Shown here: one piece after another, positions 1-64,000 of the stretch
Numbering within the stretch: position 1 is the first letter of the stretch
How the letters are laid out: each line of letters begins with the position of its first letter
NCBI GenBank assembly: GCA_002753225.1
Contig: PDZS01000013.1
Coordinates: 20,167-84,166 of the forward strand
DNA length: 64,000 bases
Direction of reading: 5' to 3'
DNA from: Deltaproteobacteria bacterium YD0425bin51
GTDB lineage: Bacteria > Desulfobacterota > Desulfobacteria > Desulfobacterales > YD0425bin51
The notes under the pieces: generated by a model
The model's input: the letters and a program-made list of their open reading frames with translations, nothing else
Databases searched by the model: none
Told to the model about the DNA's origin: nothing
Made by a program: the position numbers and the translations under genes

Positions 1-879
1 ACATTAGAACGTTTTAAGGAAATTAAAAGTTTAGTAGATCTTAATTCATGGTTAGAAGAGTCTAATAATCATTGGAGAAGCGATTTAGGCTTTTTTATTA
101 GATTTTCTAGAGCAATGGGGCTTGATAAAATAGGTCATGGACATAACTCATTTATTAATTATGGCGCTCTTGACAATTTCATTCCTGCTGGATTTTTACA
201 AAATATGGAAATCCAAGAATTTTCTGAAAGCAAAATAAATGAGCATGTCGCATATTCATGGTATATGGACTATGAAGGAGGTAAGCACCCCTTTGATGGT
301 GAAACACGACCATACGCTTCGGGAAATGAAAGCCAAAAGTATTCATGGGCTAAAGCTCCCAGATATGATGGATTTCCTGCTGAAACTGGTCCTCTTGGCG
401 AAATGGTTATAAAAAAGCATCCTTTAATTACTGATATCATAAATTCTAAAGGGATAAGCGTTTTTGTAAGAGAATTGGCACGCTTAATAAGGACAGTAGA
501 GCTTATACCTTTAATGGATTCATTATTATTAGAAATTTTAGATAATGGAAGCTTTTATAATCCTTTAAACGAAATAATAGAAGGGAAAGGATGCGGACTT
601 ACTCATGCATCAAGAGGCGCTTTAGGTCATTGGGTAAAGATTAAAGAAGGTAAAATAGAAAGCTATCAGATAATTACTCCAACAGCATGGAATGCTTCTC
701 CTCGTGATTCTAATGGAATAAGAGGTCCAATTGAAGAGGCGCTTATTGGCACTCCTGTTCAAGATATTAATAATCCTATTGCGCTAGGCCATGTTGTAAG
801 GTCTTTTGATGTTTGTCTAGTATGTACAGTTCATTCAATTTATCGCGGAAAAATTGTGAGCAAAAGCATTATAGGGTGA
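1..879 (+). CDS. [NiFe]-hydrogenase large subunit, C-terminal ~290 aa (5' end outside window)
   Basis: Frame 1 is open from nt 1, with no stop before the Met at 115. The translation has PRYDG..ETGPLGE and GLTHASRGALGHWVKIKEGKIESYQIITPTAWNASPRD. It ends in the C-terminal metal-binding motif DVCLVCTVH, followed by a 14-aa tail (SIYRGKIVSKSIIG) of the kind removed by a maturation endopeptidase. Cys is used here, not a TGA codon, so this is NiFe rather than NiFeSe. Confidence 0.85.
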   Translation, partial: TLERFKEIKSLVDLNSWLEESNNHWRSDLGFFIRFSRAMGLDKIGHGHNSFINYGALDNFIPAGFLQNMEIQEFSESKINEHVAYSWYMDYEGGKHPFDGETRPYASGNESQKYSWAKAPRYDGFPAETGPLGEMVIKKHPLITDIINSKGISVFVRELARLIRTVELIPLMDSLLLEILDNGSFYNPLNEIIEGKGCGLTHASRGALGHWVKIKEGKIESYQIITPTAWNASPRDSNGIRGPIEEALIGTPVQDINNPIALGHVVRSFDVCLVCTVHSIYRGKIVSKSIIG

Positions 880-883
880 AATT

Positions 884-1750
884 ATGAAATCTATAATTAT
901 TTCTATTTTTTTAGTTATTATTATGATTTCTAGTAGTTATGCCATGCATGCAACAATAACAGAAGCAGAAGGTTATGCATGCATGGGAGAAGATAAATCA
1001 AGGAAGCAGACAGAACAAGCTGCAATGATCGATGCAAAGAGAAAAGCTGGAGAGTTTGCGCTGGCATACATAGAAAGTGAAACAAAAGTAAAGGATTTTA
1101 TACTTGAAAAAGATATTATTTCAGCATACACAAATTCGACTGTAAGAGTAATTCAAGAGATATCAAGCGCATGGTATAAAGACTCTTCAGTAGGAGAGTG
1201 CTATAAAGTAAAGATAAAAGCAGAGGTAACACCTAATGAAAAAGCAATAGAAAAGGTTACAAATTCTAGTGCAAATGATCCATCTGCTCCCCTTAATGTA
1301 AAAATATATACAGATAAAAAAGAATACAAAGATGGCGATAAAATTAAAATCTATATAAGAAGCAATAAGCCATTTTATATGAGACTAATTTATAAAGATG
1401 CTGCAAATAATATGATTCAATTGCTTCCAAATCCATATAGAACTGATAATTATTTCAATGGAGGGATTACATATGAGTTCCCTTCAGGCAATGATAAGTT
1501 TGAGCTTGAGGTTTCTAAACCTTTTGGAGAAGAGAATCTAATTGTTTATGCAAGCACTTCGCAGCTTGGAGATATAAGCCTTGAAACTTATGGAGATGTA
1601 TATCAGATAAAAACAAAAAAAGAACAAGTTGAAACAAAGACCAGAGGTGTTAAATTAACAGCGAAAAGTGTTAGTAAAAGCGGGAGTATTAGTTCAGAAA
1701 AAGGTGCAGAATTTTTTGAAGATAAAGCAATTATAAAGACCGGAAAGTAG
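884..1750 (+). CDS. Secreted protein with DUF4384-like C-terminal domain
   Basis: Hydrophobic N-terminal signal (MKSIIISIFLVIIMISSSYA). The C-terminal half (YTDKKEYKDGDKIKIYIRSNKPFYMRLIYKDAANNMIQLLPN) looks like the DUF4384 family, recalled from memory. The gene starts 5 nt after the hydrogenase stop. Its TAG stop lies inside the REP palindrome. Confidence 0.6.
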   Translation: MKSIIISIFLVIIMISSSYAMHATITEAEGYACMGEDKSRKQTEQAAMIDAKRKAGEFALAYIESETKVKDFILEKDIISAYTNSTVRVIQEISSAWYKDSSVGECYKVKIKAEVTPNEKAIEKVTNSSANDPSAPLNVKIYTDKKEYKDGDKIKIYIRSNKPFYMRLIYKDAANNMIQLLPNPYRTDNYFNGGITYEFPSGNDKFELEVSKPFGEENLIVYASTSQLGDISLETYGDVYQIKTKKEQVETKTRGVKLTAKSVSKSGSISSEKGAEFFEDKAIIKTGK

Positions 1751-1774
1751 AGACGCACGGCCGTGCGTCTCTAC
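1747..1774. repeat. REP-type 28-nt perfect palindrome, copy 1
   Basis: GTAGAGACGCACGGCCGTGCGTCTCTAC. The sequence equals its own reverse complement (14-bp stem potential). It overlaps the stop codon of the upstream ORF. Confidence 0.95.
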
Positions 1775-1791
1775 AATAATTGAGTGGTGTA

Positions 1792-2358
1792 ATGGAAAAA
1801 TTTCAAAATAAATATCGCATACCTTCGGCACGGGCAAAATGGTGCAATTATTCAGGAAAAGGTGCTTATTTCATTACCATTTGTACGGCAGGTACCGAAC
1901 ATTTATTTGGCGAAATAATAAACAATGAAATGGTTTTATCCAAAATGGGTATTATTATTCAGCAGGAATGGAACAAATCTTTTGAAATACGCGCCGAATT
2001 ATTTTGTGATATATTTGTCATCATGCCAAACCATATTCACGCCATTTTACGAATTTGCGTAGAGACGCACGGCTGTACGTCTCTACGCGGCTGTGTGTCT
2101 CTACCGATACGAGCACAAAACCATGGGATTGCATTTCGAGAACCAAAATCTATATCGTCGTTTATTGGAGGATTTAAATCAGCGGCAACAAAACGTATCA
2201 ACGAATTCCGTAATACCCCTAAAATACAGGTTTGGCAAACACGTTTCCACGACCACATTATCCGCGATGATGATGAATACCAATACATTAAAAAATATAT
2301 ATTAGAAAACCCAATGAATTGGGAACAGGATAAATTTTTTAAAAAGGACAACCAATGA
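1792..2358 (+). CDS. REP-associated tyrosine transposase (RAYT; IS200/IS605 TnpA-like Y1 HUH enzyme)
   Basis: N-terminal KYRIPSARAKWCNYSGKGAYFITICT, HUH motif in MPNHIHAIL, and C-terminal WQTRFHDHIIRDDDEYQYIKKYILENPMNW are typical of Y1_Tnp/RAYT proteins. I prefer the ATG at 1792 over the TTG at 1780 given in the track. Confidence 0.85.
   Translation: MEKFQNKYRIPSARAKWCNYSGKGAYFITICTAGTEHLFGEIINNEMVLSKMGIIIQQEWNKSFEIRAELFCDIFVIMPNHIHAILRICVETHGCTSLRGCVSLPIRAQNHGIAFREPKSISSFIGGFKSAATKRINEFRNTPKIQVWQTRFHDHIIRDDDEYQYIKKYILENPMNWEQDKFFKKDNQ
2059..2104. repeat. Degenerate REP copy plus extra right arm, inside the RAYT coding sequence
   Basis: GTAGAGACGCACGGCTGTACGTCTCTAC (2059-2086, two changes from the consensus) is followed by GCGGCTGTGTGTCTCTAC (2087-2104), a second right-arm-like half. 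In the RAYT frame it encodes VETHGCTSLRGCVSLP, directly after the HUH motif. Confidence 0.85.
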
Positions 2359-2441
2359 GCGGCATTGGTAAAAATAAAGGTAGAAAGTCGAAAAGCAAAA
2401 AACAGTTATTGAGGAAATAAGACCAAGATGCTATTTTTAAC

Positions 2442-2469
2442 GTAGAGACGCACGGCTGTGCGTCTCTAC
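2442..2469. repeat. REP palindrome, copy 3 (loop variant GGCTGTG)
   Basis: GTAGAGACGCACGGCTGTGCGTCTCTAC. It is preceded by TTTTAAC, the same 5' flank as the copy at 3401. Confidence 0.95.
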
Positions 2470-2622
2470 ACTCAAATGATTAACATGATTTTTCAATAGG
2501 CTATCCATGCCAATCAATCAGATATATGCGACATGCCCAAAAAAGTTAATTAGAAGTGAAGATGCAAAGCTAACGATAAATTATGAACTACTTGATAAAA
2601 ATTAAGGATAAAGGATATATAA

Positions 2623-2829
2623 ATGACTATAGTTGAAATAAAAAAAATGAGCACAGTTGAGCTTTTTCAAACAATGGAGGCTATATGGGATTCTCTTTTA
2701 CATAATGAAGTTGAAATTGAATCTCCAGAATGGCATCAAGATATTCTTGCAGAAAGAAAAAAAAAAATAGAAAAGGGTAAAGGAGAATTTATTTCAATTC
2801 AAACGCTAAAGGCGGCTCATGAAAATTAA
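2623..2829 (+). CDS. Putative addiction-module antitoxin component
   Basis: 68-aa protein (MSTVELFQTMEAIWDSL...SPEWHQDILAERKKKIEKGKGEFISIQTLK) resembling the 'putative addiction module component' antitoxins. It overlaps the next ORF by 11 nt. Confidence 0.65.
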   Translation: MTIVEIKKMSTVELFQTMEAIWDSLLHNEVEIESPEWHQDILAERKKKIEKGKGEFISIQTLKAAHEN

Positions 2830-3127
2830 AAATGTCTTTATTCTAAAAGACGCTGTAAACGACCTTAAGGATGGAGAATTTTTCTATGAACAAAATGAAG
2901 TTGGCGTTGGTAAATATTTTTGGGATAGTTTAATAGCAGATATAGAGTCTTTAGTTATCTATGCTGGGATTCATAATAAAAATTATAGTTTTTATCGAAT
3001 GTTTGCCAAACGATTTCCCTATGCTATTTACTATGAGATTAAAGATAAAATAGCTTATGTTATCGCTGTATTACCAATGCGGAGAGCTCCTATATGGATT
3101 AGAAGAAAATTGAAAGAAAGAAGCTAA
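2819..3127 (+). CDS. ParE/RelE-family type II toxin
   Basis: 102 aa. The pattern (..RFPYAIYYEIKDKIAYVIAVLPMRRAP) is typical of plasmid-stabilisation ParE/RelE toxins. It is translationally coupled to the upstream small ORF. Confidence 0.65.
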   Translation: MKIKNVFILKDAVNDLKDGEFFYEQNEVGVGKYFWDSLIADIESLVIYAGIHNKNYSFYRMFAKRFPYAIYYEIKDKIAYVIAVLPMRRAPIWIRRKLKERS

Positions 3128-3201
3128 CCATTTTTTTATGCGTGAAATATTAGTTTAAAAGCTGTGGCAGCATTTATAAACAATTTACTAATAACTTCGT
3201 C

Positions 3202-3229
3202 GTAGAGACGCACGGCCGTGCGTCTCTAC
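3202..3229. repeat. REP palindrome, copy 4
   Basis: Exact consensus 28-mer, followed by AGAGTGTT. Confidence 0.95.
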
Positions 3230-3400
3230 AGAGTGTTAGGCACAATGAAGTTATGGAGTGTATAGCTAACCTAAATCATTCGTAATCTCTGATAGATTGT
3301 AAATTTACCAATGTTTACGGTCATGATAGCTAAATTATAACTTCTTCTGAGATTACAACTCATATAGGCTTGCTATAATGCAATGAGTGGCAGTTTTAAC

Positions 3401-3428
3401 GTAGAGACGCACGGCCGTGCGTCTCTAC
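3401..3428. repeat. REP palindrome, copy 5
   Basis: Exact consensus 28-mer, preceded by TTTTAAC and followed by AGAGTGTT. This is the same 3' flank as copy 4, which lies 199 nt upstream. Confidence 0.95.
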
Positions 3429-3461
3429 AGAGTGTTTCAACATTGGATAACAGGATAATTT

Positions 3462-5294
3462 ATGCGTAAATTTTCTATTATTTTTTTATCTTTATTAGTT
3501 TATATTTTAGGGTTTTCACATTATGCCATATCAGCAGAAAAGGTTGCTTTAGTTATTGGCAACAGCAATTACAAAAATAAGGATTTATCTTTAAAAAATC
3601 CAGGAAATGATGCTGACGACATGACTAAAGTTTTAAAGTCCATTGGATTTGATGTTATTAAATTAAAAGATGGAACTTTGCAGCAAATGGAGGAAAGCGT
3701 TGATTCTTTTGCTTCAAAACTGAATGGAGCAAAGATAGGAATTTTTTATTATTCAGGTCATGGCGTGCAGGTTAAGGGGAGTAATTATCTTATCCCAATT
3801 GAAGCTAATTTGAAAAGTGAAAGCGATTCAAAATATAAATCGCTAGATGTTGGACTTGTTTTAGGAAGAATGGAAGACGCAGGTATTGGTGGGAATAAAG
3901 TAAACATAGTTATTTTAGATGCATGCAGGAATAATCCTTTTAAGGGTTTTAGGTCAATGTCAAGAGGACTAGCTTCTATGGATGCTCCAAAAGGAACAAT
4001 TATAGCATTTGCTACATCGCCGGCAAAAACTGCTGAAGACGGCAACGGGCGAAACGGAACTTATACCAAGCATCTTCTTCGCAATTTAGGCAATCCTAAA
4101 TTTCATGTAAATGAGGTTTTCAGACAAACAGGTTTAAGAGTGATGGAAGATACAAAAGAAGAGCAGACTCCATGGACATCTTCTACCCCTATTAAAGATA
4201 TATATCTGGCAAGCGGAAGCGTTGTGGTTGAAACGCCAAGTCAAGTTTCTACAACAATGGAGGCAATGCCTGATACAGGTTCTCTTATTGTAAAGACAGT
4301 TCCATTAAATGCTGATATTTATATAAATGGTACCAAAGTTGGAACAGATAATGTTCTTATAGAGAATCTGCCTGTTGGAAATATGCGGGTTATGGCTGTA
4401 AAAGACGGTTTTAAACAACTTGAAAAAGGTATTGTCATAAATAAAGGAAAAGAGACTAAGCTTACTCTGATTTTAGACAAAATTGAACCTGTAGCTACAA
4501 AAACGATTGATCGTGTGACCACAACAGCTGCTACAACAACCGTAGAACAGCAGACAATAACAGTTGCCTCATCCTCAAAGAGCATTAAAAACAGCATAGG
4601 TATGGAATTTGTGCAAATACCCGCAGGTTCATTTATGATGGGCAGTCCAGAAAGTGAACCTGGTCGAGATAGCGATGAAACTTTACATAAGGTGACATTG
4701 ACTAAAGGTTTTTATATGCAGATTACAGAAGTAACACAAGGACAATGGAAGGCAATAATGGGTAATAATCCATCTCACTTTAAGAATTGTGGAAATGAAT
4801 GTCCTGTAGAGAAAGTTTCTTGGCATGATGTTCAGAATTTTATCGAGAAATTAAATCAAAAAGAAGGAATTAGCAAATATAGGCTGCCTACAGAGGCAGA
4901 ATGGGAATACGCTTCAAGAGCAGGGAGCGAGAGTGCTTTCGCTAACGGCAGTATTACACAAACTGCTTGTGAACATGATCCAAATTTGGATAAAATGGGA
5001 TGGTATTGTGGAAACGCTGATAGTAAGACTCATTCTGTAGCCCAAAAAGAGTCAAATAATTGGGGATTATATGATATGCACGGCAATGTATGGGAGTGGT
5101 GTCAGGATTGGAAAGATTCTTATCCTTCTGGATATATTACTGATCCTACTGGCCCATCAAGAGGCGAGGACCGTGTGTACCGTGGCGGAAGCCGGGGCGA
5201 CTTTGCGAGGGGCTGCCGCTCTGCGTACCGGGAGAGTGGCACACCTGATGGCGGGTACGAATACGTTGGCTTTCGCCTCCTCAGGACCTTTTGA
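3462..5294 (+). CDS. Secreted caspase-like (peptidase C14) - PEGA - FGE/sulfatase-modifying-factor-domain protein
   Basis: Signal peptide, then a caspase fold with the His/Cys dyad (YYSGHGVQ ... ILDACRNNPF). A PEGA-like beta domain follows (GSLIVKTVPLNADIYINGTKVG...MRVMAVKDGF), then a Thr-rich linker. The C-terminus is an FGE-sulfatase domain (MEFVQIPAGSFMMGS..., WEWCQDW, RVYRGGS, GFRLLR). Confidence 0.85.
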   Translation: MRKFSIIFLSLLVYILGFSHYAISAEKVALVIGNSNYKNKDLSLKNPGNDADDMTKVLKSIGFDVIKLKDGTLQQMEESVDSFASKLNGAKIGIFYYSGHGVQVKGSNYLIPIEANLKSESDSKYKSLDVGLVLGRMEDAGIGGNKVNIVILDACRNNPFKGFRSMSRGLASMDAPKGTIIAFATSPAKTAEDGNGRNGTYTKHLLRNLGNPKFHVNEVFRQTGLRVMEDTKEEQTPWTSSTPIKDIYLASGSVVVETPSQVSTTMEAMPDTGSLIVKTVPLNADIYINGTKVGTDNVLIENLPVGNMRVMAVKDGFKQLEKGIVINKGKETKLTLILDKIEPVATKTIDRVTTTAATTTVEQQTITVASSSKSIKNSIGMEFVQIPAGSFMMGSPESEPGRDSDETLHKVTLTKGFYMQITEVTQGQWKAIMGNNPSHFKNCGNECPVEKVSWHDVQNFIEKLNQKEGISKYRLPTEAEWEYASRAGSESAFANGSITQTACEHDPNLDKMGWYCGNADSKTHSVAQKESNNWGLYDMHGNVWEWCQDWKDSYPSGYITDPTGPSRGEDRVYRGGSRGDFARGCRSAYRESGTPDGGYEYVGFRLLRTF

Positions 5295-5342
5295 GGTGGC
5301 TTGATGCTGGATGTTTACCTTTTATTGTTTTACATTTTTATA

Positions 5343-5449
5343 TTATCTGAACACGATTTATAGGATTAAAGGATGTACAGGATTCAACGCATTGACTTTA
5401 CATTTAAAATCGTGGCAATCCTTTAATCTTGAAAATCGTGTTCAGATAA
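5343..5449. repeat. 107-nt imperfect inverted-repeat element (MITE-like or structured leader)
   Basis: Left arm TTATCTGAACACGATTT (5343-5359) pairs with AAATCGTGTTCAGATAA (5433-5449). The inner arms GGATTAAAGGA and TCCTTTAATC also pair. The element lies just upstream of the OmpA-like start codon. Confidence 0.6.
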
Positions 5450-5460
5450 CAGTGGGAAGG

Positions 5461-5958
5461 ATGCAAATGTTAAATATAAATGCTATTATTATCAGCATAG
5501 CTTTTATAAGTTTAATAATTAATTCAGCGATAGCTGAAGAGATAGTTTTCCCAAAAACAGAGCAAGAAATTGTGCGAGCTTTAAGTTTAAAGAGAGGTCT
5601 TGGAAAAAGCGTTAAAATTAGACCTAAAGCCTGTGCTAAGGTTCAATTTGATTATAATTCCTATGAGATAAAGAAAGAATCTTATCCGCTTTTAGATGAA
5701 TTTGGCAAGGCTCTCAAAGGAGGGTTAGATGGAATTAATATTACAATTATTGGTCATACGGATGATAAAGGAGATGGGAAATATAATATGGATTTATCTC
5801 TTAAAAGAGCGAGTGCCGTTAAAAGATATTTAGTCGAAAAACAAGGAATATCATCTGAAAGATTAAAAATAAAAGGGAAGGGGGAGGAAGAACCTATTGC
5901 CCCAAATGATAATAAAGAAGGCTCTGCAAAAAATCGCCGAGTAGAGTTCGTAAGGTAG
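5461..5958 (+). CDS. OmpA-family (peptidoglycan-associating) protein
   Basis: The start is moved to ATG 5461, which gives a signal-like N-terminus (MQMLNINAIIISIAFISLIINSAIA). The C-terminal OmpA_C motifs are ITIIGHTDDKGDGKYNMDLSLKRASAVKRYL and NRRVEFV. The TAG stop lies in the REP palindrome. Confidence 0.8.
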   Translation: MQMLNINAIIISIAFISLIINSAIAEEIVFPKTEQEIVRALSLKRGLGKSVKIRPKACAKVQFDYNSYEIKKESYPLLDEFGKALKGGLDGINITIIGHTDDKGDGKYNMDLSLKRASAVKRYLVEKQGISSERLKIKGKGEEEPIAPNDNKEGSAKNRRVEFVR

Positions 5959-5982
5959 AGACGCACGGCCGTGCGTCTCTAC
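5955..5982. repeat. REP palindrome, copy 6
   Basis: Exact consensus 28-mer. Its nt 2-4 (TAG) form the stop codon of the OmpA-like gene. Confidence 0.95.
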
Positions 5983-6024
5983 AAACATTGATATCAATTA
6001 TTAATTGATATTTAAGGTGAAAAT

Positions 6025-6642
6025 ATGGAAGAAAGCCGTTTAGATAGAATTGAAAAAAATTTAGAATTATTTACGATAGAATTTAATAGGATGCACAAGC
6101 AAATTGCTAAAGAGATTTTAGATTTAAAAGAATCTCAAAAGAAAACAGATGAACAATTACAAAAGACAGATGAGCAATTACAAAAGACCATTAAAAAATT
6201 AGACAATATAGGAAAACAACTAGGAGATTTAGGTCTAGTACAAGGGGAAGTTGCCGAAGATTTATTTTATAGGAATGTGAAAAGTCTATTTAAAGAGGAG
6301 AAAATAACTTTTAAGAGTGTTGAAAGAAATCTAAAGAAGAAAGGTGTAGCTGAATACGATATCGTCGCAATAGATGGAGATAAGGTGTTAGTTATAGAGG
6401 TTAAAAATAAGCTAAATAAGAATATGGTTGATAATTTTATAAATAAAAAAATACCCATATTTAAAGATATATTTCCAAAGTATAGCAATTACAGGATATT
6501 AGGAGGAATGGGAGCATTAGTAATAAGAGATGAGATAGGAAGATATGCAGAAAAAGCAGGACTTTATGTTTTAACTCAGACAAGCGATGGGGGAGCTGCA
6601 TTATTAAATAAGAAGAATTTTAAAGCCAAAATATTTGGCTAA
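6025..6642 (+). CDS. Coiled-coil + PD-(D/E)XK-like nuclease-fold protein (DUF3782-like)
   Basis: The N-terminal coiled coil contains a tandem KTDEQLQ KTDEQLQ. The C-terminal part has a D...E.K pattern (EYDIVAIDGDKVLVIEVKNKL) reminiscent of restriction-endonuclease-fold proteins. This is a weak, motif-level call. Confidence 0.4.
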   Translation: MEESRLDRIEKNLELFTIEFNRMHKQIAKEILDLKESQKKTDEQLQKTDEQLQKTIKKLDNIGKQLGDLGLVQGEVAEDLFYRNVKSLFKEEKITFKSVERNLKKKGVAEYDIVAIDGDKVLVIEVKNKLNKNMVDNFINKKIPIFKDIFPKYSNYRILGGMGALVIRDEIGRYAEKAGLYVLTQTSDGGAALLNKKNFKAKIFG

Positions 6643-6646
6643 AGAG

Positions 6647-6674
6647 GTAGAGACGCAAAGCCGTGCGTCTCTAC
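6647..6674. repeat. REP palindrome, copy 7 (loop variant)
   Basis: GTAGAGACGCAAAGCCGTGCGTCTCTAC. The stems are intact and two central bases are changed. Confidence 0.9.
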
Positions 6675-6701
6675 AGGTCAGACAAGTATACTTTAAAAGA
6701 T

Positions 6702-7145
6702 ATGAAAAGAATTATCTGCATTGGCAACCGCTACATTCAAAGTGATTCTGCAGGTCCTTGTGTATATGATTATTTAAAAGAGCAAAACCTTTCACAAGAC
6801 ATAGAAGTTATTGATGGAGGATTACATGGGATAGATCTTCTTAGATTTATTGAGGGAGCTGAAAGAGTGGTTTTTGTCGATAGTATTTATGGATTTGGTA
6901 ACTCCAATAAAGTTGTTGTTATGGAAGCTAAAGATATTGTATCTGAATCTGTTAATAGATATGATCATTCGGCAGGACTTCTATATCTTCTTCAAATTTT
7001 ACCTCACATTTGTGAAGGAGATATTCCTTATATTTATTTGGTTGGAATCGAAGGTCTGCCAAATAATGATATAGTAAAAAAAGCTGCTTGTATAGCTGTT
7101 AAAATAGCCGATGGCGTTTGTGGAGATTTTTATCATGAAAAATAA
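6702..7145 (+). CDS. Hydrogenase maturation endopeptidase (HybD/HynC/HoxW family)
   Basis: [25 protein letters not shown]...[12 protein letters not shown]...VVFVDS...DHSAG fits the GN..xxDxG / vDa / H metal-ligand pattern of HycI-family proteases. The track start (GTG 6663) lies inside the REP copy, so I prefer ATG 6702. Confidence 0.8.
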
Positions 7146-9675
7146 AATAACTGATAAATTTATTGATGAGTTAGAGGAAGAAAACCTTTTGCTTAAAAAA
7201 GAAATAGAGGTTGCACGTAGAGCATCTGAGATTACTGCTAAGCTTGTAGTTGAGCAGCTTGAAAAGATGGAGGAGGTTCACAGGAGGCTTGAAGAAAAAG
7301 CAGCCATAGAACAAGAATTACGTGAAAGACTTGGTGAAGAACTTAAGCAATCTGAAAAAAGAGAACAGGATTTAGCTAAAGCTAGAATAGCGGCAGATGC
7401 TGCAAATCGTGCAAAAAGCACGTTTCTAGCCAATATGAGCCATGAATTGCGTACTCCCATGAACGCTATTATTGGTTACAGTGAAATGTTAACAGAGGAG
7501 GCTGAAGATTTAGGTCATGATGAGTTCGTCCCTGATTTAAAGAAGATAAATTCAGCAGGTAAACATTTGCTTGCGCTTATAAATGATATTTTAGATTTTT
7601 CCAAAATTGAAGCAGGCAAAATGGAGCTATACCTTGAAACATTTGATATTAATAAAATGATTCATGATGTTACAGTCACAATTCATCCTCTTATTGAAAA
7701 GAACACAAATACTCTTAAAGTTATTTGCCAAGATAACCTTGGTTCCATGAGAGCAGATTTAACAAAAGTTAGACAGGCTCTATTCAATTTGCTGAGCAAT
7801 GCTTCTAAATTTACAAAGCAAGGTGTTATTACACTTTCAGTTCAAATAAAATCAAATGGAGATGACAATAAATGGGTTGTATTCAGTGTTAAAGACACTG
7901 GTATTGGTATGACATTAGATCAGCAAAAAAAATTATTTCAGGCTTTTTCACAGGCAGATGCCTCAACTACTCGTCAATTTGGAGGAACAGGTCTAGGACT
8001 TGCCATAAGTAGACATGTTTGCCAGATGATGGGGGGTGATATTACAGTAGAGAGCGAAATTTCTAAAGGTTCAACCTTTTCCATAAAACTTCCTGCTGAA
8101 GTAATTACAGAAAAAATTGAGGAAATGGAAAAACTCCCAGAAAAGCTTATAGATATAACTGCTTCCCATGATTTAAAGACCATTCTAGTTATTGATGATG
8201 ATCCAAAGGCTAGAGATATGATAACTCGTATTTTAAGTAAGGAAAAACTTAAGGTTATTACTGCTTCAAGCGGTGATGAAGGGATAAAAATAGCTGAGGA
8301 ATCTCATCCTGACGTAATCATTTTAGATGTGCTCATGCCAGGGATTGACGGTTGGGCAGTTCTTGCTGCTTTAAAAGCAAATGTAAAAGTTTCTGATATT
8401 CCAGTTGTAATGCTTTCTGTTCTAGATGAAGAAAATATTGGTTTTGCACTAGGAGCTGCTGATTATTTGACAAAGCCTATAGACAGAGATCGCCTTTTTG
8501 CAGTTTTAAAGAAATTTTTCCCAAGCGGTATGCAAGGTTCTATTCTTATTGTAGAGGATGATAATGTAACTAGGAATATGCTTAAACGTATGCTTGAAAA
8601 AGAAGGATTATCTGTAAGTGAGGCACAAAATGGGAGAATAGGACTAGAAGTTGTAAAAAAAGTGCATCCTGCTTTAATTATGCTCGATTTAATGATGCCT
8701 GAAATGGATGGATTTCAGTTTGTAGAAGAGATTCGCAAAAATGAAGAATTCAGATCAATTCCTATTATAGTTGTTACTGCAAAAGATTTAACCCAGGAAG
8801 ATCGTCAAAGACTAGATGGATATGTTAAATTAATTGTTCAAAAAGGATCATACAATCGTCAGGATCTTTTAAGAGAACTTCGAAGTATTGTTTCAAACCA
8901 TACTCATGATAAAGCACCAGTACATTCTTTAAATAAAATTCTTGTTATTGATGATGATACTAAAATACATGATTTACTTAATAGAACTTTAACAAAAGAA
9001 GGATTTGAAGTATTAAATGCTTTAAATGGAGAAGAGGGTATAAGACTTGCTAAAGAAATAAGACCACTAGCTATAACATGTGATGTTTTAATGCCTGGTA
9101 TTGATGGATGGACAGTTCTTTCCCAATTAAAATCTGATCCTGATACTGCTGATATTCCGGTAATAATGTTATCTGTATTAGATGATAAAAAATATGGTTT
9201 TAGCCTTGGAGCTACAGAATATCTAAATAAGCCGGTTGATAGGGACCGCCTTATTTCAATACTAAAAAAATGTCGAAATGAGCTTGCAAATGGACCAGTT
9301 TTAATAGTTGAAGATGATTCTTCTACAAGGGAAATGTTAAGGAAATTAATATTAAAAGAAGGATGGGATGTAACTGAGGCAGAGAATGGAATAAAAGCAT
9401 TAGAACAGGTTTTATTAAAAATGCCGTCTATTATACTTCTTGATTTAATGATGCCAGAAATGGATGGGTTTACTTTTATAGAAGAATTTCGTAAAATAAA
9501 AGATTTTAATTCTGTTCCTATTGTTGTAATAACTGCTAAAGATTTAACTGAGGAAGATAGAATTCAACTTGATGGTTCTGTTAAGAGAATTATTCAAAAA
9601 GGAGAATATAGCAGCGAACATTTAGTTCAAGAAATTCGTAAATTAATTTTAGAGTGGAAGGAAAAAAATGGCTAA
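7135..9675 (+). CDS. Hybrid histidine kinase: coiled coil - HisKA - HATPase_c - four receiver domains
   Basis: H-box [19 protein letters not shown]; N/G boxes [24 protein letters not shown]; four REC domains (..[10 protein letters not shown].., ..[10 protein letters not shown].. twice each). The first ~90 aa are coiled coil only, and I see no sensor domain or TM segment. The start could be ATG 7135 or ATG 7111; both overlap the protease gene. Confidence 0.85.
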
Positions 9676-10036
9676 ATTACTTTTAGTAGAAGACAATGAG
9701 ATGAATCGTGATATGTTATCACGGAGACTGATGAGAAAAGGTTATACAGTTATTATAGCTGTAGATGGCGGGGAGGGAGTTTCATTAGCAAAATCAGAAT
9801 CTCCTGATTTGATACTTATGGATATGAGCCTTCCCGTTATAGATGGATGGACAGCTACAAGACAACTTAAAGCTGATTCTCAAACAAAATCAATTCCTAT
9901 TATTGCTCTTACCGCTCATGCCATGTCAGGGGATAGAGAAAAAGCATTAGAAGCAGGCTGCGATGATTATGATAGTAAACCTATAGAATTTCCAAGGCTA
10001 CTTGGTAAAATTGAATCATTTTTAAAAAAAGGATAA
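9668..10036 (+). CDS. Single-domain CheY-like response regulator
   Basis: [13 protein letters not shown]...[15 protein letters not shown]...[27 protein letters not shown]. It overlaps the kinase stop by 8 nt. Confidence 0.9.
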
Positions 10037-10040
10037 AAAT

Positions 10041-10601
10041 ATGCTTGCAGAAGAGATTAAAGAAATTTCAGAAGAAGATTATTTAGAATTTGAAAGAAAA
10101 GCTGAAAGTAGGCACGAATATCATAATGGAGAGATATTTTCAATGGCAGGAGCTTCTAGAAATCATAATTTGATACTTACTAATATTGCGGGAGAACTAA
10201 GGAATCAATTAAGAAGGCGCTGCAGAATATATGTAAATGATATGAAGGTTAGAATAGAAGAGACTAAGAGTTATGTTTATCCAGATATTATAATAACATG
10301 CGGAAAGGAAAATTTTTTTGATAAAACTACTGATGTGCTAGTTAGTGCTGAAAAGATGGTAATAATAGAGATTCTTTCTGATTCAACAGAGGCTTATGAC
10401 AGAGGTGCTAAATTTTATTATTACCGCAATCTTCCTTTTTTAAAAGCATATTTATTAGTTTCTCAAAGAGATAGAAGAATTGAACAATTTGATAAGATTG
10501 AAAATTCTAAATGGCGTTTTTCAGAATCTGATGATAATGAAATAACTATCGAAGCTCTTGAATGCAAGCTGAATTTAGATGATGTTTATGAAGATTTTTA
10601 A
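10041..10601 (+). CDS. Uma2-family (DUF820) putative endonuclease
   Basis: EYHNGEIFSMAGASRNHNLI...YPDIIITCG...IIEILSDST is the typical Uma2 pattern. Confidence 0.7.
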   Translation: MLAEEIKEISEEDYLEFERKAESRHEYHNGEIFSMAGASRNHNLILTNIAGELRNQLRRRCRIYVNDMKVRIEETKSYVYPDIIITCGKENFFDKTTDVLVSAEKMVIIEILSDSTEAYDRGAKFYYYRNLPFLKAYLLVSQRDRRIEQFDKIENSKWRFSESDDNEITIEALECKLNLDDVYEDF

Positions 10602-10622
10602 CAGGAAAGGTTAAAAAAAACA

Positions 10623-12188
10623 ATGGCAGAAGAAGAGATATCCCCTAAAAATAGGGCATTTATGCCTTATGTAAGACATGAACTCCGCACTCCTATTAAC
10701 GCAATAATCGGCTACAGCGAAATGCTTTTAGAGGATACTGCAGAGCGAGGCGAAGAAGCAGAAGGCTTGCGTGCTGATCTTGCAAATATCTGTAGTGCTG
10801 GAAAAGACCTTCTTACGCTTGTAAATGACACGACAAAAAAAGACTTTAATTTTGAAGTTTTTGGTTCAAATTTTAGGCATGCAATAAGAACTATGATAAA
10901 TACAATCATAGGCTATACTGAAATGCTTTTAGAAGATGTTGACAATACACAAAATGGATCATTTTTTGAAGATTTAATGAAAATTCAAAAAGCTGGACAA
11001 CAGATGTTCAAGCTAATAGAAGAATTTATTAAAATTGAAAAAATTGAAACAGGTAAAGAGTCTTTTGAGATGATGGAAGATGTTGTATCATCCATACGTC
11101 CGCTTGAAAATGAAGCTGAATATAAAGAGACTCAAAAAGGATATCTTTTAGTTGTTGATGATAATGAGATGAATCGGGATATTCTTTCCCGTAATTTACA
11201 GCGTCAGGGTTATACTGTAGAAATAGCAGAAAACGGACGGATGGCTTTGGAAATGATTTCAAATAAGTCCTTTGATCTAGTATTATTAGATTTGATGATG
11301 CCAGAGATTAATGGATATCAAGTGCTGCAGCAAATGAAAGAAACTAATAAATGGAAGAATATTCCAGTTATAATGCTTTCAGCTTTGGATGAGATAGATG
11401 GAGTTGTAAGGTGTTTAGAAATTGGAGCAGAAGACTATTTATCTAAACCTTTTAATTCAGCTTTGCTACATGTTCGAATTGAATCTTCTCTTGAAAAAAA
11501 GAGGCTAAGAGATAAGGAAGAAATCTATAGAAAGCAGATAGAAGAATCTAACCGTCATTTAGAAAGCCGTGTTCAGGATCAGGTTAAACAGCTAAGGGAA
11601 AGTTATGAAAGATTACAAAAAGCTTTAAACGGAACAGTTAATGCGTTATCTTCAGCAGTAGAAATAAGAGATCCATACACAGCAGGTCATCAACAGCGTG
11701 TAAGCCAACTTGCTTGCGCTATTGCTAAAGAAATGGGACTCCCTGAAAGTCAAATAGAAGGAATAAGGGTTGCAGGAATCCTTCATGATATAGGCAAAAT
11801 TTCAGTTCCTGCAGAAATTTTATGTAAGCCGGGTAAGATATCTGAAGCAGAATTTGGGGTAATTAAAAGTCATGCTGAAACAGGTTATGATATATTGAAA
11901 AACATAGAGTTTCCTTGGCCAATTGCGCAAATTGTTCGTCAGCATCAAGAAAGAGTTGATGGATTTGGATATCCATTAAAATTATCAGGAGAAAATATTT
12001 TACTTGAAGCAAAAATTATAGGGGTAGCTGATGTTGTTGAAGCTATGGCTACACATAGACCATACAGGGCGGCACTGGGTATTGACTTAGCATTAGATGA
12101 GATAACAAAGAAAAAAGGAATTGCTTTTGATGCTCAAGTTGTTGATGCGTGTTTAAGAATTTTTGCAAACAAAACCTTTAAGTTTTAA
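10623..12188 (+). CDS. Response regulator with two N-terminal DHp (HisKA-like) modules, REC and HD-GYP phosphodiesterase domain
   Basis: Two H-box-like segments ([22 protein letters not shown] and FRHAIRTMINTIIGYTEMLLED) with no ATPase domain after them. REC domain (LLVVDDNEMNRDIL...DLMMPEINGY). HD-GYP domain (HQQRVSQLA..., ILHDIGKISVP, HQERVDGFGYP). Confidence 0.8.
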   Translation: MAEEEISPKNRAFMPYVRHELRTPINAIIGYSEMLLEDTAERGEEAEGLRADLANICSAGKDLLTLVNDTTKKDFNFEVFGSNFRHAIRTMINTIIGYTEMLLEDVDNTQNGSFFEDLMKIQKAGQQMFKLIEEFIKIEKIETGKESFEMMEDVVSSIRPLENEAEYKETQKGYLLVVDDNEMNRDILSRNLQRQGYTVEIAENGRMALEMISNKSFDLVLLDLMMPEINGYQVLQQMKETNKWKNIPVIMLSALDEIDGVVRCLEIGAEDYLSKPFNSALLHVRIESSLEKKRLRDKEEIYRKQIEESNRHLESRVQDQVKQLRESYERLQKALNGTVNALSSAVEIRDPYTAGHQQRVSQLACAIAKEMGLPESQIEGIRVAGILHDIGKISVPAEILCKPGKISEAEFGVIKSHAETGYDILKNIEFPWPIAQIVRQHQERVDGFGYPLKLSGENILLEAKIIGVADVVEAMATHRPYRAALGIDLALDEITKKKGIAFDAQVVDACLRIFANKTFKF

Positions 12189-12203
12189 GGTAAATAATAT
12201 GAT

Positions 12204-12232
12204 TTGACATAAATTATCAAGTTAAGTATATT
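12204..12232 (+). promoter_or_regulatory. Candidate sigma70 promoter (TTGACA-17 nt-TATATT)
   Basis: TTGACA at 12204-12209, a 17-nt spacer, TATATT at 12227-12232. The first ATG of the downstream ORF is only 11 nt after the -10 box, so the mRNA would be near-leaderless or the true start lies further downstream. Confidence 0.35.
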
Positions 12233-12243
12233 AAACCCTTTTT

Positions 12244-12756
12244 ATGAAACTAAAAAAATTACTATCACAAAAAAAGTCTGAAATTATACAAAAATGGATC
12301 GACGGAATACTTGGCACATATCCGGCTGATACGTACCAGATATTTAAAAAATCAGGCGATCAATTTGCAAATCCTGTTGGAACAACACTTTCAAGAGAGA
12401 TAGCTGAACTTACATCTATAATATTAGAAGAAGAAATTGATTATAATTCTGTAAAAAAACATTTAGATACTGTTATAAGAATTAGAGCAATTCAAGCTTT
12501 TTCTCCATCTCAAGCAATAGGATTTATCCTTTTATTAAAAGAAATAATCAAGAATATTTTAAAAGCACAAGACATAAATTTAGATGAACTATTATTGCTG
12601 TACTCTCAAATAGATAAACTTTGCCTGATTGGATTTGATATTTATACAGAATGCAGGGAAAAGTTATTTGATATAAGAGTTTCTGAAATTAAAAATAAAA
12701 GTTTTGGGGCATTAAAACGCGCTGGTTTGGTTTCCGAGGTTTTGGAGGATGTTTAA
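12244..12756 (+). CDS. Small cytoplasmic protein, RsbRD-N-terminal-domain-like, upstream of dsrMKJOP
   Basis: 170 aa. (..IIQKWIDGILGTYPADTYQIFKKSGDQFANPVGTTLSREI...IRIRAIQAFSPSQAIGFILLLKEII) matches my recollection of RsbRD_N-type proteins found next to dsrMK in sulfate reducers. Not verified. Confidence 0.5.
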   Translation: MKLKKLLSQKKSEIIQKWIDGILGTYPADTYQIFKKSGDQFANPVGTTLSREIAELTSIILEEEIDYNSVKKHLDTVIRIRAIQAFSPSQAIGFILLLKEIIKNILKAQDINLDELLLLYSQIDKLCLIGFDIYTECREKLFDIRVSEIKNKSFGALKRAGLVSEVLEDV

Positions 12757-12820
12757 TCCAAGATCTTTAAATAACATAAACTTACTATAACTAACTTTAA
12801 ATTTTTAGAGGTGGGGGCCA

Positions 12821-13822
12821 ATGAATGTACATTACATGTTTTCTTTAATTGTTGTTATTGGACTTGTTTTGTTGGCCTATGTAGGAGTTGAAGTGCTAGG
12901 ACTTAAAGCCATTTTTGGAGTTGTTTTACCATATGCTGCCTTTCTTACATTTCTTATAGGGGTTGCATACAAGGTAATAGACTGGGCGAAATCTCCTGTG
13001 CCATTTCGAATTACTACAACTGGTGGTCAACAAAAATCCCTTCCATGGATAAAGTCCGCAAAAATTGATAATCCTGACTGTTCAGTCGGAGTTGTAGTTA
13101 GAATGCTTACTGAAATCCTATTCTTTAGATCCCTTTTTAGAAATACAAAAGCAGAACTGAAAGAGGGAAATAAATTTTCTTATGAATGGGAAAAGTGGCT
13201 ATGGATTTTTGCAATTCTTTTCCATTGGAGCTTTGCTGTAGTTCTTGTTAGACATTTTAGACTTTTTACTGAGCCTGTTCCATATTTACTTCAGCTCTTA
13301 GAAAATCTAGATGGCTTTTTCCAGATAGGAATACCAGTAGTTTTTCTTTCTGGATTACTTTTGCTGGCAGGTGTGACTTATTTGTTTTTAAGAAGAATTT
13401 TTATTCCACAAATAAAATATATATCACTTGCTGCTGATTATTTTCCTCTATTTTTAATCTTTGGAATTGCTTTTACAGGCATTTTAATGCGCTATTTTAC
13501 AAAAACTGATATTGTTGCAGTAAAGCAATTAACAATGGGGCTTGTAACACTTCATCCAACTGTTCCAGCTACAATAGGCTTTATCTTTTATGTTCATCTA
13601 TTTTTAGTATGCGTTCTTCTTGCCTATTTTCCTTTCAGTAAACTTATGCATTTGGGTGGGATTTTTTTAAGTCCAACAAGAAATTTGCCCGGAAATACTC
13701 GAGCAGTAAGACATATAAATCCTTGGAATTATCCTGTTAAAGTTCATACATATGATGAGTATGAAGAGGAATTCAGGGAAAAAATGATTGAGGCAGGGCT
13801 TCCTGTGGAAAAGGAGGAATAA
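12821..13822 (+). CDS. dsrM: DsrM, NarI-like membrane b-type cytochrome subunit
   Basis: Polytopic membrane protein of ~333 aa, first gene of a five-gene set with the canonical DsrMKJOP order and sizes. RBS GAGGTGGGGG precedes the ATG. Confidence 0.85.
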   Translation: MNVHYMFSLIVVIGLVLLAYVGVEVLGLKAIFGVVLPYAAFLTFLIGVAYKVIDWAKSPVPFRITTTGGQQKSLPWIKSAKIDNPDCSVGVVVRMLTEILFFRSLFRNTKAELKEGNKFSYEWEKWLWIFAILFHWSFAVVLVRHFRLFTEPVPYLLQLLENLDGFFQIGIPVVFLSGLLLLAGVTYLFLRRIFIPQIKYISLAADYFPLFLIFGIAFTGILMRYFTKTDIVAVKQLTMGLVTLHPTVPATIGFIFYVHLFLVCVLLAYFPFSKLMHLGGIFLSPTRNLPGNTRAVRHINPWNYPVKVHTYDEYEEEFREKMIEAGLPVEKEE

Positions 13823-13829
13823 TAAAGAG

Positions 13830-15458
13830 ATGGCAAAACCTAAAGAAGTATTATCTAATTTAAATTATACGCCTCCAGAAACTGCATGGATGGACACTCC
13901 TGTAAATATAAGGAAAGGAATGTACTGTTATGCAGCAAACCCTAAAAGTCTTGAGGCTTTAGACCTTCCATTTCCAAGATCATGGAATCCAATGGATGAA
14001 GATTGGAAGTTACCGGCAAATTGGAAGGAAATAATTCATAAAGGTTTTAAAGAGAGACTTGATAAATTCAGATCTATTAAAGTTTTTATGGATATCTGTG
14101 TAAGATGCGGAGCTTGTGCTGATAAATGTCATTTTTTCCTTGGTACTGGTGACCCTAAAAATATGCCTGTACTTCGGGCAGAACTTCTCCGTTCAATTTA
14201 CAGAAACGATTTTACACTTGCTGGTAAAATGTTAAAGAAAATAGCAGGCGCAAGAGAAATGACAGTAGGTGTCCTTAAAGAATGGTGGTACTACTTATTT
14301 CAATGTACAGAATGCAGAAGATGCTCGCTTTTCTGTCCTTATGGAATTGATACTGCTGAAATAACAATTATGGGTAGAGAGCTATTAAACTTATTAGGTT
14401 TAAACATTGACTGGATTGCAACGCCTGCATCAAACTGTTTTAGAATCGGAAATCATTTGGGTATTCAACCCCATGCTTACAAAGACATGATTGATTTCTT
14501 CTTGGATGATATAGAAGAGATAACAGGAATTAAACCTGAGGTCGATTTTAATAGAAAAGGAGCTGAAGTTTTATTTATAACACCTTCAGGAGATGTTTTT
14601 GCAGATCCAGGAACTTATACATGTATGGGATATATAATCCTTTTTCATTATCTCAAAAAGCTTGGATTAGATATAACATGGAGTACATACGCTTCTGAAG
14701 GAGGAAACTTTGGATTCTTTACTTCACATGAGATGATGAAAAGACTCAATTCCAAAATGTATGCTGAGGCAAAAAGACTCAAAGTAAAATGGATCCTTGG
14801 CGGAGAATGCGGTCATATGTGGCGGGTTATAAGCCAGTATATGGATACAATGAATGGTCCTGCTGACTTTCTGGAAACACCAGTCTCGCCAATCACTCGG
14901 ACCAGATTTGAGAATGCTAAATCAACAAAAATGGTTCATATAGCTGAATTTACAGCAGACTTGATAAGAAATGGTAAACTCAAATTAGATCCTAGTAGAA
15001 ATGATCATCTTAAAGTTACATTCCATGATTCGTGCAATGTATCAAGAGGAATGGGAATGTTTGATGAACCTAGGTATGTTTTAAAGAGTGTATGCAATAA
15101 TTTTTATGAAATGCCTGCAAATACTATTAGAGAGCAGACTTTCTGCTGTGGAAGCGGTTCTGGATTAAATGCAGGAGAAAATATGGATCAGAGAATGGCA
15201 GGAGGGCTACCTAGAGCAAACGCTGTAAAACACGTACATGACAAACACGGTGTTAATTTACTTGCTACAATTTGTGCAATAGACAGAGCTGCGCTACCAC
15301 CACTTATGGATTATTGGGTGCCAGGAGTTGGAGTTTCAGGTCTGCATGAATTGGTTGCAAATGCTTTAGTTTTACCCGGTGAAATAAAAAGAACAATGGA
15401 TCTTCGCAAGGAACCATTACCCGGAGTAGAAGAAGAGGAGGGTGATGATGCCGAATAA
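13830..15458 (+). CDS. dsrK: DsrK, HdrD-like Fe-S/CCG-domain subunit
   Basis: Ferredoxin-type clusters CVRCGACADKCH and CTECRRCSLFCPYGID, plus C-terminal CCG-type cysteines (FHDSCNVSRG..., TFCCGSGSG). I prefer the start at ATG 13830 (RBS AAGGAGG at 13811) over the track start at 13788, which overlaps dsrM. Confidence 0.9.
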   Translation: MAKPKEVLSNLNYTPPETAWMDTPVNIRKGMYCYAANPKSLEALDLPFPRSWNPMDEDWKLPANWKEIIHKGFKERLDKFRSIKVFMDICVRCGACADKCHFFLGTGDPKNMPVLRAELLRSIYRNDFTLAGKMLKKIAGAREMTVGVLKEWWYYLFQCTECRRCSLFCPYGIDTAEITIMGRELLNLLGLNIDWIATPASNCFRIGNHLGIQPHAYKDMIDFFLDDIEEITGIKPEVDFNRKGAEVLFITPSGDVFADPGTYTCMGYIILFHYLKKLGLDITWSTYASEGGNFGFFTSHEMMKRLNSKMYAEAKRLKVKWILGGECGHMWRVISQYMDTMNGPADFLETPVSPITRTRFENAKSTKMVHIAEFTADLIRNGKLKLDPSRNDHLKVTFHDSCNVSRGMGMFDEPRYVLKSVCNNFYEMPANTIREQTFCCGSGSGLNAGENMDQRMAGGLPRANAVKHVHDKHGVNLLATICAIDRAALPPLMDYWVPGVGVSGLHELVANALVLPGEIKRTMDLRKEPLPGVEEEEGDDAE

Positions 15459-15858
15459 CAATAATAAAATATATGATAAAAATAAGATCGTTATAGGTAT
15501 AGTCATTTTTTTGATTATATCTTTATTTCCTATTTGGTATAATCATTTTAAAAATGTGCCAGCGCCTGATCCACTTTTAACTGAAAAAGCAAAAATAGCA
15601 AAAGAATGCGTTTTGCCAAAAGTTTTAATGAAGACTGAGCATATGCAGCTTTTGAATAGTTGGCGAGATAGTGTGGTAAGGGATGGAAAGAGGTTATATA
15701 CCAATTCACAAGGTAAGGTTTTTGATATGAGCTTGTCAAATGGTTGTTTGGATTGTCATTCAAACAAGAAAGATTTTTGCGACAGGTGCCATAATTATGC
15801 CTCTGTACGACCATACTGCTTTGACTGTCACATTGATAATCCAAAGGAGAAGAAATAA
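15442..15858 (+). CDS. dsrJ: DsrJ, membrane-anchored triheme cytochrome c
   Basis: N-terminal TM helix and three CxxCH motifs (CLDCH, CDRCH, CFDCH) in 138 aa. Confidence 0.85.
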   Translation: MMMPNNNNKIYDKNKIVIGIVIFLIISLFPIWYNHFKNVPAPDPLLTEKAKIAKECVLPKVLMKTEHMQLLNSWRDSVVRDGKRLYTNSQGKVFDMSLSNGCLDCHSNKKDFCDRCHNYASVRPYCFDCHIDNPKEKK

Positions 15859-16658
15859 TGGAAGAAAGCAGAAGAAGCTTTTTAAAGATAGCAGGAATTG
15901 CAGCTTTTGGGCTTTCAGCAATTCCAGCTATAGATATTTTTGCAAGCGAGTCATCTAAAAAGGCTCCTGCTCCTGCGCCGGATTTTTCATTGACAGAAAA
16001 CTCAAAGGCGCTTAGTGCAAAAAGATGGGGAATGGTTATTGATACCAGAAAGTTTAAATCTGAAAAAGATTTGGAACATATAATGTCTGTATGCCATTCT
16101 ATTCATAATGTTCCAAATATGACAAATAAAAGGCATGAGATAAAGTGGATTTGGTCCGAAGAATATCCACATGCCTTTGTTGGTGATGAAAATGAATATT
16201 TAAGCGAAAAACTAGCACATACTCCTATTATAGTTCTTTGTAATCATTGTCAAAATCCACCATGTGTTAGAGCATGCCCAACGCAGGCAACTTTTAAGCG
16301 TCAATCAGACGGAATTGTTATGATGGATATGCACAGATGTATTGGCTGCAGATTTTGCATAGCAGCTTGTCCATATGGAGCTAGAAGCTTTAATTTCAGG
16401 GATCCACGACCATTTATTTCAAAAACCAATTTAGAATATCCAACTAGAATGAAAGGTGTTGTTGAAAAATGTACATTCTGTGTTGAACGTCTTGCAATTG
16501 GAAAAATACCAGCTTGTGTTGAAGCATCAAACGGCGCTATTATATTTGGCGATTTGGAAAACCCTGATTCAGAGATAAGAAAATTGTTAAAAAATAATTT
16601 TACGATTCGTCGTAAGCAACACTTAGGCACAGGTCCAAGTGTTTATTACATTGTGTGA
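15858..16658 (+). CDS. dsrO: DsrO, periplasmic ferredoxin-like 4Fe-4S subunit
   Basis: Tat-type signal (SRRSFLKIAG) and poly-ferredoxin motifs CNHCQNPPCVRACP, CIGCRFCIAACP, CTFCVERL. Confidence 0.85.
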   Translation: MEESRRSFLKIAGIAAFGLSAIPAIDIFASESSKKAPAPAPDFSLTENSKALSAKRWGMVIDTRKFKSEKDLEHIMSVCHSIHNVPNMTNKRHEIKWIWSEEYPHAFVGDENEYLSEKLAHTPIIVLCNHCQNPPCVRACPTQATFKRQSDGIVMMDMHRCIGCRFCIAACPYGARSFNFRDPRPFISKTNLEYPTRMKGVVEKCTFCVERLAIGKIPACVEASNGAIIFGDLENPDSEIRKLLKNNFTIRRKQHLGTGPSVYYIV

Positions 16659-16667
16659 GGTGACTCT

Positions 16668-17825
16668 ATGCTAGAACTTGCCATAAAAGGAAGTAAAAAA
16701 TACTATGCTTGGATAGTAGTCTTACTTGTCGTAATTACCATGGGTTTTGCTACATATCTTCTCCAACTAAGCTTTGGATTAGGTATTACAGGGCTCAGTA
16801 GAGATGTGTCATGGGGATTTTATATTGCTCAATTTACTTTTCTAGTTGGAGTTGCAGCATCGGCTGTCATGGTAGTTTTGCCTTATTATCTGCATCATTA
16901 TAAAGCATTTGGCAGAATTACTATTTTAGGTGAATTTTTAGCAGTACCATCAGTTATTATGTGTCTCCTGTTTATTATTGTAGACATGGGGCAGCCAATG
17001 CGAGCTTTAAATGTCATTTTGCATCCAACACCAAATTCTGTAATGTTTTGGGATATGATTGTTTTGAATGGCTATTTGTTATTAAACATTGTTATTGGAT
17101 GGAAAGTTTTAGAAGGTGAACGTAACGGTGTTGCTCCTCCTTCATGGGTAAAATTTTTAATTTATGTTTCTATTCCATGGGCAGTCAGTATCCATACAGT
17201 AACTGCTTTTTTATACAGTGGTTTGCCAGGAAGAGGATTCTGGCTTACTGCAATACTTGCTCCTAGATTTTTATCTTCAGCATTTGCAGCAGGACCTTCT
17301 TTCTTGATATTACTTGCGCTTCTTATAAGAAAAGTAACAAATTTTGATCCCGGTAAAGAACAAATTCAATCTTTAGCAAAAATTGTTACTTATGGAATTA
17401 TTATAAATGTGTTTTTCTTCCTATGCGAGGTATTTGTAGTATTTTATAGCCAGATTCCTGAACATATGGATCACTTTAAATATTTATTCTTTGGATTAAA
17501 GGGTCATGGGATTCTTGTTCCATGGATGTGGACATCATTTATTTTAATGATAGTTGCAATTATATTACTAGTTAACCCTGTTACTCGTAAGAATGAATTT
17601 GTGCTAGCTGTTGCCTGCATTGCAGTATTTATAGGAACATGGATAGATAAGGGACTAGGTCTTATTTCAGGAGGATTTATTCCATCTCCTCTTCATCATG
17701 TTAATGAATATATACCTACAGGTCAGGAACTTACTATAACTATTGGAATTTATGCTATTGGATTTTTGCTTATTACTGTTTTATATAAAATTGTAGTTTC
17801 AGTAAAAGAAGAAGTAAGAGCATAA
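16668..17825 (+). CDS. dsrP: DsrP, NrfD/PsrC-like integral membrane subunit
   Basis: 385-aa polytopic membrane protein following dsrO. Its size and position fit DsrP. Confidence 0.85.
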   Translation: MLELAIKGSKKYYAWIVVLLVVITMGFATYLLQLSFGLGITGLSRDVSWGFYIAQFTFLVGVAASAVMVVLPYYLHHYKAFGRITILGEFLAVPSVIMCLLFIIVDMGQPMRALNVILHPTPNSVMFWDMIVLNGYLLLNIVIGWKVLEGERNGVAPPSWVKFLIYVSIPWAVSIHTVTAFLYSGLPGRGFWLTAILAPRFLSSAFAAGPSFLILLALLIRKVTNFDPGKEQIQSLAKIVTYGIIINVFFFLCEVFVVFYSQIPEHMDHFKYLFFGLKGHGILVPWMWTSFILMIVAIILLVNPVTRKNEFVLAVACIAVFIGTWIDKGLGLISGGFIPSPLHHVNEYIPTGQELTITIGIYAIGFLLITVLYKIVVSVKEEVRA

Positions 17826-17846
17826 TAATTGTTTTTTTTCAAAGAT

Positions 17847-17895
17847 AAAAAGGCGCCCAATTTTACAGGTGCCTTTTTATCTTTATTTTTTTAAG
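17847..17895 (+). terminator. Rho-independent terminator after dsrP
   Basis: AAAAAGGCGCC (17847-17857) pairs with GGTGCCTTTTT (17868-17878), 11 bp including one G-U. A T-rich tract follows (TATCTTTATTTTTTT). Confidence 0.7.
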
Positions 17896-17900
17896 TTATT

Positions 17901-19943
17901 ATGACCCAAAAGCCATTTAGAATATCTGATGATCAGTATAAAAATATTTATGAAAATGCTGTAGAAGGTATACTCCATTCTAGCTTTCAAGGAATCATTC
18001 TTGCCTCAAATCCAACCATGTCACGAATGTTGGGATATAATTCAAAAGATGAATTTATAAAATTTATAAATGAAGAGTCTGGATCTTTTTTTGCAGAACA
18101 AACTTCTTATGATGAGTTTTTGATGCTTTTAAAATCCTATGATACAGTCTCAAATTTTGAGTGTAAATTTTTATGTAAAGATAGAAACATTATTTGGGTA
18201 TCAATTCATGCCCGAGTTTTAACAGATAATGATAATAAAATAATTGAAAGTTTTATTCAAGACATAACAGTTAGAAAAATGGTTGAAGAGGCTCTTCAAA
18301 CCGCTTATGAAGAAATGGAAAAAAGAGTTGAAGAGCGCACATTTGAGTTAAAAAATGCCAATAAAGCAAAAGGGGATTTTTTAGCTAATATGAGCCATGA
18401 AATCAGAACGCCAATGAATGGCATAATTGGAATGGTTGGACTCCTTTTAGATACTAATTTAACTCAAGAACAGATAGATTGCGCAAAAACTATTAAAAAT
18501 AGTGCAGATTCATTGCTTGATATTATAAATGATATTTTAGACTTTTCAAAAATAGATGCTGGAAAGTTTAAATTAGAAAATATAGAGTTTGATATACGTA
18601 AAATAGTTGAAGATGTTGCAGACCTTTTAGCTTTAAAAGCACATCAAAAAAATATTGAGTTTGCAACTGTTGTTCATCATGAAGTTCCATCATTTGTTAA
18701 AGGTGATCCAGGGCGCCTTAGACAGATACTTTTAAATCTTTCGGGTAACTCTGTCAAGTTTACTGATAAAGGTGATGTAGCTATTCGTGTAAATTTGGAA
18801 GCTGAAACTGAAAAAAATATTACAATAAAGTTTATGGTTATAGATACAGGTATTGGGATTCCGGAGCATAATCAAGAAGTCTTATTTAAATCGTTTTCTC
18901 AGGTAGACAACACAAGCACAAGAAAATATGGTGGAACAGGACTTGGTCTTGCTATTTCTAAACAGCTTACTGAACTTATGAATGGTAATATTGGACTCAC
19001 CAGTAAATCAGGAAAAGGCTCAACATTTTGGTTTACTGCTGTATTTGAAAAATCTGCTATTACCCAAACTATTTTGCCTGCTCTTCCTATAAATATTTCT
19101 GGGAAACGTATGATTATTATAGAAGACAATATATCAAACAGAGAAGCTTTTTGTACTTATTTATCATCATGGGGATGTCAAGTAAGTTTAGCATCTAATG
19201 GAAAAGAATTGTTAGATTTGTTATACAATGCTTCAACAAAAGGCGAACCATTTCATGCAGTTATTTTAGATCAGATGATTTCAGATATGACGCCTGAAAT
19301 GATAGGGCATGCAATAAAATCTAATCCATATCTTAAAGATATTGTTTTAATTCTTATAACTTCATTGGGATTACGCGGTGATGCGGCTCGTTTTAAAGAT
19401 ATTGGTTTTGCAGCATATTTAACAAAACCTGTTAAGAGATCCCAGTTATATGAGTGCATGCTAATGGTTTTTGGCGAAAATTATACTAAAAGTGAAGAAA
19501 AAGAATATAAAGAGGTTTTTGTAACAAAACATTCTATTGAAGAAGCAAAAAAAAGTAAAATTAGAATCTTACTTGCTGAAGATAATCCAGTAAATCAAAA
19601 ACTAGCCCTTCGATTACTTGCTAAATTAGGCTATAAAGCAGATGTTGTGGGAAATGGAAAAGAGGCTATAAAAGTTCTTACTGATAAATATTATGATATA
19701 GTTCTAATGGATATGCAGATGCCTGAAATGGATGGATATGAAGCTAGTAAGGTCATACGAGACACAAACTCAAGTGTTTGCAACCATAATATCATTATCA
19801 TAGCAATGACAGCTCATGCCATGAAAGGAGATCGTGAAAAATGTATTGAATCAGGAATGGATGACTATGTATCAAAACCAATTCAACCAGAAAAACTATC
19901 GCAAACCCTTGAAAAACAGCTCTCTCGAATTAATGTGAAATAA
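17901..19943 (+). CDS. PAS - HisKA - HATPase_c - (pseudo)REC - REC hybrid histidine kinase
   Basis: PAS-like N-terminus; H-box [14 protein letters not shown]; DTGIGIP and [10 protein letters not shown]. The C-terminal REC is canonical ([13 protein letters not shown]...[10 protein letters not shown]...[14 protein letters not shown]). The preceding REC-like domain has a non-canonical acidic pocket. Confidence 0.85.
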
Positions 19944-20031
19944 TAACCAGTTGTTTTTACCCACTATTTATACGCTAAATTTTTATTTTGATTTTTATCA
20001 ATATTTGATTTAATCTCTTATACAAGATTTT

Positions 20032-20102
20032 ATTCTGCCCGAAATAGCATATGGATTTGTCTTTCCCCCTCCAAATAATCCATGCATATATTCGGGCAGA
20101 AT
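20032..20102. terminator. Long hairpin between convergent genes (candidate bidirectional terminator)
   Basis: ATTCTGCCCGAA (20032-20043) pairs with TTCGGGCAGAAT (20091-20102). There is additional imperfect inner pairing (GCATATGGATT / AATCCATGCATAT). Confidence 0.5.
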
Positions 20103-20111
20103 TATTTGATG

Positions 20112-21104
20112 CTACCATTTGGCATAGTGATCTTCTACCCACCCTGGACATTCTTTAACTTTAATAATTTCTCCTGATTCTGTTTTGAGCTCACCTTCAA
20201 ATGTTCCCATTAATTGGGTAAATTTTGAAGCAAGGATTAAAGCGTTTACAAGTTCTCCCCTTTGCTGTTTAGGCTGGAAATAAAGATCAACTTTTTTATC
20301 GTTTGATGTTATATGCCAAGGTGTAAACATTTCATATTTTTTGAAAATAAAATTAACAGTGTCTATTTTGGTCATTTTATTGTTTAGCCAAAAAGCATTT
20401 TCTGTAAAGCTTGTTTCATTAACTCCGCAGGATAGATTTAATCCAAGAGTCTTGCCATCTGGTAATGTAGAAGCTATTGATGCCCAATTCCAGAAAGTTT
20501 CTCTTCTCATATATCCGCATGTCCAGTCCATAAGCCCCATATATTTAGGTGATGAAATATTAATTTGTTTGTCTTTAAAATGTATTTTACCTTCAACAGG
20601 TATAGGAGTTGTTTTTTGAGTATAAATCCATCCATTATACCCTGATTTTGTGCAAATTCTTAAAGGATTACTATTTTCTGGGCTTAATTTTGCTTCGAAT
20701 AAAATATCTTTACCTTTTGCATAAATACTATTATCTTTCATTTCAATAAAAAGTTCATCACATTTAAAGATACTAACAAATTTATCAGGATAAGGGTCTA
20801 TAAGTATGTCATCGCTGGGAAGTGATATTTTTTTAGTTTCAAGGAGAAGATTAGAATCCATATCATAAACATAAAAAAAGCCGTTAGTGATATATTTTAG
20901 ATCAACAACTGCAATTCCTACCATCATTTCAGAGCTAATGACACCGAAAAAATGAAACTGATTGGGTAAAAATTTTTTTAAAAAATTGGGAATAGCAAGT
21001 CCCATTGGAGTTTCTAACCTGTAATCCATATAGTTTATATGATCTATTACATGATCAAATACTCCATATTGCGCATAACCATTATTATCTACTAATGTAT
21101 TCAT
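20112..21104 (-). CDS. DUF2804-like protein
   Basis: 330 aa. WNWASIA...GLNLSCGVNETSFTENAFWLNNK matches my recollection of the DUF2804 family. Function unknown. Confidence 0.55.
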   Translation of the reverse strand: MNTLVDNNGYAQYGVFDHVIDHINYMDYRLETPMGLAIPNFLKKFLPNQFHFFGVISSEMMVGIAVVDLKYITNGFFYVYDMDSNLLLETKKISLPSDDILIDPYPDKFVSIFKCDELFIEMKDNSIYAKGKDILFEAKLSPENSNPLRICTKSGYNGWIYTQKTTPIPVEGKIHFKDKQINISSPKYMGLMDWTCGYMRRETFWNWASIASTLPDGKTLGLNLSCGVNETSFTENAFWLNNKMTKIDTVNFIFKKYEMFTPWHITSNDKKVDLYFQPKQQRGELVNALILASKFTQLMGTFEGELKTESGEIIKVKECPGWVEDHYAKW

Positions 21105-21120
21105 GAATTCTACTCCTTTT

Positions 21121-21633
21121 TTATATTTTAAGATACCAGCTTATTGCTTTGGTATAATGATCATTGGGATCTGAGGGACAAAATTCTGCACCTATATCTA
21201 ACGTCTCTATTCTTTTAACAATAACTTCTTTTTTTATAAGGGTTCGTTTCTTATCATCTAAATTAAATTCAACTAGCAGTTTATCTCCGAGATGAAATTT
21301 TCTATTAACATGAAGTTTAAACCTTAGCCCTGTACTAGATATATCTAAAACAATTATCCTTCCTTTTTCTTTTCCTTGATCAGTAGTATATTCACCATCA
21401 AGATGAGTTTCTTTAAGATATAATCCTGGAATATTTGTCGATTTTCTATAATTTTTTCTTCTCTCTAAAATAACGCTATAGCTATTTCCACATGGGCATT
21501 TGCATTTAACAGTAATGGTATTTTTAACGCCCATATAACCTGATACATCGGCAATCTTTATCTTTCCACATTTTTCGCATGTAAAAGTAGCTTTATTATC
21601 TTTAATGTATATCTTTTTAGGTCCATCACTCAT
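21121..21633 (-). CDS. PilZ-domain protein with N-terminal Cys-rich zinc-ribbon-like segment
   Basis: CEKCGK...CKCPCG at the N-terminus. c-di-GMP-binding PilZ motifs RRKNYR and DISSTGLRF. Confidence 0.75.
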   Translation of the reverse strand: MSDGPKKIYIKDNKATFTCEKCGKIKIADVSGYMGVKNTITVKCKCPCGNSYSVILERRKNYRKSTNIPGLYLKETHLDGEYTTDQGKEKGRIIVLDISSTGLRFKLHVNRKFHLGDKLLVEFNLDDKKRTLIKKEVIVKRIETLDIGAEFCPSDPNDHYTKAISWYLKI

Positions 21634-21643
21634 AAAACACTAC

Positions 21644-22264
21644 CTATTTAGCTTTAGAAATAGAATTGTAGATGTCTAATATAATTAATTTGGAGAGTTT
21701 TGACATGGCTTTACTCATGGACGAAGCTAGTGCTTGAGGATTTTTTTCATTAAAGATTTCTCGTGTACTGTATCGTTTTTGAAAGATGATACTTTTACTA
21801 ATATCTGGTTCATTTTCAGAACATAGAGTAATATTTAACCCAAGAACAGCTTCCCATCCAGAGGATTTATCATATTCAAAAAATTCATCAACAGAACCTT
21901 TTATAATATGAGTAGAAACTGCTCTATTGCTTAAGCTGAATGCTGCTTTAAAAATACCGCATTCTCTTAAGTCTCTTGCTAAAAAGTATGTCACTAAATC
22001 ACTAGGATTTGCCCGCCATTTGTGATAATTGTATATATCTCTTTTAAATCCATCTTCTCTATATACAATATTAGTTGTATTATATAAAGGTGAAACTTCA
22101 AACCTATCAACCTGTAAAATATAGGGTAGAGGAGATAAATCCTTAAAATTAGGAGGATCATATTCTAATGTATAATAGTCATTTTTTATACTTGGCTGTT
22201 TAAAGCTCAAGCAGCTTGCAAATAATAACAAAAATAAAATCAAAAATAATTTAAATAGTCTCAT
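21644..22264 (-). CDS. ABC-transport auxiliary lipoprotein (PqiC/DUF330-like)
   Basis: Lipobox LLFASC, ~200 aa, immediately downstream of and overlapping an MCE-domain gene. Confidence 0.6.
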   Translation of the reverse strand: MRLFKLFLILFLLLFASCLSFKQPSIKNDYYTLEYDPPNFKDLSPLPYILQVDRFEVSPLYNTTNIVYREDGFKRDIYNYHKWRANPSDLVTYFLARDLRECGIFKAAFSLSNRAVSTHIIKGSVDEFFEYDKSSGWEAVLGLNITLCSENEPDISKSIIFQKRYSTREIFNEKNPQALASSMSKAMSKLSKLIILDIYNSISKAK

Positions 22265-23268
22265 TTAACCTTTATATCCCGTTGTTTAGGTGGTTCTCCA
22301 AATAATAGCTGAGATGGCTGCTCAGAAGTTATCTCAATTAGCCTGTTTAAATGTTCAGTTGCACTTTCTATATTTTGCAATGTTACAAGAACATGCCTCT
22401 CAATATTAAAAAGTTTACTATCTGTATTATTTATAACTTTTGTCAAATTAGTAATCATTAAATTTGCATTCTTCATTGAATTATTTAATTCTAAAAAAAC
22501 TTCTGACAAAGTCTTCTTATTATCAGATACAATACCTTCAACTCGTTTTATAGTTTCATCTGCATTTGAAAGAGTATTTGACGCGTTATTTGCTAGTAAC
22601 CTATAAGAATCACTTGTTTTTCCTATTGAATCTATGAGATTATTCCATTTTTTAGGAGTCATAACATTATTTGCGTTAGATAATACATTTCTAAAATCAT
22701 TAGATATATCTTTAAAATGAAAATCTATTACAGCATTATTTATTGTATCAAGAGTTGCTTTCATTTTATTTGATATTCCTTCAAAATCTAGTGATATAAT
22801 ATGGTTATATACGTTATCCAAACCCTGCATAATCTTTTTCATATCAGAAGGTTTTGTAGGAATTACCGGGTATTTAGCTTCAAACTTTATTTTAGGAGAA
22901 TGCTCTATCTCTTCTTTACCCATCTGATCCAGCTCAATAAACATTATTCCTGTAATACCAATTGATTTGAGCTGAGCAACTAATATTTCTTCTTCTATTT
23001 TTAAATTGGGATTAACTTTCATTACAACTTCAATTAAATTTCCATCAGGTGCAACAGAAATTTTTTCAACTCTGCCAATGGCAACACCTCTATACTTTAC
23101 AGATGAATCCTTATCTAAACCTTGAACTGATTCATCAAAATAACTGACATAATTTTTTCCTTCTTCAAAATAATGAGACATACCAAGCCAAATAATTGCA
23201 ACACATGCCAATATAAGTCCTAGTAATAAAAATAAACCAACATTAAATTTTGTTTTGAGTGAAGCCAT
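22261..23268 (-). CDS. MlaD/MCE-domain substrate-binding protein
   Basis: N-terminal TM helix, then an MCE domain (YFDESVQGLDKDSSVKYRGVAIGRVEKISVAPDGNLIEVVMKV) and a long helical C-terminus. Confidence 0.8.
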   Translation of the reverse strand: MASLKTKFNVGLFLLLGLILACVAIIWLGMSHYFEEGKNYVSYFDESVQGLDKDSSVKYRGVAIGRVEKISVAPDGNLIEVVMKVNPNLKIEEEILVAQLKSIGITGIMFIELDQMGKEEIEHSPKIKFEAKYPVIPTKPSDMKKIMQGLDNVYNHIISLDFEGISNKMKATLDTINNAVIDFHFKDISNDFRNVLSNANNVMTPKKWNNLIDSIGKTSDSYRLLANNASNTLSNADETIKRVEGIVSDNKKTLSEVFLELNNSMKNANLMITNLTKVINNTDSKLFNIERHVLVTLQNIESATEHLNRLIEITSEQPSQLLFGEPPKQRDIKVK

Positions 23269-23274
23269 ATTTGT

Positions 23275-24027
23275 CTACGCCCTAGCCTCTCTATTAAAGA
23301 ATTGTCTTACAAATGGATTATCACTTTTATCTTTAAGAAATTTAGGATCCCCTTCTGCAATAATTCCTTTTTTGCGTTTATCTAACATAATAACTCTTTT
23401 GGCTAAAGTAAATATACTTTGCAGTTCATGTGTAACTATTACCATTGTTGTACCTATTCTTTGATTTATATATAAAATCAATTCATCAATTTCAGCAGAT
23501 ATTACAGGATCAAGACCTGCTGATGGCTCATCTAGAAATACGATTTCAGGGTTTAGGGCCAAAGCTCTTGCAAGTCCTGCTCTTTTTTTCATCCCTCCGC
23601 TAATTTCAGATGGATAATGATTTTCATAATTTTCAAGTCCTACCATGTAAAGCTTCATTTTTACAAGGTCATCAATTACATTTTTGGGTAAATTTGAGTA
23701 TTCCATAATAGGAAGAGCAACATTTTCCCCTACTGTCATTGAACCAAAAAGAGCTGAACCTTGAAATAATACGCCTATTTTTTTTAAAGTTTTTTGGAAT
23801 TCAGAATCAGAACATGCGGTAATATCAACATCATTTATGATAATACTTCCAGAGATAGGCTTATCTAAACCTATCATATGTCTAAGCAAAGTACTTTTAC
23901 CACATCCGCTAGTTCCAAGTACAATAAATATTTCGCCTTTAATTATATCGAAGCTAATGTTATTAAGTATAACATCATTATCATAACCAGCTATCAAATT
24001 TTTTATGCATATAATATTATTTTCCAT
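23275..24027 (-). CDS. MlaF-like ABC transporter ATPase
   Basis: Walker A GTSGCGKST, signature SGGMKKRAGLARAL, Walker B IVFLDEPSAGLD. The start is set at ATG 24027 (MENNIICIKNL), directly after the upstream stop. Confidence 0.85.
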   Translation of the reverse strand: MENNIICIKNLIAGYDNDVILNNISFDIIKGEIFIVLGTSGCGKSTLLRHMIGLDKPISGSIIINDVDITACSDSEFQKTLKKIGVLFQGSALFGSMTVGENVALPIMEYSNLPKNVIDDLVKMKLYMVGLENYENHYPSEISGGMKKRAGLARALALNPEIVFLDEPSAGLDPVISAEIDELILYINQRIGTTMVIVTHELQSIFTLAKRVIMLDKRKKGIIAEGDPKFLKDKSDNPFVRQFFNREARA

Positions 24028-24028
24028 T

Positions 24029-25189
24029 TTACCAATAGCTTCTAATAACTGCAAATATAGAGTCAAAAAGAATAATTAAGAATATACTTGTAACTACAGC
24101 AGAAGTAGCTGCATTACCAACTCCTGCTGCTCCTCCTTTGGTTTCAAACCCTCTTAAGCATCCGACCCAAGCTATAATAAATGCAAATACAGCGCTTTTT
24201 ATAAGTCCCCATATTACTTCAAAAAGTGATAAAGAATTTAATGTCTGGCTTATATATGATGTGGCGCTAAGATCTAACATTGTTACTCCAATGACAAGTC
24301 CTCCAGCTATTGCAAAAACGTCTGAAAAAAGAGTAAGAACAGGTACTACTATAACAGTTCCTAAAATTCTGGGAACTGCCAAAAACAATGTGGTGTCAAA
24401 TCCCATAATATATAACGCATCAATTTCTTCTGAAATTTTCATTGTGCCAATTTCTGCAGCAAATGCAGAGCCGGATCTTCCTGCAACAATAATAGCAGTC
24501 ATAATTGGACCAAGTTCTGACACCATTGCTAATGCAACAAGTGATGCTACATATATATTTGCACCAAATTGCTTAAGCTGAAGAGATGACATGAATGCCA
24601 TAATAAGCCCAAGTAAAAAACTTATTAGCCCAACTATAGGAATAGCTTCAACTCCTGTTTTTTCCATACATGTGATCATGTCATTATAGCGCAAAGACTT
24701 TGGACGAAAAAAAACATATATTAAAGAAAGTATAACCCCCCCAATAAAAGAGATAAAATATTTAACACTTAAAGCGTTTTCTAAAAGAGATTCTCCCATA
24801 CGAACAAATATATTGAAGGATCTGTATTTTTTTAAAGAAGGTTTTTTTTCTATTTTATTGAAATTAACAATGTTTAACACATCGTTTATATTATTAGAAA
24901 CATTAATGAATTTAAGATTTGCGATAGTATTTTTTAATTCAAAAAGAACAAGAGCGCCATAATCATCAAAATATGTGACCTCAGAAAAATTTATTGTTAG
25001 GGAAGGTATTTTTTTTGATTTTATTAAACGAGGAAGTTTTGCCAAAAGAGAAGGGGCAGTACTTATATCCATCCTACCTTTAAAAGATAGAATGATATTT
25101 TCAGGGTTATCATAATTAAATTTATAAGTTAGCGATTGCAATGAAGAACGCCTATAAGAAAAGTTTGAATTTGATCTATTACTAAACAA
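24029..25189 (-). CDS. STAS-domain::MlaE-like ABC permease
   Basis: N-terminal STAS-like region (NIILSFKGRMDISTAPSLL...) fused to an MlaE-type permease core (..GPIMTAIIVAGRSGSAFAAEIGTMKISEEIDAL..). The start is uncertain; TTG 25141 is an alternative. Confidence 0.8.
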   Translation of the reverse strand: MFSNRSNSNFSYRRSSLQSLTYKFNYDNPENIILSFKGRMDISTAPSLLAKLPRLIKSKKIPSLTINFSEVTYFDDYGALVLFELKNTIANLKFINVSNNINDVLNIVNFNKIEKKPSLKKYRSFNIFVRMGESLLENALSVKYFISFIGGVILSLIYVFFRPKSLRYNDMITCMEKTGVEAIPIVGLISFLLGLIMAFMSSLQLKQFGANIYVASLVALAMVSELGPIMTAIIVAGRSGSAFAAEIGTMKISEEIDALYIMGFDTTLFLAVPRILGTVIVVPVLTLFSDVFAIAGGLVIGVTMLDLSATSYISQTLNSLSLFEVIWGLIKSAVFAFIIAWVGCLRGFETKGGAAGVGNAATSAVVTSIFLIILFDSIFAVIRSYW

Positions 25190-25490
25190 TTTTCAAAGCA
25201 TCTTGGAGACTCATGTTTTTTATTACATGTTTTACAAGGGCTTTTCCGAAGGTACCCAACCTCAAAATCAAATTTGTTTTTAAAATTTAAATTTTTAAAT
25301 TCTCTCATGTTTTTTCACCAAAAAATTAGATTATAAGCTTTTATAACTTAGGTATCACACAGTTAATTTAAGGTAAAGTTAATTTTTACTTAGAATAAAA
25401 TATTTATTTATTGTTGACAGTTTTTTCATCTTATAGTTTACTTCCATATCTTTATAAAAGGATTTTCTTTAATTAAGGAGATATTAAAAC

Positions 25491-26150
25491 ATGGATAACA
25501 TTTTCAAATCATTTTCCAGACGAGCTTTAATTGTCATTTTGCTTTTTATGATATTACTTTGCATAAGCTTTAATGCAGGTTTTTTCTTTTCTTTAACACC
25601 TAATATTTTAATAGGTCTCTCTACAATCGCTTCTATTGTTTTTACTTTACTATTATGGATGTCTATGCGTTCCATTCTGTCAGGCTTAATAAAAAAACAA
25701 AAGCCTATTAAATCTAAGGCAATTGACAAAGAGGAAAGCCTTATAGATAAAGAAAAACAGGAAAATATTGAAAAAAGAATATTTTTGCATCTCTTGTCTA
25801 TATTACAAAGAGAAGGGAGACTCATTGACTTTTTAGCTGAAGATTTATCTATGTATGAAGATGAGCAGATTGGAGCTGCTGTAAGAGATGTACATGAGAA
25901 ATGTAAAAAAATAATTGATAAATATGTGCCATCACAGCCAATTCTAAATCAAGATGAAGGAGATGAAATAACAGTTGAAAAAGGTTTTGATGCAGAACAG
26001 ATAAAGCTCATTGGAAATGTAACAGGAGAACCTCCATTTAAAGGAGTACTCCGTCATAAAGGATGGAGAGCTAAAAAATTGAATTTACCAACTTTATCTA
26101 ATATAAAAGATTCAACTATAATTGCACCTGCTGAAGTTGAGATTTTATAA
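25491..26150 (+). CDS. DUF2760-like membrane-anchored protein
   Basis: Two N-terminal hydrophobic helices, then LSILQREGRLIDFLAEDLSMYEDEQIGAAVRDVHEKC...PFKGVLRHKGWRA, which matches my memory of DUF2760. RBS AAGGAG at 25474. Confidence 0.6.
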   Translation: MDNIFKSFSRRALIVILLFMILLCISFNAGFFFSLTPNILIGLSTIASIVFTLLLWMSMRSILSGLIKKQKPIKSKAIDKEESLIDKEKQENIEKRIFLHLLSILQREGRLIDFLAEDLSMYEDEQIGAAVRDVHEKCKKIIDKYVPSQPILNQDEGDEITVEKGFDAEQIKLIGNVTGEPPFKGVLRHKGWRAKKLNLPTLSNIKDSTIIAPAEVEIL

Positions 26151-26174
26151 CCGCAAAATAAGGAGTAAATAAAA

Positions 26175-27968
26175 GTGTCTGAACCTTTATATATAATTGG
26201 AATTGATTTAGGTACAACAAATACAGTTGTTGCATATACTGAAGCAAAAATAGAAAAAGGCAAATCTCAAGAAATAAAAATTTTTGAAGTTCCTCAGATT
26301 ACTTACTCTGGAACAATTGAAGAAAAAGAAGTTCTTCCGTCTTTTATTTTAGTTCAGGGTGGACATGGAATACAAACAGATGCTTTGAAACTTCCATGGA
26401 AAGATGAATCTGATATAGCTGTAGGTGAATTTGCAAAAGAGCGAGGGGCTGAACTTCCAAACCATGTTATTTCTTCTTCTAAATCGTGGTTATGTAACCA
26501 AATGGTAGATAGAAATAAACCAATTCTTCCATGGGGCAGCAAAGATACAGGAAGTAAAAAGTCTCCTGTAGAATCTTCATCATCAATTTTGGAACATATT
26601 AAAGAGGCATGGAATTATAAAATTGCAAAAGATGATGATAATTTAAAGATTGAAAATCAGGAAATTTATTTAACTGTTCCTGCTTCATTTGATGCAGTTG
26701 CTAGAGATTTGACAATAAAAGCATCCAAGATGGCTGGACTTTCAAATGTTACGCTTTTAGAGGAGCCTCAAGCAGCTTTTTATTCATGGATTTATAATTT
26801 AAAAGATAAATGGCGGGATAAAATTAAAAAAGGGGATATTATTCTTGTTTGCGATATTGGAGGAGGTACAACTGATTTCAGCCTTATAAAAGTTTCAGAG
26901 GAAGATGGTGAATTACTTTTAGAACGCGTAGCTGTAGGAAATCACCTTTTAGTTGGCGGAGATAATATGGATATGGCTCTTGCATATTCGGTATCTTCTA
27001 AGCTATCTGAAAAAAAAATCAAGTTAGACCCATCACAGATGAGAGCTCTGTGGCATAGTTGCAGAAATGCAAAAGAAAAAGTTCTTGCTGGTAATGATAG
27101 TAAAGAACATCAGGTTGCAATTTTAGGAAGAGGGAGTAAACTCATAGGTGGAACAATAAAAGCTACTCTTAGTAAATCTTTAGTTGAAAAAGTTATTATA
27201 GAGGGTTTTTTTCCAAAATGTGAAAAATCAGCAGTGCCTTCTTCTGGAAATAAGCTTGGTTTAAAAGAGTTTGGACTCCAATATGAATCAGATCCTTCTG
27301 TAACTAAACATCTTGCAAAATTTTTAAGTTCAAAAGGTGATTTTGAAGCTCCAACTGCAATTCTTTATAATGGCGGTGTAATGAAGTCCCAAGCTATAAG
27401 AGAGCGCATAAAAGATATTATTGCTTCATGGAGAGGCGATGATAAAATGCGTATGCTTGAATCATCAGATTTGGATTTGGCAGTAGCTTTGGGAGCTGCA
27501 TATTATGGACTGGCAAGAAGAGGACAAGGAGTCAGAATTCGTGGAGGACTTAATAAATCGTATTATATAGGAGTAGCTGCTTCTCTTCCTGCTGTACCAG
27601 GAATGCCGATACCCCTTAAAGCTATTTGTGTTGGGACTTTTGGAATGGAGGAAGGAACACAAGAATCGCTAAAAAATCAAGAATTTACTCTTATAGTTGG
27701 AGAACCTGTAAAATTTGATTTTTTAGGTTCATCTGTAAGGTTTAATGATAATGTTGGTAGTGTCATAGAAGACTGGGAAACTGATATAGAAAAAATCACA
27801 ACTATTGAAGTGACTTTAGAAGGAGAATATGGAACTTTTGTTCCAGTAACAATTGAAGTAAAAGTAACTGAAATTGGGACATTGGAGTTGTTCTGCGTTT
27901 CTAGGGAAAATGACAAAAGATGGAAACTAGAATTTAATGTAAGGGAGAAAGAATCAATTGAATCATAA
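26175..27968 (+). CDS. Atypical Hsp70-family ATPase (597 aa)
   Basis: Actin/Hsp70 NBD motifs IGIDLGTTNTVVA, LLEEPQAAF, VCDIGGGTTDFSLI and GGDNMD. The C-terminal ~200 aa do not look like a canonical DnaK substrate-binding domain/lid. GTG start with RBS AGGAG. Confidence 0.85.
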   Translation: MSEPLYIIGIDLGTTNTVVAYTEAKIEKGKSQEIKIFEVPQITYSGTIEEKEVLPSFILVQGGHGIQTDALKLPWKDESDIAVGEFAKERGAELPNHVISSSKSWLCNQMVDRNKPILPWGSKDTGSKKSPVESSSSILEHIKEAWNYKIAKDDDNLKIENQEIYLTVPASFDAVARDLTIKASKMAGLSNVTLLEEPQAAFYSWIYNLKDKWRDKIKKGDIILVCDIGGGTTDFSLIKVSEEDGELLLERVAVGNHLLVGGDNMDMALAYSVSSKLSEKKIKLDPSQMRALWHSCRNAKEKVLAGNDSKEHQVAILGRGSKLIGGTIKATLSKSLVEKVIIEGFFPKCEKSAVPSSGNKLGLKEFGLQYESDPSVTKHLAKFLSSKGDFEAPTAILYNGGVMKSQAIRERIKDIIASWRGDDKMRMLESSDLDLAVALGAAYYGLARRGQGVRIRGGLNKSYYIGVAASLPAVPGMPIPLKAICVGTFGMEEGTQESLKNQEFTLIVGEPVKFDFLGSSVRFNDNVGSVIEDWETDIEKITTIEVTLEGEYGTFVPVTIEVKVTEIGTLELFCVSRENDKRWKLEFNVREKESIES

Positions 27969-30747
27969 TAAGAGATTTATTATTGGAATTGATCTAGGCA
28001 CAACTAATTGCGCTGTATCGTATGTTGATCTTAATTTAGAACCCAAAAAGCAAAACATCAAATTATTTAAAGTTCCTCAATTAACAGGTCATGGCGAAGT
28101 AACGCGTCAGCCCATCCTTCCTTCTTTTTTATATATTCCTGGGCAATATGATATATCTAAAGAAGCAATTGTCCTTCCCTGGAAGACTAATGAAAATAAT
28201 TTTGTCGGCATTTTTGCAAGGGATCATGGTATAAAAGTTCCAGCACGGCTTGTATCATCAGCAAAAAGCTGGCTTTGTCATCCTAATGTCGATAGAAAAG
28301 CAAAAATTTTACCTTGGGGCGCAAACCCTGAAGTATCAAAGATATCTCCTGTTTTAGCAAGTGCTGCATATCTTAAACATATTAAAGATGCCTGGAATTT
28401 TGCTAGAGGAGATAACGAAGACCAATATTTAGAAAATCAAATAATTATCATAACAGTGCCTGCTTCATTTGACGAAATTGCAAGAGATTTGACTATGGAA
28501 GCAGCAAATATCTCAGGTTTAAATAATGTAACACTTTTGGAAGAGCCTCTTGCCGCATTTTATAGCTGGCTGATTAGCCATGAAGATGAATGGAGTGATT
28601 TTGTAAAACCAAATGAGCTGATACTTGTATGTGATGTTGGCGGCGGCACAACAGACTTTACATTAATTACGTTAAGAGATGTTGATGGAAACCCCCGTTT
28701 TGAAAGAATAGCAGTAGGAGATCATCTTATTCTTGGCGGAGATAACATTGATTTAGCTTTGGCAAGACAAATAGAATCACGTTTTACAAATAAAAAGCTT
28801 TCCTTAACAGTTGACAGGTGGAAATCACTTTGTCATCAATGCCGTCAAGCCAAAGAAATGATTTTAGGTAATGAAGTTGATTCTAAAAAAATAACTTTGA
28901 TGGGGGAAGGGGGGAAATTAATTGCTGGAACTATTTCTGCAACTCTTGATTCAAAGACAGTTGAACAGATTGTCTTAGAAGGATTTTTTCCCCTTGTTTC
29001 TGAAGAATCCTCAAAGAAAAAAACTGCCCAAAAAGGTATTACTGAATTTGGACTTCCCTTTGAACACGAACCAGCTATAACAAAACATATGGGAAGATTT
29101 TTAGAAAATCATAAAGACGATGTTTATAAAATATTAAAAAGAGAAAATTGTTGTCCAGACCTAATTCTTTTTAACGGCGGTTCATTAAAGCCTAGAATTA
29201 TTCAGGAAAGAATGAGAGAGGCTATACGTCACTGGTTTAAAGAACAAGACAATAGCTTACCCAAAATATTAGACAATCCTGATCCTGATCTTGCTGTAGC
29301 ACTTGGAGCATCTTACTATGGTCTCGTCAAAATAGGCCATGGAGTGAGAGTAGGAAGCGGAAGCGCAAGAGCCTATTATTTAGGTGTATCAAAAGGAACC
29401 GAAGTTAATGAAAAAGTTGCTCTTTGCTTAGTTGAGCGGGGACTAGAAGAGGGGAGTGATATTGAACTTAAGGATAAAAAGTTTGAAGTCCTTGCTAATC
29501 AACCAGTAAGCTTTGATGCTTACAGCTCAAGTTTCCGGGCAAATGATAAAACTGGAGACTTAATAAATATTGATGATTCTTTAACACCCCTGCCTCCTAT
29601 TCAAACTGTTGTTTATTATGGCAAAAAAGGGATGAAAACGACTATACCTGTTCAAATTGGAGCAACTTATACAGAAGTTGGCACACTTTCCCTTTGGTGC
29701 AAGTCTTTGATGACTAATCACAAATGGCAGTTTCAATTTCAGCTTAGAGATAACTTGACTCCAACAAATGTTTCTAATGAAGCAATTTTTGAAGAATCAA
29801 TAATTGAAGATGCATGCAGAAAAATTCAATTAGTCTTCTCAGACCCAAAAATTGATTCATTAGATAATTTAGTTAAAGAAATAACTACCACAATTGGATC
29901 AAACAGAGATAAGTGGCCCCTTGGTTTAATAAGAATTATGGCAGATACATTGCTCACACTTATAGAAAATAGATCTAAAAGTCCAGAATCTGAAAGCAGA
30001 TGGTTAAATTTGACAGGTTTTTGTATGCGCCCTGGTTTTGGAGAAGCATTTGATGAAAAACGGATAAAAGAAATATGGAAAATATATAGAGAAGGTGCTT
30101 TACATTCAAATAACGCTCAAAACCGCTCCGAATGGTGGATTATGTGGCGAAGAATTGCAGGAGGTTTGCCTCATGGTCAACAAAGGCAATTTATTCAAGA
30201 TGTTACAAATATTCTTTATCCAAAAAAAGATGTAAAATGCCGTGTTTCGGATCAGGAGCGAATAGAAATTTGGATGGCTATTTCTAATATGGAAAGATTA
30301 TCAGTGAAAGATAAAGTTAAATGGGGAAAACTTCTTCTTTCAGAAATACAACCCAAAAAATGCAAACCACAGACACTATGGTCAATTTCTAGAATAGGAG
30401 CAAGAGAACTATTATATGGACCAATTGATAGAGTTATACCGCAAGAAGTTGCATCAGAATGGATACAAATTTTACTTTCTCAAACTTGGCACAACCCAAA
30501 GCAGTTAATTGGAACAATAGTTCATATGGCTCGTAAAACAGGAGATCGAACTCGAGATATAGATTCCACAGTTATTTCTAAAATAATAGATTGGATGTTA
30601 AAATATGATTTATCCCAAGATTATAAAAAATATTTAACAGACGTAATTCCACTAGCAAAACAAGAAGAAAGCGCAATTTTTGGAGAATCATTGCCGGCAG
30701 GAATTATATTTCATGAAGAAAATGTGGATAAAGATGAGGATTTGTAA
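27958..30747 (+). CDS. Atypical Hsp70-family ATPase with ~330-aa Trp-rich helical C-terminal extension (929 aa)
   Basis: IGIDLGTTNCAVS, LLEEPLAAF, VCDVGGGTTDFTLI, GGDNID. TTG start overlapping the upstream gene by 11 nt. The C-terminal region (..RWLNLTGFCMRPGFGE...EWWIMWRRIAGGL..) is not assignable by eye. Confidence 0.85.
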   Translation: MNHNKRFIIGIDLGTTNCAVSYVDLNLEPKKQNIKLFKVPQLTGHGEVTRQPILPSFLYIPGQYDISKEAIVLPWKTNENNFVGIFARDHGIKVPARLVSSAKSWLCHPNVDRKAKILPWGANPEVSKISPVLASAAYLKHIKDAWNFARGDNEDQYLENQIIIITVPASFDEIARDLTMEAANISGLNNVTLLEEPLAAFYSWLISHEDEWSDFVKPNELILVCDVGGGTTDFTLITLRDVDGNPRFERIAVGDHLILGGDNIDLALARQIESRFTNKKLSLTVDRWKSLCHQCRQAKEMILGNEVDSKKITLMGEGGKLIAGTISATLDSKTVEQIVLEGFFPLVSEESSKKKTAQKGITEFGLPFEHEPAITKHMGRFLENHKDDVYKILKRENCCPDLILFNGGSLKPRIIQERMREAIRHWFKEQDNSLPKILDNPDPDLAVALGASYYGLVKIGHGVRVGSGSARAYYLGVSKGTEVNEKVALCLVERGLEEGSDIELKDKKFEVLANQPVSFDAYSSSFRANDKTGDLINIDDSLTPLPPIQTVVYYGKKGMKTTIPVQIGATYTEVGTLSLWCKSLMTNHKWQFQFQLRDNLTPTNVSNEAIFEESIIEDACRKIQLVFSDPKIDSLDNLVKEITTTIGSNRDKWPLGLIRIMADTLLTLIENRSKSPESESRWLNLTGFCMRPGFGEAFDEKRIKEIWKIYREGALHSNNAQNRSEWWIMWRRIAGGLPHGQQRQFIQDVTNILYPKKDVKCRVSDQERIEIWMAISNMERLSVKDKVKWGKLLLSEIQPKKCKPQTLWSISRIGARELLYGPIDRVIPQEVASEWIQILLSQTWHNPKQLIGTIVHMARKTGDRTRDIDSTVISKIIDWMLKYDLSQDYKKYLTDVIPLAKQEESAIFGESLPAGIIFHEENVDKDEDL

Positions 30748-30867
30748 CTTTTATTGCTCATTTAATGAAATCCTGTAATAAAAGTTGCAAGTTTTTTTTA
30801 TGTTTTTTATTATAATTAACAAAATTTTTGATATAAAATAAATATGTTATAAATATTTTAAAGATAT

Positions 30868-30884
30868 TGGTATGTGATTTGCAT
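30868..30884 (+). promoter_or_regulatory. Candidate sigma54 (-24/-12) promoter
   Basis: TGGTATGTGATTTGCAT. GG at 30869-30870 and GC at 30881-30882 have the consensus spacing of TGGCAC-N5-TTGCW. The site is ~77 nt upstream of the ATG at 30961. Confidence 0.45.
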
Positions 30885-30960
30885 AAAATTAAAAGCAAAC
30901 ACTGGCACCTTAAAATAAGGTAAAATAAAAAAATAATTAAAAATTTAGGAGGTTTTTAAA

Positions 30961-31440
30961 ATGAAAAGATTAGCACGTTTAATTTTGGCAGTAGCTTTTA
31001 TCATGGTTCCCATATCTGCATTAGCATTAGAGTCAATAGCTGATAAAGATATGGCTAATGTAAGCGGCCAAGCAGGAGTAAGCATTGGAATTGAAGAAGC
31101 AATTGATATTAATTTGAAAGTTTCAAGTCTTTCTTATGGGGACAGCGACTTAGGTATGGCAATGCAGATGACAGATGTAACAGCTGATGGTATGCATATT
31201 AACATTGGTGCAACAACAAAAGACATGGTTCTTGAAATTAAAAATGTTAATGGCGAAACAGTAATAGGGATCGGGCTTCCAGTAACCACAATAGTTGTAG
31301 AAAATATTCCTTCTATTAAAATGGGTTTAGAGACAAAGGCTGGCGGAGCAACAACTACAACTAATTTAGGAACTTTAAATGTAGGAACAACAACTCTTAA
31401 AGTTAACAGCGGCAAAGTTAACATGAAAGTCTTAAAATAG
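30961..31440 (+). CDS. Small secreted protein of unknown function
   Basis: Signal peptide (MKRLARLILAVAFIMVPISALA), then the motif DKDMANVSGQAGVSIG and a Thr/Gly/Val-rich beta-type C-terminus. Good RBS (AGGAGG). Confidence 0.5.
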   Translation: MKRLARLILAVAFIMVPISALALESIADKDMANVSGQAGVSIGIEEAIDINLKVSSLSYGDSDLGMAMQMTDVTADGMHINIGATTKDMVLEIKNVNGETVIGIGLPVTTIVVENIPSIKMGLETKAGGATTTTNLGTLNVGTTTLKVNSGKVNMKVLK

Positions 31441-31461
31441 TTAATGGTTAATAGTTAAAGC

Positions 31462-31495
31462 AAAAGAAGAGGTAACGCAAATTACCTCTTCTTTT
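31462..31495. terminator. Bidirectional rho-independent terminator
   Basis: AAAAGAAGAGGTAA / TTACCTCTTCTTTT hairpin flanked by an A-run and a T-run, between convergent genes. Confidence 0.65.
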
Positions 31496-32395
31496 TTATT
31501 TTTTAGCTGTAATCACAGCAATTACCTCATTGCCTGCTCCTAAATAGTCAATGCTATCAAAGCTAAACATTTTGGCCATAGCAATTCCCCTGCCGTGATT
31601 ATCAAATGCTCTGTCAGGACTTAGTTCAAGATATGAGTTCCAATCAAATCCTTTTCCCTGATCTTTTATTAATATCTTAATTTCATTGTCAATTCTATCA
31701 AAATTTACTGTTACTTTTTTAGAAATATTTTCAGGTAAGCAAAGACGCCTTTCAACTTCATCATTCCATTGATTCTGTTCGTTTAATTGACTTTTTTCAT
31801 CATATGTTATACCTAAATTTCCATGTTCAACAGCATTGACTAAAAGCTCCCATAATCCTGTCGCAGCTTTACTTGGTTCAGGGCAAACATTAGCTAAAAG
31901 TGTAGCGAGATTATAACCTTCTTTTAAAGTTCTAAATTCAAATATTCCTTTTGTCATTAAAGTAAAAGCATCTACAGTTTTTTTTGCTTTTTCACTTAAA
32001 GATTTATAGCGATTGTAATCAGATATTGCTGTTTTAACAACTGCTCGCAAGGTCTCTTTTTCATATGGCTTTGTAAGGTAATAATAAGCTCCTGCTTGAA
32101 GTCCTTCTAAAATATCTGTTTTTTCAGATTTTGATGTTTGAAATATAACAGGAATTGTCTTTAGCATCTCATTGGACTTCATGTTTTTTAATACTTCCAT
32201 ACCACCCATTCTTGGCATTATCCGATCAAGAAGAACTGCATCATAAATGTCTGGAGATTTTTCAAGAAGCGTCATCGCCTGTACGCCGTCTTTAGCCATT
32301 ATTATCCGATAGTTTTCATCTTTTAACTGTTCAGCTATAACTTTAATATTTATAGGTTCATCATCAACTACAAGAAGAGTAGCTTGTTGTGCCAT
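31496..32395 (-). CDS. Response regulator (REC) fused to an RsbW/HATPase-like ATP-binding domain
   Basis: REC domain (LLVVDDEPINIKV...LDRIMPRMGG...). C-terminal part has LLVNAVEHGNLGI, DQGKGFD, HGRGIAMAK. Confidence 0.7.
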   Translation of the reverse strand: MAQQATLLVVDDEPINIKVIAEQLKDENYRIIMAKDGVQAMTLLEKSPDIYDAVLLDRIMPRMGGMEVLKNMKSNEMLKTIPVIFQTSKSEKTDILEGLQAGAYYYLTKPYEKETLRAVVKTAISDYNRYKSLSEKAKKTVDAFTLMTKGIFEFRTLKEGYNLATLLANVCPEPSKAATGLWELLVNAVEHGNLGITYDEKSQLNEQNQWNDEVERRLCLPENISKKVTVNFDRIDNEIKILIKDQGKGFDWNSYLELSPDRAFDNHGRGIAMAKMFSFDSIDYLGAGNEVIAVITAKK

Positions 32396-32428
32396 GAGTT
32401 GTTTTGCTCCTTATTAAAAATAATTAAA

Positions 32429-34027
32429 TCATATTTTGCCTTCTGTTAATTTATCTAAATAGAATTTACTTATAGGATCTACATTAGTAAACTCATGATT
32501 TAGGTTTTCATTTTTAGCTGCCATTTCTTTACGAAGATTTTCTGCTAGTTTTTTACCTAATTCAACACCAAATTGATCAAAAGGATTTATGTCCCATATA
32601 AAAGCTTCATAAACAGTTTTAGCTTCATAAAAAGAAAGGAGTCGTCCTATATTTTCAGGTGATAAGTCTTCAAGTAGAATTGTTGAAGATGGTCTGTTTC
32701 CGGGAAAATATTTAGCCATATCTTTATCTTCTTTACCTATTGCTAAAGCCATAGGCTGAGCTATTAAATTTGCCCATAATTCTTGATGATTTGTAACTCC
32801 TTTAGACTTATTGTTATATTGATTATATTGAGGTTTAATAACTCCTATAAAATCAATCGGAAAGGCCCTACCTTGATGTGCAAGTTGAAAGAATGAGTGC
32901 TGGGCATTTGTACCAGGTTCTCCAAATATAATCACTCCAGTATCTTCAAAAACCTTTTCTCCTTTTTTTGTTACATATTTGCCGTTACTCTCCATATATA
33001 ACTGTTGGATATGAGGAGCAAGTTTAGACAAAGGTTGAGCATATGGAATAATTCCTTGTGCTGAATATTTTAAAAAATTGTTATTCCAAATACTGATAAG
33101 AGCAGAAATCATTGGAAGATTATTTTGTACTGGAGCTTTCCTTGTATGTATATCCATTTCTTCAGCCCCTTTTAAAAATCTTTCAAATTTATCATATCCT
33201 ATATACAAACTCAAAGGAACTCCTCCAACAGCAGAAGTTACAGAATATCTTCCTCCTATAAAATCAAACATATGGAATGCAGCGATTACTGGATTTGAAG
33301 GATCATCCCCTGGACTTCCTTTGGAAGTTACAGTAATAACATGACGTGCTGGATCTATCCCTTTTTCTTTCATAAAAGCATAAGCCTGTTTTTCATTGGC
33401 AGTTGTTTCAGCAGTTGTATAGCTTTTTGAAATAATTATCCAAAGTGTAGTTTCTGTTTTTATTTCTCTTACAATTTCACCAAAGTTATTTATATCAACA
33501 TTAGATAAAAAATGAAGTTTAATATTTTTATCTGCAAAAAAGGCCAGAGCATATTTTACAAATTCAGCTCCAAGATATGACCCTCCGATTCCTATTACGA
33601 CGACATCTGTAAAGGGTTTACCGTTTGCTGCTCTAATTTCACCCATGTGGACTTTATTTGTAAATTTTTGAGTTGCTTCTCTTACTTTTGCAATGTCTGG
33701 CATTATGTCTTTTCCATCTACATAAATGGGTTCATCTGAAAAACTTCTGCATGCTGTATGGAGAACAGCTCTCTTTTCTGTATTATTGATTTTTTTGCCT
33801 GACATCATATCATTAAATTGGTCTTGTATTTTTCTTTCTATTGAAAGCTCAAACAAGAGTTCCATTGCTTTTTCATCTACACGCTGCCTTGAGTAATCAT
33901 AAAAAATACTCCCACCTTTTTGTGAAAAATTTTTGAGGCGATCTTGTGATATAAGAAGATTCTTTAAAGATTTTTCAGGATTATTCATTACATGAGCATA
34001 TTCTTTTAATTTATTCCATACCGCCAT
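32429..34027 (-). CDS. pgi: Glucose-6-phosphate isomerase
   Basis: 532 aa with PGI signatures: DYSRQRV, IGIGGSYLGAEF, ISKSYTTAETT, GGRYSVTSAVG, ESNGK, FGEPGTNAQHSFFQL. Confidence 0.9.
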   Translation of the reverse strand: MAVWNKLKEYAHVMNNPEKSLKNLLISQDRLKNFSQKGGSIFYDYSRQRVDEKAMELLFELSIERKIQDQFNDMMSGKKINNTEKRAVLHTACRSFSDEPIYVDGKDIMPDIAKVREATQKFTNKVHMGEIRAANGKPFTDVVVIGIGGSYLGAEFVKYALAFFADKNIKLHFLSNVDINNFGEIVREIKTETTLWIIISKSYTTAETTANEKQAYAFMKEKGIDPARHVITVTSKGSPGDDPSNPVIAAFHMFDFIGGRYSVTSAVGGVPLSLYIGYDKFERFLKGAEEMDIHTRKAPVQNNLPMISALISIWNNNFLKYSAQGIIPYAQPLSKLAPHIQQLYMESNGKYVTKKGEKVFEDTGVIIFGEPGTNAQHSFFQLAHQGRAFPIDFIGVIKPQYNQYNNKSKGVTNHQELWANLIAQPMALAIGKEDKDMAKYFPGNRPSSTILLEDLSPENIGRLLSFYEAKTVYEAFIWDINPFDQFGVELGKKLAENLRKEMAAKNENLNHEFTNVDPISKFYLDKLTEGKI

Positions 34028-34140
34028 ATCATTTATCTCCTTAATGTTTTAAATTAAATTTTAACTTGATTTATTGAACTATTATAGTATATCCAAATAT
34101 CTTCTATATCAATAAAAAATCTTATGGAGGTATCATTAAA

Positions 34141-35781
34141 TTGAAATTCCTATTTATATGTATAACTATTCTGTATATTGGAATATTAGAAGCTTACTGC
34201 TCAGATATTGAACTTCCGCCTGTAATTGAAGGAAATAAGCAATTATCATCAATTCAGAAAATATTTATTAAGAAATTTCTATTAGTTGGGAATACAGTAT
34301 TTTCAGATAAACAACTAAGGCCTTTAATCCAATCATATGAAAACCGATTTATATCTCACGAAGAACTTCAAGATGTAAAAAATATTTTAACTCAATATTA
34401 TATTCAGCAAGGTTATATAAATTCAGGAGTGGTGATACCTGATCAAGAAGTAAAATATGATAAAATCAGACTAGAAATTACCGAAGGCAAAATAGATAGG
34501 ATTTATGTGAATGGGTTAAAATTACTACGTCCTAATTATGTTATAAATCGGATAAAATTATCTACAGATGATGGTAAATTACCATTAAATGTAAATAGAT
34601 TACAAGAACGTTTGCAGATAATAAAACAGGATCCTTTAATAAAGAATGTTAATGCAGAACTTAAGCGGGGTCTAAATCGTGGATTTGCTGATCTTTATGT
34701 CCAAGTAATTGAAAATAAACCTTATTCACTTCAAGTAAAATTCAATAATTACACTTCACCAGGAGTTTCTGCTAATACTGGAGTATTAGAAGCTAAACTT
34801 TTAAATGTTTCAGGATGGGGAGATTCTATTTCAACAGAACTTACAAAGACCAAAGGACTCGAGAGTTATTCCGGCGAATATATATTACCTTTTAACAGAT
34901 GGGGAACAACTTTACTTTTAGGTTTTGATAAAACTGTATCAGACATAGTTTCTAAGCCATTTAACGAGTTAGACATATATGGAATTTCTAGAAATTATTA
35001 TGGTTATGTAAGGCATCCTTTTTACAAAACTTTATCTACTGAATTTGCAATGGGTTTAAAGCTTGAAAAAAGATATAGTAAAACACATTTATTCAATAAA
35101 CCCTTTTCATTTTCTCCTGGTGTTGAAGATGGCGAAAGTAAAGTATCTGTTTTGAGATTCTGGCAAGAATGGGTTGATAGGAGCATGTCACAGGTAATTG
35201 CATTTCGTTCAACTTTTTCCTTTGGCTTGAATATATTAGACTCAACTCATCATATTAATGAGGCTTTAAATGGACCAGATGGGGAATTTATTGCTTGGTT
35301 ATCACAGTTTCAATGGGTCAGAATGCTTCCTAAATTAAACAGCCAGCTTCTGCTTAGTTTAAGCGGTCAGCTGTCCATTGATAAACTTTTACCTTTGGAA
35401 AAGTTTGCTATTGGAGGTTCCTCTACAGTTCGAGGATATCGTGAAAACTTTGTAACAGCAGACAATGGTTTCCTTGGTTCTCTGGAATGGCGAGTGCCAA
35501 TAACCCAGTGGATTATTCCTAATATAAGAAAAAATTCTGATAAATTTGATATCAAACTTGCAACATTCTTTGATTATGGGACAACTTGGAATACCATGAC
35601 AACTATTCGTCCAATTCCTGATAGCCTATGCAGCATAGGATTGGGACTTAGGTGCTTATTATTTAAAAAAGTTGAAGCAGATATAAATTGGGGTTATGGC
35701 TTAAGAGATATTGAAATTCCAACAGACAGTGATCTTCAGGATAAAGGGATACATTTTCAGATTAAAACAATGTTATTCTAA
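34141..35781 (+). CDS. ShlB/FhaC/HecB-family (TpsB, Omp85 superfamily) outer-membrane transporter
   Basis: Signal peptide, POTRA region (FLLVGNTVFSDKQLRPLI...YYIQQGYINSGVVIPDQEV..IRLEITEGKIDRIYVNG) and a C-terminal beta-barrel (..FAIGGSSTVRGY..). TTG start with RBS GGAGG. Confidence 0.8.
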   Translation: MKFLFICITILYIGILEAYCSDIELPPVIEGNKQLSSIQKIFIKKFLLVGNTVFSDKQLRPLIQSYENRFISHEELQDVKNILTQYYIQQGYINSGVVIPDQEVKYDKIRLEITEGKIDRIYVNGLKLLRPNYVINRIKLSTDDGKLPLNVNRLQERLQIIKQDPLIKNVNAELKRGLNRGFADLYVQVIENKPYSLQVKFNNYTSPGVSANTGVLEAKLLNVSGWGDSISTELTKTKGLESYSGEYILPFNRWGTTLLLGFDKTVSDIVSKPFNELDIYGISRNYYGYVRHPFYKTLSTEFAMGLKLEKRYSKTHLFNKPFSFSPGVEDGESKVSVLRFWQEWVDRSMSQVIAFRSTFSFGLNILDSTHHINEALNGPDGEFIAWLSQFQWVRMLPKLNSQLLLSLSGQLSIDKLLPLEKFAIGGSSTVRGYRENFVTADNGFLGSLEWRVPITQWIIPNIRKNSDKFDIKLATFFDYGTTWNTMTTIRPIPDSLCSIGLGLRCLLFKKVEADINWGYGLRDIEIPTDSDLQDKGIHFQIKTMLF

Positions 35782-35787
35782 CATATT

Positions 35788-35822
35788 CCACGATATTTAG
35801 CAGAATATTTTAAATATCGTGG
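35788..35822. other. Perfect 12-bp hairpin 1 in TpsB/mini-protein intergenic region
   Basis: CCACGATATTTA (35788-35799) and TAAATATCGTGG (35811-35822), with an 11-nt loop. Confidence 0.8.
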
Positions 35823-35826
35823 CAAA

Positions 35827-35880
35827 ATGGATTCTCGTTTTAGGTAGAATGAAGTCATTCCCTCGAAAACGAGAATCCAT
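35827..35880. other. Perfect 15-bp hairpin 2 with nested inner stem
   Basis: ATGGATTCTCGTTTT (35827-35841) and AAAACGAGAATCCAT (35866-35880). The loop contains GAATGA..TCATTC. Confidence 0.8.
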
Positions 35881-35911
35881 GGGAAATGGTATGAATATTG
35901 CTATGTGTCTC

Positions 35912-35954
35912 ATAATAGTTTGGTTGTTATTGAGGATAACAACCAAACTATTAT
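35912..35954. other. Perfect 19-bp hairpin 3, 31 nt upstream of the mini-protein start codon
   Basis: ATAATAGTTTGGTTGTTAT (35912-35930), loop TGAGG, ATAACAACCAAACTATTAT (35936-35954). Confidence 0.85.
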
Positions 35955-35985
35955 ATCAACCATAAAAATATAGGAGAAAAGATAA

Positions 35986-36207
35986 ATGAAAGTAAAATCA
36001 AATGTAAAATCAGGTTATGATATTCCAGCAGGTCCAATTTGGAACAATGGCGATGCACAGGGTAAATGTCCTAAAACATGCGCTCCATTTGGCGGATGGA
36101 ATGGAAATTGGTTGACCACTATTCCTGGTAGGATGTCTGTATGCGGATGCAATGTTAATCCAAATATTGTAGGATGTAAACCTGGTCCAGGGGCAATTTT
36201 AAGTTAA
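35986..36207 (+). CDS. 73-aa Cys-containing mini-protein with MVL (mannan-binding lectin)-like domain and short N-terminal MKVK..K.G motif
   Basis: RBS AGGAG at 35972. AGPIWNNGDAQGKCPKTCAPFGGWNGNWLTTIPGRMSVCGC resembles the bacterial 'mannan-binding protein/MVL' repeat (GPIW...KCP...W.GQW.T..PG.MSVC), recalled from memory. There is no Sec-type hydrophobic signal. Five Cys. Confidence 0.6.
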   Translation: MKVKSNVKSGYDIPAGPIWNNGDAQGKCPKTCAPFGGWNGNWLTTIPGRMSVCGCNVNPNIVGCKPGPGAILS

Positions 36208-36221
36208 GAATACTATTTACC

Positions 36222-36250
36222 ATGTGCCAACTTTAGAAAAGTTGGCACAT
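36222..36250. other. Perfect 13-bp hairpin just after the mini-protein gene
   Basis: ATGTGCCAACTTT - AGA - AAAGTTGGCACAT. No T-run follows, so it is not a canonical intrinsic terminator. It may be an mRNA processing or stabilising hairpin. Confidence 0.75.
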
Positions 36251-36265
36251 AAGGAAAAAATAATT

Positions 36266-36481
36266 ATGATAAAAACAAAAACTAGCTTAAAAGCAGGCAA
36301 AATTACTATATATGGCTCATCTTCATGTGGATGGTGCCAAAAACAGAAGAATTATTTAAACTCTAAAGGAATAGCCTATACTTTTATTGATTGCTCTACT
36401 AATTCATGCCCTGACTTCGTAAAAGCATTTCCAACTATAGATAATAACGGAATAATATCAGAAGGTTATCAAGAATTATAA
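36266..36481 (+). CDS. Glutaredoxin/NrdH-like thiol-disulfide oxidoreductase with 11-aa N-terminal extension
   Basis: I prefer ATG 36266 (MIKTKTSLKAGKITIYGSSSCGWCQKQKNYLNSKGIAYTFIDC...), because the track's upstream start lies within the hairpin. It has a CGWC active site in a Grx-like beta-alpha-beta context. The stop abuts the ABC gene start (TAAATG). Confidence 0.7.
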   Translation: MIKTKTSLKAGKITIYGSSSCGWCQKQKNYLNSKGIAYTFIDCSTNSCPDFVKAFPTIDNNGIISEGYQEL

Positions 36482-38629
36482 ATGCAGTTTTCTGAACTCT
36501 ATAATTATTCATGGCCTCCTTCAATGCTTGCTGAATCTATTGAAATTTTAGCTAAAAAGGCAAAATATATCTCAAAGCCTGTAGATATACCTCTGCAGTT
36601 TAAAAATATAGAAGCTACAGATAAGGAGACTTTAACTATTTGGATAAGAAAAATAGCTGAACATGTTGGAATAGAAGCTGAACCTGTTGAATTTTTATAT
36701 TCTGATATAGATGATATGTTGTATAAAGCAGCTCCAGCTTTGATTTATTTACCATTACAAGATGAGCAAAGATTTCTAATCTTTTTTAAAGGGGATAAAA
36801 ATAGACTTAAAATTATAACTCCTGAAAATAAAGTAAAGAGTATACCTACAGATTTTGTTTGCGATATTATAACTTATGAAATTGAAGCCCCTTTTCTTGA
36901 ATCTGCAGATAACTTACTCTTAAATGTCGGTGTACCTAAAGAAAGGTTGCATAAAAGCAAAAAATCAATTTTCAAAGAACAACTTGGTTCAAAAAGAATT
37001 CATAACTGCTGGATTTTGAGGCTTTCACCTGGTGGCAGCTTATGGACACAGATAGTTGGAGCAAAAATACCCAAAAATATATTTACAATTATAATGATGA
37101 ATATTATTGGACAAATATTGATGCTGCTTAGCTGGTTTATTATAGGTAAAGGAGCATTCAAAGGCAACTTTGATCCTATGTGGCTTTATGCTTTGACTTT
37201 GCTAATGTTTACTGCTATACCTTTTCAGCTTATTACTACTTGGGCAGGCTCTTTAATGTCAATTAGCGCTGGAGAAATTTTTAAAAAGCGCCTCCTTTTT
37301 GGTATTCTTAAATTAGAACCTGAAGAAATAAAAAATCAAGGTGCAGGACAATTTTTAGGAAGAGTTATGGAGTCTGAATCAGTAGAATCTTTGGCTCTAA
37401 CCGGAGGAATTGTTGCTATAATTTCTATTATTGACTTATTTACAGCAGTAACTGTAATCAAAATGGGTATTGGAGGATGGCTACATACATTTATACTTTT
37501 TGGATGGATAATAATTTCAATATTTTTATATATTCAATATTTTAGAAAAATAAATGATTGGATGAACCTATATCAAGAAATGACAAATGATATGGTAGAG
37601 CGTATGGTAGGACACCGAACAAGGCTTGCTCAGGAAGATGAAAAAGATTGGCACAATGAAGAAGATAAAATTTTATCTAAATATTTCCAATTATCAGAAG
37701 ATTTAGATAAAGTGAATATAAAAATTCATGGAATTGTTTCTCATGGATGGGGAATTGTAGGTTTTTTAGGAATAGCTTATTTAATAATTATTATTCCTCC
37801 TGCATCAAAGTCTTTAATGGCTGTAAGTATAGGAGGAATAATGCTTGCTTCGCAAGCTTTGACTAGTATAGTTGGAACAATGTCGAGTATTGTTAACATT
37901 ACAATTGCATGGAAACAGGTAGGGCCACTTTTTACTGCTGCAAATCGTAAAAAATATAAACCGTCTTCCTTTGTTATTTCAAACAATGATTTAAAAAAGA
38001 AAATAGATGAAGATGATGAGCCTGTTTTAGCTGCTTATGATATTAATTTCAATTATGGAAACTATGGTCGTTCAATAATAACTAATTGTAGTTTAAAGAT
38101 ATCAAAAGGAGATAGACTTTTACTTGAAGGACCATCAGGAGGAGGAAAGTCAACTTTATCTGCTCTTATTGCTGGTTTGAAGGAGCCTGTATCTGGTATT
38201 TTGCTTATGGGAGGTTTGGACAAACAGACAATGGGGATAGATGAATGGAGGAAAAGAATAGTTATTGCTCCTCAATTTCATGAAAATCATGTTTTAATGG
38301 AAACATTTGCATTTAATTTACTTATGGGAAGACGCTGGCCCCCCTCAAATGAGGATTTAGAGCATGCAGAAGAAATATGTCAGGAGCTAGGACTTGGAGA
38401 ACTTTTGCATAGAATGCCTGCTGGAATTCAACAGATGGTTGGAGAAAGTGGCTGGAGATTATCTCATGGTGAAAGGAGCCGTCTTTATATTGCTAGAGCG
38501 CTTCTTCAGGAAGCAGAGATAATTATTTTAGATGAGAGTTTTGCAGCTCTTGATCCTGAAAATCTTTATAGAGCAATGAATTGCGTTTTAAAGCGTGCTT
38601 CTACTCTACTAGTTATTGCGCATCCATAA
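36482..38629 (+). CDS. ABC exporter (N-terminal ~190-aa cytoplasmic domain - 6-TM permease - ATPase), no peptidase active site seen
   Basis: Walker A GPSGGGKST, signature LSHGERSRL, Walker B IIILDESFAALD. In the N-terminal domain (SWPPSMLAESIEILAKKAKYI...) I find no Q/C/H C39 triad. The architecture resembles the non-peptidase partner of two-subunit bacteriocin (NHLP-type) exporters. Confidence 0.85.
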   Translation: MQFSELYNYSWPPSMLAESIEILAKKAKYISKPVDIPLQFKNIEATDKETLTIWIRKIAEHVGIEAEPVEFLYSDIDDMLYKAAPALIYLPLQDEQRFLIFFKGDKNRLKIITPENKVKSIPTDFVCDIITYEIEAPFLESADNLLLNVGVPKERLHKSKKSIFKEQLGSKRIHNCWILRLSPGGSLWTQIVGAKIPKNIFTIIMMNIIGQILMLLSWFIIGKGAFKGNFDPMWLYALTLLMFTAIPFQLITTWAGSLMSISAGEIFKKRLLFGILKLEPEEIKNQGAGQFLGRVMESESVESLALTGGIVAIISIIDLFTAVTVIKMGIGGWLHTFILFGWIIISIFLYIQYFRKINDWMNLYQEMTNDMVERMVGHRTRLAQEDEKDWHNEEDKILSKYFQLSEDLDKVNIKIHGIVSHGWGIVGFLGIAYLIIIIPPASKSLMAVSIGGIMLASQALTSIVGTMSSIVNITIAWKQVGPLFTAANRKKYKPSSFVISNNDLKKKIDEDDEPVLAAYDINFNYGNYGRSIITNCSLKISKGDRLLLEGPSGGGKSTLSALIAGLKEPVSGILLMGGLDKQTMGIDEWRKRIVIAPQFHENHVLMETFAFNLLMGRRWPPSNEDLEHAEEICQELGLGELLHRMPAGIQQMVGESGWRLSHGERSRLYIARALLQEAEIIILDESFAALDPENLYRAMNCVLKRASTLLVIAHP

Positions 38630-38660
38630 ACATTAAACAAATAAGTAAAGGTTATTTATT

Positions 38661-38894
38661 ATGAATGTATTACCACTTAACTTAATTCTTTCATCTCCTT
38701 TTGAATTACAAGTTGTATATTTTGTATTAAGCTTTATCATTGCACTAATAGGAATAAATCGAAAAATGGGATTTTGGGGTTATCTTTTTTGCTCAATACT
38801 TTTTTCACCTCTAATTGGATTGATGGTAGTTATGGTATCAGCAAAGAATGTATCAGCAAAGAAAGAGGATAATAAAATTAAAAAGCAGGAATGA
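38661..38894 (+). CDS. Small 2-TM membrane protein
   Basis: 77 aa with two hydrophobic helices and a Lys-rich tail. It sits tightly between the ABC and SPFH genes. Confidence 0.4.
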   Translation: MNVLPLNLILSSPFELQVVYFVLSFIIALIGINRKMGFWGYLFCSILFSPLIGLMVVMVSAKNVSAKKEDNKIKKQE

Positions 38895-38897
38895 TAT

Positions 38898-39851
38898 ATG
38901 GCAGATGAATATGTAAAACGTATAGTACCATCATTTAAAAAAATAGAAGATTTTTGGCATAAGTTCGTAAGTACAGGTTTGGTCCCGACCATTATATTTT
39001 TAGTTATTTTTTTAATTTTATTTACAATTTTAGTAAAAAGTATTTTTTATACTATAGCTCCTGGACAAGCAGCTGTGAGATGGAGTCGTTTTCATGGAGG
39101 TACTCAAATAGATTACGTTTATCCAGAAGGTTGGAATTACATAACACCCTGGGATAAAATGTATATATATAACATAAGAATACAAGAAATTTCCCATGAG
39201 ATGAGCGTTTTGAGCAAAAACGGACTTAAAGTGGATCTTAATTTATCCATTAGATTTGCACCTAAATATAAATTGTTAGGACTTTTGCACCAGAAAATTG
39301 GGCCAGATTATGCAAATACAGTAATTATACCTGAAGTTGAAGCAGTATTACGTGAAATTATTGGCACTATGGAGGCAGAAAATATTTATACAACAGGAAG
39401 AGCATTAATAGTTGAAGCAATAAATAAAGCTATTGAGCAGGTTGCTCAGCGGTATATAGATATAGATAAGGTTTTAATAAAAAGTATTCAGCTTCCAGAT
39501 AGCGTTGAACAGGCAATTCGTTATAAAATAGAGCAGAAACATTTAATTGAAGCCACTGAATTTATTGTTGAGAAGGAAAAAAAGGAAGCAGATCGTAAAC
39601 GTGTCGAAGCAGCAGGTCTTAGAGATTACAATAAAATAGTTGAAGATTCGCTTTCAAAAAAAATAATGGACTGGAAAGCAATTCAAGCAACTATGGAGCT
39701 AGCTAAATCTAATAATTCAAAGGTTATTTTAGTAGGGGCAGGAGAAAGAGGGCTCCCAATTTTTGGTGGAATTCAAGTAGATGACTTGACTAAAGAAAGC
39801 TCAAAAGATAATGATAAAGATAATAATAAAAAAGAGATTATTAAAAAGTAG
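38898..39851 (+). CDS. SPFH/Band-7 (prohibitin/HflC-like) membrane protein
   Basis: N-terminal TM helix, then IAPGQAAVRWSRFHGGT...VLSKNGLKVDLNLSIRF...IIPEVEAVLREIIG and a coiled-coil C-terminus. Confidence 0.8.
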   Translation: MADEYVKRIVPSFKKIEDFWHKFVSTGLVPTIIFLVIFLILFTILVKSIFYTIAPGQAAVRWSRFHGGTQIDYVYPEGWNYITPWDKMYIYNIRIQEISHEMSVLSKNGLKVDLNLSIRFAPKYKLLGLLHQKIGPDYANTVIIPEVEAVLREIIGTMEAENIYTTGRALIVEAINKAIEQVAQRYIDIDKVLIKSIQLPDSVEQAIRYKIEQKHLIEATEFIVEKEKKEADRKRVEAAGLRDYNKIVEDSLSKKIMDWKAIQATMELAKSNNSKVILVGAGERGLPIFGGIQVDDLTKESSKDNDKDNNKKEIIKK

Positions 39852-42555
39852 TCTTATATTTTTGATAATTCTTACACTTATAGTTGGCTGTAGATCTAAA
39901 ATAGATGTATCTGAAAAAAGAGCAAAAAGAGCTTTTGAATCAAAAGGGGATATAGTTGTTGCTATAGTTGATTCATCAGTTACACCAACTATGTTTGTTG
40001 AAGGGGTTAAACTAGCTATTGAAGACATAAATTCTTCTGGAGGAGTTTTAGGAAGAAAAATCAAACCCTTGTTCTATGATGACGAGGGAAAATTTGAAAC
40101 AGGACAAAAGATTGCGCATAAGATAGCTGGAAAAGATGATGTTATTGCAGTTATTGGGCACCGTTTTTCTGAGGTTGCAGTCCCTGTATCAATTACATAT
40201 GAAAAGAATGGAATTCTGTTCATTTCGACTGGAGCAACAGATCAGGATTTGATAAGAGACACTGCTGTTTTTACAGTAAGGAATATATCTTCAGATGAAG
40301 ATTTTGGCCGTGAATCAGCAGCTTTTGCCAAACGTAAAAATTTTAAGAAGATTGCAATTTTGTTTGATAGCGAGTCTTCAGGGAAAAGGATTGCAGATCT
40401 TTTTCATGAGCAGGCAGATCGTATTGGAATTAAAATTGTTGCTGAAAAAGCCTATTCTAAATATCAGGATGACTTTAGGTATTTGATTTCAGATTTAACA
40501 AAACAAGCAAAATTTGATGCGATATTTTTAGGAGGAATGCTTCCATCTGCGGCTATTATGATTAAACAGCTCAGAAACTTAGGAGTTGATGTTCCGATTA
40601 TAGGAACAGAGAGGATGGATGCTCCAGAACTTTTAAATATTGCAGGCAAAGCTGCAAATGATACAATTGTTACAACTGTATTTGATCCTAGACTTTCTGA
40701 AAAAAATACTATCTATTTTACAAGCACATTCAAAGAAAAAAATGGTGTTGAACCTGATGCATGGGCAGCACAAGGTTATGATGCAATATCTCTTTTGGCG
40801 TTTGCCATTGACAAAAGCGGATCAACTGTTCCTATAGCATTAAGCTCTACATTAAAGCTTTTAAAAAAATGGAAAAGTGTTTCAGGTTCTTATTCTTTTA
40901 ATCAAAATGGCTCAATTAGCGGTAAAAATATTTTTTTTAAAATCATAAAAAATAGTAATTTTGCAGTATTAGAGCGAGAATTAAGGCAAAATATTAATCC
41001 TTTTGAAGTTATAAAAGATATAACTATAAGGATACCGATTGAAGGTGCAGTTGAAACAGTAGACCCAACTTTTGTACAAGATATGATTTCTATTGACTTG
41101 TCAGAACAATTATTTTTAGGCCTTACTGATTTTAATCCCAAAAACTATGAAGCTTATCCTGAACTTGCTACAAAATGGACAGTAAGCGAAGATGGAAGAA
41201 CATATCGTTTTGAAATGCGTAAGGATGTTTTATGGACTGATGGTACTCCTGTAACTGCCCATGATATAGTGTGGGCAATACAAAGAAATATAAAACCTGA
41301 GACTAATTGTCCTTCTGTATCAATGTTATATATTTTAAAAAATGCCAAAGCAATAAATAAAAAAGAAATGACTGAAATTTCTCAACTTGGTGTAAAAGCT
41401 GATGGAGATTATGCAGTGGAATTCAGCCTTGAAAATCCAGCTTCTTATTTTCCAGCTATGGCTGGATTATGGGTATATAGACCTTTACCAAGAAAAATAA
41501 TTGAAAAATATCAACAAGATTGGACTGATCCTAAAAATATAGTAACAAATGGTTCTTATCGCTTAGCATCACTGGAAAAGGAGATGCTGGTAATTTTAAG
41601 GAAAAATGAATTATATTATGATGCAAATCAAGTTAAGATTCCTGAAGTTCGCTATTATGTTATACCAGACGGTAGCATTGGTTTGTCAATGTATAAAAAT
41701 GACCAATTAGATATAATGGGTGGAAACTATTTGACTATTCCTCCTTCTGAAATTTCCAATCTAAATGCAAATCCTGCATTAGCAAGTGAGCTTTATCAAG
41801 TACCTCAGTTCTGCACTTATGCTTATGGCTTTAACACAAAACTTCCGCCCATGGATAATCCGTTAGTAAGAAAAGCAATATCTGCTGCAATTGATCGATC
41901 TCTGCTGTGCGAAGTTTTATATAGAGGGAATCAGGAGCCTGCTACAACTTTTACTCGTCCTCCTATTTTTGGATCAGTTGATCCAAGAGATGGTATAGGA
42001 ATACACTTTGATTTAAAACTTGCTAAAAAATGGCTTACTGAAGCTGGTTTTCCAGATGGAAAAGGATTTCCAGAAATAAAATTACTTTATAACAGTTCTC
42101 CAAAACATGAAATGGTAGCAAAAGCTATCCAAACATTATTAGATTATTCCTTAAATATTAAAGTCAATATCGTTCCTAAAGAATGGTCAGAATATACAGA
42201 AGGTATGAAACAACCAAACACTAATTATCATATGTTTAGATTTGGATGGTGTAACGATTATCCAGATGCTAATAATTCTTTAAATGAACTTTTTAACCCT
42301 AAAAGTTCAAATAATAATATTGGATGGGAGAATAAAGAATTTACAGATCTCATGGAAAGGGCTCAAAAAGAGACTATTCCAGAAGACAGGAAAAAAACAT
42401 ACAAGAGGGCAGAACAGATTCTTTGTGAAGAAGTCTGCGCAATGATGCCCTTATTTTTTGAAGTTCATAATTTTTTGGTTAAATCAAGAGTCAAAGGCTG
42501 GTATAACTTGGCTTTAGGAGGGCAACATATTCGTGACTGGTATTTTGAAGAATAA
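39811..42555 (+). CDS. Lipoprotein fusing a type-1 periplasmic binding domain (LivJ/ANF-receptor-like) to a family-5 (OppA/DppA-like) solute-binding domain
   Basis: Lipobox LIVGC. The N-terminal half (VVAIVDSS...INSSGGVLGRKIKPLFYDDEG...AVIGHRFSEVA) is LIVBP-like. The C-terminal half (..DLSEQLFLGLTDFNPKN..PELATKWTVSEDGRTYRFEMRKDVLWTDGTPVTAHD..) is SBP_bac_5-like. Confidence 0.8.
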   Translation: MIKIIIKKRLLKSSLIFLIILTLIVGCRSKIDVSEKRAKRAFESKGDIVVAIVDSSVTPTMFVEGVKLAIEDINSSGGVLGRKIKPLFYDDEGKFETGQKIAHKIAGKDDVIAVIGHRFSEVAVPVSITYEKNGILFISTGATDQDLIRDTAVFTVRNISSDEDFGRESAAFAKRKNFKKIAILFDSESSGKRIADLFHEQADRIGIKIVAEKAYSKYQDDFRYLISDLTKQAKFDAIFLGGMLPSAAIMIKQLRNLGVDVPIIGTERMDAPELLNIAGKAANDTIVTTVFDPRLSEKNTIYFTSTFKEKNGVEPDAWAAQGYDAISLLAFAIDKSGSTVPIALSSTLKLLKKWKSVSGSYSFNQNGSISGKNIFFKIIKNSNFAVLERELRQNINPFEVIKDITIRIPIEGAVETVDPTFVQDMISIDLSEQLFLGLTDFNPKNYEAYPELATKWTVSEDGRTYRFEMRKDVLWTDGTPVTAHDIVWAIQRNIKPETNCPSVSMLYILKNAKAINKKEMTEISQLGVKADGDYAVEFSLENPASYFPAMAGLWVYRPLPRKIIEKYQQDWTDPKNIVTNGSYRLASLEKEMLVILRKNELYYDANQVKIPEVRYYVIPDGSIGLSMYKNDQLDIMGGNYLTIPPSEISNLNANPALASELYQVPQFCTYAYGFNTKLPPMDNPLVRKAISAAIDRSLLCEVLYRGNQEPATTFTRPPIFGSVDPRDGIGIHFDLKLAKKWLTEAGFPDGKGFPEIKLLYNSSPKHEMVAKAIQTLLDYSLNIKVNIVPKEWSEYTEGMKQPNTNYHMFRFGWCNDYPDANNSLNELFNPKSSNNNIGWENKEFTDLMERAQKETIPEDRKKTYKRAEQILCEEVCAMMPLFFEVHNFLVKSRVKGWYNLALGGQHIRDWYFEE

Positions 42556-44761
42556 AAAAATTTATGTAACTATTGCGTTAATTATTTTAGCATTATTAGG
42601 TTTAGTAATATATTTTTCATTTATTATAAAAAAAGATTATTACATTGCTGTTGCAGGTCCTATGAGTGGACAGCGTAAATATGATGGTGAAGCAATGTTA
42701 AAAGGGATTAATCTGTGTCTTGATGAGATAAACAAAAAGGGTGGAATTAATGGAAGAAAGATACTTGCTCGTATTTTTGATGATAAAGGACAAACAAGAA
42801 TAGCAATGAATATTGCTTCTCAAATTTCAGAAGATAAAGATATCTTACTAACTCTTGGGCACTTTGACAGCTCAACTTCATATTCTGCTGGAAGTATTTA
42901 TCGTAAAACAGGTGTACCTGCAATCACTGCATCTGCAACTGCTGTTGAAGTAACTCGCGAAAATGATTTTTATTTCAGGGTCATCACAAACAATGCTTTT
43001 GAAGGAAGCTTTATTGCTAATTACTTGAAAACATTAGGTAAACAATCAGCAACCATCATTTATAATAAAGATACCTATGGGACATCTCTTGTGGAAAGTT
43101 TTGAAAAAACGGCAAAAACAATTGGTATTGCTGTCAAAAAAAAATGGGGTTTTGACTCAGAAAGTGAAACAATAAATGAGGATATGTCTAAAATTATCAC
43201 TGAACTTAGAGCAATAAGTGATCCTGGTATGCTATTTTTGGCAGTTCATGGGAATGAAGCCCCTAAAATTATCAAATCATTAAAATTTTCAGGTGCTGAT
43301 TTTTCAATTTTTGGACCTGATAGTTTTGCAACTGTTTCATTTATTAGTGGATTCAAAGAATTTCCCGAGGAACAGACAAAACCAGGATACTATACAGATG
43401 GAATTTATTGTGCTTCTCCATTTATGGCAGAAATTGCAAATGAAAAAGCACAGAAATTTAGAAAATTATATATGCATAAATACTTAGAGGAGCCATTATG
43501 GACATCAGCCTGTTATTATGATGCAGCTCTTGTTGCAGTTGAAGCAATTAAATCTTCAGACATTGGAAATAGTGATCAAATTCGAAAATCGAGAAGAGAA
43601 ATCAGAAGTTCTCTTGCAAATATGTATAGGCAAGAAGATGCTTTAATAGGAGTCACTGGGCCAATATACTTTGATAAAAATGGAGATGTAAACCGTCCAA
43701 TGGCAGTAGGAAAATACAAAAAACAAATATTTATGCCAGCATACTTACAGTATCAATTAATTCCAGATCCTCCAGATAGTGAGGCAACCTTAAAAAAAGT
43801 TCTGAAAGGTGATATTTTTGTTATTGAAGGCAAAAATATGCATAAATACAAAGTAGTCTATACAGGTATTGATGTTAACGAGATTTTTAACCTGGATATT
43901 AAAAAATCTACTTACAGCATGGATTTTTATATTTGGTTCAGATTTGAAGGAGAATTGGATGATAAAGATATCAATTTTGTAAATGCGGCAAGTCCTATTG
44001 ATATAGGTAAACCTATTTTTGAAGAACAGAAAGATGGCATTACTTTGCGTGCATATCGTGTTAAAGGGAATTTTAAAGGTAATTTTGACTTTAGCTCATA
44101 TCCTTTTGACAAGCATAATTTAGAGATAAAATTTCATCATAAAAAAGATACTCGTGAACAGTTAATATATGTTGTTGATATTTTGGCACTTCCTGATTCA
44201 GTTTTAAAAGCAAAACATCATGAGATAGATTTTAAAAGCTCTATTGAGTGGAAAATTATAGATAAATTTTATTATCAAGATATTAAAACAGATAATTCAA
44301 CTCGTGGTAAGTTAGATTCTTTAAATGAACAGAATAAATATTCTTATTCCATGTTTAATCTTTCAATTTTAATAAAAAAGACTGGAATAGGTGAATTCTT
44401 AAGAAATATAATCCCTATGATTGTATTAATTTTGATTTTATATATTATCTATTTTATACCTAATGAAAAATGGTGGGTGCACTTAGTTATAATACTTACA
44501 GTACTTATCACAAACATATTCTACCATGTAAAACTATTAAATTATTTACCCATTAATTACACGAGTTGCATGGAATATTTATTTTTTTCTTTATATTTAC
44601 TTATAATTATGAAATTGCTGTTACTCTCAATTATATTTATTCATTTCAAAAAAAATAATATAAAAAGATTAAACTTAATTCAAAATGTAGGAAAAATATT
44701 GTTTCTGCCAGTTGCTTTTGGAATGATTTTAATAACCCTGTATTTAACAGGTCGCTTTTAG
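42533..44761 (+). CDS. Type-1 periplasmic binding domain fused to a pentameric ligand-gated ion channel (Cys-loop-superfamily-like) module
   Basis: N-terminal TM/signal anchor, then a LIVBP-like domain (IAVAGPMSGQRKYDGEAMLKGINLCLDEINKKGGINGRKILARIFDD..). A beta-sandwich ECD-like region follows (VVYTGIDVNEIFNLDIKKSTYSMDFYIWFRF ... FDFSSYPFDKHNLEIKF). It ends in four TM helices with pLGIC-like landmarks (NIIPMIVLILILYIIYFIP; LPINYTSCMEYLFF). Confidence 0.7.
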   Translation: MTGILKNKKIYVTIALIILALLGLVIYFSFIIKKDYYIAVAGPMSGQRKYDGEAMLKGINLCLDEINKKGGINGRKILARIFDDKGQTRIAMNIASQISEDKDILLTLGHFDSSTSYSAGSIYRKTGVPAITASATAVEVTRENDFYFRVITNNAFEGSFIANYLKTLGKQSATIIYNKDTYGTSLVESFEKTAKTIGIAVKKKWGFDSESETINEDMSKIITELRAISDPGMLFLAVHGNEAPKIIKSLKFSGADFSIFGPDSFATVSFISGFKEFPEEQTKPGYYTDGIYCASPFMAEIANEKAQKFRKLYMHKYLEEPLWTSACYYDAALVAVEAIKSSDIGNSDQIRKSRREIRSSLANMYRQEDALIGVTGPIYFDKNGDVNRPMAVGKYKKQIFMPAYLQYQLIPDPPDSEATLKKVLKGDIFVIEGKNMHKYKVVYTGIDVNEIFNLDIKKSTYSMDFYIWFRFEGELDDKDINFVNAASPIDIGKPIFEEQKDGITLRAYRVKGNFKGNFDFSSYPFDKHNLEIKFHHKKDTREQLIYVVDILALPDSVLKAKHHEIDFKSSIEWKIIDKFYYQDIKTDNSTRGKLDSLNEQNKYSYSMFNLSILIKKTGIGEFLRNIIPMIVLILILYIIYFIPNEKWWVHLVIILTVLITNIFYHVKLLNYLPINYTSCMEYLFFSLYLLIIMKLLLLSIIFIHFKKNNIKRLNLIQNVGKILFLPVAFGMILITLYLTGRF

Positions 44762-44805
44762 CTATATCAACTATCAACTATTAATTATTAAAAAAGGAGA
44801 AAAAG

Positions 44806-45327
44806 ATGGAACAAGAAAAAACAAACGAGGAAGTAAAAGTTGAAACCCAGGAACTAAAAGAAGTGTCTCAAGAACAAATTGATAAACTTATCAGAAATAA
44901 TGTTTTGGTTTCAATGGGATTTGGGCTAATTCCCATCCCACTTGTTGATTTTGCTGCTATTACAGGTGTTCAGCTTAACATGATAAGAATACTTGCAAAA
45001 ATGTACGAAGTTCCATTTTCTAAAGACAAAGGTAAACATATTATCGCATCACTTATTGGTGGTACTATTCCTGCATCTTTTGGTGGAATTTTAACGAGTT
45101 TAGTCAAAGTTGTACCAATTATTGGACAAACAACAGGCGCATTGGTTATGCCAGTACTTGCAGGTGGAACAACTTATGCGATAGGTAAAGTTATGGTACA
45201 ACATTTTGCATCTGGTGGGACATTCCTAAATTTTAATCCTGAACAAGTAAAAGAATATTATGCTGATATGCTTTCAAAAGGTAAAGAAGTTGCTAGTAAA
45301 ATCAAATCTGGTGCTATGACACAATAA
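44806..45327 (+). CDS. DUF697 (YcjF-like) membrane-associated protein
   Basis: GLIPIPLVDFAAITGVQLNMIRILAKMYEVPFSK...GTTYAIGKVMVQHF is the typical DUF697 pattern. Confidence 0.65.
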   Translation: MEQEKTNEEVKVETQELKEVSQEQIDKLIRNNVLVSMGFGLIPIPLVDFAAITGVQLNMIRILAKMYEVPFSKDKGKHIIASLIGGTIPASFGGILTSLVKVVPIIGQTTGALVMPVLAGGTTYAIGKVMVQHFASGGTFLNFNPEQVKEYYADMLSKGKEVASKIKSGAMTQ

Positions 45328-45337
45328 GGAGAATCCT

Positions 45338-46834
45338 ATGAAAAAATTTGCATTGAAACTATTTTGTATTTTTATAATTATTACTTTTATGGGTTGTGCG
45401 ACCGGCGTTGATCCTAAAAACGACAAACAGCTCAATGCTTTGTTTCAGGCTCTTGTCAAAAATAAGAAAGAGCTTGCCAAAAAGAAGGCAGAACAAGACA
45501 AAATGTTAGAAAAAGGGTTAACATTTGAAAAGAAAGACTCAGGAATTGAATTTAGCGCAGATCTATATAATGCACCAATCCCTGATATCTTTAAGAAAAT
45601 AATGGAAGCATCTCATGAATCATATATTTTAGAAGATGATGCTGTCCTTACAGGAAAGGTTACTACACGTTTTCAAAAGCTTAGCTTTATTAATGCTTTA
45701 AATATGATAATCTCACCTATTGATTTAGTGGCTGTAAAGGAAAAAGATTTTGTTAAGGTTAGCCTTAAATATAAAGGTGAAGTTGCTGGAGCAGCTGCAA
45801 CTGCAGCAGGAGCTGCAGGTCCAGCAGGAGCTATGCCAGTTGGTCCTCCAGGTGTTTATGCAGAATTGGCTTTTAATAATTTAGATGTTGCTTCTGTTCA
45901 AACATTGCTTGAAACACTTTATCCTGCAACTTCTCCTACACCAAGACCTATTGAATATGGGGTCATACCTGCATCAAATACAGTTTATATTCATGGCGAT
46001 AAAAGCAATGTTGTAAGAACCATCCAAATATTAAGACAAGCAGATCGCAAGGTTAAACATGTTGTTATTGAAGTTTTGGTAGTTGAATATAAAACAGGGG
46101 ATTTAATGGATCTGCAGAGTAAAATCACAAATATGAAGACTGGTTATTTAAAAGATATTAATCTTGGTTTTAACGCAATAGGTTTTACACAACCAGGAAG
46201 GAATATTGGAGAAGATAAAATCAGAAACTTCACTGAGTTTACAGCGCTTGTTAATTTTTTAATTGAAGATAACAAAGCAAGACTTATTTCCAGACCTTAT
46301 ATAGCTACAAGAAGCGGTAAAAAAGCTCAAATTGAAATTGCTACAGAAGGTTATCTTGAGATCGCAACAGCTCAGGGTGGTAGTCAAGCTCAATCTGTTA
46401 AATCTGGTGTTATTTTGAATATTTTACCTATAGTGTTGGATACAGGCAAGTTAAACATGGAAATCCAAGTTGAAGATTCTCAATTTTCAAAGATACCTGA
46501 AAATACGAAAATGCAGCTTTCAGTAAACAAAAACTCAGCTCAAACATTTATGCAGGTTGATGATGGTCAGACAATAATCATAGGTGGTTTGGTATTGAAT
46601 CGTGGAGAATGGGGAAATTCTGGATTTCCATTCTTGAGAAAGATACCAATTATAAATCTTCTTGCTGCAAACCAAAAAAGTTCAATTACAGAAAAGGAAG
46701 TTGCAATATATATAACTCCTCATGTTTGGGAGCCTGACATTGTATCTCCTCTTATAGATCCTGATGCTCTTACAGATAAAGGTTCTAAGAAAGGTATCAG
46801 TGATATTGGCTCTTTTATTAATAAATTAAAATAG
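45338..46834 (+). CDS. Secretin-family outer-membrane channel lipoprotein
   Basis: Lipobox FMGC. There is an Ala/Gly/Pro-rich linker (GAAATAAGAAGPAGAMPVGPPG). The C-terminal secretin domain reads ARLISRPYIATRSGKKAQIEI...GVILNILPIV...DDGQTIIIGGL...GFPFLRKIPIINLL...EVAIYITPHV. Confidence 0.8.
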   Translation: MKKFALKLFCIFIIITFMGCATGVDPKNDKQLNALFQALVKNKKELAKKKAEQDKMLEKGLTFEKKDSGIEFSADLYNAPIPDIFKKIMEASHESYILEDDAVLTGKVTTRFQKLSFINALNMIISPIDLVAVKEKDFVKVSLKYKGEVAGAAATAAGAAGPAGAMPVGPPGVYAELAFNNLDVASVQTLLETLYPATSPTPRPIEYGVIPASNTVYIHGDKSNVVRTIQILRQADRKVKHVVIEVLVVEYKTGDLMDLQSKITNMKTGYLKDINLGFNAIGFTQPGRNIGEDKIRNFTEFTALVNFLIEDNKARLISRPYIATRSGKKAQIEIATEGYLEIATAQGGSQAQSVKSGVILNILPIVLDTGKLNMEIQVEDSQFSKIPENTKMQLSVNKNSAQTFMQVDDGQTIIIGGLVLNRGEWGNSGFPFLRKIPIINLLAANQKSSITEKEVAIYITPHVWEPDIVSPLIDPDALTDKGSKKGISDIGSFINKLK

Positions 46835-46856
46835 ATAATTTTATAGGGAGGTTAGT

Positions 46857-47393
46857 TTGGCAAGTCCATTTGTTCGAACAATGCGTTCGTTTCATGCGGA
46901 TAGCTATTATGCATCATTCATAGGGATTCTGATAAGTATGTTTTTTATGACTCTATGGTTTATATGGTTCTTTACAGCCAATGTGTCAATTTACAAAAAA
47001 AGCACTTATGCTGTACTTACCTCCCAAGAAGGAATTAAAACTGATTTTCCATCTAGTCCTTTTGGTATTGTAAATACAATGGAAGAAAAGAGGGGGAAAG
47101 TTGTTATATCTGAATTTCCGATTGACGCTAAAGATATAATTAAAAGAGGACAAAACGCTAGTTTTATAGTTGAAGATGCTGTAACTCATAAAAGGAGAAA
47201 AGTACCTGCTATTGTAACAAAGCTAGCTAGTCAATTCCCACAAAAAAAAATAGCAGTAGAGTTAATAGCTTTTATGGATAAAAAAATATTCAAAGAAATT
47301 AAAGCTGGTACTACAGGTCAAGTTAATATTGAAGTTAATAGAGAAACTCCAGCAAAAATGGTAATGAGAATGTCAGGATTATTTATTAATTAA
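46857..47393 (+). CDS. 178-aa mini HlyD/membrane-fusion-like protein (TM anchor + beta-barrel-like end, no coiled-coil hairpin)
   Basis: The N-terminus (FVRTMRSFHADSYYASFIGILISMFFMTLWFIWFF) resembles the cytoplasmic tail/TM anchor of bacteriocin-exporter MFPs. The C-terminus (GTTGQVNIEVNRETPAKMVMRMSGLF) resembles the terminal beta strands of HlyD-family proteins. It is less than half the usual length. TTG start with RBS GGGAGG. Confidence 0.45.
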   Translation: MASPFVRTMRSFHADSYYASFIGILISMFFMTLWFIWFFTANVSIYKKSTYAVLTSQEGIKTDFPSSPFGIVNTMEEKRGKVVISEFPIDAKDIIKRGQNASFIVEDAVTHKRRKVPAIVTKLASQFPQKKIAVELIAFMDKKIFKEIKAGTTGQVNIEVNRETPAKMVMRMSGLFIN

Positions 47394-47490
47394 TTAAAAT
47401 ATGGCCGACAAATTGCATATTTTATTTTAGAGTCTGAGCTCAAAGTTTAGACAATCTTTTTAACATAAAACAAAAAGGAGAATAAATACA

Positions 47491-47550
47491 ATGAAAGTTA
47501 AAACAAAAGTTAAAGCAGGCGGTTTTAATTCAATGATTCAAGGCATGTAA
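47491..47550 (+). CDS. 19-codon micro-ORF MKVKTKVKAGGFNSMIQGM (candidate Gly-Gly-type precursor or leader peptide)
   Basis: Not in the ORF track because it is below the length cutoff. AAGGAG at 47475-47480 lies 10 nt before the ATG. The ORF sits 78 nt upstream of a C39-peptidase ABC exporter. Its N-terminus repeats the MKVK..K.G motif of the ORFs at 35986 and 36266. A strong hairpin plus T-run follows. Confidence 0.5.
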   Translation: MKVKTKVKAGGFNSMIQGM

Positions 47551-47570
47551 AAAAACAAAAGAAGTAGCTT

Positions 47571-47619
47571 TACCCGTGATATTTAATAACTCTGCAAAAT
47601 ATCACGGGTAATTTTTTTT
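47571..47619 (+). terminator. Rho-independent terminator/attenuator between micro-ORF and C39-ABC gene
   Basis: TACCCGTGATAT (47571-47582) pairs with ATATCACGGGTA (47599-47610), followed by ATTTTTTTT (47611-47619). The ABC start codon is at 47628. Confidence 0.65.
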
Positions 47620-47627
47620 AAACTGTT

Positions 47628-50351
47628 ATGTTATTTGATACTATTCCAAAAAGAAAATTTTTAGTACCTGAAGTTATTCAGACATCTGCAATGGATTGTG
47701 GTCCTGCCACATTAAAAGCTATGCTTGAGGGATTTGACATTTCTGCAAGTTATGGACGCCTTAGAGAAGCTTGCCAAACAGATGTTGATGGAACCAGCAT
47801 TGATAGTATTGAAGATGTTGCTGTTCAATTAGGACTTGAAGCCCAGCAGACCATGCTCCCTCTTGATAATTTGCTTTTGCCGGTAAGTGCAGCATTACCA
47901 GCTATTGTAGTAACTCGTCTTCCAAATGGATTTACACATTTTGTTATTGTCTGGTCTGTTCACGGTTCTTTTGTTCAAATCATGGATCCTGGCACAGGAA
48001 GGCGTTGGTTGACTAAAAAGAACTTTTTAAAAGATGTTTATATTCACAGACAGACTGTTTCTGTTGAAGATTGGCATAATTGGGCAAAGTCAGATGGATT
48101 TTTAAAGCCTCTATGTGTAAGAATGGAAAATCTGAAAATAGGAGGCTTCATTATTGATGAACTGATTGAAACAGCAAAAAATGGAGAAAGATGGCAAACA
48201 CTTGCAGCATTAGATGCTTCAGTAAGAATGGTTGATTCAATCGTAAATTCAGGTGGATTTAGGAAAGGCTCTGAAGCCTCAAAAGCTTTGCAGCAAATAT
48301 TTACAAATGAAATAACTATGCAGCATGATCAGGAAAGCATGGTTCCTATAAATTACTGGTCCATAGAACCATCACCAAATGAAAATGAAAGCGATCAGGT
48401 AATTTTAAAAGGTGCTGTAACTATAACCGTTAGCGGCAAAAGAGAAGTTAAAGATTCAAAAGAAATATCTAATGAGGAACAGATAAAACCCTTATCTCCT
48501 GAATTAGTTGCAGCATTAGAAGAGGAGTCTGTTAAACCTGAAAAGGAACTTATAAAAGCTTTTTTAGAGGATGGATGGCTTGTCATTGTCATGCTTATTT
48601 CTGGGCTTGCTTTAGCTACATTTGCAGTAACTGTTGAAGCTATTTTATTTAGAGGTTTATTAGAAATTACATCAAACTTCCAATTAATTGGACAAAAAGT
48701 TTCTGCAATGGGATTACTTATAGCTTTTTTATGTGCTGTTGTTGCTCTTTCTTTGCCTATGGAATCAATAAAATACCGCATTGGAAGGCGGATTGAAACC
48801 CGCCTTAGGATAGCTTTTTTAGAAAAGATCCCCCGCCTTGGAGATAAGTATTTTCATAGCCGTCTTACATCAGATATGACTCATAGGGCCTATGAACTAC
48901 GTCAATTAAGAATGTACCCCAATTTAGCAGTTATGTTTATACGAGTATGTTTTGAAATTTTAATTACAACTATTTGTATTATTTGGATCACACCATCAAG
49001 CGCTCATATTGCTATTATTGCAACTCTTGTTGTAATTGGTGTTTCTTTGATGGCACAGCCTCTACTGAACGAGCAAAGCCTTCGTCTTCAAACATTAATT
49101 GGAGCAATAAGCAGATTTTATCTAGACTCATTACTAGGAATAGTGCCAATTAGAACTCACAGGGCAGAATTATCTGTTAGAAGGGAACATGAAGGTTTAA
49201 TGGTAGAATGGGCAAGAGCAGGTATTTCTCTATACAAAGCTGATTTATTAATTATTGGAATAGAAGCTTTAGTGGGTGCTTTTTTTACAGTATGGATTCT
49301 ATACCATTTTGTGTCAAATTACAGTGATCCAAAAGGCATATTATTATTAATGTACTGGACAATGAAATTACCTCAACTTGGAAAGGTTTTGGCCTCTCTT
49401 GCCCAGCAATATCCAATGATGCGCAATATGCTACTTAGACTTTTAGAGCCTTTAACTTCAAGTGAAGAAAGTGCAATGTATAAAGAAGATAAAGATGACG
49501 AACCTTATGATTACACTCAAATTATTTCAGAAGAAGGTATATCTCTATATCTTCAAGATGTTAATGTGCAAGCCGGCGGACAGACTATTTTAAAAGAAAT
49601 AAATTTAACAATTAATTCAAATGAGCATGTAGCTATTGTTGGTCCATCTGGTGCTGGAAAATCAAGCTTTGTTGGATTATTTCTTGGTTGGCATAGACCT
49701 AATGAAGGTAAAATATTTATTGATGGAAAACGGTTGAATGGTTCCATGTTAAATAAAATTCGTAGTCAAACATCGTGGGTAGATCCAGAAGTTCAACTTT
49801 GGAATAAGACTCTTATAGAAAATCTACGTTATGGCTCTCAAGATATTGAAACATCAAATTTAAGTCAAGTTATAGAGCTTGCTGATTTATTAAATATGTT
49901 GGAAAAATTCCCAAATGGACTTCAAACTGTTCTAGGAGAAGGTGGGGGATTAGTTTCAGGAGGAGAAGGTCAAAGAGTTAGGCTTGGAAGAGCAATGCTT
50001 AGAGATAAAATAAGACTTGTCATAATGGATGAACCATTTCGTGGTCTTGATCGGTCAACTCGAAGAGAGCTTTTAAAAAAAGCTAGAGCCTTCTGGAAAA
50101 AATCAACATTGATTTTTATTTCCCACGATGTAAGTGAAACTCTTTTATTTGACAGAGTATTAGTAATAGAAAATGGACAAATAGTTGAAGATAATACGCC
50201 AAAAATTTTATCAGAAAAAAAAGATTCTCGTTATAGTATGCTTTTAAAAGCTGATGAAGCTGTTAGAAATACTTTATGGGCCAGCGCTGAATGGAGAAGA
50301 TTATGGCTCAAAGATGGAAAACTCGATGAAAATGAAAATAATAATGATTAA
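47628..50351 (+). CDS. Peptidase-C39-containing ABC exporter (PCAT), 907 aa
   Basis: C39 domain with an intact triad context (VIQTSAMDCGPATLKAML ... FTHFVIVW ... IMDPGTG). Then a ~170-aa extra region, a 6-TM permease and an ATPase (GPSGAGKSS, VSGGEGQRVRL, LVIMDEPFRGLD). Confidence 0.9.
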   Translation: MLFDTIPKRKFLVPEVIQTSAMDCGPATLKAMLEGFDISASYGRLREACQTDVDGTSIDSIEDVAVQLGLEAQQTMLPLDNLLLPVSAALPAIVVTRLPNGFTHFVIVWSVHGSFVQIMDPGTGRRWLTKKNFLKDVYIHRQTVSVEDWHNWAKSDGFLKPLCVRMENLKIGGFIIDELIETAKNGERWQTLAALDASVRMVDSIVNSGGFRKGSEASKALQQIFTNEITMQHDQESMVPINYWSIEPSPNENESDQVILKGAVTITVSGKREVKDSKEISNEEQIKPLSPELVAALEEESVKPEKELIKAFLEDGWLVIVMLISGLALATFAVTVEAILFRGLLEITSNFQLIGQKVSAMGLLIAFLCAVVALSLPMESIKYRIGRRIETRLRIAFLEKIPRLGDKYFHSRLTSDMTHRAYELRQLRMYPNLAVMFIRVCFEILITTICIIWITPSSAHIAIIATLVVIGVSLMAQPLLNEQSLRLQTLIGAISRFYLDSLLGIVPIRTHRAELSVRREHEGLMVEWARAGISLYKADLLIIGIEALVGAFFTVWILYHFVSNYSDPKGILLLMYWTMKLPQLGKVLASLAQQYPMMRNMLLRLLEPLTSSEESAMYKEDKDDEPYDYTQIISEEGISLYLQDVNVQAGGQTILKEINLTINSNEHVAIVGPSGAGKSSFVGLFLGWHRPNEGKIFIDGKRLNGSMLNKIRSQTSWVDPEVQLWNKTLIENLRYGSQDIETSNLSQVIELADLLNMLEKFPNGLQTVLGEGGGLVSGGEGQRVRLGRAMLRDKIRLVIMDEPFRGLDRSTRRELLKKARAFWKKSTLIFISHDVSETLLFDRVLVIENGQIVEDNTPKILSEKKDSRYSMLLKADEAVRNTLWASAEWRRLWLKDGKLDENENNND

Positions 50352-52462
50352 AACAATTTTAGGTAGTCACTAATTGAGTCAATAACTTCATTTAGTCCTG
50401 ATTCAAGTTTATTTACAAGTTCTTTCAGATTTTCGTCAAATTCTTTTATTCCGTTTCTTAGGATATTTTCGATTTGGGCTGAAATAGTGCTTATTTTTGT
50501 AGCACCAATCATTCCTGCATTACCTTTTAACGTGTGAGCTATTCTTTTAGCTTCTTCAATTTTGCCATCATTTATAAATATTCGTAAACGATTTACAGAA
50601 TTATTATTTGATGACTGAAATAGCTCAAGAAGTCTTTTATATAGGCTAAAATCATATAGTGTTTTTTGTAAACCTGCTTTAATATCAAATGATAGTGACT
50701 GATAGTTTTTAGGTAAAATATTTTCGGGATCTAATTTTTTAATTTGTAAATTAGAATTTTTAATTTGAGTTGGTTTTATCCATTTAGATAAAACATCAAA
50801 TAATAGCTTTACATCAATTGGTTTAGTCAGATAATCATTCATACCTGCTTCTATACATTTTTCTCTATCACCTTTTAAAGCATATGCTGTCATTGCAATA
50901 ATCGGTATTTTTTTAAATCGCTCCTCTTTTCTTATTTTTTGTGTTGCCTCGAATCCATCGATTTCAGGCATCTGTACATCCATAAGTACAACATCGTATG
51001 GTGTATCTTCTTTAGATTTTAAAAGCATATTAATAGCCTCTTGTCCAGAAACAGCTTCAAAAATTTTTGCACCCATATTATTTATAATTTCTCTAGCTAC
51101 AAAACGATTAAATGAATTATCTTCAACAAGTAGAATTTTAGCTCCAGGGAAACCCATGTTTAAATTTATTTCATCATTTTTTTGCTTTTCAATTTCTTTT
51201 TTAGAATCTCCTAATCCAAATTTTACTGTAAATGTAAAAATACTCCCTTTGCTAAGTTCACTTTTTATAGTAATATTTCCAGACATCATTTCGACTAATC
51301 TTTTTGAAATTGCAAGACCAAGTCCTGTACCACCATATTTTCTAGTCGTGCTGCTATCCACCTGTGTAAAAGTATCAAATAAAATCGGGATTTTTTCTTC
51401 AGGAATTCCTATTCCAGTATCGTGAATTTCAAATTTTATGCTTATAGAATCCTCTTTTTTTTCTATTTGATGCATATATATAGAAACTATTCCTTTTTCA
51501 GTAAATTTGATTGCGTTTGATATTAGATTCATGAGAATTTGTTTTAGCCTAAATGGGTCGCCTTTTAATATTCCAATGTTTTTATCAATTGGATTAAGTA
51601 TTAAATTAATTCCTTTTCCGCTAGCATTAACTGAAAGTATAGAAACTATTTCTGCTAATAATGAATTAATATTAAAATCAATGTATTCAAGTTCAAGACG
51701 GCCTGCGTCAATTTTTGAAAAATCTAAAATATTGTTTATAATTTCAAGTAGTGCATTTGAAGAAGATTTTATCTTAGTGAAATAGTCAAGCTGTTTTACG
51801 TTAAGGCTTGTTTTTAAAATTAATTCAGTTAGACCTATAATTGTGTTCATTGGTGTTCGAAGTTCATGACTGATATTTGCAAAAAATTCACTTTTTGCTT
51901 TATTTGCTTTTTCTAATTCGAGTGTTCTATCCTTAACTTTTTGTTCTAAATTTTGATTATTTTGTTCAAGAAGTTTTTCCATCTTTTTTCGTTTTTCAAT
52001 CTCATTTTGCGCCTGCACATATAGATTTTCCATCATTTCTTTTTGAGTATTTATTTGTTTATCCAAAAAATAAGCATTTAGAGCTTTATTTATAGTTAAT
52101 TGAAGATTAGACTCATCCCAAGGTTTAGCTATATATCCGTGAAGATTAGCATTATTTACAACATTGCCAACAGCCTGAGCTGTAGCTTGACCAGTTAAAA
52201 ATATTTTTAATGACTTTGGATAGTTTGAGTGAATCTTAATCAAGAGTTCGTCACCTTTCATTCCAGGCATAATCTGATCGGATATGATGATTGGAACTTC
52301 AATTTTGTCACGTGATAATTCTTCAATAACTTCAAGAGCTTCTTCAGCGCTTTCAGCAATTTCAATGTTATACGCATTACCGAGATAATAGATTAATTGA
52401 TCTCTTAAGCTGGAAAGAATAGATAATTCATCATCTACACATAAAATAACAGGTTTATTCAT
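50348..52462 (-). CDS. Hybrid histidine kinase: REC - coiled coil - HisKA - HATPase_c - REC - HPt
   Basis: N-terminal REC (ILCVDDELSIL...SDQIMPGMKG). H-box [14 protein letters not shown]; [17 protein letters not shown]. Second REC (LLVEDNSFNR...MDVQMPEIDGF). C-terminal HPt (AHTLKGNAGMIGA). Its stop overlaps the PCAT stop within TTAA. Confidence 0.85.
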   Translation of the reverse strand: MNKPVILCVDDELSILSSLRDQLIYYLGNAYNIEIAESAEEALEVIEELSRDKIEVPIIISDQIMPGMKGDELLIKIHSNYPKSLKIFLTGQATAQAVGNVVNNANLHGYIAKPWDESNLQLTINKALNAYFLDKQINTQKEMMENLYVQAQNEIEKRKKMEKLLEQNNQNLEQKVKDRTLELEKANKAKSEFFANISHELRTPMNTIIGLTELILKTSLNVKQLDYFTKIKSSSNALLEIINNILDFSKIDAGRLELEYIDFNINSLLAEIVSILSVNASGKGINLILNPIDKNIGILKGDPFRLKQILMNLISNAIKFTEKGIVSIYMHQIEKKEDSISIKFEIHDTGIGIPEEKIPILFDTFTQVDSSTTRKYGGTGLGLAISKRLVEMMSGNITIKSELSKGSIFTFTVKFGLGDSKKEIEKQKNDEINLNMGFPGAKILLVEDNSFNRFVAREIINNMGAKIFEAVSGQEAINMLLKSKEDTPYDVVLMDVQMPEIDGFEATQKIRKEERFKKIPIIAMTAYALKGDREKCIEAGMNDYLTKPIDVKLLFDVLSKWIKPTQIKNSNLQIKKLDPENILPKNYQSLSFDIKAGLQKTLYDFSLYKRLLELFQSSNNNSVNRLRIFINDGKIEEAKRIAHTLKGNAGMIGATKISTISAQIENILRNGIKEFDENLKELVNKLESGLNEVIDSISDYLKLF

Positions 52463-52647
52463 TTTTGGATTTTTCCCTAAATCAATAGAAGAATAATTTA
52501 AAATATGATCTATGAATAAAGAATATAACTACTACATAAAAAAAACAAGAATTTTTACTTTATGATAATATTGCAAATTTCATATAGATATGTTGAAAGC
52601 AAAATAATAATTTGTTAAAAATAAAAAATAAAGATTATGGAGGAAAA

Positions 52648-53622
52648 ATGCAAGAAAAGGAACTGCAAAAAATTTTAATTGTTGATGATGTAACAGAAAA
52701 TATTAAGATTCTTATAGAACTGCTAAAAAATGATTATGTAACTTTTTTTGCTAAAAATGGTAAAACAGCTTTAGAAATTGCTAAAACTAAGAAGCCTGAT
52801 CTGATCCTTCTAGATATAATAATGCCAGAAATGGATGGTTATGAAGTCTGCCAAAAGCTTAAATCTAACGAAACCACTCATGATATTCCAGTGATATTCA
52901 TTTCTGCAATGAATGAAGTAGGGGATGAAACTAAAGGACTTGAAATTGGAGCTGTGGATTATATAATAAAGCCTATAAGTCCTCCGATAGTAAAAGCAAG
53001 GGTCAAAAATCATCTTAAACTGCGTTCAGCTATGCAGGAATTGAAACGACTTTACAGCATGGCACTTGATTCTAATCCTATGACAGGATTGCCCGGCAAC
53101 AACAGCATTGCAAGAAGAATTGAGAAAGCTCTAAATGAAATGGAAAATTTAGGAGTGATATATTCTGATTTGGATAACTTCAAGGCATTCAATGATAAAT
53201 ATGGTTTTGCACTAGGCGATAAAGTCATTTTGTTTACTGCGAAAGTGTTAGAAAAAGCCATATCCTCAGCAAATATTTCAGATCCTTTTATAGGTCATAT
53301 TGGAGGCGATGATTTTGTTGTGATTGTTCCTTCTGACAAAATCGAGACAGTTTCAAGTGAAATAGCACGAATCTTTGATGAGGGTGTTATCCAGTTTTAT
53401 ACACCTGAAGATGCTTGTTCCAAATACATATGTTCTATTAATAGACAGGGGGAAAAGGAGACCTTTCCTCTAATGTCAATTAGTATGGCAGGAGTAGATT
53501 TGTCCCATAACTATTATAAACAATATATTCAAGTAAATGACGCCTTAGCTATGATTAAAAAAAAATCTAAAGCTGTACCAGGAAGCAGTTTTATAATGGA
53601 TCGAAGGGTAGGGAATAATTAG
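52648..53622 (+). CDS. Response regulator REC - GGDEF-like domain (GGDDF variant)
   Basis: The start is set at ATG 52648 (RBS GGAGG). REC domain (ILIVDDVTENIKIL...LDIIMPEMDGY). Cyclase-like domain with SDLDNFKAFNDKYGFALGD and HIGGDDFVVIV. Confidence 0.8.
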   Translation: MQEKELQKILIVDDVTENIKILIELLKNDYVTFFAKNGKTALEIAKTKKPDLILLDIIMPEMDGYEVCQKLKSNETTHDIPVIFISAMNEVGDETKGLEIGAVDYIIKPISPPIVKARVKNHLKLRSAMQELKRLYSMALDSNPMTGLPGNNSIARRIEKALNEMENLGVIYSDLDNFKAFNDKYGFALGDKVILFTAKVLEKAISSANISDPFIGHIGGDDFVVIVPSDKIETVSSEIARIFDEGVIQFYTPEDACSKYICSINRQGEKETFPLMSISMAGVDLSHNYYKQYIQVNDALAMIKKKSKAVPGSSFIMDRRVGNN

Positions 53623-53682
53623 TGGCTATTTTCAGCAACCTATGATTTTTTTTCAAAAGGGGGCTATAATTTGAAGGAGATT

Positions 53683-54063
53683 ATGATGGTTGATGGCATG
53701 TTTTTTATTGCTTTTTCCCAAGATTTATTTGATAAGGATTTTTTTTTGAATAAGTGTGGACATAATTTTCACATCGCTGTAAAAATCATAGACAACTTTT
53801 TAGGTGAGTATCCAAAATCTTTGCTTTCAATCCGAAATGCATTAGAAAAAAAAGATGCAGATGAATTAAAGATATCAGCTCACAGTTTTAAGGGAATGAT
53901 TAGCTATTTCTCTTCATATCTTGCTGCACAAGCATTAATACTTCAAAATATTGGAATTTCTGGTGATCTGTCTAAAGCTTTCCATGTATTTAATGAAATG
54001 GAAAAAAATGTTGAACAACTTATTAAAAATTTAAAAGCTTTTGTTGAAGAATTAGGAATATAA
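53683..54063 (+). CDS. Stand-alone HPt phosphotransfer protein
   Basis: ISAHSFKGMISYF (HxxKG) within a ~125-aa helical protein. RBS AAGGAG at 53674. The stop is 2 nt before the next start. Confidence 0.7.
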   Translation: MMVDGMFFIAFSQDLFDKDFFLNKCGHNFHIAVKIIDNFLGEYPKSLLSIRNALEKKDADELKISAHSFKGMISYFSSYLAAQALILQNIGISGDLSKAFHVFNEMEKNVEQLIKNLKAFVEELGI

Positions 54064-54065
54064 AT

Positions 54066-56639
54066 ATGTTAAAGCGTTTGAAATCATTGTTTAAAAAATC
54101 TGAAAATAAACATTCTGTAAAACCGGAAATAATGAATATTTTTAGAAAAAAATATGCTAATTTCAAGGTTTTACTTGAATCAAATTCTGAACTTCTAAAA
54201 ATAATTAGCGATATTGAGGAAAAATTAAGCGGAGAGCATATATTCAGCATGTCTTACATTCAATCTAATTCAGCTCGCGCTATTTTTCATACAGCAAAAA
54301 TGCTCAAAAGTTTTGAAGATTTGTCAGACCGTAAATATCCTGTCTTTATGGAGCTTTTGGACAGTATTCAGACAAATATAAAAAAGATATTGGAATATAA
54401 GTCAGCTAAAATATCAGAATACGTTTTATCGTATCCCCACTTAAATAAAGATTCTCTAGATTTTGTCGGAGGTAAAAATGCAAATCTTGGAGAAGTAAAA
54501 AACAATGTAAATCTTCCTATTCCTAAGGGTTTTGCAATAACAACTACAGCATTTGAGGAATTTATCAAAGCAAACGATTTGATGGATGAAATTCAGAAAC
54601 AAAGAATGGAACTTATTCCAAATGACTTAGAATCAGCAGCCAGCGTAAGTGAGAATATCCAAAAAATTTTTATGGCAGGACATCTTCCTAAGTCAATAGA
54701 AGAGCCTATTTTAAATGCTTATGAACAATATATAGACAAAGATAAAAAAATAAAGGTTGCAATGCGCAGCAGTGCTATTTTGGAAGATGGCGAATATTCT
54801 TTTGCAGGCCAATATTTAAGCGTTTTAAATGTCCCTTATGATAAAATTATTGAAGAATATAAAAGAGTTTTATGCAGTTTATTTAGTCCAAGAGCAATGC
54901 TTTATAGACTGCACATTGGTATTCCATTCGAAGAAGCAGCTATGAGCGTTGCTTGTCTGGAAATGGTTGATGCTAAATCCAGCGGAGTTATGTATAGCAG
55001 ACATCCTTTTAATCTTTTGGAAAACAATGTTATAATAAATGCTGTTTGGGGTGTTGGAACATATGTTGTTGATGGAGTTGTAACTCCAGATACATATATT
55101 TTATCAAAAGATCTGCCTCCTGTTCTTCTAGATGTAAAAATTTCAAAAAAGTCAAAGCAAGCAAAAACAGATTATAACGGATATATTGCAGAAGAACAGG
55201 TTGAATTAGAAAAGCAAAATATTCCTTGTCTTACAGAGCAGGAAGCAATTAAACTTGCTGAATATGCAATAATACTAGAAAAACATTTTCAATCTCATCA
55301 AGATATTGAATGGGCAATAGATCAAAATGGGAATATTAATATATTGCAGACTAGACCTCTTAAAATTTCTGTTGAAAAAAGCAAGTTATTATCAATCAAA
55401 CATTTAGAAGGATATAAAACACTTCTAAACGGTGGAAGCATTGCATGTCCTGGAGTCGGTTTTGGACCAGCATATCATGTTCACTCAGAAAAAGATCTTC
55501 TTGCCTTTCCTGACGGAGCCATTCTTATTGCTGCACACTCCTCACCTCAATATGTTATTGCAATGCAAAAAGCTCAAGCTATAGTAACTAATGCTGGAAG
55601 TGTTACAGGGCATATGGCGTCTTTAGCTAGAGAATTTAATGTTCCGTCTTTACTTAATACTGGGTCTGCAACAACAGTAATTAAACAAGGGGAAATGATA
55701 ACAGTGGATGCTTATTCAGGCCGTGTTTATTTGGGAAAAGTGCCTGAGCTTCTTGAAATGAGAATACAAAAAGGCTCATTTATGAAAAATAAGCCAATAT
55801 ATCAAATTCTTAAAAAAATAAGCCAATATATTATTCCATTAAATTTAGTTGATCCTAAATCTCCTAAGTTTTCTCCATCAAATTGCAAAACTGTTCATGA
55901 TATAATGCGCTTTTTCCATGAACTCTCTTATATGGAGGTTTTCCAAATCAGTGATTTTAGCACTGATTATGGTAAAGTTTCAGTAAAGCTTAATATTCCA
56001 CTTCCTATAGATTTATATATTATTGACTTAGGAGGAGGGCTTAATATAAGTGATAGAAAATCTAAAGTAAAGCCTGAACATATTTCTTCAAATCCTTTTA
56101 AAGCACTAATGACTGGAATGTTGAATAAAAAATTGAAGCCGTTTGAGCCTAGACCAATAAATATAGGGGGATTTTTCTCTGTAATGAGTCAGCAGATGCT
56201 GTCTCCTCCAAATTTAGCAGTTGAAAGATTTGGAGACAAAAGTTACGCTATTGTTTCAGATAAATATCTTAATTTCAGTTCCCGTGTTGGTTATCATTAT
56301 AGTGTTTTAGATAGTTATTGTGGTCAAACAGCAACTAAAAATTATATTAATTTTCAGTTCAAAGGAGGAGCAGCAGATGAGCTTCGTAGAAACAGGCGAG
56401 TCAGACTTATCGAAAAGATCTTAGAAGTTTTAGGTTTTTTAGTTGAAACACAAGGAGATAGAGTTACAGCTCGTTTTGCTAAACAAGAACCTGATACAAT
56501 TTCTGAGAAATTAGATTACTTAGGAAGATTACTCATTTTTACAAGACAGCTAGATATGCTTATGCACAGTGAAAACAGCGTAACTCAGCTTTCTCAATGT
56601 TTTCTGGATGAGCATTATGACTTAAGCAATTTAAAATAA
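54066..56639 (+). CDS. PEP-synthase/PPDK-like phosphotransferase (ATP-grasp PPDK_N + swivelling phospho-His domain) with unassigned N- and C-terminal regions
   Basis: GGKNANLGE, MRSSAILEDGEYSFAGQY and DIEWAIDQNGNINILQTRP (nucleotide-binding domain). TNAGSVTGHMASLAREFNVPS (mobile His domain). The last ~300 aa do not resemble the PEP/pyruvate TIM barrel by eye. Confidence 0.75.
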   Translation: MLKRLKSLFKKSENKHSVKPEIMNIFRKKYANFKVLLESNSELLKIISDIEEKLSGEHIFSMSYIQSNSARAIFHTAKMLKSFEDLSDRKYPVFMELLDSIQTNIKKILEYKSAKISEYVLSYPHLNKDSLDFVGGKNANLGEVKNNVNLPIPKGFAITTTAFEEFIKANDLMDEIQKQRMELIPNDLESAASVSENIQKIFMAGHLPKSIEEPILNAYEQYIDKDKKIKVAMRSSAILEDGEYSFAGQYLSVLNVPYDKIIEEYKRVLCSLFSPRAMLYRLHIGIPFEEAAMSVACLEMVDAKSSGVMYSRHPFNLLENNVIINAVWGVGTYVVDGVVTPDTYILSKDLPPVLLDVKISKKSKQAKTDYNGYIAEEQVELEKQNIPCLTEQEAIKLAEYAIILEKHFQSHQDIEWAIDQNGNINILQTRPLKISVEKSKLLSIKHLEGYKTLLNGGSIACPGVGFGPAYHVHSEKDLLAFPDGAILIAAHSSPQYVIAMQKAQAIVTNAGSVTGHMASLAREFNVPSLLNTGSATTVIKQGEMITVDAYSGRVYLGKVPELLEMRIQKGSFMKNKPIYQILKKISQYIIPLNLVDPKSPKFSPSNCKTVHDIMRFFHELSYMEVFQISDFSTDYGKVSVKLNIPLPIDLYIIDLGGGLNISDRKSKVKPEHISSNPFKALMTGMLNKKLKPFEPRPINIGGFFSVMSQQMLSPPNLAVERFGDKSYAIVSDKYLNFSSRVGYHYSVLDSYCGQTATKNYINFQFKGGAADELRRNRRVRLIEKILEVLGFLVETQGDRVTARFAKQEPDTISEKLDYLGRLLIFTRQLDMLMHSENSVTQLSQCFLDEHYDLSNLK

Positions 56640-56709
56640 TTTTGGTTCTTCAATCTTTTTTGTGAAAAGTAGTTTAAAATGATAAATTTACTAAAACCTA
56701 ACCCCCCAA

Positions 56710-56749
56710 CCCCCTTCCCTCGAGGGAAGGGGGAGCGCATTATTTTTTT
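56710..56749 (+). terminator. GC-rich perfect 12-bp palindrome followed by T-run (candidate terminator)
   Basis: CCCCCTTCCCTC|GAGGGAAGGGGG (56710-56733), then GAGCGCATTATTTTTTT. It is strikingly GC-rich for this genome. Confidence 0.5.
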
Positions 56750-56787
56750 GATGCACTTGCCCTGTAACGTCATTATAATAGGATTGA

Positions 56788-56931
56788 CAGGTCACAGTAT
56801 ATAAAGAGGATATAGACAGATTCAAGCTTGCTGGCATGAATGATTTTGTTTTAAAGCCAATAAATCAGAAACAGCTTTCAGAAGTTATTGAAAAAACGCT
56901 TGGTTTTAAAATTTCAGAGAACCACATGTAA
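56788..56931 (+). pseudogene. 3' remnant of a receiver-domain gene
   Basis: The open frame after a TGA at 56785 reads QVTVYKEDIDRFKLAGMNDFVLKPINQKQLSEVIEKTLGFKISENHM*, the alpha4-beta5-alpha5 end of a REC domain. I see no upstream REC sequence, start codon or RBS. Confidence 0.5.
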
Positions 56932-57030
56932 ATGAAGCAAGTTAGCCTGTAGTAATATACAGGTAATAAAAATAATGCTAAAATAAAGATCGAAAAAATA
57001 ATAGGTTTTTCTATTTTAGGCCATTTTTTA

Positions 57031-58578
57031 TTATTCATGGACAAGAATTTCACTTATTTTACAAAGAAGAGCAGAACGGTAAATAGGTTTTTGGATAATT
57101 TCATACTGGCTGTCTATACCTATACTTTTAGGTAAAACATCTTTGCTGTATCCTGTTAAAAAAAGGACAGGAATATCTGGTTTGATAGTTTTTATTCGTT
57201 CAAAAACTTTATGTCCGCTTAGTTTTGGCATTACAACATCAAGCAAAGCAAGCTTTATCTCCTTCTGATATTTTTCAAAAAGTTTAATTGCTTCTTCTCC
57301 ATCTTGAGCTGAAATAATTCTATAACCCGCATTTTCAAGAATACTGACTGTCAATTTTCTAACTTCTTCCTCATCTTCAGCAATCAAGATCATTTCACCA
57401 AGTCCTGCACAGGGTTTTGTTTTTGTTTCCTCGTTATCTTCGGAAATAGTTTTATTTTCTGCAGAAGGAAGATATATTTTGAATAAGGTTCCATATCCTT
57501 CTTCGCTGTATAGATGAATCAATCCATCATGAGATTTGACAATACCATAAACTGCTGCAAGTCCAAGTCCAGTTCCTTTCCCAACTTCTTTTGTTGTGAA
57601 AAAAGGCTCAAAAACATGGTCTTGAATTTCTCGTGGAATACCGCATCCGTTATCATATACTGTCATAAGTACGTAATTTCCGGCTTTTGCCCATGGATGT
57701 TCTTGGCAATAATCAGAAAATAAGGAAATATTTTCAGTTATAATTCTAATGCACCCTCCGTCTGGCATTGCGTCTCTAGAATTTAAGCACATATTTATCA
57801 AAATCTGCTCAATCTGTCCTGGATCTGCTAAAATTGAATAGAGATTTGATCCTGGATGACATTCTAAGGTGATATTCTCTCCAATCATCCTGCTTATCAT
57901 TGTCATTACATTGCCAATAAGTTCATTCAGGTTTATAAGTTTAGGTTGCATGGCTTGCTTTCTACTAAAAAGGAGGAGTTGACGTATAAGATCTGTTGCT
58001 CGCCGTGACGCTTTTTTAATACTATTTGCATATTTAATAAAATTGCTTTTGGGGATAGCTTCATCTAAAATCATTTCAGTATAACCTATAATTACCTGAA
58101 GTAAATTATTGAAGTCATGTGCCACGCCTCCGGCTAACTGTCCAACTGCTTCCATCTTTTGAGCTTGGCGCAGTTGAATTTCAAGTTTTATTTTATCTTT
58201 TCTAATTTCAGCTTCACGAAGTTCTCTTTGAATTGCTGGAATAAGACGTGATAGATTATCTTTCATAAGATAGTCATGAGCACCAGCTCTCATAATTGAA
58301 ACAGCAGTTTCTTCACCTATTGCTCCAGATACTACAATAAAGGGAATATCACGGCCTGTAGTTTTAAGTATCTGCAATGCAGCAGGGGCATCAAACTGAG
58401 GCATAGAATAATCAGATAAAATGATATCCCATTCTTTTTCTAAAGCATCATTCATCTCTTCACTGGTTTGAACCTGCTTAAAGATAGGAGCAAATCCTGA
58501 TTTCTTAAGCAAACGAATTATTAATTCTGCATCGCTATCAGAATCTTCAATAAGTAATACACGAAGTGAAGAAGCCAT
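57031..58578 (-). CDS. REC - HisKA - HATPase_c - REC hybrid histidine kinase
   Basis: N-terminal REC (VLLIEDSDSDAELI...SDYSMPQFD). H-box GGVAHDFNNLLQVIIGYTEM; DNGCGIP, GTGLGLAAV. C-terminal REC (ILIAEDEEEVR...LDVVMPKLSG). Confidence 0.85.
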   Translation of the reverse strand: MASSLRVLLIEDSDSDAELIIRLLKKSGFAPIFKQVQTSEEMNDALEKEWDIILSDYSMPQFDAPAALQILKTTGRDIPFIVVSGAIGEETAVSIMRAGAHDYLMKDNLSRLIPAIQRELREAEIRKDKIKLEIQLRQAQKMEAVGQLAGGVAHDFNNLLQVIIGYTEMILDEAIPKSNFIKYANSIKKASRRATDLIRQLLLFSRKQAMQPKLINLNELIGNVMTMISRMIGENITLECHPGSNLYSILADPGQIEQILINMCLNSRDAMPDGGCIRIITENISLFSDYCQEHPWAKAGNYVLMTVYDNGCGIPREIQDHVFEPFFTTKEVGKGTGLGLAAVYGIVKSHDGLIHLYSEEGYGTLFKIYLPSAENKTISEDNEETKTKPCAGLGEMILIAEDEEEVRKLTVSILENAGYRIISAQDGEEAIKLFEKYQKEIKLALLDVVMPKLSGHKVFERIKTIKPDIPVLFLTGYSKDVLPKSIGIDSQYEIIQKPIYRSALLCKISEILVHE

Positions 58579-58595
58579 AATTATTTATCTCCTCT

Positions 58596-59024
58596 TTAAA
58601 TTTTGGGTGGAGGTTCGTTTAAAATCAGCCAATACATTCCCAATGCTCGAATTGCCTCTGAAAATTGCTTAAAGTCAACTGGTTTGCGGATATAACTATT
58701 AACTCCATTGTCATAACAGGCTGCAATATCTTGTTCTTCATTAGATGAAGTAAGTACAACAATAGGTATCCTTTTTGTGCGGCAATCAGAACGGATACGC
58801 CTCAAAACTTCTATGCCGTCTATTTTAGGAAGTTTCAAATCAAGTAGGATGAGTATGGGTAATGTTTTAGATTCTTTGCAAGTATTAAAAAGATAATCAA
58901 TAGCTTCCTGACCGTCTTCAGCTATAATTAATTCATTACCTATTCGGTTTTTCTCAAATGCCCGTTTTGTAAGATCAATATCGCTTGGATTATCTTCGAC
59001 CAGAAAAATAGTTTTTGAATTCAT
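58596..59024 (-). CDS. Single-domain response regulator
   Basis: IFLVEDNPSDIDLT...LLDLKLPKIDG...VVLTSSNEEQDI...NSYIRKPV. Confidence 0.9.
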   Translation of the reverse strand: MNSKTIFLVEDNPSDIDLTKRAFEKNRIGNELIIAEDGQEAIDYLFNTCKESKTLPILILLDLKLPKIDGIEVLRRIRSDCRTKRIPIVVLTSSNEEQDIAACYDNGVNSYIRKPVDFKQFSEAIRALGMYWLILNEPPPKI

Positions 59025-59039
59025 TTTTTTCTCCTAAAT

Positions 59040-61091
59040 TTATAGGGTAAAATAAAAAGTTGCACCTTGATTAACAGCCCCTTCAGCCCAAATTCGTCCT
59101 CCGTGTCTATGAATAATTCGTTGAACAATTGTAAGACCAATACCTGTTCCAGGAAAATCTTTGGTTTTATGAAGTCTCTGAAATGCGCCAAAAAGCTTTC
59201 CAACATAAGCCATATCAAAACCAACCCCATTATCTTTAATATAAAATATCTGTTTGCCAATATCCTCAGGTCTGATTTGATGATCATCAGATTTAAGTTT
59301 TCCGAATTCGATTTTAGATATCTGTTTTTTGCTTGAAAACTTAATTGCATTATCTATAAGATTTATCAAAACAATAGAGATCATACCTTCATCTGCTTTG
59401 GTTTTTAAATCAGGATGAATGATAAATTCAATCTCACTATTTAAGTTTTTTTCCTTTAGTGTATAAGAAGTTTTATAAACTAGTTCAGAAAGATTAATCA
59501 AATTTGTCTGCATCTCAGTTCGGGTAAGGCGTGACAATTTAAGCAAATCATCAATGAGTTGACCCATGCGCTGGGCCTCTACTCTTATTCTGTAAATATA
59601 TTTGTGTCCCTGTTCATCAAGATTACTCCCGTAATCTTCCATAAGTGCCATGCTCCATCCGTCAATACTGCGTAAGGGTGCACGTAGGTCATGTGAAACC
59701 GAATAAGAAAACGATTCTAGTTCCTTGTTTGTCAATTCCAATAGAGCAGTACGTTCTTTAACCCTATTTTCTAGTTCTGTGTTTAGTTGGCGTATTTGTT
59801 CTTCCGCTATCTTACGATCGGTAATGTCTATAGCGTATAATGCTACTTCTATGACATTTCCAAAAGCGTCAAAAACAGGATATAATACAACATCAACCCA
59901 TGAACTTCCACGTTGACTTTCAACACGTTTCGGATTCCCTGAACATAAAACGCTTTCAATCCATTCTTTGCGTTGTTTTCTACCTTCTTCAGGAAATAGC
60001 TCTAAAATATTTTTACCTAATAGTTCATCTTTGGGCAGATTAAAAGTAGCAGCAAAAGTCTTGTTTAATTCTATTATATTAAACTGCCGATCAATGACAT
60101 TAATATTTGCAGTTGTTGCATTTATAATGGCACTTAATCTTTCCCTTTGCTCAAGCAGCTTATCCTCTGCCAACCTTCTTTCCTGAATTTCAATCTCAAG
60201 GCTTTTTGTCCGAAATGCAACCTGCTTTCTTAGAGAAAATGACCATAAAAGGAGAATTAAACCGATAAATATAAAAGTTATAATTATTCCAAGAAAATAT
60301 TTCAAAATGTATTTCAAAGAAATATCTCTCTGTTCAGGCAAGCCAAACCATTTTTCGTAAATCGTTCTGTACTCTCCTGTCTGATTAAGGATAAACAGAC
60401 CTTCTGTGAAACGAGATAAAAGCAGATAATTCCCTTTTTTAACTACATAACAGTTTTTTAAAGGTTCAAGTGATGGTCCTACTGTTTTTATATTTGACAG
60501 ATTAAGTTCCTTGACCCAGTATAAGCCTGGAAGCTGTGCAACTAGTGCATAATCACCCTTTCCAGATGCAAGCATAAGCAGAGCATCTGACGGTTTTTCA
60601 GTAAGCAAAAGTCTTTCAGTTAAATGATTTCTTACAGCATAATCATGCATTATTTCACCCCGCATTATTATTATTTCCTTATTACGGAGCTCTTCTATGG
60701 AATTGACAGATGGAGAATTTTTGCGTGCAAAAATTGCATCACTTATAATGCTGAAAGGTATTGAAAAATCAAACAATTTGGCACGATCTTCAGAATAAAA
60801 CATTCCAAGTATAACATCTATTTTACGATCTTCAAGAGCTTTACGTGCTTCAGCCCAAGGGGTAAGTATTATTTTGATATCTATTTTCATGGTTTTTGCA
60901 ATAGCTTGAGTCAGTTCTACGCTAAAGCCTGCTGGCTCCCCTTTTTTATCTAAAAAGCTGAATGGAGGGTAATCAAATTCTCCGCCAACAATGATATATT
61001 TTTTTTCAAAATCTGCTGCAATAGAATATGATATTATGTTGAGTATACAAAATATTGGAATCACCAATATCATGAATTTTAACTGTTTCAT
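59040..61091 (-). CDS. Sensor histidine kinase: periplasmic family-3 solute-binding (PBPb) domain - TM - PAS - HisKA - HATPase_c
   Basis: Signal peptide, then a PBPb-like domain (YIIVGGEFDYPPFSFLDKKGEPAGFSVEL...), a TM helix and a PAS domain. H-box SHDLRAPLRSIDGW; DNGVGFD, GTGIGLTIVQRI. Confidence 0.85.
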   Translation of the reverse strand: MKQLKFMILVIPIFCILNIISYSIAADFEKKYIIVGGEFDYPPFSFLDKKGEPAGFSVELTQAIAKTMKIDIKIILTPWAEARKALEDRKIDVILGMFYSEDRAKLFDFSIPFSIISDAIFARKNSPSVNSIEELRNKEIIIMRGEIMHDYAVRNHLTERLLLTEKPSDALLMLASGKGDYALVAQLPGLYWVKELNLSNIKTVGPSLEPLKNCYVVKKGNYLLLSRFTEGLFILNQTGEYRTIYEKWFGLPEQRDISLKYILKYFLGIIITFIFIGLILLLWSFSLRKQVAFRTKSLEIEIQERRLAEDKLLEQRERLSAIINATTANINVIDRQFNIIELNKTFAATFNLPKDELLGKNILELFPEEGRKQRKEWIESVLCSGNPKRVESQRGSSWVDVVLYPVFDAFGNVIEVALYAIDITDRKIAEEQIRQLNTELENRVKERTALLELTNKELESFSYSVSHDLRAPLRSIDGWSMALMEDYGSNLDEQGHKYIYRIRVEAQRMGQLIDDLLKLSRLTRTEMQTNLINLSELVYKTSYTLKEKNLNSEIEFIIHPDLKTKADEGMISIVLINLIDNAIKFSSKKQISKIEFGKLKSDDHQIRPEDIGKQIFYIKDNGVGFDMAYVGKLFGAFQRLHKTKDFPGTGIGLTIVQRIIHRHGGRIWAEGAVNQGATFYFTL

Positions 61092-61099
61092 TTCTTTGC

Positions 61100-63409
61100 C
61101 TATAAAGTAAAATAAAAAGTTGCACCCTGATTAACAAACCCTTCAGCCCAAATCTGTCCACCATGCCTGTTAATGATGCGTTTAACAATTGTAAGACCAA
61201 TACCTGTTCCAGGGAATTCCTTGGTTTTATGAAGTCTTTGAAATGCTCCAAAAAGCTTTTCAACATAAGCCATGTCAAAACCAGCTCCGTTATCTTTAAC
61301 ATAAAATATCTGTTTATTTGAATTTTCTGGTTTAATATCCTGACTTTCTATTTTCAGTTTCCCAAACTCAATTCGAGTTTGGGTTTTTTTTCCTGTAAAC
61401 TTAAAAGCATTTCCTAAAAGATTGCTTAAAACAATTGAAATCATCCCTTCATCAGCTTTGGCAGTCAAGTTGGGTTCAATGACGAACTCAGCTTCACGAT
61501 TAGGTTCTGATTCATGTATTTTATCAGCATTTATCTGAGCAAGTTTTGAGAGATTAATCAAATTTATATTCATTTCAGCTCTTGTCAAGCGTGATAATTT
61601 CAAAAGATCATCTATCAGTTGTCCCATACGCTGAGTTTCTGATCTGATTCTGTTAAGATATACGTATGCTGTTTCATTAAGTCTGCTGCCATAATCCTCA
61701 ATAAGTGCCATACTCCATCCATCTATTCCTCTCAAAGGTGCGCGAAGATCGTGTGAGACTGAATAAGAAAAGGATTCGAGTTCTTTGTTGGCTAATTCAA
61801 GCTGAGCAGTTCGCTTTTTAACACGATCTTCCAGTTCGGAGTTTAGTCTAATAATTTCCTTTTCTGATTTTTTTCGCTCTGTAATGTCCATAATAATACT
61901 TATAATTAAATCTGGAGCTACCTTTTCACTTGATATGCTTATCTGCAGTTTTTTCCCGCTTAGAATTGAGCTGTATGGTCCTTCATAATTTTGGATTTTG
62001 TAATCAGATATGGCGTTAAGCAAATTTTTCCTTACAGGTCCTTCAGGAATTTTATCAATAAGGTTAAGACCAAAATATTTTTCTCTCTGAACTTCAAATA
62101 TGTCAGAGAAATATTTGTTGCAGTCTATTACTACGCTTTGATTATTCAAAAGAAGGAGACCAATTGGTGCGCGTTCAAATACAAACCGAAATTTCTCCTC
62201 ACTTTTTTTAAGCTCATGCGTTCGAAGAAGAACCTGTTGTTCAAGATCTTTAGTCCAATTTTGAATTTTGTCTACCATGCTGTTGAAGACAGAAGCAAGA
62301 AGTTTTATTTCGTATTGTGTGCTTTCAGAGGCTCTGGCTGTAAGGTTTCCTGATTCTATTTGCCTTGCTACATTGACAAGTTCATGCAAGGGTTTGGATA
62401 TCTTGCGGGCAAGAAAAACACAGGCTACAATACCTATAATTAACAAGGATAACCATATAACAATTTGGCGAATAAGAAAATTTATAGCTGGTTTGAGAGC
62501 CACATTTCTATCCATCTGAATAACAAGAGCCCATGCAATCCCTTGTGATATTTTTAAATGGCGATGGAAAGATAGTACTGATCGACCATGCTGATCTTGT
62601 CCATCATAAGGACCTTCTATACCTGATATTCCAAGTTTAATTGGTGGAGATGAGCTGATGTCAGAAATAACATCATGTTTAAAATTATAATCAGAGCTTT
62701 TCTGGGGAATCTGAATGAGAACAATTCCATGATCGCAGGCTATTATACATTCCCAGTTTAATGAGATAAGTTTTGTGATAGATAATAGTAATGGCTGTAA
62801 GGCTCTGCTGATATCTGTTTCAGCAATGAGAAGAGCTGAAATTTTGTTTGAAATCTCTATTTGTAAAATAATACGGAGCTGAATTTTTTTATCATGAGCT
62901 GTTCTTATATCTATTGTTTCTTGATAACCTGGAATGATAAGCTTTGATAAAAGTTCAGGGCTTATAAATATGTCTGAAGCGCTGCGGGCATTATTAAAGT
63001 TACCTGCTGCAGCTAAGATTGACGAGTCATTGGCATCCACAATTGCTATTGAATCAAACTCTATATTACTCGCTATAAATGTTTCAATTTCAAGGTTTAT
63101 TGACTGGATGAATTGAGGTTCTCTTTTTTCAATTGCTTGGGTAAGGAATGTAGAATGGGATAATGAGTTTAAAATTTTGCGGCGTTCATTAAACCATGAA
63201 GTTATATATTTGCTTAAAAGATCAGAGGATAGTTCCATTTCGTTAAGAACATTGTTTCTATAACGGGAAAAGCTTCCTTTAATTGTTGTTCCAGGTATAC
63301 CAACAATTTCAATTGTAATCATGAAGCTTAGAAAAAGGAAAATGAGAGCGCTAAATCCAATAATAATGCTCTGCTTAAAACTTAAGTTTGTAGTTCTAAT
63401 AATTTTCAT
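61100..63409 (-). CDS. Sensor histidine kinase: periplasmic (Cache-like?) domain - TM - HAMP - PAS - HisKA - HATPase_c
   Basis: Two TM helices bracket a ~270-aa periplasmic region. HAMP-like segment (ISKPLHELVNVARQIESGNL), PAS, H-box SHDLRAPLRGIDGW, DNGAGFD, GTGIGLTIVKRI. The 3' ~730 nt align at nucleotide level with the downstream kinase gene. Confidence 0.8.
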   Translation of the reverse strand: MKIIRTTNLSFKQSIIIGFSALIFLFLSFMITIEIVGIPGTTIKGSFSRYRNNVLNEMELSSDLLSKYITSWFNERRKILNSLSHSTFLTQAIEKREPQFIQSINLEIETFIASNIEFDSIAIVDANDSSILAAAGNFNNARSASDIFISPELLSKLIIPGYQETIDIRTAHDKKIQLRIILQIEISNKISALLIAETDISRALQPLLLSITKLISLNWECIIACDHGIVLIQIPQKSSDYNFKHDVISDISSSPPIKLGISGIEGPYDGQDQHGRSVLSFHRHLKISQGIAWALVIQMDRNVALKPAINFLIRQIVIWLSLLIIGIVACVFLARKISKPLHELVNVARQIESGNLTARASESTQYEIKLLASVFNSMVDKIQNWTKDLEQQVLLRTHELKKSEEKFRFVFERAPIGLLLLNNQSVVIDCNKYFSDIFEVQREKYFGLNLIDKIPEGPVRKNLLNAISDYKIQNYEGPYSSILSGKKLQISISSEKVAPDLIISIIMDITERKKSEKEIIRLNSELEDRVKKRTAQLELANKELESFSYSVSHDLRAPLRGIDGWSMALIEDYGSRLNETAYVYLNRIRSETQRMGQLIDDLLKLSRLTRAEMNINLINLSKLAQINADKIHESEPNREAEFVIEPNLTAKADEGMISIVLSNLLGNAFKFTGKKTQTRIEFGKLKIESQDIKPENSNKQIFYVKDNGAGFDMAYVEKLFGAFQRLHKTKEFPGTGIGLTIVKRIINRHGGQIWAEGFVNQGATFYFTL

Positions 63410-64000
63410 CTTCCCCCATTCTTTGTTTGATAAAGTTTTTCAGAGGAATAGTCAAAAGTATCAATCTGCCAATATTTAGCATCTCTAATGATTGCAGGTA
63501 ACAAAGTAAAATAGACTTTTGAACATATTTTTTTCCAATCAGCACTAGCAGGCAAGGTTCCAATTTTTTTTAAAAATTGGAACTGCTGATACTGTATACC
63601 CTGCTCATTAGTAAAATTGAGTGGAAGCATTGGGAAGGAAGGATTATCTATGGTTTCTTTGCGTAACAAGGAGATCCATTTTTCATTTGCTTCGATTGAA
63701 GACTTGCCTAAGAATATGAGTCCTGCCTTTCGATCCCAAATAAGCGCTGTTTTAATATTTTGTTCATTCAATCTAGCCCATTTAGTTGCACGAAAATGAG
63801 CAGCTAAGATTGCTTTCTGTATATTTGGATTACGAGTAGTGAAATCTAAATCCATTGCAATGTAGGAATAGCCGTCTGATAGAGATAGCACAGAAGTGCC
63901 TGGAATAGTAAGGATAGTTGATGCTGTAGGCTCCCAAGAAATGATGATATCTACTATATTGTTTCGTAAAGCTTGCTCCATTTCATCCGGCTGCATAGGG
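63406..64000 (-). CDS. Solute-binding-protein-like (NMT1/SsuA/TauA-type) protein, C-terminal part (5' end outside window)
   Basis: The frame stays open to the window edge. The sequence (..IIISWEPTASTIL...) loosely resembles ABC nitrate/sulfonate-type periplasmic components. Its stop overlaps the kinase start (ATGA). Weak call. Confidence 0.45.
   Translation of the reverse strand, partial: PMQPDEMEQALRNNIVDIIISWEPTASTILTIPGTSVLSLSDGYSYIAMDLDFTTRNPNIQKAILAAHFRATKWARLNEQNIKTALIWDRKAGLIFLGKSSIEANEKWISLLRKETIDNPSFPMLPLNFTNEQGIQYQQFQFLKKIGTLPASADWKKICSKVYFTLLPAIIRDAKYWQIDTFDYSSEKLYQTKNGGR

Follow-up and report, generated by a model that had tools for sequence, protein, structure and literature searches.

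A ten-residue lysine-rich N-terminal tag as a probable export-and-cleavage leader of a peptidase-ABC exporter

Tagged reading frames and transporter genes in the window

Three small open reading frames (ORFs) in the window, by which we mean the whole 64-kb stretch of DNA analysed, begin with a common MKVK..K.G motif, as an earlier note on this DNA had described, and theirs are the only N-termini in the window to carry the tag (Table 1). The first two encode a lectin-like and a glutaredoxin-like (Grx-like) protein and lie directly 5' of the gene for a peptidase-less ABC protein (ABC2), 11 kb from the gene for a C39-ABC protein (PCAT); the third, of 19 aa, lies directly 5' of the PCAT gene itself. 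The lengths given earlier for the lectin and the 19-mer were correct, and that of the Grx-like protein is 71 rather than 72 aa.

Table 1. Features of the window discussed in the text
Feature	Position	Strand	Details
ShlB/FhaC-type (TpsB-like) Omp85 outer-membrane protein	34141..35781	+	Pfam ShlB, POTRA_2, Omp85
Sigma-54-type -24/-12 element	35887..35902	+	TGGTATGAATATTGCT; pattern match; 99 nt before lectin start codon
Lectin precursor ORF	35986-36207	+	73 aa; N-terminus MKVKSNVKSGYDIP; five Cys
Predicted lectin leader, residues 1-10	35986..36015	+	MKVKSNVKSG; predicted cut after Gly10
Predicted mature single-repeat MVL-type lectin domain, with stop codon	36016..36207	+	63 aa, five Cys
Strong stem-loop without U-run	36220..36254	+	-19.1 kcal/mol, z -7.4; between lectin and Grx-like genes
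Grx-like precursor ORF	36266-36481	+	71 aa; MIKTKTSLKAGKITIYG..CGWC
Predicted Grx-like leader, residues 1-11	36266..36298	+	MIKTKTSLKAG
Glutaredoxin/thioredoxin-fold body with CGWC, with stop codon	36299..36481	+	stop codon abuts ABC start codon
ABC2, ABC exporter subunit with catalytically dead N-terminal C39-like domain	36482..38629	+	ABC_tran
Band_7/SPFH protein; Peripla_BP_6+SBP_bac_5 fusion (914 aa); Peripla_BP_6 + membrane region (742 aa)	38898..44761	+	Pfam
DUF697 membrane protein	44806..45327	+	PF05128
Unclassified secretin, near-lipobox N-terminus	45338..46834	+	PF00263, E 7e-31; 22 nt upstream of adaptor gene
Short HlyD-type membrane-fusion adaptor	46857..47393	+	178 aa; transmembrane helix and beta-barrel, no alpha-hairpin
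Sigma-54-type -24/-12 element	47402..47417	+	TGGCCGACAAATTGCA; pattern match; 89 nt before 19-aa ORF
19-aa precursor	47491-47550	+	MKVKTKVKAGGFNSMIQGM; predicted leader MKVKTKVKAG and core GFNSMIQGM
Intrinsic-terminator-like hairpin	47570..47620	+	15-bp arms, U8 run; between 19-aa gene and PCAT gene
PCAT	47628..50351	+	active C39 domain, ~170-aa family-specific insert, transmembrane and nucleotide-binding domains

The product of the first ORF is assigned as an MVL/mannan-binding-type lectin domain, with putative sugar binding, from its match to Pfam MVL over residues 21-55 (PF12151, E 1.9e-14; 53.8 bits, cut-off 25) and its alignment with a single repeat of the solved lectin 1ZHQ (E 1.2e-15); its five cysteines and the lack of a Sec signal had likewise been seen correctly. 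The Grx-like protein matches Pfam Glutaredoxin (PF00462, 31.7 bits, cut-off 22.9), with CGWC at residues 21-24, and the PDB glutaredoxins 5CAX and 3NZN match its body. Because the Pfam match begins only at residue 13, the tag forms an extension of 11-12 residues ahead of the fold. As it reaches the cut-off of no specific glutaredoxin subfamily in NCBIfam, the protein is assigned to none. The 19-aa ORF is preceded by a GGAG ribosome-binding site, and its core resembles SIDQMIQDAM, found downstream of the leader in the syntenic locus L001.

Inspection of the three N-termini revealed no hydrophobic core and no twin-arginine motif in any of them, so that a Sec or Tat signal was rejected; a lipoprotein signal was also considered and rejected. 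A resemblance to ribosomal protein L36, which begins MKVR.., was set aside as chance, its only basis being a single weak Pfam hit (E 0.8).

PCAT matches Peptidase_C39 (E 3e-20), ABC_membrane and ABC_tran in Pfam, and its transmembrane and nucleotide-binding parts match PCAT1 (4RY2). The C39 domain has a mean column identity of 69% across phyla, and all of 24 homologues retain Gln18, Cys24, His104 and Asp120; this unusual degree of conservation parallels the near-invariance of the leader. The N-terminal 190 aa of ABC2 also align with the C39 profile (hhalign, probability 92%, E 5e-7) and have none of the catalytic Cys, His and Asp. ABC2 adjoins PCAT in 18 genome loci among the matches listed and in 32 metagenome loci.

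The adaptor matches the N- and C-terminal ends of HlyD proteins of ~390 aa, and the best structural matches of its AF2 model (pLDDT 90.5) are BesA, ZneB, MacA and EmrA; the adaptors linked to this PCAT family elsewhere are mostly full-length HlyD proteins of that size. A word-indexed homologue search with the adaptor returned only itself. Its relative P0028 stands beside unrelated transporters (five relatives viewed, mostly on contigs of 1-5 kb), and the short adaptor family is therefore not exclusive to the tagged export system. The adjacency of adaptor and secretin is kept in L001, L004 and L005. A type II secretion or type IV pilus identity was considered for the secretin and rejected, since it scores under all NCBIfam cut-offs (PilQ 95.8 against 284, GspD 86 against 351) and the large ORFs scanned in the window include no partner gene of either system.

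Among the remaining neighbors, DUF697 genes recur beside the secretin or adaptor in L001 and L131, and the Band_7 and two binding-protein genes accompany the system in none but related loci of Desulfobacterota (L001-L003 and L137, the last of which has, of the accessory genes of the window, only these). The TpsB-like gene is not kept in related loci and has no TpsA partner in the window; whether its product belongs to the export system is uncertain.

Both precursor transcription units of the window appear to be sigma-54 dependent, judging by the promoter-like elements matched ahead of them. Arrays of leader-peptide genes in Acidobacteriota have the same -24/-12 element 75-98 nt before the first gene, and none was found upstream of the leader genes of L001. 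The GTG that would lengthen the Grx-like ORF to 85 aa falls within the stem between this gene and the lectin gene.

Chance, spread and linkage of the tag

Lysine-rich N-termini arise easily in AT-rich DNA, and the common start of the three proteins might accordingly be a coincidence of composition, or a nucleotide-level, A-rich enhancer of translation initiation. The window has a GC content of 31-35%, and 7 of its 56 ORFs of at least 100 aa have three or more lysines in residues 2-10, so the caution expressed earlier is sound as regards lysine richness; it fails as regards the tag, which none of these seven carries. Of the 3,038 start-to-stop ORFs that the six frames of the whole window allow, 3 match a relaxed motif, M-x(0,1)-[KR]-x-[KRQ]-[TS]-x-x-[KRNQC]-[AS]-G; first-order Markov simulations of the window average 0.03 matches and never exceed 1. 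Moreover, among the matches listed from other genomes, tagged loci have a median GC of 0.58 and reach 74%, and every synonymous codon is in use at Val3, Thr5, Ala9 and Gly10, which indicates selection on the peptide. The tag is also repeated inside multi-core precursors, in units of the form ...NHNQT..RGLKVKTxVKAG, and such internal copies cannot act on translation initiation; nor would composition account for its linkage to one transporter family. Coincidence and a nucleotide-level role are effectively refuted, and we consider either extremely improbable.

A DNA-pattern scan for MKV[K/R]TxxKAG over 185,579 genomes returned at least 176 matches in at least 120 loci, where we estimate that about 17 would be expected by chance in the entire 596-Gb collection. 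Among the matches listed, a Shine-Dalgarno-like motif precedes 165 of 176 tagged ORFs, and 123 of 174 are no longer than 20 aa, mostly 15-20 aa and often in tandem. The carriers come from Acidobacteriota, Chloroflexota, Planctomycetota, Desulfobacterota, methanotrophs and other groups, and include at least two cultured species, Methylomicrobium lacus (22M6SE5-12, locus L078, tagged peptide MKVKTKVKAGALTQNRCETFRR) and Methyloglobulus morosus (KoM1). Short tandem ORFs of 16-19 aa have conserved cores containing Trp or Cys, such as SALWGS, GFSWSN and GGRIWNG, and no Pfam or NCBIfam model matches the carriers. The tag is found, in addition, at the end of longer leaders, and in locus L135 such leaders end in ..TTx[VI]RAG; apart from these, long PCAT loci that lack a leader yielded no convincing N-terminal motif of another kind.

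The linkage between tag and transporter holds in both directions. Starting from the leader, family-specific transporter parts occur in 35 of 120 chunks of at most 8 kb each and no transporter in the other 85, among the matches listed. The transporter set comprises a PCAT with intact C39 domain, another ABC protein whose C39-like domain is dead, and an HlyD-type adaptor, in a common order (among the matches listed) of leader genes, HlyD, PCAT and ABC2. Starting from the transporter, 80 metagenome loci fetched by the C39 domain alone contain leader ORFs in 25 cases, with 48-49 N-terminal leaders, against 0-4 loci in Markov controls; about two thirds of the PCAT-anchored loci have no leader gene in the DNA examined. 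The linkage is thus strong and two-way but not obligatory, its incompleteness being due in part to the shortness of the loci. Of the two associations that the earlier note had suggested looking for, that with PCAT genes is borne out generally, and that with secretins is confined to the Desulfobacterales-type lineage: a tblastn search of 200 other loci, among the matches listed, gave no relative of the secretin, nor of the DUF697, TpsB-like, lectin or Grx-like proteins, and the secretin link therefore cannot be generalized beyond that lineage.

Many carriers resemble precursors of RiPPs, with their tandem ORFs of 16-19 aa, their Trp- and Cys-containing cores and their multi-core forms, and this raises the possibility that the tag is a RiPP leader that recruits a modifying enzyme, cleavage and export by PCAT being secondary or the cut being made by another protease. 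The recurrent neighbors among the matches listed are, however, ABC proteins, HlyD, TPR regulators or kinases and sigma-54 activators; no RiPP-type enzyme was found among the recurrent neighbor families of the 120 loci (among the matches listed), and the ORFs scanned in the window likewise include no radical SAM, YcaO, LanM, P450 or similar enzyme, although rare or distant ones may have escaped notice. The tag also heads folded domains, namely the lectin, the Grx-like protein and a protein of 125 aa, which are unlikely RiPP cores. A role of this kind, which would in any case be compatible with processing by PCAT, seems to us quite unlikely.

Position and residues of the tag as a leader

The lectin family is otherwise secreted, by way of Sec signal peptides in the relatives of the window protein. 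Comparison of the two kinds of homologue shows that the signal peptides end in ...AFA|YDIP or ...A|FDV and that the tagged proteins read MKVKSNVKSG|YDIP, MKVKTEAKAG|YDLP or MKNRTGTKAG|YDIP. As the same YDIP-type junction occurs in both sets, the tag stands exactly where the Sec-type proteins have a signal peptide that is cleaved off. Its end coincides with the signal-peptidase site of the Sec-type homologues, a correspondence from which we infer that the leader would be removed, the predicted agent being the C39 domain.

The tag is kept in orthologues of both proteins. Three lectin orthologues (P0012, P0018 and P0020) carry it, that of P0012 being identical to MKVKSNVKSG. For the Grx-like protein, a word-indexed homologue search found the protein itself and P0026 (MKIQTSLKAG|ELVVYG), and a further tagged version, KVRSRVCAG|NVTVYG, is encoded in L001, where the active site reads CGWT, with a single Cys. 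The syntenic locus L001-L005, from another lineage, shares with the window the genes for transporter, adaptor, secretin, DUF697 protein, Band_7 protein and binding proteins, repeats the gene order of Grx-like protein followed by ABC protein (L001), and multiplies the tagged genes to about nine, which encode a lectin, a Grx-like protein, a 60-aa CGC protein, the 125-aa protein and short peptides.

Across the leaders collected, the tag has the consensus M-[K/R]-[V/I/T]-[K/R]-[T/S]-x-[V/I/L]-K-[A/S]-G. Numbered from its end, position -1 is Gly throughout (the search patterns required it); in the C39-anchored set of 46 leaders, 43 have Ala and the other 3 Ser at position -2 (the pattern allowed only these two), and position -4 is Val, Ile or Leu in all 46. 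A small residue pair at the end of the tag had been anticipated and is present, as [A/S]-G at residues 9-10; a Gly-Gly pair is not required, although a further Gly creates one in 40 of 176 leaders among the matches listed. For the C39 domain of LahT150, a minimal substrate of 13 residues is reported, and the rules described for its substrates call for hydrophobic residues at -4, -7 and -12 and small ones at -2 and -1 (PMC6363468). The tag agrees with these rules in its hydrophobic -4 residue and, within patterns that fixed them, in its small -2 and -1 residues. It has Lys or Arg at position -7, however, and in its minimal ten-residue form no position -12 at all; being shorter than the 13-residue minimum and lacking the hydrophobic -7 and -12 residues, it would need another mode of recognition.

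In another arrangement, the tag would target cargo but be kept or be cut elsewhere, and that of the Grx-like protein would only dock a cytoplasmic maturation factor that is not itself exported. The dock in such an arrangement would be the dead C39-like domain of the transporter. In both lineages the stop codon of the Grx-like gene adjoins the start codon of the peptidase-less ABC gene, the L001 version of the protein retains one active-site Cys, and HlyB-type C39-like domains are known to bind their substrate uncut. In 22 of 176 leaders (12%, among the matches listed) the next residue after the Gly is Pro, which a cysteine peptidase may accept poorly at P1'. Against this stand the coincidence of the leader end with the signal-peptidase site, the invariance of the active C39 residues across the family, and the fact that the Grx-like leader is indistinguishable from those of the cargo. 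We regard this arrangement, with a tag that is kept, is cut elsewhere or only docks, as unlikely. The earlier proposal that the tag serves export and cleavage by the adjacent ABC machinery gains instead from its replacement of Sec signals, its conservation in orthologues, its multiplication in the syntenic locus and its two-way linkage to PCAT, and we consider it likely that the MKVK..K.G start is a minimal export-and-cleavage leader read by the neighboring PCAT-ABC2-adaptor exporter. The 11 kb that separate the lectin and Grx-like genes from the PCAT gene, and the usual cytoplasmic location of glutaredoxin-fold proteins, speak against it. The leader is apparently an undescribed variant of the PCAT leader type, found beside the same transporter family in many phyla; a limited literature search that included the literal motif strings turned up no description of leader or system, and one may nevertheless have been published.

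Proposed export route and comparison with known systems

For this leader, we propose a route in which PCAT, ABC2 and the hairpin-less adaptor would form the exporter. The active C39 cysteine peptidase domain of PCAT would bind [K/R]-[V/I/T]-[K/R]-[T/S]-x-[V/I/L]-K-[A/S]-G and cut after the invariant Gly (residue 10, or residue 11 in the Grx-like protein), and the ABC pair, probably a heterodimer, would move the cargo across the inner membrane. The predicted products are a 63-aa MVL-type lectin beginning YDIPAGPIWNN, a 60-aa thioredoxin-fold protein with CGWC and the nine-residue peptide GFNSMIQGM. Glutaredoxin-fold proteins are normally cytoplasmic; the one encoded here would most simply be another cargo, and could serve, outside the cytoplasm, as a thiol-disulfide oxidoreductase acting on Cys-rich cargo, for example the lectin. 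In the lineage of the window, the orphan secretin whose gene directly precedes that of the adaptor may provide a route across the outer membrane. The lectin and the thiol oxidoreductase of this genome are thus predicted to be exported independently of Sec.

Taken together, these data allow a broader and more tentative reading, which we put forward as a possibility: an undescribed export system of many phyla, in which an active PCAT is joined by a pseudo-peptidase ABC partner and an adaptor, and which would handle signaling peptides generally and, in the lineage of the window, also two-step protein secretion. The commonest cargo would be unmodified peptides of 6-9 residues released from tandem arrays, with which Gram-negative and other non-Firmicute bacteria would signal from cell to cell; the TPR-domain regulators or kinases and the sigma-54 enhancer-binding proteins encoded beside the arrays would sense or control these peptides. 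The Desulfobacterales-type adaptor, for its part, would pass folded mini-proteins (lectin and thiol oxidoreductase) to the secretin rather than to TolC.

PCAT leaders have served as a handle for finding bacteriocins, microcins and peptide pheromones in genomes, and current searches are built on the canonical GG leader of 15-30 residues. Since most carriers of the present tag are no longer than 20 aa, they are likely to have been missed both by gene callers and by such leader models, and the tag offers a simple and specific handle on what may be a large hidden set of exported peptides. Because their neighbors are regulators rather than modification enzymes, peptide signaling in these phyla becomes directly testable. 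A ten-residue tag able to carry folded domains would also be a compact secretion tag for engineering.

The tag shares several features with the double-glycine leaders of class II bacteriocins, microcins, ComC/ComAB, LahT and PCAT1-CtA: the absence of a hydrophobic core, two small residues at the end, a hydrophobic -4 residue, a gene beside a C39-ABC exporter with catalytic Cys, His and Asp, and cargo that ranges from short peptides to small proteins. It differs in having 10 residues rather than 15-30, in a Lys-rich, alternating pattern without the hydrophobic -7 and -12 knobs, and in ending in Ala/Ser-Gly rather than Gly-Gly. The canonical PCAT leader forms an amphipathic helix (PMC6363468). 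Double-glycine leaders are, moreover, diverse, whereas the tag is nearly invariant across phyla.

The layout of peptidase-ABC protein (TIGR03796), second ABC protein (TIGR03797) and HlyD-type adaptor is that of the NHLP/Nif11 export system, whose companion HlyD model we take to be TIGR03794, and both ABC models are among the best NCBIfam matches of the window proteins. PCAT nevertheless scores 189.4 bits against a cut-off of 853.3 for TIGR03796, and ABC2 114.8 against 709.4 for TIGR03797; with scores so far under the equivalog cut-offs, membership in that system was rejected in spite of the shared layout. NHLP/Nif11 leaders are long domains unrelated to the ten-residue tag, and the ~170-aa insert of PCAT and the degenerate C39-like domain of ABC2 set the window proteins further apart.

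HlyB-type exporters resemble ABC2 in their N-terminal C39-like domain without catalytic residues, which in HlyB-type proteins binds the substrate without cutting it. Here, by contrast, an active PCAT accompanies the protein with the dead domain, the leader is N-terminal where HlyB substrates have a C-terminal signal, and the adaptor lacks the hairpin that contacts TolC. Classical type I secretion through ABC protein, HlyD and TolC was accordingly rejected, given the hairpin-less adaptor and since Pfam searches with the large ORFs scanned in the window brought up no OEP/TolC family.

PedC-type proteins are thought to secure correct disulfides in exported pediocin-like bacteriocins (PMC4919988). 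The window resembles that arrangement in encoding a thioredoxin-type CxxC protein with a PCAT and Cys-containing cargo. PedC-type proteins are membrane-anchored and are not known to carry a cargo-type leader; the Grx-fold protein of the window, in contrast, is predicted to be a soluble protein of 60 aa and bears such a leader. For the adaptor, the closest parallel is BesA, a membrane-fusion protein likewise without a hairpin, chains of which are the top structural matches of the 178-aa model; BesA works with an RND pump rather than an ABC exporter.

ORFs bearing a proposed export leader, inside and outside the window

Three small ORFs that share an N-terminal MKVK..K.G start, read in an earlier note as a possible export or cleavage tag, were all found where that note had placed them (see the table), the glutaredoxin-like (Grx-like) protein being 71 rather than 72 residues long. 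The first ORF carries a Pfam MVL domain (PF12151, E 1.9e-14), equivalent to a single repeat of the Microcystis lectin whose structure is solved (1ZHQ); the glutaredoxin match of the second runs from residue 13 onward; and the third, which encodes a 19-residue peptide (the 19-mer), lies behind a good ribosome-binding site, with a hairpin and U-run downstream. The lectin and Grx-like genes directly precede a peptidase-less ABC gene (ABC2, 36482), and the 19-mer gene directly precedes an ABC gene that includes a C39 peptidase domain (PCAT, 47628).

Coordinates of features in the window and in related loci (L numbers, loci in other genomes or metagenomes)
Feature	Location	Strand	Description
Lectin precursor ORF	35986-36207		73 aa, N-terminus MKVKSNVKSGYDIPAGPIWNN, five Cys
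Grx-like precursor ORF	36266-36481		71 aa, N-terminus MIKTKTSLKAGKITIYGSSSCGWC
Short precursor ORF	47491-47550		product MKVKTKVKAGGFNSMIQGM
Sigma-54-type element	30868-30883	+	before DUF6160 gene (30961-31440)
Sigma-54-type element	35887-35902	+	TGGTATGAATATTGCT, 99 nt before lectin gene
Sigma-54-type element	47402-47417	+	TGGCCGACAAATTGCA, 89 nt before 19-mer gene
Inverted repeat	35788-35822		12-nt perfect arms, upstream of lectin gene
Inverted repeat	35827-35880		26-nt arms, just before -24 element of lectin gene
Inverted repeat	35895-35971		36-nt arms, -12 element to ribosome-binding site of lectin gene
ShlB/FhaC-type two-partner-secretion outer-membrane protein	34141-35781		205 bp upstream of lectin gene
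77-aa ORF	38661-38894		two predicted membrane helices, directly downstream of ABC2 gene
Band_7/SPFH protein, 914-aa fusion, 742-aa protein	38898-44761		flanked on each side by half of the transporter system
PCAT insert	48078-48590		PCAT residues about 150-320 (~170 aa), from C39 to first membrane helix
Syntenic locus	L001-L005		910-aa binding-protein fusion, Band_7, DUF697, secretin; 719-aa ABC protein with Grx-like gene just upstream; 926-aa PCAT; 184-aa adaptor; histidine kinase; sigma-54 activator
56-60-aa cargo family	L001:13723-13905		
56-60-aa cargo family	L011:104-283	-	
56-60-aa cargo family	L109:338-517		
56-60-aa cargo family	L111:5249-5416	-	
56-60-aa cargo family	L126:1124-1300		
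Multi-core precursor (example)	L180:12700-13950	-	
Tandem array (example)	L031:3556-4130		
Methylomicrobium lacus chromosome	632001-640000 (L078)		peptide gene, then TPR protein, HlyD, PCAT
P0028, adaptor homologue	L128:7465-8034		39% identical to short adaptor

Among the 3,038 possible ORF starts in the six frames of the window, the relaxed motif matches these three only, against 0.03 matches per window in composition-matched simulations. Starts rich in Lys are common in the window (7 of 56 large ORFs), but the motif is absent from all seven. We searched a collection of 596 Gb, one genome per species, with the pattern ATG AAR GTN ARR ACN N6 AAR GCN GG, which encodes MKV[K/R]TxxKAG, and obtained at least 176 matches in at least 120 loci, our own estimate of chance matches in the whole collection being about 17. 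Among the matches listed, carriers are mainly Acidobacteriota, joined by Chloroflexota, Planctomycetota, Myxococcota, Desulfobacterota, Methylococcales, other Gamma- and Betaproteobacteria, Gemmatimonadota and Nitrospinota; 123 of 174 are ORFs of 15-20 residues, often in tandem, with cores such as SALWGS, GFSWSN, GGRIWNG and xGxDPNG, and a Shine-Dalgarno-like motif is present at 165 of 176. The carriers match no model in Pfam or NCBIfam. In the same listed matches, locus GC spans 0.37-0.74 (median 0.58), every synonymous codon is in use at Val3, Thr5, Ala9 and Gly10, and the positions left free in the search are constrained, position 6 being mostly Asn, Lys, Ser or Arg and position 7 Val, Thr, Ile, Leu or Ala. 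Constrained residues, full synonymous codon use and the GC spread together rule out both AT bias and a nucleotide-level signal as the source of the motif. The earlier caution that Lys-rich N-termini arise easily by chance in AT-rich DNA thus does not account for three matches where 0.03 are expected, nor for the persistence of the motif at such GC contents.

Orthologues keep the motif, both in leader-type lectin homologues and in the few Grx-like relatives. Most lectin homologues start with an ordinary Sec signal peptide ending ...AFA-YDIP, ...LLA-YDIP or ...ALA-FDV (hyphens mark the junction), whereas three start instead with MKVKSNVKSG-YDIP, MKVKTEAKAG-YDLP or MKNRTGTKAG-YDIP, so that the last residue of the basic segment is the one after which signal peptidase would cut the relatives. 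The leader occurs on a lectin family that is otherwise extracytoplasmic, and the window's lectin would be exported with Tyr11 as its mature start. Relatives of the Grx-like protein are few, yet they retain the segment, as in P0026 (MKIQTSLKAG-ELVVYG) and in the Grx-like gene of a syntenic locus (..KVRSRVCAG-NVTVYG). That locus (L001-L005, from other assemblies) holds the leader-type lectin P0018 and repeats the window's gene set; about nine of its genes bear the motif, namely those for the lectin, the Grx-like protein, a CGC protein of 60 aa, a 125-aa protein and a number of short peptides, among them one with a core, SIDQMIQDAM, that resembles GFNSMIQGM of the window. In L135, which holds the nearest relative of the window's PCAT, the element terminates a longer leader (..GL[R/G][V/T]TTx[V/I]RAG), and the nine residues preceding the cut thus look like the recognised unit, the minimal form being Met plus these nine.

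Genomic coupling to PCAT and a pseudo-peptidase partner

Among the matches listed, transporter-specific parts occur in 35 of 120 chunks, each of at most 8 kb: the window-type C39 domain in 29 loci (57-73% identity to the window's), the N-terminal domain of ABC2 in 18, and the window-type adaptor, the usual order being leader genes, HlyD, PCAT, ABC2. Across 24 C39 sequences from several phyla, mean column identity is 69%, and Gln18, Cys24, His104 and Asp120 do not vary. ABC2 starts with a degenerate C39-like domain of 190 residues (hhalign probability 92%, E 5e-7) without Cys, His and Asp. The insert that follows the C39 domain of PCAT has no Pfam match; its conservation in 23 genome loci (among the matches listed) and in 73 of 80 metagenome loci marks this PCAT clade.

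Reciprocally, the C39 alignment served as the sole query for fetching metagenome loci (589 confirmed of at least 600 matching stretches, 80 loci kept), which gave a sample less biased than the motif-anchored scan. N-terminal leader ORFs (48-49) were present in 25 of the 80 loci versus 0-4 loci in Markov controls, further loci contained internal leader repeats, and the leader consensus was M-K-[V/T/I]-K-T-[N/R/K]-[V/I/L]-K-A-G. The earlier note suggested a test of enrichment near PCAT or secretin genes; the link to this PCAT family holds across loci, whereas the window's secretin has no relative in the other 200 loci, and we therefore hypothesize that secretin as an outer-membrane exit would be specific to this lineage rather than shared by the family. 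The unclassified secretin gene ends 22 nt before the adaptor gene, an adjacency also seen in L001, L004 and L005, and of the large ORFs scanned in the window none encodes a type II secretion or pilus partner.

The leader-like element is conserved, placed like a cleaved signal peptide and genomically coupled to a PCAT whose catalytic residues are intact and to its pseudo-peptidase partner. From this we infer that the C39 domain would bind the element and cut after Gly, and that PCAT and ABC2, probably as a heterodimer, would export the cargo; comparative evidence is the basis for these proposals, as for the Grx-like role and the secretin route. Compared with canonical double-glycine leaders (PMC6363468), this leader has a hydrophobic residue at -4 and small residues at -2 and -1, where the search patterns themselves required Gly at -1 and, in the C39-anchored set, Ala or Ser at -2; it lacks the hydrophobic -7 and -12 positions and is Lys-rich with an alternating pattern, so that its binding mode probably differs. 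Pro directly follows Gly in 12% of leaders among the matches listed, which calls for caution on the exact cut site. NHLP export equivalogs have the same layout, but the window's transporters score far below them. Cleavage of an N-terminal leader by a C39-ABC exporter is a well-known principle; what appears undescribed is the leader itself, its dedicated and unusually conserved pair of PCAT and pseudo-peptidase, and the breadth of its cargo, with hexapeptides at one end and folded lectin and Grx domains at the other, and literature searches that included literal motif strings found no account of leader or system.

Predicted cargo and its expression

In both lineages the Grx-like gene is directly upstream of ABC2, with stop and start codons adjacent. 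On the simplest reading, its product would be exported together with Cys-rich cargo, whose folding it would assist as a thiol-disulfide oxidoreductase, although it may instead serve in docking or maturation without export; its closest analogue is the accessory protein PedC, encoded in pediocin operons (PMC4919988).

In other phyla, arrays of short-peptide genes recurrently adjoin sigma-54 activators and TPR proteins that carry a fused DNA-binding or Ser/Thr-kinase domain, and modifying enzymes are not among their recurrent neighbours, which suggests, as a hypothesis, that the arrays encode signalling peptides rather than RiPPs. Tandem arrays in Acidobacteriota (L013, L021, L025, L031, L076, L085, L099) consist of 3-5 near-identical 16-aa ORFs, MKVKTNTKAG plus SALWGS, NVLWGS or NAMWGS, at ~130 bp spacing, with a divergent FHA-GAF-sigma-54 activator alongside and a consensus TGGCAC-N5-TTGCA promoter in front. 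Some of the matches listed are multi-core precursors built of repeated ..NHNQT..RGLKVKTxVKAG units. In multi-core precursors at L018, L014, L053, L180, L188, L195 and L204/L205 the element recurs up to about eight times within one ORF, with variable cores of short length and a conserved follower (NHNQT, NHNET or NHNR) separating the units (for example ...NHNQTVSRGLKVKTNAKAG...); were C39 to cut at each element, every product would keep the follower and the next leader, and another protease may be needed. A 56-60-aa family common to Chloroflexota and Desulfobacterota joins the leader to GLGD..V..L....GLD.....Y..LTGK.CGC..RQ..LN; it has no Pfam or NCBIfam match and no copy in the window. Methanotroph and betaproteobacterial carriers (L078, L064, L023, L048, L118) have distinct cores, either ..TQNRCE..R or Arg/Gly/His-rich and ending GPNHT or APNHG; L078 comes from a cultured strain, so the system can be tested there.

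The window contains three intergenic -24/-12 elements (TGG-N8-TTGCW), located 89-99 nt ahead of start codons on the + strand, those of both precursor transcription units and of the DUF6160 gene, whose product bears a signal peptide of Sec type. We saw no gene for a sigma-54 activator in the window. Several Acidobacteriota arrays likewise have such an element 75-98 nt before their first gene and adjoin FHA-GAF-sigma-54 activators. Between the lectin and Grx-like genes lies a strong hairpin, and between the 19-mer and PCAT genes a terminator-like one, a placement that would allow higher expression of the precursors than of the transporter genes. The inverted repeat at 35895-35971 could form a long 5'-UTR hairpin.

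The adaptor and neighbouring genes

Bacteriocin loci often encode immunity proteins at the position of the 77-aa ORF. The 914-aa protein fuses a Leu/Ile/Val-type to an oligopeptide-type (SBP_bac_5) binding domain, and the 742-aa protein combines a binding domain with a multi-pass membrane region; with Band_7, this set is conserved in L001-L003 and L137, and could possibly supply peptide-binding receptors for the exported peptides. The ShlB/FhaC-type gene is not conserved in related loci, and the window has no TpsA-like exoprotein gene.

The 178-aa HlyD-type adaptor (46857) matches both ends of ~390-aa HlyD proteins, and its model (pLDDT 90.5) predicts a transmembrane helix and beta-barrel but no alpha-hairpin. 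Structurally it is matched best by BesA, itself a hairpin-less adaptor, then by ZneB, MacA and EmrA. PCAT-linked relatives elsewhere are mostly full-length HlyD, short forms occurring in Chloroflexota and the window's lineage. Instead of a PCAT, the genes next to that of the homologue P0028 encode an RND (ACR_tran) pump, a small ABC ATPase and an NMT1-type binding protein, indicating that the hairpin-less adaptor family serves more than one transporter type.

What the first reader, a model, noticed from the sequence alone, without database searches (positions are those of the whole stretch)
42533..44761. Periplasmic-binding-domain::pentameric ligand-gated ion channel fusion embedded in the export locus
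Seen in sequence: after a LIVBP/ANF-receptor-type binding domain comes a ~210-aa region with pLGIC extracellular-domain hallmarks (VVYTGIDVNEIFNLDIKKSTYSMDFYIWFRF; FDFSSYPFDKHNLEIKF, i.e. the FPFD-type 'loop 7' motif without the Cys pair). Four TM helices follow, arranged M1-M2-M3 ... M4 (NIIPMIVLIL..YFIP; LPINYTSCMEYLFF). Established knowledge: prokaryotic pLGICs (GLIC, ELIC, DeCLIC) exist, and comparative genomics has noted N-terminal extra domains, including PBP-type ones. Ligands and physiological roles are unknown for almost all of them. A pLGIC sitting inside a peptide-export operon, right after a PBP1+OppA-like lipoprotein, suggests a concrete ligand hypothesis: the exported peptide or its product. 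That would amount to ionotropic autocrine sensing.
Basis: partly seen in the sequence, partly recalled or inferred. Interest (0 to 1): 0.7.

Follow-up and report, generated by a model that had tools for sequence, protein, structure and literature searches.

The report
Binding-protein-fused pentameric channel, peptide-sensor module
This gene encodes a bacterial relative of animal neurotransmitter-gated ion channels with an amino-acid-binding domain fused to its front; the fusion type was noted in 2005 but has never been studied, and its conserved neighbour (a peptide-binding protein) suggests that peptides or amino acids are the signal.

Summary
ORF 42533-44761 (+, 742 aa) encodes an N-terminal membrane helix, a LivJ-like type I periplasmic binding domain, a beta-sandwich domain and four TM helices. 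Pfam and NCBIfam pLGIC models miss it (E 0.05 and 0.025). Other tests do not: phmmer against PDB hits ELIC-type chains (1.6e-9), a family profile hits ELIC and GLIC (1e-16 to 1e-22), and the AlphaFold2 model's top 50 Foldseek matches are all pLGIC subunits. The YPFD Pro-loop and an M2 pore pattern are present.

The architecture is not new: Tasneem et al. (2005) described PBP-I::pLGIC fusions. The family is large (1,712 cluster representatives), is publicly named "ABC transporter substrate-binding protein", and I found no experimental study of it.

The conserved context is not the PCAT or secretin: 0 of 83 homologue loci carry one, and 0 of 4 PCAT-orthologue loci carry the channel. It is a second binding protein, here an OppA-like lipoprotein, plus an SPFH protein. 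Non-orthologous peptide-export ABC transporters lie directly upstream in 7 of 12 informative loci.

Best reading: a peptide/amino-acid-gated channel complex. Autocrine sensing of the locally exported FNSMIQGM peptide stays possible but rests on adjacency in one genome. New member of a known kind; moderate interest.

The parts
42533..44761 (+). PBP1::pLGIC fusion gene (742 aa), the finding itself
   Evidence: ORF; Pfam; PDB sequence hits; models; Foldseek
42548..42622 (+). N-terminal TM helix (residues 6-30), probably an uncleaved signal anchor, giving 5 TM helices per subunit
   Evidence: AlphaFold2 helix at 6-30; a KNKK n-region followed by a hydrophobic stretch of more than 20 residues, read from the sequence. 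Cleavage was not tested.
42638..43762 (+). Type I periplasmic binding domain (LivJ/LIVBP/ANF-receptor type), residues about 36-410
   Evidence: Peripla_BP_6 6e-37; PDB 4gnr and 3hut at 5e-45 with the family profile; Foldseek LivJ TM 0.88. In the LivJ alignment, S79 and T102 are kept, E226 becomes D263 and Y202 becomes H239 (the residue roles are recalled from memory).
43814..44380 (+). pLGIC extracellular beta-sandwich domain, residues 428-616
44099..44110 (+). Pro-loop (Cys-loop equivalent) motif Y523-P524-F525-D526, without the Cys pair
   Evidence: P524 is invariant and F525 nearly invariant in 49 family members; aligned to FPFD of ELIC
44387..44755 (+). Channel domain M1-M4 (619-641, 644-671, 679-706, 710-741). 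M2 pore face: H0', T6', I9', F13', V16'.
   Evidence: M2 register from the alignment to the ELIC-GABA-A chimera; family composition
39811..42555 (+). Lipoprotein with PBP1 + SBP_bac_5 (OppA-like) domains. Its stop overlaps the channel start. It is the conserved partner gene.
   Evidence: Pfam; NCBIfam OppA 7.8e-71; lipobox LIVGC; conserved next to the channel gene, nearly always directly upstream, in 29 of 79 loci plus L082-L085
38898..39851 (+). SPFH/Band 7 protein, a conserved member of the module in Desulfobacterales
   Evidence: Pfam 2e-24; present in 13 related loci and in L082
38661..38894 (+). 77-aa small membrane protein conserved upstream of Band7
   Evidence: Homologous 68-aa ORF at the same position in L082
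36482..38629 (+). ABC exporter (715 aa; N-terminal 200-aa domain of unknown type + MsbA-like TMD + NBD). It flanks the module.
   Evidence: A 55% orthologue lies directly upstream of Band7-SBP5-pLGIC in L015. A 52% orthologue lies next to the PCAT orthologue in L088.
44806..45327 (+). DUF697 membrane protein, 44 nt downstream of the channel gene; a recurrent neighbour
   Evidence: Pfam; near the module in L014, L032 and L037 and near a PCAT orthologue in L086
45338..46834 (+). Secretin (context only; not conserved with the channel)
   Evidence: Pfam and NCBIfam; 0 related loci
46857..47393 (+). 178-aa accessory protein of the PCAT (context only)
   Evidence: A homologue precedes every PCAT_907 orthologue examined
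47491..47550 (+). 19-aa ORF MKVKTKVKAGG|FNSMIQGM, a candidate double-glycine-leader precursor
   Evidence: neither expression nor cleavage was tested
47628..50351 (+). C39 peptidase-containing ABC exporter (PCAT, 907 aa) (context only)
   Evidence: Pfam; NCBIfam; family

Best explanation
The gene encodes a subunit of a prokaryotic 'Pro-loop' pentameric ligand-gated ion channel. Its periplasmic side carries a fused LivJ-like type I binding domain, and the subunit is anchored by an extra N-terminal TM helix.

It belongs to a large family whose architecture was noted in 2005 and for which I found no functional or structural study.

It is made from a translationally coupled gene string: small membrane protein, SPFH/Band7 protein, lipoprotein (PBP1 + OppA-like peptide-binding domain), then the channel.

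The most likely mechanism has three steps:
1. The inner-membrane pentamer uses its own PBP1 domains, together with the tethered OppA-like partner, to capture a periplasmic amino acid or oligopeptide.
2. Domain closure is passed through the beta-sandwich domain and the Pro-loop/M2-M3 interface to open the M2 pore.
3. Chemical information is thereby converted into an ion flux or a change in membrane potential.

What is shown: the domain identities, the fold, the motifs and the conserved gene partnership.

What is inferred: pentamer formation, gating by the binding domains, the ligand class, and ion selectivity. The family lacks the -1' Glu of cation-selective channels and mostly has (G/S/A/P)-x-R at -2' to 0', which hints at a pore that is not cation-selective.

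In this genome the module sits between the two ABC components of a leader-peptide export system. The sensed peptide may therefore be self-produced, but that step rests on one genome's gene order plus a looser trend.
For: - pLGIC identity. Architecture and model.
- YPFD motif, with P524 invariant and F525 nearly invariant.
- M2 profile over 237 sequences: 0' R 68%, 9' L/I/V 73%, 6' small or polar, 13' F.
- PBP1 is LivJ-like, and the alpha-amino-acid contact positions are largely retained.
- The N-terminal PBP1 part aligns in register with the channel part in every homologue locus not cut at its 5' end (76 of 79).
- A second binding protein lies beside or is fused to the channel in 43 of 79 loci: SBP_bac_5 in 29, C-terminal SBP_bac_1 fusions in 10, NMT1_3 in 3, SBP_bac_8 in 1. 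The same holds in 4 of 4 further close homologues.
- In three Beggiatoaceae loci the order is SBP5, channel, OPT oligopeptide transporter.
- Band7 is present in 13 loci and in L082.
- Gene overlaps of 41 and 23 nt in the window.
- Peptide-export ABC transporters lie directly upstream in 7 of 12 informative loci.
Against: - No functional data exist for any PBP1-pLGIC.
- The Pfam and NCBIfam pLGIC models are sub-threshold for this sequence.
- The window protein has an atypical pore entrance (W-2', V-1', H0') and Lys instead of the family's pre-M1 Arg.
- 36 of 79 loci show no adjacent second binding protein, so the partner is not obligatory.
- The partner's class varies between lineages, so 'peptide' holds only for the SBP5-linked subfamily.
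- SBP_bac_5 proteins also bind nickel, opines and other ligands.
- PBP1 domains usually act as dimers, and how they would fit fivefold symmetry is unknown.
- No pentamer model could be computed.
Confidence: 0.6

Rival explanations
1. Autocrine ionotropic sensing. The PCAT/ABC_715 system exports the GG-leader peptide, whose core is FNSMIQGM. The OppA-like lipoprotein and/or PBP1 domain captures it, and the channel opens, giving a quorum-type or filament-coordination signal.
For: - In the window the module lies between ABC_715 and the PCAT. These two are neighbours of each other in Parabeggiatoa L088.
- A 19-aa GG-leader ORF precedes the PCAT. An 8-mer fits the ligand size of OppA-type proteins (established knowledge).
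- Non-orthologous peptide exporters abut the module in six other Desulfobacterales loci, and a type I secretion system abuts the Azospirillum relative.
Against: - 0 of 83 homologue loci have a C39 PCAT or a secretin.
- 0 of 4 PCAT_907-orthologue loci have the channel module within 10 kb. In Desulfonema magnum the two are far apart.
- The closest long-contig homologue (L082, 46% identity) has the four-gene module and no exporter.
- The leader motif was found nowhere else.
- The tiny ORF is unvalidated.
Confidence: 0.17
2. Environmental nutrient or chemical sensor unrelated to the exporters. The channel reports external amino acids or peptides (as Tasneem et al. proposed for chemotaxis-like behaviour), and the exporter genes are neighbours by chance or by insertion.
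For: - Core module without any exporter in L082, L005, L006 and L037.
- Association with the OPT peptide importer in Beggiatoaceae.
- The class of partner binding protein varies across lineages.
- Proposal in PMC549065.
Against: Three different exporter families recur next to the module or its relative. Pure chance explains this poorly, though it may reflect shared envelope or peptide-metabolism islands.
Confidence: 0.2
3. It is what public databases call it: an ABC-importer substrate-binding protein for branched-chain amino acids. On this reading the C-terminal half is only a membrane anchor.
For: Source names. The PBP1 domain is truly LivJ-like.
Against: - No importer permease or ATPase genes accompany it in the window.
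- The C-terminal 320 aa is a complete, conserved pLGIC ECD + M1-M4 with a conserved pore pattern. That is far more than an anchor needs.
Confidence: 0.02

Closest known systems
PBP-I::ART-LGIC fusions of Magnetospirillum magnetotacticum and Bradyrhizobium japonicum (Tasneem, Iyer, Jakobsson and Aravind 2005, PMC549065)
   Same: The same domain order: type I periplasmic binding domain, then pLGIC ligand-binding domain, then a 4-TM channel. That paper also noted operons pairing bacterial pLGICs with stand-alone binding proteins.
   Different: Those were recognised only computationally in two alphaproteobacteria. The present protein belongs to a much larger set found in Desulfobacterales, Beggiatoaceae, cyanobacteria and Chloroflexota. 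Its partners are an OppA-like (SBP_bac_5) protein and an SPFH protein, which the passages I retrieved from that paper do not mention; there the stand-alone partners were PBP-II or Cache.
ELIC (Erwinia/Dickeya) and GLIC (Gloeobacter), the structurally solved prokaryotic pLGICs
   Same: Homologous over ECD beta-strands, Pro-loop and M1-M4 (profile E 1e-16 to 1e-22; fold). Very short M3-M4 loop and no Cys pair.
   Different: - ELIC and GLIC have no N-terminal binding domain and no extra TM helix.
- ELIC carries Glu at -1' and GLIC at -2', whereas this family does not.
- Their agonists are amines (ELIC) or protons (GLIC).
DeCLIC (Desulfofustis), described in 2022 as the only multidomain pLGIC with a structure (PMC9897478, PMC12664993)
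   Same: A prokaryotic pLGIC with an extra periplasmic N-terminal domain that modulates gating; also from a deltaproteobacterium.
   Different: The DeCLIC N-terminal domain consists of two lobes described as homologous to calcium-binding regulatory domains. It is not a PBP fold, and the channel responds to Ca2+ depletion.
Eukaryotic ionotropic glutamate receptors (NMDA/AMPA)
   Same: An analogy in logic only: a type I PBP amino-terminal domain plus a second binding-protein-type ligand domain controlling an ion pore (discussed in PMC549065 and PMC12664993).
   Different: The pore is unrelated (tetrameric, P-loop type) and the symmetry is different. No homology exists in the channel part.
Binding-protein-dependent bacterial sensors (for example LuxP/LuxQ and TorT/TorS; review PMC8050422)
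   Same: A periplasmic binding protein encoded next to a membrane receptor and acting as its ligand-presenting subunit.
   Different: Those receptors are kinases or chemoreceptors. Here the output would be an ion channel.

Membership tests
Pentameric ligand-gated ion channel (Cys-loop/Pro-loop) superfamily | Sequence homology spanning both the extracellular domain and the M1-M4 channel domain | tested here: met
   phmmer against PDB: ELIC-type chains at 1.6e-9 to 6e-7 over query 67-323. Family profile: ELIC 1e-17 to 1e-22 and GLIC about 5e-16 over profile 479-738 and chain 75-316.
Pentameric ligand-gated ion channel (Cys-loop/Pro-loop) superfamily | Recognition by curated family HMMs (Pfam PF02931/PF02932, NCBIfam LGIC_1) at their thresholds | tested here: inconclusive
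   This sequence: Neur_chan_LBD 13.5 bits against 26, no Neur_chan_memb hit, LGIC_1 E 0.025. Relatives: 10 of 20 hit Neur_chan_memb (best 2e-10), and the L010 relative passes the gathering score (32.5 against 28.1 bits). This is an operational detector, not a biological defining feature.
Pentameric ligand-gated ion channel (Cys-loop/Pro-loop) superfamily | Fold: a beta-sandwich ECD followed directly by a four-helix bundle | tested here: met
   AlphaFold2 models at pLDDT 88.5 and 81.1. The Foldseek top 50 are all pLGIC subunits, E 2.5e-15, about 330 aligned columns, TM 0.5-0.6.
Pentameric ligand-gated ion channel (Cys-loop/Pro-loop) superfamily | Loop 7 motif [FY]-P-x-D (Pro-loop), and a conserved Pro in M1 | tested here: met
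   YPFD at 523-526, with P524 invariant and F525 nearly invariant. NIIPMIV in M1 aligns to the M1 Pro of the ELIC chimera. A basic pre-M1 residue is present as Lys; the family has Arg.
Pentameric ligand-gated ion channel (Cys-loop/Pro-loop) superfamily | M2 with a hydrophobic 9' gate and small or polar 2'/6' positions | tested here: met
   Window: T6', I9', F13', V16'. Family: 9' L/I/V 73%, 6' S/G/A/T/N.
Pentameric ligand-gated ion channel (Cys-loop/Pro-loop) superfamily | Assembly as a pentamer around a central pore | not testable with these tools
   Only monomer prediction was available.
Pentameric ligand-gated ion channel (Cys-loop/Pro-loop) superfamily | Ligand-dependent ion conduction | not testable with these tools
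   Needs electrophysiology or flux assays.
PBP-I::pLGIC fusion subfamily (Tasneem et al. 2005) | A type I periplasmic binding domain fused N-terminally to the pLGIC core in one polypeptide | tested here: met
   The same architecture is seen in 76 of 76 untruncated homologue loci and in most of the best 150 representatives, judged by length and match position.
Type I periplasmic binding proteins (LIVBP/ANF-receptor type) | Family HMM above threshold and a two-lobed PBP fold | tested here: met
   Peripla_BP_6 128.5 bits against 31.7 and ANF_receptor 78.7 against 25.4. Foldseek LivJ 4gnr TMt 0.88.
ABC-importer substrate-binding protein (the public annotation) | A soluble or lipid-anchored binding protein encoded with importer permease and ATPase genes | tested here: not met
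   The protein carries a 4-TM channel domain. Neighbouring genes include no importer permease, and the two ABC proteins have exporter-type TMD-NBD architecture.
Exported-peptide autocrine signalling cassette (PCAT + GG-leader peptide + cognate receptor) | A GG-leader precursor gene next to a C39 PCAT | tested here: met
   MKVKTKVKAGG|FNSMIQGM at 47491-47550, 77 nt upstream of the PCAT. Expression was not tested.
Exported-peptide autocrine signalling cassette (PCAT + GG-leader peptide + cognate receptor) | Conserved co-occurrence of receptor and exporter genes | tested here: not met
   0 of 83 channel loci have a PCAT or secretin, and 0 of 4 PCAT-orthologue loci have the channel. Other peptide-export ABC types do co-occur in 7 of 12 Band7-type loci.
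Exported-peptide autocrine signalling cassette (PCAT + GG-leader peptide + cognate receptor) | The receptor binds the exported peptide | not testable with these tools
   Needs binding or gating assays.

The most novel reading that the evidence does not exclude
The channel, its OppA-like lipoprotein and the SPFH protein form a peptide-gated ionotropic receptor for a self-exported peptide: the 8-mer FNSMIQGM, or another product of the flanking PCAT/ABC_715 exporter. That would be a bacterial counterpart of a peptide-transmitter synapse, used by filamentous or multicellular bacteria to turn a secreted signal into an electrical response.
Probability: 0.12. Interest if true: 0.85.

Novelty: new member of a known kind. 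Interest (0 to 1): 0.5.

Why it matters
Almost no prokaryotic pLGIC has a known physiological ligand or role. According to a 2022 paper (PMC9897478), the only multidomain member with a structure was DeCLIC.

This locus, together with the comparative data gathered here, gives the PBP1-fused family a concrete and testable set of ligand candidates: amino acids, oligopeptides, and here a defined 8-mer. It also gives a defined partner set: an OppA-like lipoprotein, an SPFH protein and a small membrane protein.

Two further points follow:
- Hundreds of such channels are hidden in databases under the name 'ABC transporter substrate-binding protein'.
- The family is concentrated in filamentous, giant or multicellular bacteria (Desulfonema, Beggiatoaceae, Thiomargarita, cable bacteria, Moorena, Anaerolineae, magnetotactic multicellular prokaryotes), where electrical or ionic coordination between cells is an open question.

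Tried and rejected
- Word-indexed homologue search with the C-terminal half alone found nothing. The exhaustive HMMER search and a profile query were needed instead.
- Foldseek with the full-length model returned only PBP-domain hits in the top 50. I therefore modelled and searched the C-terminal half separately.
- The afdb50 fold library was unavailable.
- The promoter/terminator scan showed no enrichment over shuffles and says nothing about operon limits.
- A search for the MKVK..G leader motif in 80 fetched loci (the 79 genome homologue loci and the Azospirillum locus) found none. A GG-peptide scan upstream of the four PCAT orthologues gave nothing convincing.
- I tested whether the N-terminal 180 aa of ABC_715 is a degenerate C39-like domain. 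The BLASTP E-value is 0.077 against the PCAT C39 region, aligned in register but not significant, and Pfam gives nothing. This is left unresolved.
- The 178-aa protein could not be placed in the HlyD family or any other Pfam family. It is nevertheless a conserved PCAT companion.
- No paralogous pLGIC exists elsewhere in the window.
- Literature searches linking pLGICs with magnetotactic multicellular bacteria or giant sulfur bacteria found nothing.
- I considered and rejected 'substrate-binding protein of an ABC importer' and 'peptide-conducting pore'. The latter is rejected because pLGIC pores are too narrow for peptides (established knowledge).
Full report
**1. The observation**

The ORF at 42533-44761 (+ strand, GTG start, 742 aa) is real. 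An AGGAGG lies 8 nt upstream of the GTG, and the start overlaps the stop of the upstream gene by 23 nt.

Pfam places a type I periplasmic binding domain at residues 37-396 (Peripla_BP_6, E 6e-37; ANF_receptor, E 6e-22).

Neur_chan_LBD scores 13.5 bits against a gathering score of 26 (E 0.05). Neur_chan_memb does not hit. NCBIfam LGIC_1 gives E 0.025.

**2. It is a pLGIC**

- Sequence, single query. phmmer of the C-terminal 329 aa against all PDB chains gives ELIC and ELIC-GABA-A chimeras at E 1.6e-9 to 6e-7. The alignment runs from the middle of the extracellular domain through FPFD/YPFD to the end of M4.
- Family size. An exhaustive HMMER search of 1.84 billion cluster representatives found 1,712 relatives of the C-terminal half (242 below 1e-30). 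Most are 720-770 aa with the match at about 415-735, which is the same architecture.
- Sequence, family profile. A profile of 49 full-length members hits LivJ-type binding proteins with its first half (5e-45). With positions 479-738 it hits ELIC (1e-17 to 1e-22) and GLIC (about 5e-16).
- Fold. AlphaFold2 on that alignment gives pLDDT 88.5 and pTM 0.84. The model has a TM helix at 6-30, a PBP fold at 36-410, a beta-sandwich at 428-616 and helices at 619-641, 644-671, 679-706 and 710-741, with a three-residue M3-M4 link. A separate model of the C-terminal 318 aa (pLDDT 81) returns only pLGIC subunits among the 50 best Foldseek matches in the PDB (GABA-A, GLIC, chimeras). The best E-value is 2.5e-15, with about 330 aligned columns and TM-scores of 0.5-0.6.
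- Motifs. P524 of the YPFD motif is invariant and F525 nearly invariant in the family.
- Pfam on relatives. Ten of 20 family members hit Neur_chan_memb on their own (best 2e-10), and no other Pfam family appears.
- Pore. I set the M2 register from the alignment to the GABA-A alpha1 M2 in the ELIC chimera. The window protein then has H0', T6', I9', F13' and V16'. Over 237 family sequences the pattern is 0' Arg 68%, 9' Leu/Ile/Val 73%, 6' small or polar, and 13' Phe 50%. The family has no Glu at -1' and mostly (G/S/A/P)-x-R at -2' to 0'. By the classical rule (established knowledge) this points away from cation selectivity. That is an inference only, and the window protein's W-V-H entrance is atypical.

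Pentamer formation and conduction could not be tested.

**3. The binding domain**

The PBP1 domain is closest to branched-chain amino-acid binding proteins (4gnr, 3hut, 4mlc, LivJ 1z15).

In the ungapped alignment to LivJ, the positions I recall as contacting the ligand's alpha-carboxylate and alpha-ammonium groups are largely kept. Ser79 aligns to Ser. Thr102 aligns to Thr, within ITASATA against ITPAATA. Glu226 aligns to Asp263. Tyr202 aligns to His239. The residue roles come from memory of the LivJ literature and were not checked here.

This fits an amino acid, or the free terminus of a peptide, as the ligand.

**4. What is already known**

Tasneem, Iyer, Jakobsson and Aravind (Genome Biol 2005, PMC549065) described exactly this architecture. 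They reported a PBP-I domain fused N-terminally to the bacterial pLGIC core in Magnetospirillum magnetotacticum and Bradyrhizobium japonicum. They also reported operons pairing bacterial pLGICs with stand-alone PBP-II or Cache proteins, and they proposed a chemoreceptor role.

Papers from 2022 and 2025 cite the extra N-terminal domains of prokaryotic pLGICs as poorly understood. The 2022 paper calls DeCLIC, whose N-terminal domain is not a PBP, the only such channel with a structure.

I found no experimental work on a PBP1-pLGIC. So the fusion is not new, but it is uncharacterised.

In public databases the family members are named 'ABC transporter substrate-binding protein' or 'branched-chain amino acid transport system substrate-binding protein'. 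Precomputed Pfam lists only the PBP families for most of them. PF02932 appears in about 11 of the 120 listed, and PF02931 in none.

**5. Source and phyletic spread**

The window is part of contig JADGCY010000013.1 of assembly GCA_015228685.1. A 99% identical partial protein is labelled Desulfobacterales bacterium.

A scan of one genome per species (185,579 species) found 277 relatives. The best 79 loci, sorted by their record titles, are:

| Group | Loci |
|---|---|
| Desulfobacterales and other deltaproteobacteria (Desulfonema, Desulfatirhabdium, Electrothrix) | about 23 |
| Beggiatoaceae and other Thiotrichales (Parabeggiatoa, Thiomargarita, Thioploca, Marithrix) | about 19 |
| Mostly filamentous cyanobacteria (Moorena, Okeania, Pleurocapsa, Spirulina) | about 20 |
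| Chloroflexota (Anaerolineae, Caldilinea) | about 10 |
| Others | a few |

Candidatus Magnetomorum also carries it. This spread matches the gene sharing reported among filamentous gliding bacteria (PMC6390638). That paper's main text does not mention this gene.

**6. Conserved context (forward test)**

I compared all window neighbours with the 79 loci by tblastn and clustered all ORFs. The N-terminal PBP1 part aligns in register with the channel part in all 76 loci not cut at the 5' end.

Conserved neighbours:
- An SBP_bac_5 (OppA-like) gene lies next to the channel gene, nearly always directly upstream, in 29 loci. It is either stand-alone (about 550-600 aa) or fused to its own PBP1 domain (about 910 aa, as in the window).
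- An SPFH/Band7 gene lies upstream of that in 13 loci.
- A small membrane protein precedes Band7 (window 38661-38894; L082).
- DUF697 is nearby in 3 loci.

The window's secretin, the 178-aa gene and the C39 PCAT have no counterpart in any of these loci. The only 'PCAT' hits are cross-matches of ABC ATPase domains.

Neighbourhoods of four further close homologues agree:
- L082 (46% identity) has only small protein, Band7, PBP1/SBP5 and channel.
- Three loci (a metagenome contig, Ca. Magnetomorum, and an NCBI assembly named only 'Candidatus Ma...' in the truncated source label) have SBP5, channel, a TPS exoprotein and two ShlB genes.

Other lineages replace the partner:
- About ten roughly 1,200-aa variants carry a C-terminal SBP_bac_1 domain after M4, which should be periplasmic (for L010).
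- Three loci have an NMT1_3-type binding protein directly upstream, and one has an SBP_bac_8.

In total, 43 of 79 loci have a second binding protein in cis or in trans.

In three Beggiatoaceae loci the order is SBP5, channel, OPT oligopeptide transporter.

Tandem channel paralogues occur in about 14 loci, which leaves room for heteromers. The window has a single copy.

**7. The exporter question**

Directly upstream of Band7 there is an exporter-type ABC protein in 7 of 12 loci where that position can be read:
- ABC_715 in the window, and its 55% orthologue in L015.
- In L011, L012, L014, L018 and L044, a 544-aa protein that passes the NCBIfam 'cyclic peptide export ABC transporter' cut-off (TIGR01194, 356.5 against 286.2 bits). 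It is only 22% identical to ABC_715.

A distant Azospirillum relative abuts an ABC-HlyD-TolC system. That protein has PBP1, a full pLGIC-type ECD without YPFD, and an MscS channel domain.

So different peptide or protein exporters recur beside these sensors. This is mild comparative support for a functional link.

**8. Reverse test**

PCAT_907 belongs to a large family of roughly 900-aa PCATs (50-61% identity) in the same kinds of bacteria. In four orthologue loci a homologue of the window's 178-aa protein always precedes it. In Parabeggiatoa a 52% orthologue of ABC_715 lies 1.7 kb away.

None of these loci has a PBP1-pLGIC, SBP5, Band7 or secretin gene within 10 kb. In the complete Desulfonema magnum genome the PCAT lies at 0.64 Mb and the channel genes at 0.30, 2.93 and 7.93 Mb.

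PCAT_907, the 178-aa protein and ABC_715 therefore form an export set in their own right. In the window, the block of small protein, Band7, SBP5, channel, DUF697 and secretin lies between its two ABC components.

Two small ORFs share an N-terminal motif: MKVKSNVKSG on a 73-aa MVL-lectin-domain protein at 35986-36207, and MKVKTKVKAGG on the 19-aa ORF at 47491-47550. These bracket the whole cluster. That argues it works as one unit in this genome, but the motif was found in no other locus.

**9. Interpretation**

The part that is shown is the protein's identity and its conserved partners. The most economical mechanism is a periplasmic ligand-capture complex gating a pentameric pore. The complex would combine the channel-borne PBP1 with a second, interchangeable binding protein, here an OppA-like lipoprotein, and possibly an SPFH scaffold. 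For this subfamily the ligand class is most likely an oligopeptide and/or amino acid.

It is supported by gene order in one genome plus a loose exporter trend, and it is contradicted by the lack of PCAT co-occurrence in both directions. I give it about 0.15.

**10. Verdict**

- Observation: confirmed.
- Interpretation: partly supported.
- Novelty: a new member of a known but uncharacterised kind.
- Interest: moderate (0.5). The locus offers a concrete route to finding the ligand of a prokaryotic pLGIC family and exposes a systematic annotation gap, but nothing here is categorically new.

Noticed in passing
window 35986-36207 (+) and 36224-36481 (+): A 73-aa protein with an MVL mannan-binding lectin domain (Pfam 1.9e-14). 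Its N-terminus MKVKSNVKSG resembles the leader of the 19-aa GG peptide 11 kb downstream. A glutaredoxin-like gene and the ABC_715 exporter follow it. It may be a second cargo of the same export system.
   Followed up: partly
window 46857-47393, 47491-47550, 47628-50351; loci L086-L089: PCAT_907 represents a large family of roughly 900-aa C39 PCATs with about 190 aa between the C39 and transmembrane regions that match no Pfam family. A conserved 175-195-aa protein (MxxPFSRTxRS...) with no Pfam family always precedes them. In Parabeggiatoa it pairs with an ABC_715 orthologue. A secretin as neighbour, in place of a TolC, is seen only in the window.
   Followed up: partly
L001 7860-10928 (Azospirillum sp. 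B510 plasmid pAB510b): A 1,022-aa protein with PBP1, a complete pLGIC-type extracellular domain (hhalign 99.8%, YPFD motif lost) and an MscS channel domain. A pentameric-channel sensor domain is thus joined to a different channel family, usually heptameric (from memory). It lies next to ABC-HlyD-TolC. Eight more Azospirillum replicons carry it.
   Followed up: partly
L010 8717-12283 and cluster 'LONG' (L026, L028, L029, L030, L036, L039, L043, L046, L074); P0179, P0053, P0052: Family variants carry a further domain after M4: SBP_bac_1 (about 1,200 aa), cNMP_binding, or Bmp (PF02608). The cNMP_binding fusion is odd because the end of M4 should be periplasmic.
   Followed up: partly
L003, L005, L008, L009, L011, L012, L014, L015, L018, L031, L032, L037, L044, L054: Tandem pairs of PBP1-pLGIC paralogues. 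Desulfonema magnum has three separate loci. This suggests heteromeric channels or a diversified receptor repertoire.
   Followed up: no
L002-L080 record titles: The family is concentrated in filamentous, giant or multicellular bacteria of four phyla: Desulfonema, cable bacteria, Beggiatoaceae, Thiomargarita, Moorena/Okeania, Anaerolineae, and Ca. Magnetomorum. This fits the gene exchange reported among filamentous gliding bacteria.
   Followed up: partly
L083, L084, L085, L004; window 34141-35781: In the loci related to magnetotactic multicellular prokaryotes, a roughly 1,800-1,950-aa two-partner-secretion exoprotein and two ShlB/FhaC transporters follow the channel. The window also has a ShlB-type gene 700 bp upstream of the cluster.
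   Followed up: no
window 50348-52462 (-); L015 11256-13337 (-): A hybrid histidine kinase (HisKA-HATPase-REC-REC-Hpt) lies convergent to the cluster in both the window and the most syntenic locus, L015. It may be the downstream or parallel signalling partner.
   Followed up: no
L011 806-2701, L012 488-2350: A beta-lactamase/D-aminopeptidase-family serine hydrolase (631 aa) precedes the cyclic-peptide ABC exporter upstream of the Band7-SBP5-pLGIC module. This is another peptide-related gene in the neighbourhood.
   Followed up: no
window 36482-37081: The N-terminal 200 aa of ABC_715 match no Pfam family. They align in register, but not significantly (E 0.077), with the C39 domain of the PCAT, and there is no Cys at the catalytic position. 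This may be a degenerate C39-like cargo-binding domain.
   Followed up: partly
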